This document shows, piece by piece, positions 1 through 64,000 of a DNA stretch of 64,000 nucleotides. Within the stretch, counting starts at the first letter, position 1. Each line of letters opens with the position of its first letter. The notes below the pieces were generated by a model, which saw nothing but the letters and a program-made list of their open reading frames with translations, had not been told where the DNA came from and made no database searches. Source of the stretch: Takakia lepidozioides (Eukaryota > Plantae > Bryophyta). A program made the translations under genes and the position numbers. The stretch is taken from positions 45,508,001 to 45,572,000 of the forward strand of contig CM060733.1 in NCBI GenBank assembly GCA_030704615.1, written 5' to 3'.

Positions 1-248
1 TTTTAACCCACCTAGAACTCCTGCTGCACGGGAGTACAGTCGGGCTATGATTATGCCCTTCAACCAAATTCCCATTGTCTTGGATTTGGCTTGGAAGGAA
101 TAGTCCTCCGCAGTCATTGGCACATTACTATCAAATCATGCGCATTTGGCTGCCAGTGGCAACTAGGACTAAAGTTCTTCCGAACAATCGACCAATTGAG
201 GATCATCACCTTACGCAGTACTGGCGTGAGGCAAGTACCATGTTGAAG

Positions 249-295
249 GAGGTTTGCTATTTCATGAGCATGAGCGGCATGAGCGGCATGAGCAG
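249..295 (+). repeat. Terminal inverted repeat with subterminal CATGAGC(GG) repeats, family A
   Basis: gaggtttgctatttcatgagcatgagcggcatgagcggcatgagcagag resembles the reverse complement of the ends at 25749 and 28203. Confidence 0.85.
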
Positions 296-638
296 AGTAG
301 TAACACAATCGGTTTTCATGAGCAGAAGTACAAATTTCGAAAATAAAAAACAATAAAAAAACAATAATTTAATGCAATGTGTCAGGAAAAACAAATATAT
401 TATTCGGCCCCTTGAAGGGAAAATTGCACTTTTGACAGTTGTGCTCATGATATTTTGTCTTCCGCTCATGCCAATTCCCAGCGACATGTGCAAATATGGC
501 GCCGAATTTCGCGGTAATAGGGTCCGTAACCTGAAAAAACGGCGACGTATTTCGCGGCAATAGGTCTCTCTGGCGAAAAATGGTGCCGAATTCCGCGGCT
601 ATAGGTCCCCTCATGACAGGTAATTCGGCGCCATTTTT

Positions 639-927
639 CCAGTGCATGTTGGGACTTAGCCAGTTTTCGGCGCAAAATAGGGAAATTCGGCGCCATTTTT
701 CCAGACACTGTACCAGTGCATGTTGGGACTTAGCGAGTTTTCGGCCCCAAAAAGAGAAATTCGGCGCCATTTTCCCAAACACGGTACCAGTGCATGTTGG
801 GACTTAGCGAGTTTTCGGCCCCAAAAAGAGAAATTCGGCGCCATTTTCCCAAACACAGGTACCAGTGCATGTTGGGACTTAGCCAGTTTTCGGCCCCAAA
901 AAGAGAAATTCGGCGCCATTTTTCCAG
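639..927. repeat. 74-75 bp tandem repeat x4 carrying asymmetric AAATTCGGCGCCATTTT motifs
   Basis: Units start at 639, 713, 787 and 862 (ccagtgcatgttgggacttagc...). Confidence 0.9.
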
Positions 928-1083
928 AAATGGCCCCACAACTGCTTCTATTGGATTTCAGTTTGAATGGAATATTGCCTCATTCCAGGAGTTTTGGGGT
1001 GCATTTCATTACACTGCAAAAAAAAAGTCTGATACAGCAAAATGCATTTGAAAATATCCATATGGAGGATTCCGTTTGCCCCA

Positions 1084-4000
1084 TCAATGATTTCTGGAAT
1101 CCCTAAGGAGGAGCTTGTGCAGCTCGTTCACGCTCAACGCCGGTGCATGAATAAAGTCATCAATAGTCACGTTCATCCTCAACCTCTTCAGGTAAATGTA
1201 ATACAGATGCTTGCACGGATAATACTTCGAACCCTTCTTTGCTTCCATCAACGAGAAGTCCGTACAGTTGCAAGTCGGCTCCACTCCAATCGTAATTGTG
1301 TATACATCGTCGCGTACAGCCGAGCCGGCCGTTGCCATCCGATACACACGCCCAAGGCCGGGTGGTGGTACGTCCACGGAGCTCTGAATAGTGCAAGCCA
1401 TCCCAAGAGCATTGGCAATCCGAGTCTCATTCAACTTGTTGGGAGGGTGTCGTCTCTTCACTCTTCCGAATCGCATTGTGGGATGTGCAGAATTGTCCAA
1501 TCCGTCTCTATTGGACCGAGCAGTCTGCAATGGAACCGGAAATGCGTGGGCCGGGATGTCTGTGCGTTGCACCATTCGAAATCCTGCTGCAGATAGAGCA
1601 TCCGCCTCATTCTGAGAGAGGCTGCAACCCGGTGCAACAGGCTAGACGCCCGAGGCTCCGGCATTCCCTGAATCCCGTACTTGGGCTTGCCAAATACACA
1701 GGTCATTATGTCGTGCCTACAGAACCAAAATGTCTGCGTTGTGGCGTGAGCAAATGTGGGAGTCAAAAATCTGCCGCTGAAACAAGGTGCAGGTACAGCA
1801 CCGTGTGGGTTCCTCCGAATCATCTCACCACAGCGTGCTCTCGTATCCACCCGGATGGCGCAACACTTCCCTCGAAATGCCGGCAATGTCCTCGCAATTC
1901 TCCACTGTGACTCCGACACTCTTGTCTCCACAATGGGAATGTTGTATTGCTTTACTACAGATGGCTCGTTATGTTGCCGGGGCACGCGTCCTGTGCTCAA
2001 AGGAGATGGCGATCTTGAACGTGCAGGACTTCCGGTGCTCGACGAGACCTCCTCGGACAACATCACCGGACCACGAGGGAGCGTGCGAATATTCTTGTCA
2101 GCTCGCCATGAATCCTCTTCTCCGCCAGGTGCCTCGTCAAGTCTTCGTCTCACTGGACGGGTATGAACATCTCCTTCCAAATGTTGGCCTCTTCGCAGCA
2201 ATGGCGTGTCCCGAAGGCCCTCTCGCAAGGCCACCGCCCACTTCCGAGGATTCTTCGATCTGGAGGCAGTCCGCATCAGCATTTCCTGCCTGTCCGGCCC
2301 CAAGCCCCACTGTTTCCCTTTCAAGAACTCGTTGTACCTGCATTGCTGCATAATTGACCTCACAATGTCCTCCGTTGTGGCAGTGAGGATGTCCACCAGA
2401 TGCGCCGCAGAGGAGGCACGCCAGGAAGAGTGCACTGATTCGGCCATGTTTGTCGTGGGCATGTTGGTGTCGGAGTCGAGACACATTTCCTGCACAAGCA
2501 CATGTTCAGGTTACAAGCAAGTTACAAATATGGCCAAGAATAATATCCAACGGGACGCGAATTCGTGCAACTCACCTCCCGCATATAGTCGCCGAACTGG
2601 AGGAAACGATAATGCCACCATGCTAGCCAACTGACCATTGCTCCTTCGTCTGATTTCCTTACAGCACCTGACGATGTCCACCAAGCCCGTATGCATGCAA
2701 ACTATGTCTCTGCATCATCCAGGTGGGAGCGCGCTTCCACGCAAGGCACATGGAACGGTGCTCCTCTCTGAAATCTGGCGCCACGAGCTTGGTTGTGTAC
2801 TGCGAAAGGCTCTGCAGAAAATGGAACCCACAAGATCTCTCCTTGCCTTCCATGGGAACATTGGGGTCTTGCCCGTACACCCTTCGGATGGCAGCCCAAT
2901 TTGCTTGTGCGTTGTCCGCCATGAAACCACGGAATTGGGAGGGGGCAATCCCGCCTTGGCCATCTGTTCGTTTATTCCCTGCCAAAGAAGCATCTCCGAT
3001 TGTGTGTCCTCTCCTTTCATCTCACAAATAGCAATTGTCATTAGCATCCTGCAGTGGGTGTCGTAGACATGTGCACCCATTGTCACCCACTGGTGATTTG
3101 TAATTCGCTTGATATGGTCGAACATGACCCAACTGTTTGACAAGTTCCCACTCGTCATCCTGTCGACCAGTTCGACGCCACTGCCAGGTCCACACGTGGA
3201 CATTTTGAATACGAAACAACGATCTGCCTCAGTCCCTTGTCCTGGAAACCTACTTCCATGAATGTAGTCATATCCACATCGTCGCTTCACCTCCAGAATA
3301 GAGTGCATATCCGAGCCACGCCCAATTTTCTGTTTGCATGAGACAATGTGGTTTCGGACATTCGGTGAACATACGTGGGACACCGACTCCAGCAATGCCT
3401 CCATTTCCTTCTCGTCGAGAGGAACTCTATCGGAGCCGTCTTCCGACATAATTCTGGCCAATGCCATCTTATGGGCGGCTTGGAGCTGTATCTGTTTGGG
3501 TTTGGCACCCGGTCTCAACTTAACCTCCTCCTGAACGAGCTGCTCTACTTCGTGGGCAGCCTCCCGCGAGTTCCCCCTCGCCAATTTGTGACAATGGGAA
3601 CCAACGTGTATGCAAGCTCGGGTGAGGTCAGGGAAACGGTGCAACACATAGAACTGCTTGGCATTACAAACAGACATGCAGTGTGGTGGTTCTTTGCAAT
3701 GCGCACACTTAAATGTGGAGTTCGGAACCTTCTCCTGAGCTCGAAATGGTTGGTGAGTTGTGCCTGTCCAATCGGTCTCGTTCCTGTGACCTCTGGATTT
3801 AAAGTGGAAGCAAGTTGGGGAGAAACACCGCAACGCGCCCGCACAAACAACGTAGCGCACCCGCACACCATCAAGCATCTTCATGCTGGTGGTTTTGGTA
3901 ACGCACCAAGGATGACCGTCATGTTTTCTATCCATATCTGTCAACATTCCGGACGCCCTCGAGTAGTCCGCCCGAGGAGGGAACTCAAAGAAGATATTAC

Positions 4001-4664
4001 CGTCGACGTCGGCGGGAAGGCATGTAACCGATTTAATTGTGAACTTGCTGTAGTCCAGCCCGGCCAGCTCCGACCGGTGTCCTTCCAGGTGAAGCCCTCG
4101 CAGAATTTCTAGAATAGATCGAACTGCGGTGCTCGTGCTGGGAATATGACTCCTCCTCCACTGACGTCCATTGAGGACTTGCCTGCCTGATCTCCAGGAT
4201 GACCTTGGAACTTCCATGACCTCGTCTGAGTCGGACAGGTTGTGAACAACCCGGTTCTCGGTCGTCTTCATGGATGGGTTCGGCTCTGGATTTACTTCGT
4301 TGCGGACTTCTCTCTTTGAGGTACCCACTCTCTGATTCGCGGATTGTTTCGTGGAAGGCGCCAGGATAGACGGTGCATTTGGCGGGCAAATGAAGTCCCC
4401 AACAGCCCTGTATATGACGTTGTCCGATGGTGGAACTCGCCATTTCCCTGCCATCGCCGAAATCATCGTGGAGCACAACAATACTCTCGACAACAAGGCC
4501 GTTTGAGTCCTTCCTTTCCTCCTCCAAAAAACCGACCCCGGTTTCAGGTGGTATCGAACGCACAGATATTTCTCCATCACCCGGCAGGTGTCCCCTCTAC
4601 ACGGAAATGAAGCTCTATGCTCGTGAGGAGGGCAGTACACTGTAGCGCTCGGGTTTTCCGCCAT
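1084..4664 (-). pseudogene. MULE transposase family A (GCM-like Zn domain, DDE, SWIM); 2 exons, frameshifted
   Basis: Motifs VMFDHIKR (D1), FMADNAQANW (D2), CGFH (C2H), TTNMAESVH (E) and SWIM CNCTDF...CKH. Intron ~2492-2575 (GT..AG). Split over ORFs 2715-4796, 2659-2985, 1458-2501 and 1084-1575. Confidence 0.88.
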
Positions 4665-4972
4665 GGGAGATGTGCACACAAGACTGCCAGGATGGCGTGC
4701 GGGGAAGCTCCCTGGTAGAAGGGGGTGCAACGATGGGAATGAATGCGATGCCGATTTGTCCGAGCGACGAAGCCTGATCCAAATCCAGGGAGCCAACTAT
4801 CTCAAAAATCCACAGTCAGAGTGTTAATGAACATTGTCTCCGGAATGCGGCCCCTCGTCTTTGCGTAATAACTGCCAACGGTATGCAGTCAGAAAGTGGG
4901 GGGCCGTCCGGATGATGACGGCTGAAGGGGAGAAGCCGGCACCGTGCCGTCACATTACTACCACCCCCGAAT

Positions 4973-6495
4973 GGAAATTCGGCACCCAATATCCAACAGA
5001 GGAAGCCCGGATGAAGACGCCTCGGGCGCAGAGGCCGGAGTGTGTGCGACAGAGAACATCCCCTGGATGAAGATTCGGCGCCGAATTTCCATCCGGGCCC
5101 CCCCAAAGGAAGTCTTGTCGGGGGGTCAGACCGAAAACTGGCCGACATAAAAACCTCCCTAGATGGGAAAACGGCGCCGAATTTCAATTCGGGGCCGTTC
5201 CAATGCAGTCGGGGAGAAGGGAGAGGTCGGCACCTGGCCGTCATATTTCAACCCCCGGGACGGAAATTCGGCACCGAATATCCAACAGAGCGGCGGAGAG
5301 GCGGCACCTCTCCGACAGAGACCATCCCCGGATAAATTCGGCGCCGAATTTCCATCCGCAGGTAAGTGGAATCCCGGATGGATGGAGATTCGGCGCCGAA
5401 TTTTCATCCAGCAGGTAAGTGGAATCTCGGATGGATGGAGATTCGGCGCCGAATTTCCATCCAGCAGGTAAGTGGAATCCCGGATAAATGGAAATTCGGC
5501 GCCGAATTCCATCCTGCAGGTAATTCGAATCCCGGATGAATGGAAATTCGGCGCCGAATTTCCATCCAGCAGGTAAGTGGAATCCCGGATGGATGGAGAT
5601 TCGGCGCCGAATTTCCATCCTGCAGGTAATTCGAATCCCCCGGATGAATGGAAATTCGGCGCCGAATTTCCATCCAGCAGGTAAGTGGAATCCCGGATGG
5701 ATGGAGATTCGGCGCCGAATTTCCATCCTGCAGGTAATTCGAATCCCGGATGAATGGAAATTCGGCGCCGAATTTCCATCCAGCAGGTAAGTGGAATCCC
5801 GGATAAATGAAAATTCGGCGCCGAATTCCCATCCTGCAGGTAATTCGAATCCCGGATGAATGGAAATTCGGCGCCGAATTTCTATCCAGCAGGTAAGTCG
5901 GATCGGTGGCGTATGGATATTCGGCGCCGAATTTCCATTCGCCATGTATTTCATCGCTCAGAATTACCTTCCTGCAGGTAATTCCCAGATGAGAATTAAC
6001 CTTCCTGCAGGTAATTTCCAGATGAGAATTACCTTCCTGCAGGTAATTCCATCGATGCCGGTACGATGTTAATTCCTCGTCCAGAATTACCTGCACGAAG
6101 GTAATTCTGATCGACGAATTACCTGCAGGGAAGGTAATTCTCATCTGGGAATTACCTGCACGAAGGTAATTCCTCGCTCAGAAATACTTGGCGAATGGAA
6201 ATTCGGCGCCGAATATCCATACGCCACCGATCCGACTTACCTGCTGGATGGAAATTCGGCGCCGAATTTCCATTCATCCGGGAATCGAATCACCTACAGG
6301 ATCGAAATTCGGCGCCGAATCTCCATCCATCCGGGATTCCACTTCCCTGCAGGATGGAAATTCGGCGCCGAATTTCCATTCATCCGGTATTTGAATTACC
6401 TGCATGATGGAAATTCGGCACCGAATTACCTGCGTGAGGGAAATTCGGCGCGCCGCCCTACCTCCGCGGATGGAAATTCGGCGCCGGATTTCCAT
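4973..6495. repeat. Family A palindrome array, GGAAATTCGGCGCCGAATTTCC, 53-bp period core with foldback
   Basis: Palindrome centres at 5342, 5394, 5447, 5500, 5552, 5605, 5660, 5713, 5766, 5819, 5872 and 5925. The block 6181-6430 is an inverted copy of ~5700-5955. Confidence 0.95.
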
Positions 6496-6505
6496 CCGAG
6501 CGCTT

Positions 6506-9500
6506 GCAGCAGGGTAAAAGACAGATTCAATTGCAGCAGACACCTTCACCTGCAAGGATGAGGAAGCAGAAGGCAATCAGGGCGACGGTCGAACAGTCTC
6601 CCACAAAACCGCTTCCACGAGCTGAAGCTCAGTTCCTGGAGGATTTCCCGCCTGCAGATGCTGGGGCCGTCTCTGCTGCAGCGAAGGCAATGGGATCGAC
6701 CGTTTTTGTCGATTTGGTACCGGAGGAGGGTGCTGCCGCTGAACGTTCGCAGCAAGACCTCACCACCGATGAGCAAGCAGGCAGAATTGCCCGCAAACAG
6801 GCCCCAGAGTGCAGCTCCAGTTGAGGATGCTCCAGCTGCTCAGCCACTACCGGCACCTACAGACATTTCTCTCGGAGGATTTCAAAATGCAGCGGATAAA
6901 ATGTTGGAGGAGACACACAGTAGCATTGGCAGAGTTCTGGGCAGCAGGGTATTCCAGTGGACTTTTCGAATCCCACTCTGTCGCATGGTCTCCCTTCCCA
7001 TCGTCAGGCAGGCCCTTCCCGGAGATATGGATAAGCTCAAGTTTGCATTTCGAGAAGGGTACCGTCTGGGATCGGCAGCGTTTTACGTTTCCATTGAGAA
7101 CGAGGACGGCGAAACTCGTGGACCCACTGCCGATGAATTGTCAACATGGGATACCCACTGGCACACTCGCAACGACGAATTCGAGACGACGCTGAAGGGT
7201 GATCCAGACTTCGGCCATATGTCGGGTAAAATGTTCTTTGTGTGGGACGGGAATCACCGACTTCTTGCCTGTGGGAGTACATCAAGCAGAACCATGCCAA
7301 GCACATTGGCTGGCATTACATGGTGGAGTGTGTCATCCTCAAGGTGAAGGCGGCAGACTCCTCCCTGCTCAAGAATGCCATGGCAGACCTCAACTCGTAA
7401 GATACTCATACCCTCCCTAGCACGTTCGAAATGCGGTGCCGCATTTCGGTTTCCATTCTGGTTTGTTTCCGTGCTTCCGTGTACTGAACTGGAGAGTGTG
7501 CCTTGCAGGGTCACTGAGAATGTGTTACGTGCATACCCACATGGCACATATGCTGTACAGGGTGAGGAAAACTGGTCTCACTAATCCGCAGATGTTTGCG
7601 GAAATGCTGGAGCCCGAGCTCATTCAGAAAGCCGTTGCAAAAACAGACCGGACATGGTATCGTCTCACTATGGATGGAATGGTGGAGGTGATATACGAAG
7701 TAAGTCGTCCTCCGATTTCCCTCTGCTCATCCTTCCCCAATTTCCAATAATCTTTCCACATAAATCGAATGTAACGCTTCTGCATGTTTTTGTTGGCAGT
7801 CAAACATCCAGCTGGATTTGGCCATGTCAAACGCTTCTTCATGGAAAGTGAGGGGCAGGTGAAAACGTTGCAGTCATTGACTGAGCACTTGAAGGAAGCC
7901 GGTGTCAAGTCCAGAACCAAATACAAGTCAAAGCTTGTGAAGCTGGTGGCAATTGCAGATCCGGCACTTGGAAAGGACTTCATCCCCGAGATTGCAAAAC
8001 ACTATTCTCGGGCCATGCAGCCGACCATGCAATTGGAGAAACTGCATCACCTCTCAACGGCATGTGTTGAGGCGAAAGAGAAGGTGAGGTTTCAATGCAC
8101 TGAAGTTCCTTCCTAGCAATAGCCACTAGCCTCTCTCTCTTCCACCGCTCTGACATTGGATCGGAAATGGCAGACACGGTGGCTGTCGATCTGGAATGCA
8201 TCCGAGAGCATAAGGACAATGTGGTCTTTTCCACTCGAAGTTTCCGACCCTGCAGTGGATGTGTGGCTCAACCGCATGACTTGGTGGTTCCAGGTAATTC
8301 AAGGTACTTCCCCAGATTTGCTTTTCTGAAATGAATTCCCTGAACTGCTACGTGACAATGCATTTGGGAATCGCAGGTAATGTCGAATGCGAAGGAGCAA
8401 GTCGTAATGCACACAAATTCGTTCGGCTTGTACGTCAAATGGGATGGAACACAGACATTGGAAGACTACGTGACACGTTTCAGATGTGCGTACAAGGACA
8501 ACCTTTTCGCCAGAGAGCTACAGACAGCAAGAAGGAGCGTGGAGTTTACACATCAGGAGGGAGCGGGGAAAGCTGCAATGCGAATTGTTTACAGGTGAAG
8601 CACAGCTGCCCTTGTATGCAAAGCGTGGTTACGAGGTTTGTCTCGGAAATGCGGCACCGCGCATTCGCATTTTATGTTTTCGGTGGCACTCTGCGAGTAG
8701 GTTCGTCCAATCTTATGCTCACGCATGCTGACTGCCTTGCAGGTATATGAAATACGTGCTTGGAAGAAAGGATTCGGGCTTGCCCGCATGGTGTTGGACG
8801 ACAGAGGTTGTGTGGTTGTCCTGGCGAGCAGAGGAAAAAACACTCAGACAGGAATTGCGAAGTGGACCCGCAAGAGCGCCGTCCCGATTCTGAAAAAGAA
8901 ATGGACGTGCATCAACACACTGGGCATTCGGTCGGAAGGGAAGAAGGTGATTACGACACTGGCACTCGTCCATTCATTTGCTTGGGTGTTTTCAAGTGCG
9001 GTGCCGCATTCGGTTTCTATCGTTCCCTCCCGCCCGTGTATGCAGACAAAGCAGTTCGATGCATACTGCTTTGTGAAGGAGAACTCCACCTTTGCTTTCC
9101 GGAAGGAGGGAGGAAAGGTTGACCCGAACTGCGACCCCCTCGATTACGACGTTCTGTTCAACAATGTTCCCAAGGAACTTCTCCCTCATAGCCTCACTTC
9201 AACGGAACCCCTGCGGTACTCCACGGACTCGGAGCCCCTGCCTTCATTCAGGCAATTATGGAGACATGCATAGACGTGGAGGGCACAGTGCTCGACCTCA
9301 TCTGTGGGACAGGTATGGCAGAATCTTGATCTATGCTGTTCTGCAAATTCTCGTTAGGATGTAGTTCGCAACATCTGAAGCGCCATGTGGTAATGTGTGG
9401 ATGGCATTGTAACAGGTGCCTCAATGTGGGCTGGGCGGTTTTCCAACCGGCACCTCTTTGCCTACGAGGAGGATTCATCCGTGTGGGGATCCCATCTGGA

Positions 9501-10185
9501 GGGGCTGCAACGGAATGTGAAGGCTCCCGACAGAGCGGAAGTCTCCTCGGATTCGTCGGAGTCCGAGGAAGACACAGTGGACATTGATGCAGAGGAGAAC
9601 CCGGAATACGAGTGAGTGCAAACATTGTAAGTTTGCAAAGCCTTCTGGGTCATTTATGTCAAAGGAATTTCCCGACTGTGGTTCTCATTAGTCTCGTTGA
9701 TGATTGTCATGTGCAGGATTGCAGGGTTCGGGTCGAAACATGTAGGGCCTACACTTCCTGCCAGGAAGAATGTCCCGTTCTTTGCGAGGGCCGACTTCAT
9801 GACGAGCCCGGTGAGGGACTACTCCCTTCCTAGTTATGCAGCTAAACTCGCAAATACAGCGATTAGAAGAAGTGAGAATCCCAGTAAAGTAGAGCAGATT
9901 TTGGAGAGGGCTAGGGAGGACAGAAGGATAAGGAAAGAGTTGGCAGCAGCTCAGACAGGTAGACGAGTACGAAAGTACATATGTGATTCAGCGGATGAGA
10001 GCGACGCAGACAGGGAGGAGGACGACCCAACGGAGGTGAGATGGACAGTTCCGCAAGGGGAAGATGGGATTTTCGAAAGCCTGGCCAACGAGCAGTCCGC
10101 TGGAGACGAGAGAGGCACTGAGGGGGTGGAGGAGGAGCAGGACAGTCTAGAACAGGATGAGGATTCCGATGATTTTCAAGATTAA
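6506..10185 (+). pseudogene. Multi-exon ParB-like / beta-class amino-DNA-methyltransferase-like gene, host copy (5' end displaced, internal deletion at ~8760, frameshifts)
   Basis: ParB/Srx-like KMFFVWDGNHRLLA at ~7228-7270. Splicing intron 9313-9415 gives VEGTVLDLICGTGASMWAGRFSNRHLFAYEED. Acidic C-terminus ends at TAA 10185. Confidence 0.65.
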
Positions 10186-10322
10186 TAGAATTTTAATGAA
10201 GTCTCTGTAAATGTAAATTCTCTTCCAGAGTATATAAAGGAAATTCTGCCCGACATTCGTGACCCCTCTCCAGTGTGCATTCCAGCCACACAATCGCCCA
10301 AACCACGACGCTCCCAAAATCA

Positions 10323-11033
10323 GAAATGGGGCACCGCATTTCCAAAATTTTGGCAACCTAAAAACCTCTTTTGGAAATGCGGCACCGCATTTCCAAAACA
10401 GGGGAGGGACTAAATTTTCCATTTCATGGTTGGCATAGTAAAAAGTAATCGGCCGATTGGAAATGCGGTGCTGCATTTCCAAAATTTCCTTTGTCCACAC
10501 GCCAGTTTTGGCCTCTCCCGCTCATTGCATGGATGCCACCACGCTTACAAAGGTCGAACAAGGAGGTCGAGATGGCGGAATTGGAAATGCGGTGCCACAT
10601 TTCCTATTGGGGATGGTCGTTGTTCGAACTGCAGGCCCATCAGCAAAAATTGGCACCGCATTCCATTGTAAAAAAAAGTCGATGACGGACATGGAATGCG
10701 GCGCCGCATTTTCCAGAACGGACATCGCAATTTGTCCATTTGCCACCCTCTCACGGAATGCGGTAACGCATTCCATCGAGCTGGTCAGAAATGGGTGCAC
10801 TTTTCGAAGTGTTTGGACGGAAATGCGCACCGCATTCCCTTGTCCAAAAAGAAGTTTCATTGCCAAGCTGGAAATGCTCGCCGCATTTTGCAATGCCACC
10901 CTCGTTGTCTGTCCATTATAGACCCGTGTTGGTATTTCGTGTACCTGGACGGAAATTATGCACCACATCATTTGCCGACACTGAAATGCGGTTCATACAT
11001 TTCCATGTCGGCATGAAAATGCGGCACCGCATT
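10323..11033. repeat. Downstream cluster of family B palindromes GGAAATGCGGYRCCGCATTTCC
   Basis: About a dozen degenerate copies with irregular spacing. The last copy is interrupted by the nested element. Confidence 0.85.
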
Positions 11034-11879
11034 GAGGTTTACTATTTCATGAGCAGAAACCATGAGCCATGAGCCATGAGCCGCATGAGCCGCATGAGCG
11101 GTGAGCCGAAGTCTAAGATACGCGGATTTCATGAGCGGACTCCTCCAAATTTGGAAATGCGGCAGATTAAACAAGTATTAAAATAATAGTTTTTTATTTG
11201 ACCTTGCCGTTTTTTGGACGTTCCAGATCATGTAATGCGGCGAAGATATGTCGTCAGTAACAAGTCCGCTCATGGTTTTATAGATCCGCTCATGGAAATA
11301 AGTGACCGTGCAACGGGAAATCCAGTATACCACTGCAAAAGGACGTCGCATACTGGCCTGTATAGAGTATTCCGCGGTTTTACATGCCTTAACATTGGAA
11401 TGAAGCTGACCCTTTTGCCGCGATTGAACCAATGGAGTCTGCACCAATACAGTCTGCAGTACTTCACAATTCTGTCTTCTTCGGGTATTCGGCGGGAAAG
11501 GTTTGCAACTGAACTGGGAAATAGGGTGCCGCATTAGGGTTCGCACGTGCGAAATTTCGGAGCGGTTTGGTGTTGGCGAAGGCCGCCTCTGGGGGTACCT
11601 ACGACGATACTTGGAAATTCGGCGCCGCATTTCCTTGTCGGAGGTCGAATGAGGAGAGCAAGTTTTCGGAAAGCAGAAAAACATGAACCCTCCAACATAC
11701 AAAAATACATGCACGTGGAAACAAGTGAACGATATAGTAATATCTTAGTTCGATCAAAACAGGTTACTGGTAGGCAAGACATATGTCGGACCTTTGTGTG
11801 GCCAGAGTCTGAGGTACTGGCAGCAGTACAGTTCTACTATCCGATGGGCGTACCATTGTATGTGGACCGCAAGCCAAGC

Positions 11880-14800
11880 TCACTGGTCCCCTGGATCCAT
11901 ATTCAGAAGAGTGTGAACCTCCTGGGGGCTCAACCCTGGTGCATGTATGAAGTGATGAGTTGTGGAATTACAACGGAGTCTCTTTAGGTACACGTAGTAC
12001 AAATGCTTGCAAGGGCAGTATGATGCCCCCTTGTTCGCCATGATCTGGAAGTCGGTGCAATTGCAGGTGGGTAATTCTGAAATGGTGATGGTGTACACCT
12101 CATTGCGAACAGCTGAGCCCGCCGTGGCCATCTGATACACACGCCCGAATCCTGGTGGGGGCACTTCTGTCGAGCTCTGGATTGTACAGTTCATCCGAAG
12201 TGCATTCCCCATCCTTGTCTCGTTCACTTTTGAGGGAGGTCGCCGCCTCTTCGGTTTCCCCCAACGGTGTGTAGGATGCTTAGAGCTGTCGTGTCCCATT
12301 GTTCTTGCTCTCACAGGGGTCGGTGGTGGAGGCTGTGGAAGCGGAAATGGTGTCTGGGACGTCAGTGCGCTGCACCATCCGAAATCCTGCGGCGGTAAGG
12401 GCGTCGGCCTCAACCTGACTCAGATCGCAGCCTGGTTCCACCGGCCACACCGGGGGAGCCTCTGGCATTGTCTGTATGCCGTACTTGGGCTTTCCATACA
12501 CGCAAGTCATAATGTCGTGCCTGCAGAACCAGAACTGGGTGGTTGTCGCCTCCGCAAACTTTGCATGGACAAATCTTCCTGTAAAAGTAGGAGCAGGGAC
12601 AGCCCCATCTGGATTCCTCCTTATCATCTCTAAACAACGTTGCCGTGTATCCACACGAATTGCGGAACACCTTCCTCGAAACGACGGCTTTGTGCGAGCA
12701 ATTCTCCACTGTGAGGCAGACACAGTCGTCTCCACAATGGCTTGGCCATACTGCATAACAGCGGGCGGAATGTGGGGCAAGGGAGCGGTGGGAATTTGTT
12801 GCACGAAATCCCCGGTTGAAGGCGACGGCGATCTGGAATTTCTTGGGCTTCCACTGCTGGAAGACACATTGTGCGGCAACATGACGGGACCTCGAGGTGC
12901 TGTCCGAATGTTCCTGTCGGATCTCCAGGAATCCTCTTCGCACCCGGGTTCCTCTTCAATCCTCCGCCTGACAGGGCGAGTCCGGACGTCCCCCTCTAGG
13001 TGTTCACCTCTGCGGTGCAGAGGCGTCCCTTTGATCTTCTCTCGCAATGCTGTCGCCCATTTCACTGGATTCTTGGACCTCGAAGCTGTTCGTACCAACA
13101 ATTCCTCCCTGTCCGGCCCAAAGCCCCATTGTTTGCCGCTCAGGAACTTGTAGTACGTGGCTTGCTGCATGATTGCTCTGTCGATGTCCTCCGTTGTGGC
13201 CGTCACTACGTCCACCAGATGTGCGGCAGAAGACGCTCGCCAGGAGGAGTGGACCGATTCTGCCATATTCGTGTTCGGCATGTCCGTGTCGGAATCCAAG
13301 CACCGCTCCTAGAAGGACACAAACAATGGTGAGGGACCAATCGAAATGTCCGTAACAGAAAGACAAATGAACGAAATTGACAGCAGCCTACCTCCCGCAT
13401 GTACTGTCCGAACTGTCGATACCGAAAATGCCACCACCCCAACCAGCTGTGCAATGCTCCCAGATTGGTTGTCTCCACTGCACCTGACGTGTTCCACCAA
13501 GCCTCGATGATAGCAAACTTAACCTCCGCGTCATCAAATGTGGGTGCATCCTTCCCACGCCGTACAAAGGACACGGTGTTCAGCCTGGAATGAGCTAGCA
13601 ACAAATTTGGTAGTGTAGTGGGATAGACTCTGCATCCAATGGAATCCACAGGATCTCTCTTTCCCCTCCATTGGAACATTGGGGTCCTCACCGTACACAC
13701 GCCGCACCGCTGCCCAGTTGGCCTGAGCGTTGTCTGCCATGAATCCCCTGAAATTGGGCTCTGGCAATCCCGCCCTTGCCATCTGCTCGTTTATGCCCTC
13801 CCACAGATGCATCTCGGACTGTGTGTCCTCCCCTTTCATCTCGCAGATTGCAATCGTCATGAGCCTCTTGGAGTGATAGTCATAAACATGCGCACCCATA
13901 GTCACCCACTGATGGTTTGTAATTCGCTTGATGTGATCAAACATCACCCAAGCATTCGACAAGTTTCCAGTTGTCATGCGAGTGACCAAGTCGACTCCAC
14001 TCCCAGGCCCACACGTCGACATTTTGAAAATGTAACAACGATCGGATTCGCTGCCTTGCCCTGGAAACCTGCTACCTTGGATGTAGTCATATCCAGTCAT
14101 TCGTTTCACCTCCAGGATTGAGTACATGTCCGACCCCCTGCCGAACTCCTGCTTGCAAGATACGATGTGATTCCGCACATTCGGACTACAAACGTGCGAG
14201 ACGGACTCCAAGAGGTCACGCATCTCGTCTTCGGTCAAGGGCTCTCGGTCGGAACCATCTTCTTCAGACATGATTTTGCCAAGAGCAATCTTGTGGGCTG
14301 CCTTCAGCTGAATCTGCTTTGGTCTGGCTCCGGGGCTCAATTTCACCTCCTCTTTTATGATGTCGTGTGCTTCCTGCACAGCCTCACGCATGTTGCCTCT
14401 CGCCAAGGGGTGGCAGTGGACCCCAACGTGTATGCAAGCTCTAGTCAAGTCCGGGAGCAAATGGATTACGTAATATTGCTTGGCTCTGCACATGGACATG
14501 CACGTCGGTGGTTTCTTTGCAATGTGCACACTTGAAAGAACCCGCAGGAGCTTGGCTGGAGACAATGAATGGATGATGCGTTGTGCCAGTCCAATCCGTC
14601 TCGTTTCTCCGCCCTCCTTTGGAGAGAAAGTGGAAGCAGGTGGGATTGAGGCACCTCAGCTTCCCCGCACAGAGGACATATCGTACACGAACACCATCAG
14701 CAATTTTCGTGCTACTGGTCTTCGTCACACACCAGGGGTGTCCGTCATGCTTTCGATCCATGTCTGTTAACATCCCGGAGGCTTTCTTTGACGAAGAAAC

Positions 14801-15495
14801 AGGTGGAAACTCGAAGATGACATTGCCATCGACTTCGGGAGGCAGAAAAGTTACCTTTCTGACTGGGAATTTGGCATAGTCGAGAGCAGCAGCCAGCTCG
14901 GAGCGAGAACCATCGAGGTGATGTTGTCGTAGGAGCTGCACAATGGACCGGGTTGGAGTTATGCTCGAGGGCACATGCGTAGCACCTACAGAGACGTCCA
15001 TGCCGGATTTGAACGACCGTGTGGAGGACATGGGTACCTCAATGCAATCATCTTCCTCGTCGGAAATGTCGAATACGTCCACACGAGAAGCTATGGAGGG
15101 TCTTGACGGTCCAGGTCGGGAATGATTATCGTTGCATACCTCTCTGTTGGCAGTGGCCGCCTCTCGGTTTCCGGACTCCTTTGTGGATGGTGTGGGCAGC
15201 GACTGATTCGGAAAGGGAATGGGCATTCCCACAGCTCGGTACAGGATGGTGTCTGACGGGGGAACGTGCCATTCGATTCCGCAACCTCCGTCGTTACCTA
15301 GCACGACAATGGTCTCGTCAACCTGTCCAGGAACATCCTTCCTTTCTTCTTCCAAATAAACTGTGCCCGGTTTGAGCTTGAATTTGGAACAAAGGTAAGT
15401 TTCAGTCACTCTGCAAAGTCCTCCCTCGTTTGGGATCCAGGCTCTCCCAAGTTGCGGAGGACAGCAAACTATATAGCGTAGGAATTCGGAGCCAT
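11880..15495 (-). pseudogene. MULE transposase family B (nested copy, frameshifted)
   Basis: Near-identical to intact 55737-59344; same DDE/SWIM motifs and intron ~13310-13392. Several 1-bp indels, possibly sequencing errors. Confidence 0.88.
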
Positions 15496-15913
15496 CGAAC
15501 ACCGCACGGAGTTGGCAAGTGCGAGGTTCAGTATAGCGACAGACCAAGGCTCACAGGCACCATGCTGCGGAGTCCATCGACGATTGGAAGTCGCACATTG
15601 AAGTGGAAAGTATTGTTTCAAGCTACATGCATGAAGGTGGGAGGTTTGATTCCATAGCCAGTGTATGACAATGATGGCCGATTCGGCGACGAAATAACAT
15701 CTCCTGACAGTTTCTCCTGAGGGTGGATCCAGCAGTATTCTCGGTGCAGACAGGAACGTTCGCACTGACAAGTGCCAGGACTGCTGGTTAAAACGGTCAG
15801 ACAACCAAGTTGTGCTCATCAAGACTGGCCGCAATTGTGTTGTTTCGGAACAATGCAACCCATTCAGGTTCCAGATTTCCCGTCCCGAGTGATTCTTTCG
15901 ATTGCTGGTGGAC

Positions 15914-17535
15914 GGAAATACGGCGCCGCATTTCCGTATTGCATCTTGGTCATGCAACAGAGCGACGGAAATGCGGCACCGAGTTTCCGTCCGGGGAAAC
16001 CTTTATACTCTCCAGAACGGAAATGCGGTAACGCATTTCCATCCAGCAAGCACGGTATGTGAAGGTGGAACGGAAATGCGGTACCGCATTTCCGTTCTGA
16101 TTGAGATTTATGAACAACGGGAACAGAAATGCGGCACCGCATTTCCGTCCGAGTCGCACTTTTCGACATTCCAGAACGGAAATGCGGCGCCGCATTTCCA
16201 TTTTGTATCTGATGCATGGAGCTGAGGGATAGAAATGCTGCAGCACATTTCCGTCCTTAAAAGACATTCATACTCTCCAGAACGGAAATGCGGTACCGCA
16301 TTTTCATTCAACAAGCACGGTATGTGAAGGTGGAACGGAAATGCGGTACCGCATTTCCGTTCTGATTGAGAATTATGAACAACGGGAACAGAAATGCGGC
16401 ACCGCATTTCCGTCAAAGTCGCACTTTTCGACATTCCATAAAGGAAATGCGGCGCCGCATTTCCATTTTGTATCTGATGCTGGAGCCGAGTAAGATTTCG
16501 ACAGCTTCATACAGCGCGCCGTTGAGACATTCACACTATCCAGAACGGAAATGCGGCACCGCATTTCCGTTGACTGACTGAAATCGTGAACTATCTGAAC
16601 TGAAATGCGGCACCGTATTTCCATCCGAGTCGCACCTACCATCATTCCAGAACGGAAATGCGGCACGCATTTCCGTTCTGACTGAAAATCGTGAACATCG
16701 GAACTGAAATGCGGCAGCGCATTTCCATCCGAGTCGCACCTCCCAACATTCCAGAACGGAATGTATTAGATTAAAAGGGAAATGCGGCACCGCATTTCCG
16801 TTCTGATGAAATATCCTGAAACATCGGAATTGAAATGCGGTACCGCATTTCCGTCGGAGTCCCACCATCCGACATTCCAAAACGGAATGCGGCGCCGCAT
16901 TTCCGTTTTGTATGTGAGGAATGGAGCTGTGGAACGAAAATGCGGGAAGGCATTTCCGCCAGCGTCAGACGTTAATACTCTACAGAACGGAAATGCGGTA
17001 CCGCATTTCCATTCTGACTGAAAATCGTGCGCAACGGGTACAAAAATGCGGCACCGCATTTCCGTTCGAGTCGCACCTTCCGACATCTCGAACGGAAATG
17101 CGGCGCCGCATTTCCGTTTTGTATATTCGGCCTGGAGCTGTGCTACGGAAATGTGTTGCCCGCATTTCCATCCATGTGAGACCTTCACCTTTCCAGACCG
17201 AAATGCGACACCGCATTCTGTCCAGGTGAGACCTCTATACTTTCCCGAACGGAAATGTGGCACGGCATTTCCATCATCAACTAACGTATGTGAAGTGGGA
17301 ACGGAATGCGGCGGCCGCATTTCCCTTCTGAATCTCATACATGGAGCTGTGGGACGGAAATGCGGCACCGTATTTCCGTTCAACAACTAAGGTATGTGAA
17401 GGTGGAACGGAAATGCGGTGCCGCATTTTCTTCCAACAAGTACGGATGTGTAGCTTCGTGATGGTACTTAACGGAAATGCGGCGCCGCATTCGCATTCTC
17501 GCTCCAACTCATCAGACGCTGGGACGGAAATGCCT
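15914..17535. repeat. Family B palindrome array between transposase and ParB-MTase gene, 53-bp period
   Basis: Centres at 15924, 15977, 16029, 16082, 16135, 16188, 16241, 16294 and onward. 22-bp palindromes with ~31-bp spacers that recur in higher-order (~5-unit) blocks. Confidence 0.95.
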
Positions 17536-17928
17536 TGAAATGTGAACACGTGGAGCAACGGAATTGCTGCACATGTCGCACTCTATCTGACTGAAGGGGC
17601 ATGAGGCGGCGCGGCCTGACCGTTGGATAATGATTTTTGATTTTCGGACGGCGGGCGTACCCTCAACGATTCGAATTTCGTAATGACGCAAACTCCACGA
17701 GGAGACACTTTCGTCCAACCTTTCGAACCCAAGTGGTGCATCACCGCCGTTTCATCTACTTTGTCTCGTGTCTCCTCAGTCACCCCTCTCGCGCCCTTTC
17801 CATCTGCACTCTTTGCCCCTTTTCCCTCTCTCTGTTCTTCTTATGCTCGAACCTGAGAGGGGGGAGTTCGTGCACCAGACAGGAGACCTCGTCGCAAGCT
17901 CCGGAAATTATACTTCGGACGGAGGCCA

Positions 17929-20900
17929 ATGCCGAAGGGGAGGAAGCAGATGCGTCTACAGGAGGAGATTGCCATCTCCGAGCAGCAGGCCACTCAGGCA
18001 ACCCAGCCACCAGTGAGAGCTCCATGCGATCGGGCTGCGCGCAGCTGATCGAGCACCGAACCCCCCATTTTGCTTCTGTAATTCTTAGACTGAATGCTAG
18101 GAGACTTGAATGCAGAACATGTTTGCATGCCTAACAGGAAAGGTGGACGTGCTGGAGGGATCGCAGGAATCCGAAGAGCCGCAGGAAGAGTCCGAGGAGC
18201 TAGCTGCAGCACGTACACCCACCCGATCCCCGAGCGCGGGTACTCTCCCGGGGCCTAGCCCTCTGCGATTCAAAGACGCGTCTTCGAAGGGCAAGTTCAA
18301 AGTCTCAGAGATCGACTCGCGTTCTTCGATCATGGAGAATCGCCAGCAGGGGTCGGGCCCTTCTCCAGCAAAGTCGAAGAAGAAGCAGCCCGTCCTCTAC
18401 TGGCTTCTGAACCGGCTCAGGCCGATTCACCCCCCCCAACGCGAATGAAGCAGCAGGGTAGAAGACAGATTCAATTGCAGCAGACACCTTCACCTGCAAG
18501 GATGAGGAAGCAGAAGGCAATCAGGGCGACGGCCGAACAATCTCCCGCAAACCGCAAACCCGCTTCCACGAGCTGAAGCTCAGTTCCTGGAGGATTTCCC
18601 GCATGCAGATGTGGGGCCGACTCTGCTGCAGCTCGAAGGCAATGGGATCGACCGTTGATCTCGATTTGGTACCGGAGGAGGGTGCTGTGCCGCTGAACGT
18701 TCGCAGGCAGACCTCACCACCGATGAGCTAGCAGGCCCGGAGGAGGCCTCTGCATGGCAGAATTGCCCTCACACAGGCCCCAGAGTGCAGCTCCAGTTGA
18801 GGATGCTCCACCGCTGCTCAGCCACTACCGGCACCTACAGACATGTCTCCGGAGGATTTCAAAGTGCAGCGGATAAATGTTGGAGGAGACACACAGTAGC
18901 ATTGGCAGAGTTCTGGGCAGCAGGGTATTCCAGCGGACTCTTCGAATCCCACTCTGTCGCATGTCTCCTTTCCCATCGTCAGGCAGGCCCTTCCCGGAGA
19001 TGTGGATAAGCTCAAGTTCGCATTTCGAGAAGGGTACCGTCTGGGATCGGCAGCGTTTTATACGTTTCCATAGAGAATGAGGACGGCGAAACCCGTGGAC
19101 CCCACTGCCGATGAATTGTCAACGTGATACCCACTGGCACACTCGCAACCACGAATTCGAGGCGACGCTGAAGGGTGATCCCGACTTCGGTGGGCATATG
19201 TCGGAAAATGTTCTTTGTGTGGGACGGGAATCACCGACTTCTCGCTGGTGTGGAGTACATCAAGCAGAACCATGCCAAGCACATTGGCTGGCATTACATG
19301 GTGGAGTGTGTCATCCTCAAGGTGAAGGCGGCAGACTCCTCCCTCCTCAAGAATGCCATGGCGGACCTCAACTCGTAAGATACTCATACCCTCCCTAGCA
19401 CATTCGAAATGCGTGTGCGCATTTCGGTTTCCATTCTGGTTTGATTCCGTGCTTCCGTGTACTGAACTGGAGAGTGTGCCTGCAGGGTCACTGAGAATGC
19501 GTACGTGCATACCCCACATGGCACATATGCTGTACAGGGTGAGGGAAACTGGTCTTACTGATCCGCAGATGTTTGCGGAATGCTGGAGCCGAGCTCATTC
19601 AGAAAGCCGTTGCAAAAACAGGACCGGACATGGTATCGTCTCACTATGGATGGATGTGGAGGTGATATATTCGAAGTAAGTCGTAGCTCCAATTTCCCTC
19701 TGGCTCATCCTTCCCCAATTTTCAGTAATGTTTCCACATGAATCGAATGTAACGCTTCTGCATGTTTTGTTGGCAGTCAAACATCAAGCTGGGATATTGG
19801 CCCATGCCAAACGCTTCTTGCAATGGAAAGTGAGGGGCTAAAGGTGCAAAACGTTGCAGTCTATTGGACGAGCACTTGAAGGAAGCCGGTTCAATCCAGA
19901 ACCAAATACAAGTGCAAGCTTGTGAAGCTGGTGTCAATTGCAGATCCGGGCAAACATTTCGCGGGTTGAATATTACTTCATCATGCCCCCGAGATTGCAA
20001 AACACTCTTCTCGGGCCATGCAGCCGACCATGCAATTGGAAACTTGCATCACCTTCTCAACGTCATGTGTGGAGGCGAAAGAGATGGTGAGGTTTCAATG
20101 CACTGAATTTCCTTCCTATGGTGCAATAGCCACTCTCTTCGGCATGCTGTCACATGTCGGCATTCGGATCGGAATATGGCAGAGCACGGTGGCTATCGAT
20201 CTGGAATGCACCGAGAGTTGCATAAGGACAATGTGGTCTTTTCCACTGGAGTTTCCGACCCTGCAGTGGATGTGTGGCTCTACCGTATGACGTTGGTGGT
20301 TCTCCAAGGTAATTCAGGTACTTCCCCAGATTTGCTTATTCTGACATGATCCCTGAACTGCTACGTGACAATGCATTTGGGAATGGCAGTTAATGTCGAA
20401 TGCGAAGGAGCAAGTCGTAATGCACACAATTCGTTCTGCGCTTGTACGTCAAATGGGAGTGGACAAGCACAGACATTGTGGACTACTACAACGTGGACTC
20501 GTTTCAGATGTGCGTACAAGGACAACTCTTCTTTCGCCAGAGTAGCTACAGACAGCAAGAAGGAGCGGGAGTTACACATCAGGAGGGAGGGGCGGAAGCT
20601 GCAATGCGAAATTGTTTACACAGGTGAAGGCACAGCTGCCCTTGTATGCGAAGCCTGGTTACGAGGTTTGTCTCGGAAATGCGCCACCGGCATTCGCATT
20701 TTTATGTTTTCGTGGGGCACTCTGGCGAGTAGGTTGGTCCATATCTTTTCTCACGCATGCTGACTGCCTTGCAGGTATATGAAATACGTGCTCCTTCAGA
20801 AACCAAGCCCTGGCTCAAGAGCCCCCGTTCTTCATGGCTTGGACCGGGCGGGGCCCTAAACTGTGTCTACTACACACCCGAGATGCAGAAGACAATGGCA

Positions 20901-23147
20901 TCCGCTCGCGCTCATCTCGTTGGTGCCCGTGGTACCGGAACATGTCCTGCCGGTATTGTTGACGATCTGAGAAAGATCTGCACGCTCTTGGCAGAAGAGA
21001 GAGAGGAAAGGGACGTGTCCCTGCTGGGCCAAAGTCGGCAAAGGAATCTGCTGCTCTGGGAAGAATCCAGAAAGGCAGGCTGAGATGGCATCAAAAGACG
21101 GTGGATGCAGCTGTGGTCAGGGCCCAATAGTAATGGGGGTCGTAAGAAGAGGACTCGCCAGTTCAAGGAGCAGCTGTTGTTAACCGGACCGAAATGTCCA
21201 ACAGCCAAAACGAGAAGCAGAACAAGAAGAGGGTGAGGAAGAGGACTCCGATGGAGACTTTGCAACCAGCCCACCCCCCCAAACGCAGGCTGCCTCCCCT
21301 GTGCCCACCGTTGTCGAGAGGCACGAGAACTGGCTCGGCAAAGAAGGCACTCTTCAACCCCCCAGGGGGGCACCCTTTCGAGCCGGTGGAAATGAAGAGG
21401 CCGAAAGTGGCTCCCGAAAGTAGTCCAGTGTGTAAATGAGAGTTTCTTGGCGGCTTTGGATGGACGGGCAGCCAAGTTGGCATACATGAAGACCATGGAG
21501 GGTCTGAAGGGCAGAGCACTGAAGAAGGCGACTGCCGAAGAGCCTTCCGACACCCCAGGATTTCAGAATATGGTCTCGTTCTTTGAGAGGGTGTGTGCAG
21601 ACAAGGATTGTAGGAGGGGCGGAAATGCCACCGAGTGGTCTTGCGATATGATCATCTTGGATATTCCGGACGGAGAGCCTGTGGAAGGACTGCAAGCTTT
21701 GCCATCTTGGAACAGGTACTCGGAGGACTTTTGGAAGAAAGGATTCGGGCTTGCCCGCATGGTGTTGGACGACAGAGGCTGTGTGGTTGTCCTGGCGAGC
21801 AGAGGAAAAAACACTCAGACAGGAATTGCGAAGTGGACCCGCAAGAGCGCCGTCCCGATTCTGAAAAAGAAGTGGACGTGCATCAACACACTGGGCCTTC
21901 GGTCGGAAGGGAAGAAGGTGATTACGACACTGGCACTCGTCCATTCATTTGCTTGGGTGTTTTCAAATGCGGTGCCGCATTCGGTTTCTAATCGTTTTCC
22001 CCCTGTGTATGCAGACGAAGCAGTTCGATGCATACTGCTTTGTGAAGGAAACTCCACCTTTGCTTTCCGGAAGGAGGGAGGAAAGGTTGACCCGAACTGC
22101 GACCCACTCGATTACGACGTTCTGTTCAACAACGTTCCCAAGGAACTTCTCCCTCATAGCCTCACTTCAACGGAACCCCTGCGGTACTCACGGACTCGGA
22201 GCCCTGCCTTCATTCAGACAATTATGGAGACATGCACAGACGTGGAGGGCACAGTGCTCGACCTCATCTGTGGGACAGGTATGCAGAATCTTGATCTCTG
22301 CTGTTCTGCAAATTCTCGTTAGGATGTAGTTCGCAACATCTGAAGCGCCATGTGGTAATGTGTGGATGGCATTGTAACAGGTGCCTCAATGGGCTGGGCG
22401 GTTTTTCCGACCGGCACCTCTTTGCCTACGAGGAGGATTCATCCGTGTGGGGATCCCATCTGGAGGGGCTGCAACGGAATGTGAAGGCTCCCGACAGAGC
22501 GGAAGTCTCCTCGGATTCGTCGGAGTCCGAGGAAGACACAGTGGACATTGATGGAGGAGAACCCGGAATACGAGTGAGTGCAAACATTGTAAGTTTGCAA
22601 AGCCTTCTGGGTCATTTATGTCAAACGAATTTCCCGACTGTGGTTCTCATTAGTCTCGTTGATGATTGTCATGTGCAGGATTGCAGGGTCCGGGTCGAAA
22701 CATGTAGGGCCTACACTTCCTGCCAGGAAGAATGTCCCGTTCTTTGCGAGGGCCGACTTCATGACGAGCCCGGTGAGGGACTACTCCCTTCCTAGTTATG
22801 CAGCTAAACTCGCAAATACAGCGATTAGAAGAAGTGAGAATCCCAGTAAAGTAGAGCAGATTTTGGAGAGGGCTAGGAGGACAGAAGGATAAGGAAAGAG
22901 TTGGCAGCAGCTCAGACAGGTAGACGGGTACGAAAGTACATATGTGATTCAGCGGATGAGAGCGACGCAGACAGGGAGGAAGACGACCCAACGGAGGTGA
23001 GATGGACAGTTCCGCAAGGGGAAGATGGGATTTTCGAAAGCCTGGCCAACGAGCAGTCCGCTGGAGAGAGAGAGAGGCACTGAGGGGGTGGAGGAGGAGC
23101 AGGACAGTCTAGAACAGGATGAGGATTCGGATGATTTTCAAGATTAA
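17929..23147 (+). pseudogene. Multi-exon ParB-like / beta-class amino-DNA-methyltransferase-like gene, nested copy (full extent, many indels)
   Basis: Predicted start MPKGRKQMRL. Low-complexity N-terminus, then FFVWDGNHRLLAGVEY (~19210-19260), CDMIILDIPDG (21642-21674, motif-IV-like) and TCTDVEGTVLDLICGTG (~22230-22280, motif I). Multiple GT-AG introns; stop at 23147. Confidence 0.65.
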
Positions 23148-23284
23148 TAGAATTTTAATGAAGTCTCTGTAAATGTAAATTCTCTTCCAGAGTATATAAA
23201 GAAAATTCTGCCCGACATTCGTGACCCCTCTCCAGTGTGCATTCCAGCCACACAATCGCCCAAACCACGACGCTCCCAAAATCA

Positions 23285-24095
23285 GAAATGGGCACCGCAT
23301 TTCCAAAATTTTGGCAACTCTAAACCTCTTTTGGAAATGCGGCACCGCATTTCCAAAACAGGGGAGGGACTAATTTTCCATTTCAATGTTGGCATAGTAA
23401 AAAGTAATCTGAATTGGGAATGCGGTGCCATTTCCAAAATTTCCTTTGTCCACACGCCAGTTTTGGCCTCTCCCGCTCATTGCATGGATGCCACCACGCT
23501 TACAGAGGTCGAACAAGGAGGTCGAACCGACATGGCGGGATTGGAAATGCGGTGCCGCATTTCCATATCTGGGGATGGTGGTGTTCGAACTGCAGACCCC
23601 ATCAGCAAAAACTGGTACCCGCATTCCATTGTAAAAAAAAAGTCGATGACGGACATGAAATGCGGCGCCGCATTTCCAAACGGACTCGCAATTTGTCAAT
23701 TTGCAGACCCTCTCTCGGAAATGCGGTAACGCATTCCATCGCGCTGGTCGGAAATAGGTGCACTTTTCGAAGTGTTGGACGGAAATGCGGCACCGCATTC
23801 CCTGTCCAAAAAGAAGTTTCCATTGCCAATCTGGAAATGCGTCGCCGCATTTGCAATGCCAACCTCGTTTTCTGATCAATTTATAGACCCGTGTTGGTAT
23901 TTCGTGTACCTGGACGGAAATGATGCACCGCATTTTCTGTCCACATGGAAATGCGGTGCCGCATTTCGATGTCCGACATGGAAATGCGGTGCCGAATTTC
24001 GATGTCCGACATGGAAATGCGGCGCCGCATTTCAAGCCGACATGGAAATGCGGCGCACCCATTTCATGCCGACATGGAAATGCGGTGCCGCATTT
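23285..24095. repeat. Downstream family B palindrome cluster ending in a 31-33 bp tandem
   Basis: catggaaatgcggtgccgcatttcgatgtccga units with centres 23957, 23990, 24023, 24054 and 24086. Confidence 0.88.
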
Positions 24096-24524
24096 CAATG
24101 TCCGACATGGCGTTACTCTGGTATATTCTTGACACATGACTCACATACCGGTTACTCTGCTTTATTCAACCAGACAGACAAATTGTAGAAATGAGACATC
24201 AAATTGTAAACAGTGGGCCAAATCCGAGAGTTATTCAACACAATGAAACACAGTCATACAGAAGTGAGGTACATTCCAGGGCACACTCCAGGGCACATTT
24301 AAATTTCCCCCGTACAGGATCCTGGACCGATGAAGATTGGCTGCTGCATGAATGTAGCCGTTTCAGTTTCCTACCCTGCCATGCAAACTATGGGCAGTCA
24401 CTGCCAGGTGGGCCGATAGCCACTGGACACGACGAAGTCCATCCCCTCTTCGATGTAAATGCGGCGCCGAATTTCCATCCGGGGGGATGGACTTCGGTGG
24501 CAGATCTCAAACTATAACTTGTTG

Positions 24525-25286
24525 ATGAGAAAGATGTATGGCTTCATCCACCGCTGGCGTGATGAACACGTTCCACCTCCGTCGGTGGGTACGTGTGACC
24601 CAGATGCTCCATTTTGGAGGCCGGACTGCTCTTCCGCTTCGTATCATTTCCAAAATCTAAGGGCTTCGTAGCTGTCCGCAAGGTCATCGGCATCCAAGTC
24701 GTCCTCAGGTCCTCCTTTGCAAGGATGCCGTGCTTCCGGAACCGGGACGACTGCCCCTTTGGAGGCATCGATTATGCAATGTATTCGGCCACATCGGGAG
24801 ACATTGTTATCTGGTACACAGATTACAGAGAAGATACTGGTTCGATTGTGGAAACATTGGTGGCTTTTGAGTATATCGTAGGCCACTACGCCTTCGAGCG
24901 GGGTGACGATCTTGGTTTGAGGAGTCCGTGGCTCCTGCGCATCCTCGATTCCGATTTTCCCAGCTACGACGGTCACCCATGCAGAAGAAGGCGCACTGCT
25001 ATGCTGTTGCGGTGGAACTGCTGCCACTGGACGTGGGTGGACTCCATCGGAGACCTATTCTCCTCGAGGAGTGCGCTCCTCTTCTCCATTGTATGGGGAC
25101 ATTCGCATTGGTGTGGACGACAAAAACGTGAAGATTTCCATATTCGATGGTGGTATGATTGAAGGGCAGGACATTGTGGTGAACATCACTAGGGGCGGTA
25201 CAACGGCTGCAATCGACTTTACATGGAGGAGCCCCAGGACTCATGAGCTAGTTCTGAGAGCAGTCGAAGTCCCATTGACAACGTGA
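24525..25286 (+). pseudogene. Unknown transposon cargo protein (ORF3), frameshifted
   Basis: MPCFRNRDDCPFGGIDYAMY...RWNCCHW...LYGDIRI...ELVLRAVEVP. Conserved in both B copies and paralogous to 26050-26750. Confidence 0.55.
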
Positions 25287-25694
25287 CTTGTATTCAGTAG
25301 GCACAGGGCTCAAGATTTGAGGGCACAATCAGCACAGTAGACGTGCTTCAAATGCAATTCATGTGGATCAATAAAAACCTCATTGTGCCCTCTTTTTATT
25401 CTATTCTGTGTCCATTGTTCCGAGAATGCGTCATTGCTCATTTCGTTTGGGATTGGGAGTGTGGGTGAACTTTGCAAATGGCTGGTAGGCTGAAATGGGC
25501 CCCCATTGTACAGAGCAGTACCACCCTACCATTCGCGAAACATTGCCTTTCAATATATAATTCTAAATAACATTGCCGAACCTCCTTCATGGGGAGGTCC
25601 TTCTCCCCCTATGACCGTGGCACCCTAAACCCTATTCCCGCGGACACTCATTTCCGGAAAATAGTGCTGCTCATGTTTTTTTCCACACTTACGA

Positions 25695-25749
25695 CTCTGC
25701 TCATGGCTCATGCCGCTCATGGCTCATGGCTCATGAAATAGCAGCCCCC
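25695..25749 (-). repeat. Right TIR with subterminal CATGAGC repeats, nested B copy
   Basis: ctctgctcatggctcatgccgctcatggctcatggctcatgaaatagcagccccc. Confidence 0.9.
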
Positions 25750-26049
25750 ACCGCATTTCCTTGTCCGACATGGAAATGCGGTGCCGCATTTCAATGTCCG
25801 ACATGGCGTTACTCTGGTATATTCTTGACACATGACTCTCATACCGGTTACTCTGGTATATTCATCCGGACAGACAAATTGTAGAAATGAGACATCAAAT
25901 TGTAAACAATGGGCCAATTCCGACAGTTATTCAACAGAATGAAACACAATCATACAGAAGTGAGGTACGATGGGTTTATTGATCGGACACGATGTCTCAC
26001 ATTTACCAACTGCAGACAAAACTAAGCCCTTCCTCCTTCTACATGGGCT

Positions 26050-26750
26050 TCACCAAGTCGACGGAACTTCGATACCCCTCAAAACAAGCTCATCACTGTT
26101 GCGGCACCTCGAGGTAAACTGCAATTCGGTCGTCCTGCTGCCCTTACTGGAGCCGACGACAATGTCATGTCCATCAATGATACCACCATCATACATTGAC
26201 AAGGTCACTGTGGGCCTCATGTGCCCGTGCGATTCGTCTTCGCAACTCAGCCGAATGTCTCCATACACTGGAAGAGCGGAGTGATCTGCACGTATATAGT
26301 TTTCCCCGGTGCCGTCCTCCCTGGTCCACTGGCAGCAGTTCCAGCGCCAAAGCGAGGCCGTGCGTGATCTGTCCGGCATCCCTTTCCAGCTTGGTATATC
26401 GAGGTCAACAATTTTCAGGACCCACGGACCGCATTGACCCTCGCCCTCACCTCGCTCAAAGCGGTAATAGCCCTCCAGATACTCCATTGCGCGCAAAGAC
26501 TCTTGCTTGATTCCAGCAGCGTCTGTGAAAACAGAGAGCCAGACAATGATGTCTCCTGATTCTGGTTTGAACATAGCATAATCGTGGCCATGATAAGGGC
26601 AGTCGGCTGGATTTCGGCGGCACGGCATCTTGAAAAAGAGTAGCGGAGTACGCTCAATGACAGCAGCTCCCGGATGGAGGAGGAGCAGCGCGGTGGCTGG
26701 AAAAAGTTCAAGCTAACGCTGCAATTCCTCACAAACACTCCAGGGCACAT
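26050..26750 (-). CDS. Unknown transposon cargo protein (ORF4), paralog of ORF3
   Basis: 192-aa open frame 26050-26628 (MPCRRNPADCPYHGHDYAMF...RWNCCQW...VYGDIRL...ELVLRGIEVP) aligns collinearly with ORF3. The 5' part is probably shifted into frame 26415-26750. Confidence 0.55.
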
Positions 26751-26976
26751 TTAAATTTCCCCCCTACAGGATCCTGGACCGATGAAGATTGGCTGCTGCA
26801 TGAATGTAGCCGTTTCAGTTTCCTACCCTGCCATGCAAACTATGGGCAGTCACTGCCAGGTGGGCCGATAGCCACTGGACACGACGAAGTCCATCCCCTC
26901 TTCGATGTAAATGCGGCGCCGAATTTCCATCCGGGGGGATGGACTTCGGTGGCAGATCTCAAACTATAACTTGTTG

Positions 26977-27740
26977 ATGAGAAAGATGTATGGGTTCATC
27001 CACCGCTGGCGTGATGAACACGTTCCACCTCCGTCGGTGGGTACGTGGGACCCAGATGCTCCATTATTGGAGGCCGGACTGCTCTTCGCTTCGCATCATT
27101 TCCAAAATCTAAGGGCTTCGTAGCTGTCCGCAAGGTCATCGGCATCCAAGTCGTCCTCAGGTCCTCCTTTGCAAGGATGCGTGCTTCCGGAAACCGGGAC
27201 GACTGCCCCTTTGGAGGCATCGATTATGCAATGTATTCGGCCACATCGGGAGACATTGTTATCTGGTACACAGATTACAGAGAAGATACTGGTTCGATTG
27301 TGGAAACATTGGTGGCTTTTGAGTATATCCTAGGCCACTACGCCTTCGAGCGGGGTGACGATCTTGGTCTGAGGAGTCCGTGGCTCCTGCGCATCCTCGA
27401 TTCCGATTTTCCCAGCTACGACGGTCACCCATGCAGAAGAAGGCGCACTGCTATGCTGTTGCGGTGGAACTGCTGCCACTAGACGTGGGTGGACTCCATC
27501 GGAGAGACCTATTCTCCTGAAGGAGTGCGCTCCTCTTCTCCATTGTATGGGGACATTCGCATTGGTGTGGACGACGAAAACGTGAAGATTTCCATATTCG
27601 ATGGTGGTATGATTGAAGGGCAGGACATTGTGGTGAACATCACTAGGGGCGGTACAACGGCTGCAATCGACTTTACCTGGAGGAGCCCCATGACTCATGA
27701 GCTAGTTCTGAGAGCAGTCGAAGTCCCATTGACAACGTGA
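26977..27740 (+). pseudogene. Unknown transposon cargo protein (ORF3), host copy
   Basis: Near-identical to 24525-25286; TGG>TAG stop at ~27480. Confidence 0.55.
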
Positions 27741-28148
27741 CTTGTATTCAGTAGGCACAGGGCTAAAGATTTGATTGCACAATCAGCACAGTAGACGTGC
27801 TTCAAATGCATTCATGTGGATCAATAAAAACCTCATTGTGCCCTCTTTTTATTCTATTCTGTGTCCATCGTTCCGAGAATGCGTCATTGCTCATTTCGTT
27901 TGGGATTGGGAGTGTGGGTGGATTTTGCAAGTGGCTGGTAGGCTGAAATGGGCCCCCATTGTACAGAGCAGTACCACCCTACCCATTCGCGAAACATTGC
28001 CTTTCAATATATAATTCTAAATAACATTGCCAAACCTCCTTCATCGGGAGGTCCTTCTCCCCCTATGACCGTGGCACCCTAAACCCTATTCCCGCGGACA
28101 CTCATTTCCGGAAAATAGTGTTGCTCATGTTTTTTTCCACACTTACGA

Positions 28149-28203
28149 CTCTGCTCATGGCTCATGCCGCTCATGGCTCATGGCTCATGAAATAGCAGCC
28201 CCC
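28149..28203 (-). repeat. Right TIR, host B copy
   Basis: Identical to 25695-25749; followed by atatttttt. Confidence 0.9.
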
Positions 28204-29910
28204 ATATTTTTTATAAGGGACAGCAAGCCTGGAAATACTTACACTGTTCCAAAGTCATTGGCACACCTCTTACCTATACGGACAAGGAATTCAGGGAGTT
28301 CACTCATTTTGCTTGCATGCGCTTACAGCAAGTTGTGAAGTTTAAGCTTCTAGACATGGTCGGCCAACACTGTATGCCACGCAGAATTCCTGAGACGCCC
28401 AAGAAGATCAGACCACCAAAAAATCGCAGGACTGATGAGGGGTGACGGTTAGTTAGTTAGGTGGTTAGAACAACTTACGGGGGAGATTAGGCAGGAGGAC
28501 AACAAGAAGGGGACTTTTGCTGCAGAAAACTTCTGGAGAGGAGAGGAAGCGGAGAGCAGGAACGGGATCGAGGATGGAGATATGATCAGTAGATGCTTGA
28601 TACAGGGTAAGTTGTAGGGATATACTATAGAGCAGGATAGGGACACCACGGCTTCAGTCTGATACATGATAGATCTTAATCTGATACTTATTCGATACAA
28701 TCACAATGTGTAGAGAGAGACTTGAGTGAAGCTGTGGAATGAATGGATGCGTGAATGGAACCTGATAGATATTGAAGCGATCTTATGCTTAAGTATATAC
28801 AATAAGGTAAATTGCGAACATGAAGGCAAGAAGAACTACGAACAAGAAGCACAACCATGATACACTAGTTGTAGGTCATGACTGATTGTTCTGAGCGGGC
28901 TGAGTGCTTAGAGATATCCAACTCTTCTATCTTGGAGTTTCCACCTCGGATAGCGAAGGGATGGGTGAGTAAAAGCCGCTCGACACTTACCCAGGAGAAT
29001 GCGATGGGATGGTGGAATATTAACAGTATCGTGCTATCAGGGTAGCTAAAAACAAAGCTTGGTTGTTGGATTGGTGCTCCAAGGGCACTGCACTGTAAGT
29101 TTCAGCTGTCTCCCTGCTCAAATACTGTTCATGCGATGATTCCTTCCCTCCTTCATTGCATTGTTCCCTCCTGCTCTGCACTTGCAATGCAATTGCAGCA
29201 CCTGAGCCGAGAGATGACATCCCCTGCGTTGCTTCCACGCCAGACTTACGTCTATTTCATGAAAGGTCCCAAGAGCCCCTCGAAACTGCCATGTCAGCAG
29301 GATGTAGTGGTTATGGACACTAGTGTAGTGGTTAATATGTACCCTAATGTTTTTTTTTAAAAAAAAAACGATGTGTCCACATCCTATCTCCGCCATTGGA
29401 TGGACGTGGACCGTCGGATGCAACTTGGCACTTGGACATCCTCGTGTCTCTCACGCGAGCGTACTAAGTGTGTGTGCTTTGGTTTTTGAGCTTCCTAGGC
29501 TTGTGAGGGCGTTTTGTTGTGAGTGACCCGGGCGATTGTGGGAGAGTAGAGAGAAAGAAAGACCCCCACGTACTACTCGCTATGTGTGGAATGGCCCAGT
29601 GCGAAGGAGTACTCGTTTGAGGGAGAGGAGTCCAGTTCACATGGGGGTGGCAGAGAAGGAGTCCGGCGACTTGGAGACCAACCCGGCGGAGGATAGTGGA
29701 GCGACTCCTAGTGCTGACTACTCAGCAAAGAGCGAGAGCACGGACGAGGAGGAAGACCAGAGTGCTGAGAAGATCGTCGTTCGCATGACTCCTTCCAAGC
29801 GGCCCTTAAGGACATCCACCCCAACCAAGGAGGGTAACAAGCCCGCGGTGGGATCCCTAAGACCCATTCTGTCTCTGTCTCTATCTCTCTCCCTCTCTCA
29901 CCCTTAGTTC

Positions 29911-31240
29911 ACATAGCTATGTCATTGTTAACGGACAGAAGTCCAACTTCTTTGACATAGACCAAGGTGTAGTTCAAGGATGTACTCTCTCCCCTCTGCT
30001 CTTCAATGTTTTCATCAATCAACTCCTCGAGGATGTGGAAAGTGAGGGATTTGGGTTAAGGGTGTCAAGCTGTGATTGGCTGTGCAAAGCTGTGCCGGCT
30101 GTGACAAGCTGTGCCAGGCTGTGTGAAGCTGTGTCGGGCTGTGTCGGACTGTGCAAAGCTGCGTCGGGCTGTGTGCCACCCTCTAAGCCAGTGTTGGTCT
30201 AAGTCTACTATCGTAAGTCTTTGCAAAAATTAAGGGTACCCCACTGAACCCGTAAATGTGTCTAAGTCCCAGACAGCCCTCTAACATTACCCCTCCCCCT
30301 CTCAAAAAGCCGTGTCCTCACGGTTTACTGTTTAGGATCAGCAAACCTTTGTGAACGAACACCCTTCTGTCGGTGAGAATCCTTTGGAGGGCTTTGCGTG
30401 CGAGCCCGAGCCCTTTCATTGGTTGGTGGAGACGAGTGTCGACTTGCTGAACCTGCCAACCCTGCATTAGCTTGAGAGAGAGGTAAACGTTGTGGTATAG
30501 GAGATCCCCGCCGTCCGCGAAGAGATACTTTGATCTTTGGGGGCTAGAGGCTAATGTCAGCAAACCTAGCAGTGGTAGCATTCAACAACAGAGGAGAGGG
30601 AGGAAGTGATCTTAAGTGGTAGTGGGGTAGCCAAGAGATCCCGGTCCTCCCTTCCTACACTTACCTGGGCGATCAGTTTTCCTCCAATTGTAATTGGGAT
30701 GCACATATCCGGAAAGTTGTTCAAACTGGCAAGGGCAAAGCTCTGGGGCTCACTAAACCACTGCTGAGGGGTCAACTCTGAGGTTAAGAAAACGATGGTT
30801 TGTCGCGTTATTAGACCTGAATTGGAGTACGGATCTGCTATATGGGTTGATAACTCCAACCAGGCTAAGTCTGTAGAATCCATTCAAGTGGGGGTGCTTA
30901 AGGAGTGTATGTCAGCATGCTCCAAAATAGTCAATGTGGCTGTTCGGGGTGAGTTGGCATTCCGTCCTTAAGCTCCCGACAATCTCGAGGCTGAGCCAAA
31001 AGCCCAGGCCCTCCTGAGGCCTAGTTTTTGGGCAAATCACACACAGTAGATTGATGCTTGTGTGAAGGGATTTCTAGAGGATAGCTGGAAAACCCGGATT
31101 AATTCTTTATATGAAGGAAAGTCTTACTACCAATGTCAGCCCCTGACAGACGTAGGTTCTATTCCTTTTATGAACTAAGAAACTGGGCGCGGGGTCAATG
31201 GCCACAAGGCTACGGCAAACAACGTCTTATGAGTACAATG
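29911..31240 (+). mobile_element. 5'-truncated, internally deleted copy of the LINE at 43212-46740
   Basis: Matches ~45215-45370, ~45460-45925 and ~46490-46740. 13-bp TSD tcacccttagttc at 29898-29910 and 31241-31253. Confidence 0.85.
30066..30517 (-). mobile_element. LTR retrotransposon fragment (3' internal region, PPT and partial LTR) inside the LINE fragment
   Basis: Minus strand reads gaggacacggctttttgagagggggaggggtaa|TGTTAG, i.e. a polypurine tract followed by TG at 30286. GCTGTG-type short repeats at 30066-30180. Confidence 0.5.
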
Positions 31241-31642
31241 TCACCCTTAGTTCCTCTCAGATTGTGGAAGCAATTGAGCATTTCCATGATGTGTAGGGTT
31301 TAGGGTAGGGTTTTGTGTAAAGCAGAGGTAGAGGCAAAACCGAGCAAGGTTTAGGGTAAATCTAAGTGAGTAAGAGGCTGGGGTGTATGGCGGAGGAATG
31401 ATCTTTGGAGTCATGAACTGATGGAGAAGGGAGTGTGTGGGGCTGGACTAAGAGTGAGGGAGAGGCTGGAGAATGGGTCATGAAATATATATGCTTACAG
31501 TGACTGGGATGGTGATTGGTTTATATAACCAAACCTATTACTACTATGATTGGCTTGTGAACTTAAGGCATGAGTGGTTGATTGTTTCATTTTGAACCTG
31601 ATATGCTTTGAGCCTGGTTCACTGAGGTAAAGCAACCACTTA

Positions 31643-31704
31643 TGACGTGTCACAGTGGTAAACTGACGTGTCACAGTGGTAAACTGACGTGTCATAGTGG
31701 TAAA
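31643..31704. repeat. 21-bp tandem repeat x3 (tgacgtgtcacagtggtaaac)
   Basis: Seen directly. Confidence 0.85.
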
Positions 31705-32480
31705 GTAACCACTTCCATTTTGTAGTGGAGACATGTAAGCCGGTGGTCCGTGGATGATATTGGAGATTATGTCGACACGTGGCGACACTTTCAACATGGA
31801 CACGTGTCGTGAGTCAGTGCTACGAAATGGATGGAGTGAAAAATTCAATGACTTCCAAAACCACTTGTTGAGTGATCAAAAAATGACTCATACAGTCATT
31901 CTATGAAAACTGAGAATATACAATATCACTCACAGAGTGGTTATTCGAGTGGATGATGTCTCTTAGCAGGTCATTGGAATGATTACCCACAGAGTGGTGT
32001 GTAAGCTATTTGAGTCATTCATGGTGTCTCTCTGAGTGGGAACTATGGATTGGAATGATTACTAACAGAGTGGTGTGTAAGTGATTAGGAATACCACTGG
32101 AATACCTCTAGTACAGTAATATATATGTGACTACTTATACCACTATACGAATGGTAATGTAGGCAATTGTGTGCATTTGGCTACTCCCACAGTTTTAAAT
32201 TATACCACTATTACAATGATGTGCAAGTGATTATGAACATGACTAGAGGAACACATACCACTAGTGTAGTGTTTAAAGAAGTACCAATGGGGATTCAAGC
32301 TCCACAAAATAGAATAGAATCCCAGAGAGTTAAGTTGTGGACAATGTCAACAAAATCCAACCATGATAAAATGAAGAGCCTAATTTCTACACGGCGTCTC
32401 TGCATGCATGCTAGGAACACTGAACTGCTTTCCTGCCTTCTTCTCACTGCCAGCAATGTCTATGCCCGAGCGGACGAAAT

Positions 32481-34440
32481 CTAAGCCCTCTTCATGTTCT
32501 TCTCTGGCCAAAGACAATTCAGACCGACGACATCCTCCAACATTGTTTGCGGTGGGACCTCTTCCTCGTTAGGGTGAGACAAGACACAATTGGCAATATA
32601 GATATCATTTACCTCAACCCGCCACTCAGGTATAACACGACAGGGATATGTATCTTTGCCAGGCACACCAGTGACAATTCCACTTGCAGCCCTGTGTCGT
32701 GGTAAATGAGGATCATACAAGCTGATTTTGTCCTTCAACTTAAACTGCACACATCAACCACCATAAAACCCACATTAATCAACCCATGAGGACATACATG
32801 TACCACAAAAACTAGATAATGAGGACCGCCCAGTATAAGCAATCACTAAAAGTGTAGAGTACTTTTGGTAGCATAAGAATATCTGCCACTGTGGCAGGGG
32901 GTTGATAATTGAGGGTTGCCTTTGAAGGCGCCGTAGTTGGTGCACTGTTGGTGGCAGTATCAAGAGCGGCTTTCTCAGCCTGCAAACATCACGCCCAACA
33001 CCCCTTAGCAGTTACATTTAGCAATGCATCTACTAATAGTTTGAAGTACCCAACATGTAAATGGCCACATTGTACAGAACTGATAGCCAACAGGTGCATG
33101 CATGCTCACCTCTAGTACGGAAACTGCTGTATGGAGAGGTGCCTCCTAAAGGCCCACCTGACTCTTACTCCCGCTAGAACTTGGTGTTATGTCACCATTT
33201 GCATCAGTCAAGGACTTTGTGCCTTTGGTAGCAGTGGCTCTGGTTACATGCTCTCCTTTTCGCATGTACTTCTTCTCAGCTCCCTTCACGATGGCTGGGG
33301 CAGGGTTCTCTGCTTTTTTCCCTTTCTATATGCAAACAAAACAACAAGGTATAGTACATGAGTTAGTCTTACCATACCTGATGCATAGAATTCATGGCAC
33401 ACACCAATAAATAGATCATTCATGAAAAATTTTCAGAGTAAAAAACAGAAAGCCCAAGGACAGGAACCAAGATACGGTTTTTGAGGGCGTACCTCTTTCT
33501 GTGGGGAAGTTGGCTTCGCATGCTGATACCCTTACCAGCACTTTCGGTGGAGCAAACGTCCTCACCAGCAGCCAATATTGTTGTCCCGCCAGCTCCACCT
33601 CCCTTCTTACGTGGCAATTTATCAGGAATTCCCTTGCGCCCCAATTTTACTTGGGTCACCACAAGGTCCTCAATGGCAGATGACTTTGGCTTTTCCCCAA
33701 CCTCAAGAGGTTCTCCCTGTACCCAAGCAAAACATACCAGAGCAGTAAACTTCAAAGTCAACTAACACTGAATGGATGACAACCACAAAAATAAGTTGGG
33801 GTGAAGGTGCACAAACCACCTTCTCCGTAGCAGTCTTGCCTCCCAAGCTTGCATCGGAATGGCAAGGTTCAATACTAGTACATATTGGGATAGTAGTTGG
33901 AGGAGGGGCGGTTGCTGACATTCCCAACATCATTACCATCAATGCATCTAGTTTTTTGCTATTGTCCGCAGAAGCCTTAGCAACCTTTGCTTTTATAGTG
34001 GCCAATTCGCCCTCAATCGTCGGGATTTGAATGTCTGTCAAGACAAGCACACTGCCCTCAAGGGACGACAGTCGAGACTGCATCGCATTGCCCCCTCCCT
34101 ATATAGCCGAAGAAAGAGACATAATCAGCCCGCATGGCCTGACTACTGCTCCAGCAAAATGAATGCAACAAAAAAAAAATACCCACACGCCATTTACTTG
34201 TGCACCTCCAATTGACTGGGAGCCAAAACCCTTGTCCGCCTTCGATGTGTGTGCTAGCTTACTAGCAAAATGCTAGGATCAAGATATCTGATGCAGAGTA
34301 CCCGCAAGGAGCTCTGCCAGTAATCCTTCCCCTCACAATGAATCGAAGATCTAGTACTCAGCTGACATGCAGCTGATGGTTTTATATTGGTCAATGCAGC
34401 CAGCCTTTTTTGTCTTTTTTTGTTTGCAGCCTGCGACGCC
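32481..34440 (-). pseudogene. Degenerate CACTA/En-Spm accessory (TnpA-like) gene fragments
   Basis: ORF 32481-32750 (AASGIV...RVEVNDI...LSHP...LEDVVGLNCLWP) resembles the C-terminal domain of En-Spm accessory proteins. Upstream coiled-coil and low-complexity exon-like pieces. Recognition by eye only. Confidence 0.4.
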
Positions 34441-34574
34441 ACATCCCCTTGATGTGTGGAATCTTGATCATCACCACCAAAGGGGTGAATGGAGGAGCAG
34501 CACCATTAAAAGGGGGGCTTGCCCACTGTCCACCAGCAGCGTTGCATGGAGGGCCCCAAGTTTGGGCACCTCCT

Positions 34575-37500
34575 TGTACCCAAGTTCCTTGAGATTGAGG
34601 ACTTTTAACTTTGTAAGATTACCAATGGAGTCTGGCAGGCCTTTGAGGGCTATACAATTCATGAGACACGGTTTTTGGAGATGAATCAATGTTCCAATGG
34701 ATTCAGGCAAGCTCTAATCTCTGCAAGCTGGTACAAGACTCTAGGCCCAATGTTTTGAGCTCCTTCAATAGCCCCAAGTAGTCAGGCAAGGCTTGTATGT
34801 TAGTACAACCCTCAAGGTTGAGGACTTTTAATTTTGCAAGATTACCAATGGAGTCTGGCAGGCCTTTGAGTGCTGTACAATTCTTGAGCCACAATTTTTG
34901 GAGATGAATCAATGCTCTGATGGAATTAGGCAAGCTCTCCAAGCTCGTACAAGAAGAGAGGTCCAACACTTCGAGCTCTTTCAACAACCCCAAACAATCA
35001 GGCACGACTTGTATGTTGGAACAACCCTGAACTCTGAGGATTTTTAACAATGCAAGATTACAAATGGAGTCTGGCAGGCCTTTGAGTGTTGTACAATTCA
35101 TGAGCCGCAGTCGTTGGAGATGAATCAATGTTCCGATGGATTCAGGCAAGCTCTCCAAGCAAGTGCAAGAAGAGAGATCCAACACTTCGAGCTCTTTCAA
35201 CAGCCCCAAACAATCAAGTACGCCTTGTATGTTGCAGGAACAACCCTCAAAGACGAGGACTTTTAACTTTGCAAGATTACCAATGGAGTCTGGCAAGCCT
35301 TAGAGTACTGTACAATTCTTGGGCGACAATTTTTGGAGATGAATCAATGCTCCAATGGAATCAGGCAACCTCTCCAAGCTCGTACAAGAAGAGAGGCCCA
35401 ACTGTTCGAGCTCTTTCAATAGCCCCAAACAATGAGGCACAACTTGTATGTTGGAACAACCCTCAAGGACGAGGACTTTTAACTTTGCAAGATTACCAAT
35501 GGAGTCCGGCAGGCCTTTGAGTGCTGTACAATTATTGAGACACAAATTTTGGAGATGAATCAATGCTCCGATGGAATCAGACAACCTCTCCAAGCTCGTA
35601 CAAGAAGAGAGGTCCAACTCTTCGAGCTCTTTCAACAGCCCCACAACGAGGCACGACTTTTATGTTGGAACAACCCTCAAGGTTGAGGACTTTATCGATG
35701 GAGTCTGGCAGGCCTTTGAGTGCTGTACAATTATTGAGCCACAAGTATTGGAGATGAATCAATGCTCCAATGGAATCAAGCAAGCTCTCCAAGCTCGTAC
35801 AAGAAGAGAGGTCCAACACTTCGAGCTCTTTCACCAGCCCCAAACAATCAGGCACGACTTGTATGTTGGATTAACCCTGAACTCTGAGGATTTTTAACAA
35901 TGCAAGATTACCTATGGAGTCTGGCAAGCCTTTGAGTGTTGTACAATTGATGAGCCACAGTTGTTCGAGATGAATCAATGTTCCGATGGATTCAGGCAAG
36001 CTCTCTAAGCTGGTGCAAGAAGAGAGATCCAACACTTCGAGCTCTTTCAACAGCCCCAAACAATCAAGTACGCCTTGTATGTTGCAGGAACAACCCTCAA
36101 AGACGAGGACTTTTAACTTTGCAAGATTACCAATGGAGTCTGGCAAGCCTTAGAGTACTGTACAATTCTTGGGCGACAATTTTTGGAGATGAATCAATGC
36201 TCCAATGGAATCAGGCAACCTCTCCAAGCTCGTACAAGAAGAGAGGCCCAACTGTTCGAGCTCTTTCAATAGCCCCAAACAATGAGGCACAACTTGTATG
36301 TTGGAACAACCCTGAAGGATGAGGACTTTTAACTTTGCAAGATTACCAATGGAGTCCGGCAGGCTTTTGAGTGCTGTACAATTATTGAGACACAAATTTT
36401 GGAGATGAATCAATGCTCCGATGGAATCAGGCAGGCCTTTGAGTGCTGTACAATTCTTGAGCCACAAGTTTTGGAGATGAATCAATGCTCCGTTGGAATC
36501 AGGCAACCTCTCCAAGCTCGTTCAAGAAGAGAGGTCCAACTCTTCGAGCTCTTTCAACAGCCCCAAACAATCGGGCACGAGTTGTATGTTGGAACAACCC
36601 TGAAGGACGAGGACTTTTAACTTTGCAAGATTACGAATGGAGTCTGGCACGCCTTTCAGTGCTATACAATTCTTGAGCCACAATTGTTGGAGATGAATCA
36701 ATGCTCCGATGGAATCAAGCAAGCTCTCCAAGCTCGTACAAGAAGAGAGGTCCAACACTTCGAGCTCTTTCACCAGCCCCAAACAATCAGGCACGACTTG
36801 TATGTTGGATTAACCCTGAACTCTGAGGATTTTTAACAATGCAAGATTACCTATGGAGTCTGGCAAGCCTTTGAGTGTTGTACAATTGATGAGCCACAGT
36901 TGTTCGAGATGAATCAATGTTCCGATGGATTCAGGCAAGCTCTCTAAGCTGGTGCAAGAAGAGAGATCCAACACTTCGAGCTCTTTCAACAGCCCCAAAC
37001 AATCAAGTACGCCTTGTATGTTGCAGGAACAACCCTCAAAGACGAGGACTTTTAACTTTGCAAGATTACCAATGGAGTCTGGCAAGCCTTAGAGTACTGT
37101 ACAATTCTTGGGCGACAATTTTTGGAGATGAATCAGTGCTCCGTTGGAATCAGGCAACCTCTCCAAGCTCGTACAAGAAGAGAGGTCCCACTCTTCGAGC
37201 TCTTTCAACACCCCCAAACAATCAGGCTCGACTTGTATGTTGGAACAACCCTGAAGGATGAGGACTTTTAACTTTGCAAGATAACGAATGGAGTCTGGCA
37301 GGCGTTTGAGTGCTGTACAATTATTGAGCCACAATTTTTGGAGATGAATCAATGCTCCGATGGAATCCGGCAACCTTCGCAAACTCGTACAAGAAGAGAG
37401 GTCCAACTCTTCGAGCTCTTTCAACACCCCCAAACAATCAGGCACGACTTGTATGTTGGAACAACCCTTAAGGACGAGGACTTTTAACTTTGCAAGATTA

Positions 37501-39560
37501 CGAATGGAGTCTGGCAAGCCTTTGAGTGCTGTACAATTGATGAGCCACAGTTGTTTGAGATGAATCAATGCTCCGATGGAATCAGGCAGGCCTTTGAGTG
37601 CTATACAAGTATTGAGCCACAATTTTTGGAGATGAATCAATGCTCCGATGGAATGAGGCAACCTCTGCAAGGTCCGACAAGTAGCGAGGTCCAACTCTTC
37701 GAGCTCTTTCAACAGCCCCAAACAATCAAGCAGGGCTTGTAAGTTGTTGGAACAACCATGAAGGCTGAGGACTTTTAACTTTGCAAGATTACCAATGGAG
37801 TCGTGAAGGTGTTCAGTTGCTAAACAAGTCTTGAGCCCCATGACATTCAAGTATTGGAGATGAGTCAATGCTCCGATGGAATCAGGCAACCTCTCCAAGC
37901 TCGTACAAGAAGAGAGGTCCAACTCTTTGAGCTCTTTCAACAGCCCCAAACAACGAGGCACGACTTGTATGTTGGAACAACCCTTAAGGCTGAGGACTTT
38001 TAACTTTGTAAGATTACGAATGGAGTCTGGCAGGCCTTCGAGTGCTGTACAATTCTTGAACCACAATTTTTGGAGAAGAATCAATGCTCCGATGGAATGA
38101 GGCAACCTCCCCAAGCTCGTACAAGAAGAGAGGTCCAACTCTTCGAGCTCTTTCAACAGCCCCAAACAATCAGGCACGACTTGTATGTTGGAACAACCCT
38201 CAAGGACGAGGACTTTTAACTTTGCAAGATTACGAATGGAGTCTGGCAGGCCTTTGAGTGTTGTACAATTATTGAGCCACAATTTTTGGAGATGAATCAA
38301 TGCTCCGATGGAATCAGGCAGGTCTTTGAGTGCTGTACAATTCTTGAGCCTCAAGTATTGGAGATGAGTCAATGCTCCGATGGAATCAGGCAACCTCTCC
38401 AAGCTCGTACAAGAAGAGAGGTCCAACTTTTCGAGCTCTTTCAACAGCCCAAAACAATCAGGCACGACTTGTATGTTGGAACAACCCCCAAGGTAGAGGC
38501 TTTTCAATTTTGCAACTTTACGAATAGAGTCTGGAAGGCCTTTGAATGCTGTACAATTATCGAGCCACAATTTTTGGAGATGAATCAATGCTTCGATGGA
38601 ATGAGGCAACCTCTCCAAGCTCGTACAAGAAGAGAGTTGCAACTCTTCGAGCTCTTTCAACACCCCCAAACAATCAGGCACGGCTTGTATGTTGGAACAA
38701 CCCTTAAGGACGAGGACTTTTAACTTTGCAAGATTACCAATGGAATCTGGCAGGCCTTTGAGTGCTGTAGAGCCACAATCCTCCGATGGAATCAGGCAAG
38801 CCTTTGAGTGCTGTACAATTCTTGAGCCACAATTTTTGGAGATGAATCAATTCTCCGATGGAATCAGGCAAGCTCTCCAAGCTCGTACAAGAAGAGAGGT
38901 CCAACTCTTCGAGCTCTTTCAACAGCCCCAAACAATCAAGCACGACTTGTATGTTGGAACAACCCTGAAGGACGAGGACTTTTAACTTTGCAAGATTACC
39001 AATGGAGTCTGGCAGGCCTTTGAGTGCTATACAATTATCGAGCCACAATTTTTGGAGATGAATCAATGCTTCGATGGAATCAGGCAACCTCTCCAAGCTC
39101 GTACAAGAAGAGAGGTCCAACTCTTCGAGCTCTTTCAACACCCCCAAACAATCAGGCACGACTTGTATGTTGGAACAACCCTTAAGGACGAGGACTTTTA
39201 ACTTTGCAAGATTACGAATGGAGTCTGGCAGGCCTTTTAGTGCTGTACAATTATTGAGCCACAATTTTTGGAGATGAATCAATGCTCCGATGGAATCAGG
39301 CAACCTCTCCAAGCTCGTACAAGAAGAGAGGCCCAACTGTTCGAGCTCTTTCAATTGGCCCCAACAATGAGGCACGACTTGTATGTTGGAACAACCCTCA
39401 AGGTTGAGGACTTTCAACTTTGCAAGATTACCAATGGAGTCTGGCAGGCCTTTGAGTGCTGTACAATGCTTGACAATCATCTTTTGAAGCATCGTTAGCT
39501 CTCCAATCGAATGTGGAAGCATTTCAAGTCTCGAACACCTAGATAGTTCTATCTCCTCCA
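34575..39560 (-). repeat. LRR coding tandem array: 72-bp units in 216-bp three-LRR super-repeats
   Basis: LKELEELDLSSCTSLERLPDSIGA / LIHLQKLWLNNCTALKGLPDSIGN / LAKLKVLVLEGCSNIQVVPDCLGL repeated over ~5 kb (roughly 65-70 LRRs by length). Confidence 0.95.
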
Positions 39561-42500
39561 CTTTTTTCATATGAGCCAAAGTGTGTGTTGGACCCTTCAA
39601 GACAATATCACCAAAATTTATTACTATCCGCACCTAGTTTTACTCAAAATAATAGATATTGATCCCAACTCATTTTTTACAACACAACATTTCAAAGAAG
39701 CATACAATTTAAAGTCTACATTTAATGTAATATATGATATTCAATTTAAGTAAAATGTACCTGATTATTATGATCTTCCTCCCACAACTTTTGGATGGTA
39801 CTGTCTCGCACATGAAGCACACGCAAATTGTTCGCAAAGAAAAGCCCGTGCGGCAAGTAGTCGGATCGCAAATCACACATGCGAAACCATGTCAAACTCT
39901 TTGGAAAAGTAATGGAAGATTCCCATGTGAAATCATGTAAGAAAAGTATTCTTAGCTTTTTCATGGTATGAAAGCTCTCCATAGCCAATCTTTTGGAATC
40001 TCTGTCCACATTCTCCAAATTTAGTGAAAGCACTTGGACCTTGGATTTGATCTGGACAACACCACAACATACATTCTTGTATTCAACAGATAATAACATT
40101 CATGACATCTTCAAATAGAAATTCCAATCATATGGCATCTAGGAAAAAAATTGAACGTACATTACATTTTGTGTTTCTCTTGTACAATGAATGTCCATCA
40201 AGTTGTTGATTTACAGTCAAGCCCTTGAAGTAGTGCAGCTCTCAAAATGTGTTAACACTTGGAACAATCAGTTCGCTCCCTCTTCACCCATCAATCAAAT
40301 ATTTGAGTCTTGACTTGCATCGTACAAACTTTAACAACAATGGAATAGACAGTTCGACTTTTATGAAATCACCTCATTTTCAATCACGTCTGTTGCTTCG
40401 TCTTGGGGTACCCAAAAACCACTCCACTTCTCAAGCGAACCATGCTCTATCATCACAATGTGTCGACCCATGTCTCGTAGATGATCATGCATCAAGAATC
40501 TGCGTTCATAGTCCAACTTCACCAATGCCTTATCAATGAGATTTCGAAGTCCAATCTCTACAGACCACCTAGATCCTTTCCAGGCTCGTTTAGCTGTCTC
40601 ACTTGATTCTCCAAGGAGCACACAAGCAATGTCAAGGAACATTTTTTTATGATCTTCCTCAAGAGCATCAAAGCTTATTCGCAAGATCTCATATAGTTTT
40701 CTTTTCTCTGGGAGATAAGATCGTTCCTTCAACTTCTCAAGGACTTCTTCCCAGATGCCTCTGTTCTCCTCTCCACTCAATAATGCGCCAATTATCTCCA
40801 AAATTAACGGAAGCCCACCACAAGCTTTCACAACATCATTTGCAAGCTTTTCAAAATGTTCTTTTGGGTTCGAATTCGAAAAGGCATGCAAATTGAACAA
40901 CTTCTTCGAATCTTCCTCACAAAGAACCTCAACAATGTAAATACCACCAAGTTTTAACATCAATCGCTTGTCACGTGATGTCATCACACAACAACTCCCA
41001 TCTCCTAGTTCTCCAAACATCTCTGCATCGAACAATAGAGCATCCATTTGAGACTGATCATCAACGTCATCCAACACAATCAAAACCTTCTTCCCACGTA
41101 GACGCGCCTTCAATATTTCTTTTCCTCGAGATATGCAATTCATCCTTAAATCTGTATTTTTGCATATGTCATCGTGCAATTGCTTTTGCATGTGGGACCC
41201 ATCAGGCTGCTTAGCTCTCTCCTTGATGTCCGCCACAAAACTAGCCGCCTCAAAATCCGTAAAAATACTATTGTATATTTCTTTTGCTAATGTCGTCTTA
41301 CCCACTCCACCTGTGCCCCATATGCCAAATGTCGTAACTCCTGGACCAAGCTGCAGACTTTGGATTACAATTTTTGCTCTTTCCTTAAGCCCGACAGGGT
41401 GTTTGGCAGTTCCAAATGGTAATATGTTCAAACTTCTTCAACTTTCTTCACGGCTTTCTTCACCACACTCACTTCAGACCTGCACATCAAGGGTATTGAT
41501 AAGGCTACATAAGGCAGTGCCCCATAAGCATCTCATCAAGAATTGCTTCTAAGAATCAGTAATTTTCAATCAGTTATCCAAAGTCAAAAGCAAGCTTCCA
41601 AGGAGCTCCAACATCTACACCACAATCAGCACCACACTTTGTGATCTAAGAGTGCAACAAACAACTTTGTATGCAAAGCTCATAGTGCCAAGGGGCTTTG
41701 CCATTAAAAGTGATGTTGATCCACTAAAAGATCTCGTCAGAAAACAAACAATTACAACTATCATGAAATTTATATGAAATATCCTAAATCATATAATTAA
41801 AGTCCCACTTCTACATTTGCATGCACGATTCTTTCCTAGGAGAGAAAAAGAATGAGGAAATAGAGAGTGGGCTGTAATATCTTTACGAATATGGAGATAT
41901 ATCCATACTTACAGTTAAATGTAGCCAAATAAGAAGCATTGAGCAGATCTGATCTAAGGTTATTATAGAGGAATTTTCAGATGAGCAAACAAAAAAAATT
42001 AGAAAAACAGCAACAAAAAATAATAATAAAAGAAAAAGAAAAAGAAAAAAAGAAGCATGTATAAAAGACGCCGCCCATGACAAAACAATGAACATGGATT
42101 CATATGAACCCTGAACTAAGAATTGTAGTATATAGACTTGGTGACTGCCTCTCACACATCCATGGACCAAGCAAAAAATGAAGACGTATGGAAGTATCAG
42201 GCCACCATCATTTTCTCTCCAAGAGAAAGTAAGTGCAATGACCTGATGGTACAAGAACGCATGACAAATCCTTAAAACCGACAAGAGAAGAAAACGATAT
42301 CCCCATGCAGCCCCTCGTTGTTGACAAAGGCCTCCACAACTTCAAGGGTAGAGTCATACAAGGAAGACAGCAAGGTAGGAGCAATTGGGTAATGAATGCT
42401 TATAAAAGTCGAGTTCTCGGGAGTGGGAGGGAGGTGGGAAATCAAGTAAATCATCATCATGCCAAATATACAGGAGTAAGCAAGCAAACTTTGCACACCC

Positions 42501-42950
42501 TACCCATCTGCAAGTTCCACTCCCATGCGATGTGATGCTTGAGTGAGTGCTTCCTTCCATTTTGTCACTTCTTCATCAGTGTGCCGCTCTCTTAGTTTCT
42601 CAAGCCCAGCCCTTAGACAACCATTATCTGGCCAACGTACATCGCTGGGTTTCACATCATAGAAGATGGGCAAGATGACATTGTCACGGCTTTTCAACAT
42701 GAGGCATAGCTCATCCAGGCACCACTTGGACCCCGTATAGCCCTTACTGAACACCGGTATGCAGATATGAGCACTGCGGATAGCATGATCGATGGACTCC
42801 CATGGACTCTCTCCCAAACCAATATCTTTGGCGTCGAGGAACGGTTTAAACCCAGCAGTGCGCAGCGCCTCATCCAAGTGGCCCACGAAAGTCTTCTTTA
42901 CGTCCGGCCCTCTATGACTGATAAACACATCATACCTCTCCACGGGACCT
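34575..42950 (-). pseudogene. TIR-NB-ARC-LRR (TNL) immune receptor gene, frameshifted in the LRR region
   Basis: TIR exon ~42500-42950 (YDVFISHRGPDVKK...SKWCLDEL...PIFYDV). NB-ARC exon ~40370-41480 (GTGGVGKTT, LIVLDDV, GGLPL, MHDHLRDMG). Linker exon ~39760-40050. LRR exon from ~39600 down to 34575 with stops and frameshifts. Confidence 0.92.
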
Positions 42951-43211
42951 GCACATAGAAGAACAGAACCTTTTCCTGCACAAAGTGAATGCCTAAGAGG
43001 ATGAGGTTGACTTGCAAAAGGGTCAGTTTAATCTGACCTTAACTCAAGGGGATTTTCCAGCAGCCATGACAAGAAAACAATCCCCAAGTCAATGCCCATG
43101 CCTGAGCATACAAACCAAAAAATGGTGAGGCTCCTGGGGCTGAGCGAAAAGGTATTTACCACGCCACCAGTTCCCTCACCCCTGACTCTCTTTCTATCTT
43201 TCTATCTTTCA

Positions 43212-46200
43212 ATGGTTATAAATGGGCAGGTAGGATGTGTACTCTCAAGGCAGCCTCTGCCAAACGCGGTCAAAAAGGGGTTGGATTCTTTATCCGTGAT
43301 TTCTTGTTTGATAATTGTGAAATTATCAACAAGGGTTTGAGGTACGAGCATAGTATCTGGCTAAAACTGAATCTGAAGGGCGGCATGAGTACGAAGGACC
43401 TCTTTGTGGGTTGTGTTTACATGCCCACAGAGGGGACCCTTAGTGCTGATGCAGACAAAGCCTTCGAAGATGTAAAGCTGGACTGTGCTTCGTTCCTTGC
43501 CAAAGGTCAGGTAGTGCTATTGGGTGACTTCAATGCCCGGGTGGGCAAAGGGCTCCATCAGGACGATATCATTGGGCCTTTTGGTGAGGACGAGCTGAAT
43601 TCTAGTGGCAGACGGTTAATTAACTGTCTGGAAGAGCTTCAGCTTTTGACCTTGAATAACAGGACAAGAGGTGACCAAATGCAGTGGACTCGTGAGAAAT
43701 CCCAAACTGGGGAACGTCCATTGTGGACTATATCATAATGGACAAAAATTTGTTTCCCCAGTGTGCCAATGTGTTGATCGACAGAACTGATATTGGTACC
43801 TCTGACCACTTCCTGGTTTGGACTGAGATCAAAAGGTGTTTTCCCAACACCAAGAGATCTGTGAAACATTCGATTCGGAAGTGGCGCATAGAAAAATTCC
43901 ATAATGAGGAGGTAAAGGCTGAGTACGTCCAGGCTTTGCAAGAGGCTCTCCCTCATTTTGTCCAATCGCTCCAAGAACTTCAGTCTCGCTCTGACAACGC
44001 AAGAAATGAAGTCGAAAGAGCAGTGGACTCTTGGGAGAGTTTCGTCTCCTCCGTGGCTGACAAGATCATTGGGAGGAAACTAATTGTCTGCGGTAGAGCT
44101 GTTAATTGGTGGACCAATGAGATCAAACTCAAGATAGCTGACAAGATCATTGGGAGGAAACTAATTGTCTGCGGTAGAGCTGTTAATTGGTGGACCAATG
44201 AGATCAAACTCAAGATAGCTGAGAGACGAGCCCTCTATAAAGAGTGCTGCAATTTGAAAACCAACAGAGAATTGTGGGCGAGGTACTATCAGCTCCGGAA
44301 AGATATCAATCAGCTTGTTAGGTCTCAGAAGAAATTATACTGGGATAAGTTATACAGTGAAATAAACTCAAACCACTATGGTGGTAATGACAAGAAATTC
44401 TGGTTGGCCCTTCAACGTTTGTACAAGCCTAAAAACGGTCAGCAAGTACAAGCGCTGAAGACTACTAAAGGTGCAGTGGTGACTTCATCGGTTGACATTG
44501 TCAAAACCTTTGAAAATCACTACAGTATCCTTGGCAGAACTTCTAGGTCTAACAGTGAGGGGTCTTCTGCTGAATGGAGGGACACAGTTGGAAAAACTGT
44601 TCCTATGATTCAAAACAGCCCTGATGAACTGGAGTATATTTCAATGGCTTATAACGCTCCCATTAGTTCTTCTGAGATTGTGGAAGCAATTGAACATTTA
44701 AATGGATATAAAGCTGGTGGACCTGATGGTACTGTCAACGAGCTTATCAAGCACGGTGGCGATCCCATGATAGAGGCCCTAGTTCTCCTCTTTAACCTTA
44801 TCTGGAAGACTGAAATGATCCCCTTTCGCTGGCGACAGGGGGTCATTGTCAATCTATACAAGAAGGGTGACAGAGAAGAACCGGGGAACTACCGTGGCAT
44901 CATGCTCCTCAATGCTGTTGGCAAGACATTCTGCAGAGCTATAAGTACTCGTCTCGAGGTTGATCTGGAGTCTAGAGGTTGTTTCCATGAAGGCCAAGCT
45001 GGCTTTCGGCGAAACAGGGGCTGTGTGGATCATATCTTCACTCTAAGCCAGATTATTCAGGGAAGGAAAAAAGAAGGGAAACCCACTTATGTTTTTTTCC
45101 TGGATGTCAAAAAGGCTTATGACACAGTGTGGAGAGATGGCCTATGGTTCCGCCTCTGGTCTTGTGGGATCAAGGGAAAGATGTGGAGAGTTGTCCACAA
45201 CTTGTATGCTCACACCAAAAGCTGTGTCACTGTTAACGGACAGAAGTCCAACTTCTTTGACATAGACCAAGGTGTAGCTCAAGGATGTACTCTCTCCCCT
45301 CTGCTCTTCAATGTTTTCATCAATCAACTCCTCGAGGATGTGGAAAGTGAAGGATTTGGGTTAAGGGTGGGTGATACCACCATACCAGCCCTTATGTTTG
45401 CGGATGACTTTGCAGGCATAGGGGAGACTCCAACCAATCTCCAGGAGTTGATTGATTGCGCGAAGAGATACTTTGATCTTTGGGGGCTAGAGGCTAATGT
45501 CAGCAAATGTACAGTGGTACCATTCAGCGACAGAGGAGATGGAGGAAGTGATCTTAAGTGGCAGTGGGGTAGCCAAGAGATCCCGGTCCTCCCTTCCTAC
45601 ACTTACCTGGGCGTTGAGTTTTCCTCCAATTGTAATTGGGATGCACATATCCGGAAAGTTGTTCAAACTGGCAAGGGCAAAGCTCTGGGGCTCACTAAAT
45701 TTTTCCACTGCAGAGGGGTCAACTCTGAGGTTAAGAAAACCATGCTTTCTCGCGTTATTAGACCTGCCTTGGAGTACGGATCTGCTATATGGGTTGATAA
45801 CTCCAACCAGGCTAAGTCTCTAGAATCCATTCAAGTGGGGGTGCTTAAGGAGTGTATGTCAGCATGCTCCAAAACAGCCAATGTGGCTGTTCGGGGTGAG
45901 TTTGGCATTCCATCCTTAAGCTCCCGACGAGATGAATTAAAGGTCAGATGGTGGGGTCAGCTGCAACATATGCCCAACACCAGATATCATAAGTTAATCG
46001 ACTCTATATCTTGGAAACAGGACCGCCCTGTCAAACACTCTAATTCCTGGCAGAAGAGAGTAGAAAAGATTCTCAAGGACCTGGACCTGGATCCGCAAGT
46101 CTTGACCCTGCTGGATAAATCTGACTTAGAGGCTGTAGTGTCTGAAGCCATGTCTGTTGCCATGAGATTGTCTGATGAAAATGAAGTTAGGCAGAGAACT

Positions 46201-46740
46201 TCCCTGAACTTGTTTCCAGTCAGTGACATGGGGGTGGACATCTTGGATGACCTCAAGGGTCTACCCACTCTCGGCACTAGACTGAAATTTAAACTCAGGG
46301 CAGGAAGCCTACCTTTGAACAGCAAACAGAAGCAGAGAGGAAAGGGAGAGTGCAATTGTCCGTTGTGTGGGCAATCTGAAGACAGTATTCATTTTCTGAT
46401 ACACTGTCCGGGGTTCTCTCACCAAAGAGACGCTTTCTTCAATTCTATCAAGGGAATTGTGCCTGTACCCCTGTTTACCAACTTTGAAAGTCTCGAGGCT
46501 GAGCCAAAAGCCCAGGCCCTCCTGAGGCCTAGTTTTTGGGCAAATCACACACAGCAGATTGATGCTTGTGTGAAGGGTTTTCAAGTTGGAAAACCCGGAT
46601 TAATTCTTTATATGAAGGGAAGTCTTACTACCAACGTCAGCCCCTGACGGAGGTAGGTTTTGTTCCTTTTGTTCCCGCTCAAACTGGGCGCGGGGTCAAT
46701 GGCCACAAGGCTACGGCAAACAGCATCTTATGAGTACAAT
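43212..46740 (+). mobile_element. Non-LTR retrotransposon (APE endonuclease + RT + C-terminal CCHC), 5'-truncated
   Basis: TSD ctatctttca at 43202-43211 and 46741-46750; ends ...gagtacaat with no poly(A). Confidence 0.92.
43235..46647 (+). pseudogene. LINE ORF2: APE-RT polyprotein, frameshift ~43720
   Basis: APE motifs LLGDFNAR, DYII and SDH. RT motifs KAGGPDG, NYRGIML, QAGFR, DVKKAYD, GVAQG and FADD. Zn finger CPLC...H...C. 81-bp in-frame duplication at 44056-44217. Confidence 0.92.
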
Positions 46741-47303
46741 CTATCTTTCATACCTCAGATTCGTACCAATTGTGACACTATTTAGGTGTGTGACTCTTAG
46801 TGCACATCACCTGCGGACTCACATGTACCGATTAACACCAGTATTGTAATACCAGTGTTAGACCTTCAAGCTGGCGTCCATGGACTTCTAAAACAGATTA
46901 AACTTTTCTCATCTCCAGCAGGTAACTCCCACTTTCAGTCGTGCACCCAGCTTACTCACCTACGTCGTTTCTTCCAGTTCTCTTGCATTCCCATGTCATC
47001 ATGTTTACCACGGATAGTTCCTAAACTTAACACCAGAACAGTGCTTCTTTGTCTGGTGCGAACTACTCCCATACTTCAAACAAGTTGGCGCAAGGTGAGA
47101 AGGACTTATGCTCATCAAGTCCCGCCAAATTTCCACCACTTCTGGGAGGTGCGGAATGTTCACAAAAGAAGCTGGCGGCGGTGGGCTATCGTCTGATAAC
47201 CCCTACTAATTGTCAATCCCACCCAAGGAGGCCAGCGGAGTAGCTCTCTCAATGGAGGAAAGAAAGCTGACAGCGTTACCTCTGGGGGTTCGGTTGCCGC
47301 GGT

Positions 47304-47567
47304 TGATATCCACTGAGTCATCCTCGGCAGCCCGTTCATGTGGATCCTGAGAGCTGGAAGCAAGCGTGGACCTTTGAGCAGATGCAGAGCTGATATCCAC
47401 TGAGTCATCCTCGGCAGCCCGTTCATGTGGATCCTGAGAGCTGGAAGCAAGCGCGGACCTTTGAGCAGATGCAGCGCTGATATCCACTGAGTCAGTCATC
47501 CTCGGTAGCCCGTTCATGTAGACCCTGAGAGCTGGAAGCACGCGTGGACCTTTGAGCAGATGCAGCA
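47304..47567. repeat. 87-bp tandem repeat x3
   Basis: Units start at 47304, 47391 and 47478. The minus strand encodes SVDISSASAQRSTLASSSQDPHERAAEDD. Confidence 0.9.
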
Positions 47568-49899
47568 CTGGATTTCGACCAGAGAGGAGGCAGCCACTGC
47601 ACGGCACAGCGAACATAGCACACACCAACAATCGCAAGCGCCGCCCAGGTAGCCCATCCTACATTTTGACTCTTCCGCTGTACGCTCCATCATGTTCACC
47701 CTCGATCGGCTTCCGATGCAGCACCACCCTTCATCCACCACAAGCTGCATGCCATGCCATGACTTCACACTCTCAAGAACCCACTACCTCTTTCAGAATA
47801 TTAAATCCCAACAGACATCAATACATGTGGGAAAGACCTCATACCGCATGTACAAGCATCCCCAGCCATTGGAATGGCGTTGTGCGGCATAGTGAGGAGA
47901 CGATGCAGGGCGTCCGTGGCAGCGAGCACGCAAGAAGAAGCAAGTAGCACTGAAGACACAGGATCCCAGTGAGGATCAGAAGGACCCAACACGAGCCTCG
48001 CTCCCTCTCTCTTCCCAGTGTTCATCCAGAAAAATGGATGAACAATCCGCTCATGGATGTTCGTTGACCTTCCCGTTAAACATAAAGCACTTGCCGAGTG
48101 GTTGGGTGTTTGTGCCTTGCCTGTGCATAACCTGGGTGATACTTGGTTCAATCCTTCAACATGTGCCTTCAGACCATCCATTGGGCCCTCGATGGCCTGT
48201 GTTGAGCAGTAGGCTCAGTAAATTCACTCGACGTTAAAGAATCTTTATTTTTATTTTTATCTTTATCTTTGTTATTATCTGCTCCCCAAGAGTAGATTGG
48301 CTCGCTTGGGGCACTGCTTGACTTTCTTCTTTTCAACAAAAACTGGAAGAACACACAAAAAAAGCTAGCAGTGAGTAGATAATGAAAAGAAGCGCCTGGT
48401 CGAAAAGATTCGGAAGGTGGAAGGAAATCTTTCACATGCTTTATGCAAGGGAAGGTCCCACACAAGGGTGGTGCCCGAAAATTGAGGAATGCCCCACACC
48501 AGGGCCTGGAGTGGTGCAATCAAGTCGCCCCAGCTCTCCTCATAGAAATTACATATCCACAATCGTGGGTATCTGAACATGCTCTCCTGGTCTTTTTCCA
48601 TGTCCAAAGTACTATAATAGTGCTCTACTGCTCAATTGACTCATTGCACCAAATCTCTTGTTGTTGTGAGAATAAGATTCAGCAAAGCCTTCACCCTCCT
48701 CCGCCAAAGTTCTGCTCTAGGTTAGGTTGCCACAGTGAACAGAAAATGCTTGGATCCTATATCCCTTGTGCTGCAAGGCCATTTGCTGTGGGTGAGGACT
48801 CTTGAGCACCTTACAAAGTAACTATTGGTAGTTGAAAGTGCAAAACAACCGTGCATGCATTGACTGCCGTCTGGCTTTCTCTCCAGGCATTTGGGGGTCT
48901 GCGATCTGCTACATGTAAGTGTCTTTGAAGGCAACGATCAAAGGATCCGGTCACTTGCAGTTGCCGTCTCAAGGGCAACATTGCAAGAATCACAATTAAG
49001 TAAGAAAGATGGTGGAAGAAGCTGCAAACTGCAAATGAGTGAAGTGGCAGGGTGATGCTCCATTCTTAACATGCTCCCCTTCCCGCCATGGTGATAGAGC
49101 CACACAAATGGACTCCCTTCCCGCCACGGTGCAATTTCAAGGCAACGGAATGGGATTGTCCGCCGAAACGTGATTTGGAGATCGCGGCCGAATCCGTGAT
49201 GGAATTCAACCTTCCAATACATGATTCCTCAATCCATCTCGCTCTTCCGCTGAGGGTGGCATTGGGCGAACTACCCCCTGCTACAAACTTTTGATCGTAA
49301 TGCGATTTTGAGAGACAAATCGATGCAACCGGAAATTGTGCAGACGATGACCGTCGATGAGTGAAGTTCACTGTATATGGCCTAAGACAAGTGGCGCAGG
49401 TTCTGCCTTATAGTCGAGTTGGTCACACTTCAATGCATACATTTCATACACATTCAACCATATGCCCAAGATCACAACGTCCTGAATCGTGAAAATTGAA
49501 ATTCCACGCACGTCCTCCAATTCCTCACACACACACACGAACTGTAGAGACAGGTGGTTTTCCAGGATGTAGTTGTTTGAGTCGATTTTGGTCATTTCTC
49601 TCAATGTCTTGTTGAAAAGATTCTAGTTATGATGGGAAGCATCTTGATGGCTTTTAAATGGTTTGCTGTTGAGTATAACTTTCCATCATGTTCTGGAATC
49701 TACCAATTGGTATAAAATGTCAACTGTCTTCTCTGCCAAAGGATGTGTGACTGAACCTTTCAAATTGAGATTGCAGGAGGAGGGAATTGACGGTAGTGAA
49801 ATGGGAGTGGCAGAGCCAAATTGAGGAGTCTCTGCAAAGGAGAATCCGGCCCCCTGCAACGGCGTGCACAAACTACATTGAAGAGGCTCCCCAATAAAA

Positions 49900-52620
49900 A
49901 TGAGTTCCCCTCGCCCATGCGGAGGACTTCCAATTAATCACCCCTGTAGACAGAACACCCGAGATGACAGGTTGTGGGAAAGAGAAGTGGCACGTGCCCG
50001 AGCCCTTGGGCTTTCAAGGATGTCATGCCCATGTGAACGTTGTTTGGGCACTACAAGTAGATCTGAGATCGGTGTGCACACACATCTCCTTCACCACAAA
50101 AGACATGAAGCATTTCGGGTGTGGATTGGAGATGGACCTGCACACGAAGATGATGAGGAGTGGGCACAATTGGACAATGCACACCCCCGGGGGAGCCATA
50201 CAGACAGGCCAGACGAGGACTATGTCATGGGCGCAGGTGATGAACCAGGCATGGACGGTGGGGTAGACATTAATTGAATGTTGCAGGAAGCATTCCACAT
50301 CATGGACGATGCTGAAGAGGGGGACGACGCTGCGACAACTGGGAATGGTGATGACGCAGGAAATGAAGGCATTCACGTGGGGGAAGGCGTGGAAGGAGGT
50401 GGAGATGGAGATGAGAATTCAGCACACATGACACTAGAAGAAGCATGTGTGTCATTGTACGAGGGATGCAAGTCCACAAAGCTTGCTGCCACCATGCTGT
50501 TGATGAACCTATGCACAACCCACGGTGTCTTAGACCATTTTGTGGACGAGTTGTTCTCTTTGCTTCGGCTGAACTTGCTTCCACAACCAAATGAAATGCC
50601 AAAAAACTGTCACATGGCCAACAAAATGATTGGGAAGCTCGGCCTCAACTACATGAAAATACATGCATGCCCAAAAGGACATGTACTTTTCAGAAGAGAG
50701 TACAAGGACGCTATGGAGTGCCCCAAATGCGGTGCAACCCGATACCATGATGTGGGCAGGTTACAACAACCAGCCAAGTGTTGAGGCACTTTCCCATTAT
50801 CCCCCGTCTATTACGAATGTACAAATGCAAGACCATTAGTGAGCTCATGACTTGGCATTCCAGGAATGCCTCAAATGATGATTTGGGAAGGCATGTCCTT
50901 GGTTCCCTTGAATGGAAGCATATAGATGCAACTTGGCCCGATTTTGCCGAGGACCCACGCAATGTGCGATTGGCTGTATCTACGGATGGAGTAAACCCGT
51001 ACGGATCAAAGAGCTGCACATGGTCCACATGGCCCGTGCAGTTGGTGGCATACAACCTGCCACCATGGTTGACAACAAAGAATTTTTTTGTCATGTTGTC
51101 TCTCTTGATTCCAGGCAAGGAGCGGGTTGCAAGACGAAGGTCTACGAAGGGTGCCCCATTTGTGGGCCCTATGTGGATTCACGACACTCAAAGCCATTGG
51201 GGAAGACAATATACATGGGGCATCAACGTTACCTTGCAAGAAACCACCCCTACCGACGAGCAGGAAGGTACTTCAATGGATGTGTTGAAAAGAGAATGAC
51301 ACCAAATGCTGTGACACCGGAGGAGACATTGCAATTTGCAAAGGAGAAAGAGGCGTTCATGGAGATTGGAGGGAGAGAAGGAAGTAGTGCGGATCCAGCC
51401 ATGGAGCATGGGGTGAAGCGCCGGACAATCCTTTGGGATTTGCCATATTGGAAGGTGCATGAATTCCCCCCCCCATTCACTCACTTTCTTTCACATTGTG
51501 CTTCCTGGAATTACCTTTACTATCAGGAGTCCTTCCACCAACTCCTAAGTCAGTGTAACTACTATGTAGTAGATGTTGAAGTCATATACCTCACTGTGGA
51601 GAGGATCGTGCAGTTGTTGAAAACAGAACGTAGTAACATGGACAACTTCTGCCACATATTCTACTATTTTTGCCCATAGAACTTGGTCTCATGGGAGGAC
51701 ATCTGGCATTTCAGAATCTCTTGCAGCGGTACCTCCTGGACCCCATGCATTGTGAGAAGAACTTCTGCGAGAACATTCTGAAGACGATCTTTGGGGAGAA
51801 GGATACGATAAACGTACGAAATGACATGGAGATTGAAGGGATACGGTCACATCTGTGACTAAGGCCTGATCCAAATAGACCTCGCAAAGTGCTCATGCCA
51901 GCAACATCATATGTCCTGACCAAATCAGAGCAAGAGCATTTCTTGAAGACATTGGGAGCCATGAAAGTGCCAACCGGATTCTCGGGTGCTTTCCAAAAGC
52001 ATCCATGAAAGAAATGGTCGGGGATGAAGTCACATGATCTACACGTGATGATGCAGCAGATTTTGCCAGTGTGCATTCGGGGTCCGATGGCGCCGGGTCC
52101 TCGAACAGCCATAATGCGTGTAAGTCGAGTGTTTAGGAAGATTTGTGCGAAGGTGTGGGATCCGAGCGACATTACATCGTTGCTTGAGGATGTGGCTATG
52201 ACCCTTTGTTTGCTGGAGAAAGAATTCCCTCCATCATTCTTTGACGTCATGACGCACTTGCTAGTGCATCTTGTAGAGGAGCTGCATGTGTGTGGGCCCG
52301 TAGCCAACCGTTGGATGTACCCCATGGAGAGGTACATGAAGGATCTGAAGGGGTATGTATGCAACATGGCACGGCCAGAGGGGAGTATGGCGGAGGGCTA
52401 CATCCGCGACGAAGCCTTGGGCTTCATGACAGAGTATATGTCTTCATTTGATGCAACACAACGATGGGTGTGGGACGAGAACGAGGAAGAAGGAGTTGTA
52501 GGCGAGGTCCTATAAGGTGGTGGAACAAAGCGTGCCATGAGCCCGCGCCTTCGGGATGTGGCACATGATTATGTGCTGAACAACACAACAACCATGACAC
52601 CATGGAGACAGTGGGTGTAA
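49900..52620 (+). pseudogene. CACTA/En-Spm transposase (TnpD/Tnp2) pseudogene
   Basis: N-terminal CPCxxC...HL; CPKCGATRY; EWKHID...DPRNVRLAVSTDGVNPY...STWPV...YNLPPW; DPMHCEKN; MKSHDLH; FPPSFFDVMTHLLVHL; RWMYPMERYM. Several stops and an internal deletion. Confidence 0.9.
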
Positions 52621-52811
52621 ACTTACATCCCTCCTGTGCTATTCTTAATGGTCTTTGTATGCTGGAATTACATATATACTGTCACAAGTCATTCCGGCCA
52701 CTATGGGAGTGGGATCGTGTACTAACAGGGTGCTTCAGACGACTATAGAGGGTGTTTCGTAGTTGGTGTTGTTGCTTGCAAGTGATTATGAAGTAGGCTG
52801 CATCACTACAG

Positions 52812-53330
52812 TTCGCGTTGGGGGGGGGTGAATCAGCCTGAGCCGGTTCAGAAACCAGTAGAGGGACGGGCTGCTTCTTCTTCGACTTTGCTGGAGAAGG
52901 GCCCGACCCCTGCTGGCGATTCTCCATGACCGAAGAACGCGAGTCGATCTCTGGGGCTTTAAACTTGCCCTTCGAAGCCGCGTCTTTGAAACGCACAGGG
53001 CTAGGCCCTGCAGGAATACCCGCGCTCGGGGATCGGATGGGTGTACGTGCTGCAGCTAGCTCCTCGGACTCTTTCTGCGGCTCTTCGGATTCCTGTGATC
53101 CCTCCAACACGTCCACCTTTCCTGTTAGGCATGCAAACATGTTCTGCATTCAAGTCTCCTAGCATTCAGTCTAGGAATTACAGAAGCAAAATGGGGGGTT
53201 CGGTGCTCGATCAGCTGCGCGCAGCCCGATCACATGGAGCTCTCACTGGTGGCTGGGTTGCCTGAGTGGCCTGCTGCTCGGAGATGGCAATCTCTTCGTG
53301 TAGACGCATCTGCTTCCTCCCCTTCGGCAT
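52812..53330 (-). pseudogene. 5' exons of the ParB-MTase-like gene (host copy), truncated at the breakpoint
   Basis: MPKGRKQMRLHEE... and GKVDVLEGSQESEE...KSKKKQPVP; homologous to 17929-18445. Confidence 0.6.
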
Positions 53331-53729
53331 TGGCCTACGTCCGAAGTATAATTTTCGGAGCTTGCGACGAGGTCTCCTGTCTGGTGCACGAACTCCCCCC
53401 CTCTCAGGTTCGAGCATAAGAAGAACAGAGACAGGGAAAAGGGGCAAAGAGTGCAGATGGAAAGGGCGCGAGAGGGGTGACTGAGGAGACACGACAAAAG
53501 TAGATGAAACGGTGGTGATGCACCACTTGGGTTCGAAAGGGTTCGACGAAAGTGTCTCCTCGTGGATTTTGCGTCATTACAAAATTCGAATCGTTCAGGG
53601 TACGCCTGCCGTCCGAAAAACACACATCATTATCCAACGGTCAGGCCGCGCCGCCTCATGCCACTTCTGTCAGATAGAGTGCCGACATGTGCCGCAATTC
53701 CGTTGCTCTACGTGTTCACATTTCAAGGC

Positions 53730-55320
53730 ATTTCCGTCCCAGCGTCTGATGAGTTGGAGTGAAAATGCGAATACGGCGCCGCATTTCCGTTAAGTACCAT
53801 CACGAAGCTACACATCCGTACTTGTTGGAAGAAAATGCGGCACCGCATTTCCATTCCACCTTCACATACCTTAGTTGTTGAACGGAAATACGGTGCTGCA
53901 TTTCCGTCCCACACCTCCATGTATGAGATACAAAAGTGAAATGCGGCGCCGCATTTCCGTTCTGGAATGTCGAAAGGTGTGATTCGGACGGAAATGAGGC
54001 ACAACATTTCAGTTCCCGTGGTTCATGATTTTCAATGTGAACGAAAATGCGGTACCGCATTTCCGTTCCCCCTTCACATACCTTAGTTGATGAACGGAAA
54101 TGCCATGCCACATTTCCGTTCGGGAAAGTATAGAGGTCTCACCTGAACAGAAATGCGGTGCCGCATTTCCGGTCTGGAAAGTTTGAAGGTCTCACATGGA
54201 TGGAAATGCGGCACCACATTTCCGTCCCACAACTCCAGGCCTCATATACAAAATGGAAATGCGGCGCCGCATTTCCGATCTAGAATGTCGGAAGGTGCGA
54301 CTCGGACGGAAATGCGGTGCCGCATTTCTGTTCCCGTTGTTCACGATTTTCAGTCAGAACGGAAATGCGGTACCGCATTTCCGTTCTGTAGAGTATTAAG
54401 GTCTGACCCTGGCGGAAATGTTGTGCCGCATTTTCGTTCCACATCTCCATGCCTCACATACAAAACGGAAATGCGGCGCCGCATTTCCGTTTTGGAATGT
54501 CGGAAGGTGCGACTCCGACGGAAATGCGGTACCGCATTTCAGTTCCGATGTTTCACGATTTTTCATCAGAACGGAAATGCGGTGCCGCATTTGCGTTCTG
54601 GAATGTTGGGAGGTTTGACTCGGATGGAAATGTGCTGCCGCATTTCAGTTCCGATGGTTCACGATTTACAGTCAGAACGGAAATGCGGTACCGCATTTCC
54701 GTTCTGGATAGTATTAATGTCTCAAGCGGTCGGAATTGCACTCGGCTCCATGCCTCAGATACAAAATGGAAATGCGGCGCCGCATTTCCGTTCTGGAATG
54801 TCGGAAAGTGCGACTTAGACAGAAATGCGGTGCCGCATTTCTGTTTCCGTTGTTCATAATTCTCAATCAGAACGGAAATGCGGTACCGCATTTCCGTTCC
54901 ACCTTCACATACCGTGCTTGTTGGATGGAAATGCGTTACCGCATTTCCGTTCTGGAGAGTATGAATGTCTTGTGAGGACGGAAATGTGCTGCAGCATTTC
55001 TATCCCTCAGCTCCATGCATCAGATACAAAATGGAAATGCGGCGCCGCATTTCCGTTCTGGAATGTCGGAAAAGTGCGACTGGGACGGAAATGCGGTGCC
55101 GCATTTCTGTTCCCGTTGTTCATAATTCTCAATCAGAACGGAAATGCAGTACCGCATTTCCGTTCCACCTTCACATACCGTGCTTGCTGGATGGAAATGC
55201 GTTACCGCATTTCCGTTCTGGAGAGTATTAAGGTTTCCCCGGACGGAAACTCGGTGCCGCATTTCCGTCGCTCTGGTGCATGACCAAGATGCAATACGGA
55301 AATGCGGCGCCGTATTTCCG
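53730..55320. repeat. Family B palindrome array, about 29 copies, 53-bp period
   Basis: Centres about 53841, 53894, 53947 ... 54689, one 89-bp gap, then 54778 ... 55308. Confidence 0.95.
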
Positions 55321-55736
55321 TCCACCAGCAATCGAAAGAATCACTCGGGACGGGAAATCTGGAACCTGAATGGGTTGTGTTGTTCCGAAACAACACAATT
55401 GCAGCCAGTCTTGATGAGCACAACTTGGTTGTCTGACCGTTTTAACTAACAGTGCTGGCACTTTTCAGTGCAAACGTTCCTGTCTGCACCGAGAATACTG
55501 CTGGATCCACCCTCAGGAGAAACTGTCAGGAGATGTTATTTCGTCGCCGAATCGGCCATCATTGTCATACTTACTGGCTATGGAATCAAACCTCCCACCT
55601 TCATGCATGTAGCTTGAAACAATACTTTCCACTTCAATGTGCGACTTCCAATCGTCGATGGACTCCGCATGGTGCCTGTGAGCCTTCGTCTGTCGCTATA
55701 CTGAACCTCGCACTTGCCAACTTCGTGCGGTCTTCG

Positions 55737-58700
55737 ATGGCTCCGAATTCCTACGCTATAGGTTGCTGTCCTCCGCAGCTTGGGAGAGCCTGGATCCCAA
55801 ACGAGGGAGGACTTTGCAGAGTGACTGAAACTTACCTTTGTTCCAAATTCAAGCTCAAACCGGGCACAGTTTATTTGGAAGAAGAAAGGAAGGATGTTCC
55901 TGGACAGGTTGACAAGACCATTGTCGTGCTAGGTAACGACAGAGGTTGCGGAATCGAATGGCACGTACCCCCATCAGACACCATCCTGTACCGAGCTGTG
56001 GGAATGCCCATTCCATTTCCGAATCAGTCGCTGCCCACACCATCCACAAAGGAGTCCGGAAACCGACAGGCGGCCACTACCAACAAAGAGGTATGCAACG
56101 ATAATCAGTACCGACCTGGACCGTCAAGACCCTCCATAGCTTCTCGTGTGGACGTATTCGACATTTCCGACGAGGAAGATGATTGCATTGAGGTACCCAT
56201 GTCCTCCACACGGTCGTTCAAATCCGGCATGGACGTCTCTGTAGGTGCTACGCATGTGCCCTCGAGCATAACTCCAACCCGGTCCATTGTGCAGCTCCTA
56301 CGACAACATCACCTCGATGGTTCTCGCTCCGAGCTGGCTGCTCTCGACTATGCCAAATTCCCAGTCAGAAAGGTAACGTTTCTGCCTCCCGAAGTCGATG
56401 GCAATGTCATCTTCGAGTTTCCACCTGTTTCTTCGTCAAACAAAGCCTCCGGGATGTTAACAGACATGGATCAAAAGCATGACGGACACCCCTGGTGTGT
56501 GACGAAGACCAGTAGCACGAAAATTGCTGATGGTGTTCGTGTACGATATGTCCTCTGTGCGGGAAAGTTGAGGTGCCTCAATCCCACCTGCTTCCACTTT
56601 CTCTCCAAAGGAGGGCGGAGAAACGAGACGGATTGGACTGGCACAACGCATCATCCATTCATTGTCTCCAGCCAAGCTCCTGCGGGTTTTTTCAAGTGTG
56701 CACATTGCAAAGAACCACCGACGTGCATGTCCATGTGCAGAGCCAAGCAATATTACGTAATCCATTTGCTCCCGGACTTGACTAGAGCTTGCATACACGT
56801 TGGGGTCCACTGCCACCCCTTGGCGAGAGGCAACATGCGTGAGGCTGTGCAGGAAGCACACGACATCATAAAAGAGGAGGTGAAATTGAGCCCCGGAGCC
56901 AGACCAAAGCAGATTCAGCTGAAGGCAGCCCACAAGATTGCTCTTGGCAAAATCATGTCTGAAGATGGTTCCGACCGAGAGCCCTTGACCGAAGACGAGA
57001 TGCGTGACCTCTTGGAGTCCGTCTCGCACGTTTGTAGTCCGAATGTGCGGAATCACATCGTATCTTGCAAGCAGGAGTTCGGCAGGGGGTCGGACATGTA
57101 CTCAATCCTGGAGGTGAAACGAATGACTGGATATGACTACATCCAAGGTAGCAGGTTTCCAGGGCAAGGCAGCGAATCCGATCGTTGTTACATTTTCAAA
57201 ATGTCGACGTGTGGGCCTGGGAGTGGAGTCGACTTGGTCACTCGCATGACAACTGGAAACTTGTCGAATGCTTGGGTGATATTTGATCACATCAAGCGAA
57301 TTACAAACCATCAGTGGGTGACTATGGGTGCGCATGTTTATGACTATCACTCCAAGAGGCTCATGACGATTGCAATCTGCGAGATGAAAGGGGAGGACAC
57401 ACAGTCCGAGATGCATCTGTGGGAGGGCATAAACGAGCAGATGGCAAGGGCGGGATTGCCAGAGCCCAATTTTAGGGGATTCATGGCAGACAACGCTCAG
57501 GCCAACTGGGCAGCGGTGCGGCGTATGTACAGTGAGGACCCCAATGTTCCAATGGAGGGGAAAGAGAGATCCTGTGGATTCCATTGGATGCAGAGTCTAT
57601 CCCACTACACTACCAAATTTGTTGCTAGCTCATTCCAGGCTGAACACCGTGTCCTTTGTACGGCGTGGAAGGATGCACCCACATTTGATGACGCGGAGGT
57701 TAAGTTTGCTATCATCGAGGCTTGGTGGAACACGTCAGGTGCAGTGGAGACAACCAATCTGGGAGCATTGCACAGCTGGTTGGGGTGGTGGCATTTTCGG
57801 TATCGACAGTTCAGACAGTACATGCGGGAGGTAGGCTGCTGTCATTTTCGTTCATTTGTCTTTCTGTTACGGACATTTCGATTGGTCCCTCACCATTGTT
57901 TGTGTCCTTCTAGGAGTGGTGCTTGGATTCCGACATGGACATGCCGAACACGAATATGGCAGAATCGGTCCACTCCTCCTGGCGAGCGTCTTCTGCCGCA
58001 CATCTGGTGGACGTAATGACGGCCACAACGGAGGACATCGACAGAGCAATCATGCAGCAAGCCACGTACTACAAGTTCCTGAGCGGCAAACAATGGGGCT
58101 TTGGGCCGGACAGGGATGAATTGTTGGTACGAACAGCTTCGAGGTCCAAGAATCCAGTGAAATGGGCGACAGCATTGCGAGAGAAGATCAAAGGGACGCC
58201 TCTGCACCGTAGAGGTGAACACCTAGAGGGGGACGTCCAAACTCGCCCTGTCAGGCGGAGGATTGAAGAGGAACCCGGGTGTGAAGAGGATTCCTGGAGA
58301 TCCGATAGGAACATTCGGACAGCACCTCGAGGTCCCGTAATGTTGCCGCACAATGTATCTTCCAGCAGTGGAAGCCCAAGAAATTCCAGATCGCCGTCGC
58401 CTTCAACCGGGGATTTCGTGCGAGAAATTCCCACCGCTCCCTTGCCCCAGATTCCGCCCGCTGTTATGCAGTATGGCCAAGCCATTGTGGAGACGACTGT
58501 GTCTGCATCACAGTGGAGAATTGCTCGCACAAAGCCGTCGTTTCGAGGAAGGTGTTCCGCAATTCATGTGGATACACGGCAACGTTGTTTAGAGATGATA
58601 AGGAGGAATCCAGATGGGGCTGTCCCTGCTCCTACTTTTACAGGAAGATTTGTCCATGCAAAGTTTGCGGAGGCGACAACCACCCAGTTCTGGTTCTGCA

Positions 58701-59344
58701 GGCACGACATTATGACTTGCGTGTATGGAAAGCCCAAGTACGGCATACAAACAATGCCAGAGGCTCCCCCGGTGTGGCCGGTGGAACCAGGCTGCGATCT
58801 GAGTCAGGTTGAGGCCGACGCCCTTACCGCCGCAGGATTTCGGATGGTGCAGCGCACTGACGTGCCCAGACATCCATTTCCGCTTCCACAGCCTCCACCA
58901 CCGACCCCTGTGAGAGCAAGAACAATGGGACACGACAGCTCTAAGCATCCTACACACCGTTGGGGGAAACCGAAGAGGCGGCGACCTCCCTCAAAAGTGA
59001 ACGAGACAAGGATGGGGAATGCACTTCGGATGAACTGTACAATCCAGAGCTCGACAGAAGTGCCCCCACCAGGATTCGGGCGTGTGTATCAGATGGCCAC
59101 GGCGGGCTCAGCTGTTCGCAATGAGGTGTACACCATCACCATTTCAGAATTACCCACCTGCAATTGCACCGACTTCCAGATCATGGCGAACAAGGGGGCA
59201 TCATACTGCCCTTGCAAGCATTTGTACTACGTGTACCTAAAGAGACTCCGTTGTAATTCCACAACTCATCACTTCATACATGCACCAGGGTTGAGCCCCC
59301 ATGAGGTTCACACTCTTCTGAATATGGATCCAGGGGACCAGTGA
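55737..59344 (+). CDS. Intact two-exon MULE transposase (~1174 aa): GCM-like Zn domain, DDE, SWIM
   Basis: Exons 55737-57830 and 57914-59344 join in frame (GT 57831, AG 57913). Motifs KHDGHPWCVTKT...CAGKLRCLNPTC...CAHC, VIFDHIKR, FMADNAQ, CGFH, NTNMAESVH and CNCTDF...CPCKH. Start codon inferred. Confidence 0.88.
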
Positions 59345-60124
59345 GCTTGGCTTGCGGTCCCAATACAATGGTACGCCCATCCTTTTCGGATAGTAGAACT
59401 GTACTGCTGCCAGTACCTCAGACTCTGGCCACAGAAAGGTCCGACATATGTCTTGCCTACCAGTAACCTGTTTTGCTCGAAGTAAGATATTACTATATCG
59501 TTCACTTGTTTCCACGTGCATGTATTTTTGTATGTTGGAGGGTTCATGTTTTTCTGCTTTCCGAAAACTTGCTTTCCTCATTCGACCTCTGACAAGGAAA
59601 TGCGGCGCCGCATTTCCAAGTATCGTCGTAGGTACTGGTAGAGGCAGCCTTCGCTAACACCAAACCGCTCCGAAATTTCGCACGTGCGAACCCTAATGCG
59701 GCACCTTATTTCCCAGTTCAGTTGCAAACCTTTCCCGCCGAATACCCGAAGAAGACAGAATTGTGAAGTGCTGCAGACTGTATTGGTGCAGACTCCATTG
59801 GTTCAATCGCGGCAAAAGGGTCAGCTTCATTCCAATGTTAAGGCATGTAAAACCGCGGAATACTCTATACAGGCCAGTATGCGACGTCCTTTTGCAGTGG
59901 TATACTGGATTTCCCGTTGCACGGTCACTTATTTCCATGAGCGGATCTATAAAACCATGAGCGGACTTGTTACTGACGACATATCTTCGCCGCATTACAT
60001 GATCTGGAACGTCCAAAAATGGCAAGGTCAAATTAAAAACTATTATTTTAATACTTGTTTAATCTGCCGCATTTCCAAATTTGGAGGAGTCCGCTCATGA
60101 AATCCGCGTATCTTAGACTTCGGC

Positions 60125-60195
60125 TCACCGCTCATGCGGCTCATGCGGCTCATGGCTCATGGCTCATGGTTTCTGCTCATGAAATAGTAAACCTC
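60125..60195 (-). repeat. Left TIR with CATGAGC repeats, host B copy (inverted)
   Basis: Reverse complement of 11034-11105. Confidence 0.9.
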
Positions 60196-60725
60196 AAAAA
60201 ATATCGTCAAGGCCCAATTTTTCTTTGGCCAAGTTGTTCCAAGCCAAATTAAACCATGAACGAAGTTGGGAATCTTTCTGCAACATGACTTTTGCATCAT
60301 GTAGGTCAGCGTAGCTACGGCGTGAGCCCAGCCCCGTGAGCCTAGGAGCTGAGCTCACGTTGAAGCTGCAAAGCGTGAGCTGAGCTCACGCTTCAGGGAA
60401 GCGTGAGTGGCACAAATTTGCTGGAGAAGCAGGTCCTATAGGCGAGGATTGCAGGAAGAGGGCCTATTACCGTGGACAAAACAAAGGGGGCCACCATGCA
60501 CCATGTCTGCAATGCCTGCACAAAAAGAGGAATATGAAAATATGGCAGATTTGAGCTCAGAATGATTGACACACTTTATTTCAATTCACAGATAGACGCT
60601 TACAATGAATGGCATGTGCATTTGCCCTGGTTCCGTGAACGAAATGAATGTGTTTGTCATAAATGCAAAGTCTTCACACGGTAACCTGGAAACCAGCATG
60701 GGAAGCGGGCATGGCTCGTATGTGT

Positions 60726-61941
60726 TTAAAGAGAATTTGGCGGAGCCCCACGTGAGGTGTCCCGCTGCAGAAGGGTGATGACTTTTCCGTAGCCTAGTGT
60801 GGCTTGGTGAATGAATTGGTCTCTCTTACCGTCGCAACACATAATTATGTAATATTGATGCTTGCAGGGGACCCACTTCCTTCTCATGCCGAGAGCGCCC
60901 TCATGCATCGTTACAAAATCCGGACAAGTGCATTTAGGGAAATTCCCCACGGTAACCTGATATTCTTTGCCATGAAGAATTGAGCCAATAGACAGCACTG
61001 TGTAAATCCGTCCATATCCCGGGGCAGGGACTTTGGTGATACGAGTCACCCGAGCCTGCAAAATTCTAGCCAATTCCATCTTGCATTCGTGATCTGCACC
61101 CGATCTGCACCCGATTCATGATCAACCGATTAGCGCTGTTTCTCAGCCGAGGGCAAGAAATATTCTCGAACTTGCAATGCCCAACGCAAATCGACCTTCG
61201 AAATTTCAATCCAATGTCGTTGTGGATGTTCGATGTTTTTGTCCTGCACCAAGGGTGTCCGTCATGTTTCTTGTCCATGCCCTGCAGAAGCCCAACCAGT
61301 CCATTGGAAGACGTGGGAGGGTTGAGCTCAAACAAGATGTCCCCATCAAACTCTGCTGGCACGTATTGAACCCGCTGCACACGAAGGGACTCCCAATCAA
61401 CAAAACGCAGCTCGTTATTGCATCTAGGCACCCCTGCGAGGGCTTTCAATTTCGGAATGACACTCGTTATCTCCTGCAATTCGTCATCATCCAAGATGGG
61501 AGTCTGCACTGGTGGAGGAATCTCATAAACATCCTTTGAGGACGAGTCTGAAAGAGTCACGAATGTAGTGGATGTGCTCACCTCTTGTTTCACATGAACT
61601 GTGCCCTTCTGCTGCACAACTGATGTTGTAGTGCCAGGGGTAACTACTGATCCTGCTGATTGTCTTCTCTCTTTTCCAAGGACACGGTATGTGCCTGGAA
61701 GGATTCTCCACTTCCTTCCACACTCGCCAACCAATGGTTTCTCCAAGTGCCCAGAATCCAAATTCCCATCCTCGTCATACACCTCTTTTTGAAATAGCAG
61801 CGAACCCAATTCCAGCGGGAACACTGTAACCAGCTCATCCTCATGAACAACTGCAAACCCATCGTCGTCTGTAGTGGTAGTCAGTGGAAGACTACCTGCA
61901 TTGGAATGAAATCGAGCGAGTCTATCTCGCTCCCTCGACAT
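60726..61941 (-). pseudogene. Family C MULE transposase with the DDE core deleted
   Basis: FDGDILFELNP...MDKKHDGHPWCRTKT...C region joined at ~61090-61115 directly to PAPGYGRIY...PKCTCPDF...PCKH (SWIM). Confidence 0.8.
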
Positions 61942-63337
61942 GTTTTCCTCCACTGACCGAAAGTTGCGATTCACAACGGAATCCCCGAACTGATAGCCCA
62001 TAATTCTCGAAAGGGGATCCACCACAAACAAACTGAGGTCAATAAGGTTAGCACTAACCCAAAGACTGTGGGCGATGCATGCAAAGGATGTAGGAATGAC
62101 ATGCACCAAACTTCGCAGACAACCACACTGAGAGACACCAACCAGAAAAACTGTTTTCAAAGACAAGAAGCCACAAGAAGCCGTGCTGTATTTGGATGAA
62201 AAACAAACCCTGAACATGACATGAAACCATCCATTATGGAAAGACGACAACAACCCTGGAGAGCAATAAACAAGAAGACCCCGAATGTAATGAGGTTGTG
62301 CTGTGCCAGAAGAGCACAGCACAAACACTGACACTCCGGGAGACACCTCGCACGAATGTGTGCAACACATGACCATTGCCGACAAAACCCTTTATACCGA
62401 ATGACCCCATTGCGACGGTGACGGAAAAATACAAACCAAAGAGTAGGCAGTAGAACACATGTGGATGCATATGTGAAGCATAACAATTATTGCGAATCTG
62501 CAAGTACTGCACGAAATTGAACTAGCATTAGATTTATACGACATTTCCAAATTTGAAAGAATGCAAGAAGGCTGCCATATATTGGCAGGCGGCGAAGTAC
62601 ATCTGACATATATCACAAGTACATGTAACGGATGTACATTTTTTCTAGCACTTTATTTCTTGGACAATACAAAGACGCCGAAATGGATGAATTCCGTTCG
62701 CCCACAATAATAACACCCGCATCCAAATACGGTTAACAATGTCCAATTTTTATTCTGGTTACATACCATAGCAACCCTTGTTGCAAACGTCAAACTGGAG
62801 AGCTCTAGAGGCAGCGTGGGGAGCCCTTGTTTCCAGCGGAGGAGGAAGAGAAGGAAGTCATTATACTTCATGAGCACTAGGAACATGAATAGAGCCAGAT
62901 ATAGAATGAGGATGGAAATAGTAGACGAAGAGGAAAAGGGCAAAGAAGATGACAAAGAGGAAAGTCTGACGATGGAAGAGCAGGAATCTGGAGAAGAACA
63001 GCAGCCCGCCATACTTCCAAGAACAGGTGAGGAGGAGACTGCATCCGAGGGAGAGACACACGCCGAAGATGATGTTGATGTTGGCCTCACGAAGAACCAG
63101 ATAGTGGAAAAGAGGATGGGGGAGATGCTCCAGAACATGCTCAACGTAGAGAGCAGTCCGAAGCGCAAAGGGTCCCCGGCGATTGGGGAGTCTTCTGGAG
63201 CAGTTAAATAAAAGGTACAATGTTTGAGACCCACCTTTGTGCTTCATTGCTGATGTGAACCCCAGTTGTGCTTGTATTTTGATATGAAAATAACCTACAC
63301 ACGGCATCTCTGGCAGGTTGAATCCACCCCAAACTGG

Positions 63338-63958
63338 AAGCTGAAACAGTGTGCGGCAACGCACACTGTTTGAGCCCCCCATTTTGCTTGTTTTTTGATG
63401 TGCAAAATGGCCACATAGGGCCACTATGGCACGTTCAATCCACCCCGAATTGGAAGCTCAAACAGTGTGCGGCAACACACATTGTTTGAGCCCCCCTTAT
63501 GCCTTGTTTTTTGGTTTGGAAATGGTGCACACACGGGCCTCTCTGTCCGGTTCAATCCATCCCTATTACGAAGCTCAAACAGTGTGCACCAACGCACACT
63601 GATCGAGCCCCCCTTCTCATTGTTTTTTCCAAAATAAAATCGTCTAGACAGGGTATCTCTATGAGGTTCAATCAACAATTTCATGGCAGCTCCAACAGTG
63701 TGCGTAAATGTACACTGTTTGAGCCCACCTTGTCATTGTTTTTTTCATTTGGAAATCGGCCTCATAGGGCATATCTTTCAGGTTCAATGCACACTTACCT
63801 GGCAGCTCCAGCAGTGTGCGTCAACGCACACTGTTTGAGCCCACCTTATCATTGTTTTTTTCATTTGGAAATCGGCCTCATAGGGCATCTCTTTGAGCTT
63901 CAATGCACACTTACCTGGCAGCTCCAGCAGTGTGCGTCAACGCACACTGTTTGAGCCC
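63338..63958. repeat. Family C palindrome array GCTCAAACAGTGTGCG-N4-CGCACACTGTTTGAGC, 116-bp period
   Basis: Centres at 63357, 63473, 63590, 63706, 63822 and 63938. Confidence 0.9.
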
Positions 63959-64000
63959 ACCTTGTCATTGTTTTTTTTCATGTGAAAATCGGCCACATAG

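Follow-up and report, generated by a model that had tools for sequence, protein, structure and literature searches.

An accessory gene of a Mutator-type transposon in Takakia lepidozioides ends in a DNA amino-methylase-like domain that is likely a pseudo-enzyme

Introduction

What does a methylase-like domain whose motif IV reads DIPD do in the genome of Takakia lepidozioides? The question was raised by a preliminary description of the 64,000-nucleotide stretch of DNA analysed here (contig CM060733.1 of GCA_030704615.1, positions 45,508,001 to 45,572,000, forward strand; hereafter the window), which had proposed a beta-class amino-methyltransferase-like domain interrupted by spliceosomal introns. 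Motif IV of such enzymes has the consensus (D/N/S)-P-P-(Y/F/W), its last residue being stacked against the target base; in motif I, the Phe of FxGxG packs against the adenine of SAM (PMC7544214). The double change of SPPY to APPA abolishes the activity of N4CMT (PMC8885841), and the motif X His of this enzyme binds the cofactor ribose (PMC10406627).

Domains of related kinds have been described in transposons. Among red algae, Plavaka and Mutator elements contain accessory genes of the PF01555-SET and ParB-2OG types next to arrays of inverted repeats, and the same work on Bostrychia names VANDAL as the sole example for which binding and modification of the element's own sequence have been shown (10.1101/2025.02.11.637652); VANC binds short motifs in the tandem repeats and introns of VANDAL, with demethylation shown (PMC5735166). 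DIRS1 elements carry likely inactive methylase domains, with one algal clade derived from phage ParB-terminase loci (PMC4738411).

Results

As summarized in Table 1, the methylase-like domain was found to lie in a complete 14.7-kb transposon copy (E2), which is flanked by a target duplication of 8-9 bases, (C)ACCGCATT, at 11025-11033 and 25749-25757, and which interrupts, as an insertion, the 3' palindrome array of E1, an older copy of the same transposon. The "host copy" of the preliminary description thus turned out to be E1, whose accessory gene lacks the DIPD exon. MULEs are characterized by a DDE transposase that carries a SWIM finger and whose second Asp is followed by CxxH, and by target duplications of 8-11 bases together with terminal inverted repeats. 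Inverted repeats with target duplications of 8-9 bases (E2) and 9 bases (E1) were observed here, candidate D, D, CxxH and E motifs of the E1 transposase were located by eye at 57273, 57480, 57567 and 57953, and a SWIM match was obtained at E 0.017, which is weaker than the Pfam cut-off; searches with the transposase returned no Pfam MULE match and no PDB match. The Mutator assignment is thus based on the ends, the duplication length and the candidate motifs. Within E2, the transposase and the accessory gene are divergently oriented. The separated parts of E1 share the 9-base target ATATTTTTT, indicating that an inversion or a mis-assembly split this copy. A sister element occupies 249-6500, and its transposase is 63-72% identical to that of the E2/E1 family.

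The window also contains an NB-ARC-LRR gene, a LINE and a CACTA Tnp2 transposase (50.1-52.6 kb), neighbours that are indicative of a land-plant genome. The CACTA element was considered as the carrier of the accessory gene and rejected, as the Tnp2 gene is merely a neighbour and a CACTA match was found in 0 of 16 loci.

Table 1. Positions of the transposon copies, genes, domains and repeats in the window.
Feature	Position	Strand	Remarks
Complete Mutator-type DNA transposon copy E2, 14.7 kb	11034-25749	.	Terminal inverted repeats with target duplication; parts of E1 are 89-98% identical
Left terminal inverted repeat of E2	11034-11130	+	GAGG start, then CATGAGC repeats
Right terminal inverted repeat of E2	25660-25749	-	C run at end
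Mutator-like DDE transposase of E2	11928-15550	-	Frameshifted
Palindrome array	15915-17493	.	28 palindromes GAAATGCGG-YR-CCGCATTTC, mostly 52-54 bases apart, between transposase and accessory gene
Accessory gene	17600-23150	+	At least 8 predicted introns; frameshifted in the assembly; 5' start not fixed
Predicted introns of accessory gene	19375-19485, 19676-19776, 20087-20184, 20296 or 20309-20389	+	
Predicted introns of accessory gene, continued	20624-20774, 21918-22014, 22279-22380, 22574-22678	+	
DGNHR domain	18895-19374	+	WDGNHR at 19220-19237; ParB/Srx-like by motif only
Methylase-like domain, first part	21630-21917	+	DIPD at 21660-21671, with a conserved P-x-W-N behind
GT-AG intron in methylase-like domain, phase 0	21918-22014	+	Same position and phase in L082
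Exon with equivalents of motifs X and I	22015-22278	+	Motif X, family consensus W-R-G-x-R-E-K-x-P; motif I, VLDLICGT
GT-AG intron within the codon for the last Gly of motif I, phase 1	22279-22380	+	Equals 9313-9415 in E1
Exon with equivalent of motif II	22381-22573	+	RHLFAYEED and acidic tail
3' palindrome cluster	23334-24096	.	Same palindrome; 13 sites in 23280-24110, the last ones 31-33 bases apart
Small second accessory ORF	24623-25280	+	Family without assignment; E1 paralogs at 26053-26676 (-) and 27141-27734 (+)
E1 accessory gene copy	6506-11033	+	89-95% identical; equivalent of 20793-21730 (including DIPD) missing at 8760
Right part of E1	25750-28203	.	Followed by target site ATATTTTTT at 28204-28212
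Left part of E1 (transposase, array, left end)	52812-60195	-	Inverted and apart; same 9-base target site ATATTTTTT alongside
E1 transposase	55446-59344	+	Two long ORFs

The accessory protein comprises about 1,000 residues, with the DGNHR domain upstream and the methylase-like domain at its C-terminal end. Frameshifts were present in both accessory gene copies of the window. An intact homolog locus, L082, contains eight GT-AG introns of 83-116 bases and encodes one open frame of about 985 residues that joins the DGNHR domain to the methylase-like domain; the positions and phases (0 and 1) of its last two introns equal those of 21918-22014 and 22279-22380, in agreement with the spliceosomal introns claimed earlier. 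The former intron had been overlooked in the preliminary description and is masked in this copy, since it can be read through without meeting a stop and the frame is regained by a 1-base gap at 22049. Several homologs whose gene calls contain no introns lose their alignment at both of these places. The breaks in the reading frame at 22049, 22389 and 22402 were missing from the short-read contigs of the X3, X5, X6 and X7 runs, suggesting that they are assembly noise or private to this copy. In X5, 13,247 contig pieces fell on 6.4 kb, which is consistent with a many-copy family and is not a copy number.

The intron at 22279-22380 corresponds to the GT..AG intron at 9313-9415 that had been recognized in E1. 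Motifs I and II had been thought to become visible only upon its removal; this proved right for motif II, as the exon behind the intron reads RHLFAYEED, and not for motif I, which is readable without splicing because the split codon encodes Gly either way. VEGTVLDLICGT and VLDLICGT both end at 22278, just before the intron. No RNA contig joined 22279-22380, and neither intron of the methylase-like domain was spanned in X8 or X13 (presumed RNA runs); the splice therefore rests on its GT-AG ends, the reading frame and the intron position conserved in L082. Further upstream, a contig of X13 skips 20085-20184 and 20292-20386, matching two of the predicted introns.

The small second ORF and its paralogs are 41-47% identical to one another, and a search with the paralog at 26050-26622 gave no Pfam or PHROG match.

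The methylase-like fold was assessed by profile and structure searches. A profile-profile alignment with the phage ParB-methylases gave a score of 44.9 over 168 columns with 16% identity (E 1.5e-5, probability 79%), as compared with a best score of 18.8 among 30 column shuffles. As had been claimed, the motifs stand in the order of the beta class, for which it is IV - TRD - X - I - II: this alignment sets the DIPD of CDMIILDIPDG against DPPY, with motifs X, I and II behind it in sequence. Among PDB entries, M1.HpyAVI (E 0.0024) and, more weakly, M.RsrI (E 0.044) were matched by the family profile A2. Furthermore, all 30 ESM Atlas feature matches of the window's own stretch fell in N6_N4_Mtase-bearing sets (0.90-0.93). 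The Pfam search that had been recommended, for N6_N4_Mtase (PF01555), gave no match in the window frames or in 13 homologs, and PDB searches with single sequences likewise gave no match.

Homologs were retrieved from 1.84 billion representatives, yielding 14 proteins (13 family members and P0012, an unrelated repeat protein that was dropped), and from a search among proteins of near length, yielding five proteins, two of them new. No further relatives were found in the genome-contig search, the longer-protein searches or the A5 pattern scans of metagenome and viral contigs. The homolog P0014 is a protein of the fern Adiantum nelumboides, the Atlas model of which superposes on N6_N4_Mtase models with TM values of 0.69-0.71 and has clusters rich in ParB_N fusions as its top two structural neighbours; P0014 and P0007 also matched PHROG DNA methyltransferases (E 2.9e-5 and E 0.0015, respectively). 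AlphaFold prediction of the read-through window frame gave a pLDDT of 34.6. The fold model of P0014 (pLDDT 54.3) returned CcrM and M1.HpyAVI as the top Foldseek rows at E 0.03-0.05, with middling VIA Z scores and no match at E 0.001 or better. Both of these models are of low quality and carry little weight. Taken together, the searches support beyond chance that the stretch encodes a beta-class DNA amino-methylase fold with the corresponding motif order.

The motifs themselves are eroded. At motif IV, Pro2 was present in 0/18 and an aromatic residue at position 4 in 0/18 readable homologs, a set that was gathered with the window sequence as seed, which favours like motifs, and that consists of ten protein clusters and 8 of the 15 loci with a motif IV exon match, the other seven falling short in frame. 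The atypical motif IV is thus family-wide, not peculiar to this copy. Position 4 is free to vary (D, E, S, T, N, G, R or A), and Pro3 is also variable (DISD in a diverged X7 copy, DVST in P0004), while the Asp is retained in nearly all intact members. A simple pattern found DPPY or DPPF in 57 of 67 phage control loci. The Phe of motif I was missing in 8/8 intact sequences, the first Gly was kept in three of the eight, and the motif X His is replaced in the family. A decayed copy, L073, carries Phe at the motif I Phe position. The lean of the preliminary description towards a catalytically dead or altered role gains support from the loss of the motif IV aromatic (18/18) and of the motif I Phe (8/8).

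A misread DIPY was rejected as the origin of DIPD, as no variant at 21669 was present among the differences listed, the homologs agree, and an X6 contig matches 21560-21715 with 0 differences.

Some residues persist, namely the T-G in motif I, the motif II acid and, in most members, Pro3 of motif IV, and these align in our own alignment with cofactor-contacting residues of N4CMT (PMC10406627). Their retention, together with that of Asp1, speaks for the alternative that the protein is an active, non-canonical methylase that writes 4mC or 6mA at the palindromes, or acts on another substrate, with the base gripped by another aromatic residue, perhaps the Trp behind motif IV. In line with this, the phage enzyme L001 reads DLPY, showing that Pro is not required at position 2, and active 4mC enzymes have been recruited twice in eukaryotes (10.1101/2021.02.12.428880; PMC8885841). 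This alternative appears distinctly unlikely, however, given the non-aromatic and freely variable position 4 in 18/18 homologs and the losses in motifs I and X; in addition, the Trp is also present in L001 and is therefore no new compensation.

The diverged X7 copy differs at 19 positions, 12 of which are third codon positions; 10 of its 18 changed codons are silent as against 22% expected (P 0.002), and the change of DIPD to DISD occurs in the same copy. The reading frame is conserved while motif IV drifts, from which we infer a pseudo-enzyme. Without the base-stacking aromatic, the domain is likely to be a pseudo-enzyme rather than an active methylase, and the best reading of the sequences is a pseudo-methyltransferase under purifying selection. 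Two observations bear on how far this may be taken: the Asp of motif IV, which a working active site would require, is retained, and the homolog search started from the window sequence.

The WDGNHR motif of the N-terminal part resembles the ParB/Srx signature. FxWDGNHRL is invariant in alignment A7, partly owing to the search pattern used for selection, and the domain of the E1 copy is 47% identical to that of L082 over 108 residues. No significant match to ParB profiles was obtained in any profile test, and Pfam gave no match for the domain with the E1 copy as reference or with A7; weak matches were confined to single members (DUF1015, E 0.08; a ParB-like PHROG, E 0.43). Considering the motif and the ParB fusions among the neighbours of the methylase-like domain, we regard the DGNHR domain as probably ParB-like.

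A search with the DGNHR-motif pattern gave 92 metagenome loci, of which 54 were distinct and 49 related. The methylase-like exon was found 2.1-4.4 kb further on in 14 of the 26 distinct loci with 4.5 kb or more downstream, and a transposase in 8 of the 16 with 9 kb or more upstream. Among the 12 distinct loci with a transposase match, the transposase was upstream in 12 and divergent in 10. The same gene layout thus recurs in other plant-like contigs, most of which are decayed and come from few samples, so that they may represent few species.

Could the gene simply be a captured host gene or passenger of the Pack-MULE type, with no role for the element and an odd motif that reflects decay? Both copies in the window are broken, most metagenome copies are decayed, and longer contigs of more distant DGNHR genes, which may belong to the host, occur in the RNA-type runs. 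The full length of the gene and its constant place beside the transposase in distant genomes, however, together with the excess of silent changes and the occurrence of the odd motif in the intact 985-residue frame of L082, make such an origin very unlikely.

The palindromes of the arrays are phased at about 53 bp. Together with the variant of the sister element, they gave 96 matches within 3 mismatches as against at most 1 in 100 shuffles, and no site was found in 28200-52800 or 60200-64000 of the window. Among the array units, the arms are 94% alike and the spacers 60%. The arm CGs are retained in 49/56, and the central CG in 6 of the 28 sites, with CA, TG or TA in 20; array units multiply by duplication, so that these counts are not independent events. 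All three intragenic sites fall in introns, which make up 18% of the gene (P 0.006). In the sister element, the two arms have changed together, with T/A in 20 of its 22 sites versus G/C in 22 of 28. Elsewhere, the 12-base core was matched in four of the 92 metagenome loci, most of which are CpG-depleted (median CpG o/e 0.27), and among 24 loci inspected upstream a clear palindrome repeat was seen in L107 only, with six sites 5' of the DGNHR exon as against at most 1 in 200 shuffles. No transposase match was found in the 3 kb upstream of L107, and no such palindrome in the 3.9 kb of L082. The palindromes carry the marks of a protein-binding site, the binder of which may be the accessory protein or the transposase.

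If the transposase binds the arrays, the accessory protein would be a true accessory protein with a dead methylase fold that acts elsewhere, for example as a host-chromatin scaffold or as an inactive methylase partner comparable to METTL14 and MTA9. An array lies directly upstream of the transposase in both the element and its sister, whose transposases differ (63-72% identity) as do their palindromes; transposases are sequence-specific activators of their own copies (10.64898/2026.08.24.746577), and eroded motifs such as EPPL and NALW mark inactive methylase partners (PMC7544214). Against this, the palindromes are also concentrated 3' of the accessory gene and present within its introns, those of L107 lie beside the DGNHR exon at a locus where the upstream 3 kb hold no transposase match, and no active partner methylase was found within the element. 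We consider this division of labour somewhat unlikely.

Discussion

Our preferred reading, to which we assign a probability of roughly 45%, is that the last domain of the transposon accessory gene is a likely pseudo-enzyme and that the whole protein probably binds the palindromes of its element and helps its activity or movement. The protein would have originated from a phage or bacterial ParB-methylase fusion, would have lost methyl transfer while keeping part of the SAM pocket, and may be loaded onto the palindromes in a ParB-like manner, thereby serving an anti-silencing or transposition-helper role resembling that of VANC. Arrays that also precede the transposase, and the lack of palindromes in the 3.9 kb of L082, weigh against palindrome binding by the accessory protein. 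A more far-reaching version appears unlikely: a widespread Mutator lineage of seed-free land plants would use a phage ParB-methylase fusion as a self-recognition machine, in which a ParB-like clamp would be loaded on parS-like palindromes spaced at five helical turns and a methylase fold with a rebuilt active site would either protect their CGs against host 5mC or deposit a private mark of 4mC/6mA, constituting an anti-silencing system of prokaryotic origin.

Several known systems resemble the present one in part. The red-algal accessory genes PAG2 and PAG3 likewise belong to giant DNA transposons, which combine an N6_N4_Mtase (PF01555) gene and a ParB-like gene with tandem arrays of inverted repeats for which a self-binding role has been proposed (10.1101/2025.02.11.637652). 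Unlike the single protein found here, however, the two domains there lie in separate proteins (a methylase with SET and a ParB with 2OG oxygenase) and PF01555 is detected, whereas the land-plant domain is Pfam-invisible with an eroded motif IV; no Pfam match to SET or 2OG domains was obtained in the window frames scanned. The phage and bacterial ParB_N + N6_N4_Mtase fusions (PV036419.1, L002) share the order of a DGxHR-type domain followed by a beta-class methylase (PMC4738411), and the fusions of ParB-terminase loci are the best structural neighbours of P0014, with a full-domain profile match. They differ in having DPPY and FxGxG, about 415 residues and no introns, as compared with about 550 extra residues between the domains here, and the N-terminal domains of the transposon protein and of the phage ParB fusions do not align by profile.

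VANC of VANDAL is also encoded by a Mutator-type accessory gene, with family-specific short motifs in tandem repeats, introns and other non-coding parts; its motifs, however, are non-palindromic, span 8-9 bases and have been shown to be bound, whereas in the present family the layout alone matches (PMC5735166). Marchantia MpDN4MT1 and rotifer N4CMT are prokaryotic-type beta-class amino-methylases in eukaryotes as well (10.1101/2021.02.12.428880; PMC8885841; PMC10406627), but they are active host 4mC writers that keep SPPY, a motif lacking in the transposon-borne family. A methylase fold with an eroded motif IV is likewise found in the DIRS1 MTase, which is transposon-carried, and in METTL14 and MTA9 (PMC4738411; PMC7544214); in contrast to the present protein, the DIRS1 domain is PCIF1-derived and resides in a retroelement polyprotein, and METTL14 and MTA9 are host proteins that pair with an active subunit. 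The available part of PMC12344493 contains nothing on a transposon-borne DGNHR-methylase family, and no fused DGNHR and methylase-like gene in land-plant Mutator elements was found in the literature covered, which left RepBase, most subscription papers and the supplements of 10.1101/2025.02.11.637652 and PMC4738411 outside the search.

Should the protein be inert and the transposase bind the arrays, the family would be a well-defined new accessory gene family and little beyond. Among transposon accessory proteins, few are understood; the present family provides a second, directly testable candidate for self-recognition, in land plants, for which the protein, an intact homolog (L082), a candidate site and a sister element whose site differs have all been identified. 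It also adds to the amino-methylase folds of prokaryotic type in plants a lineage that Pfam does not detect, a point of importance for the interpretation of 4mC and 6mA claims.

Elements and genes neighboring E2

The features surrounding E2, the complete Mutator-type copy, are summarized in the table below. The sister element possesses a variant palindrome array of its own, with the arms AATTCGG/CCGAATT and a period of 53 bases, and is truncated at the start of the accessory gene of E1, the older copy of the same family hosting the E2 insertion.

E1 itself was found to be broken at a single point, one part running from 6506 onward and the other lying inverted at 52812-60195 (breaks at 6500-6506 and 52805-52812). 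Approximately 4 bases of E1 are missing at the split, CACTACAG is located at the 52805 break, and the two halves would rejoin if 6506-52811 were flipped. The split represents either an inversion or a mis-assembly.

Close to its right end, E1 carries two oppositely oriented paralogs of a small ORF family (approximately 200 residues per member) and E2 carries one; no match was obtained for the one paralog scanned. The LRR part of the immune-receptor gene consists of a 216-base tandem array of approximately 4.9 kb.

Features surrounding E2 in the window
Feature	Position	Strand	Remarks
Sister element	249-6500		Left end at 249
Sister-element transposase	1458-4796	-	Protein 63-72% identical
Small ORF	24623-25280	+	In E2
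Small ORF paralog	26053-26676	-	In E1
Small ORF paralog	27141-27734	+	In E1
Immune-receptor gene with NB-ARC, winged-helix and very long LRR parts	34596-41437	-
LINE-type endonuclease and reverse transcriptase	43106-46647	+	Open frame of 983 residues
CACTA (Tnp2) transposase	50100-52600	+	Frameshifted
Third transposase, N-terminus	61066-62391	-	More distant; 27% to E1 transposase
Tandem array, non-palindromic	63272-64000		116-base unit; upstream of third transposase N-terminus

Relatives of the accessory gene

In another genome, represented by metagenome locus L107, palindrome repeats with the sister-element core (1560-2450), spaced by 75 and 127 bases, are located upstream of a DGNHR exon. 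Within the same organism, loose ends at 22199 in short-read contigs of two sequencing runs (X5 and X6) revealed a diverged subfamily with the family consensus W-R-G-x-x-E-K ahead of motif X, from which the E2 copy deviates at this position. Furthermore, contigs of up to 2.9 kb from two runs guessed to be RNA (X8 and X13) matched the WDGNHR stretch only (19203-19244), and thus more distant members of the DGNHR family appear to be transcribed in T. lepidozioides.
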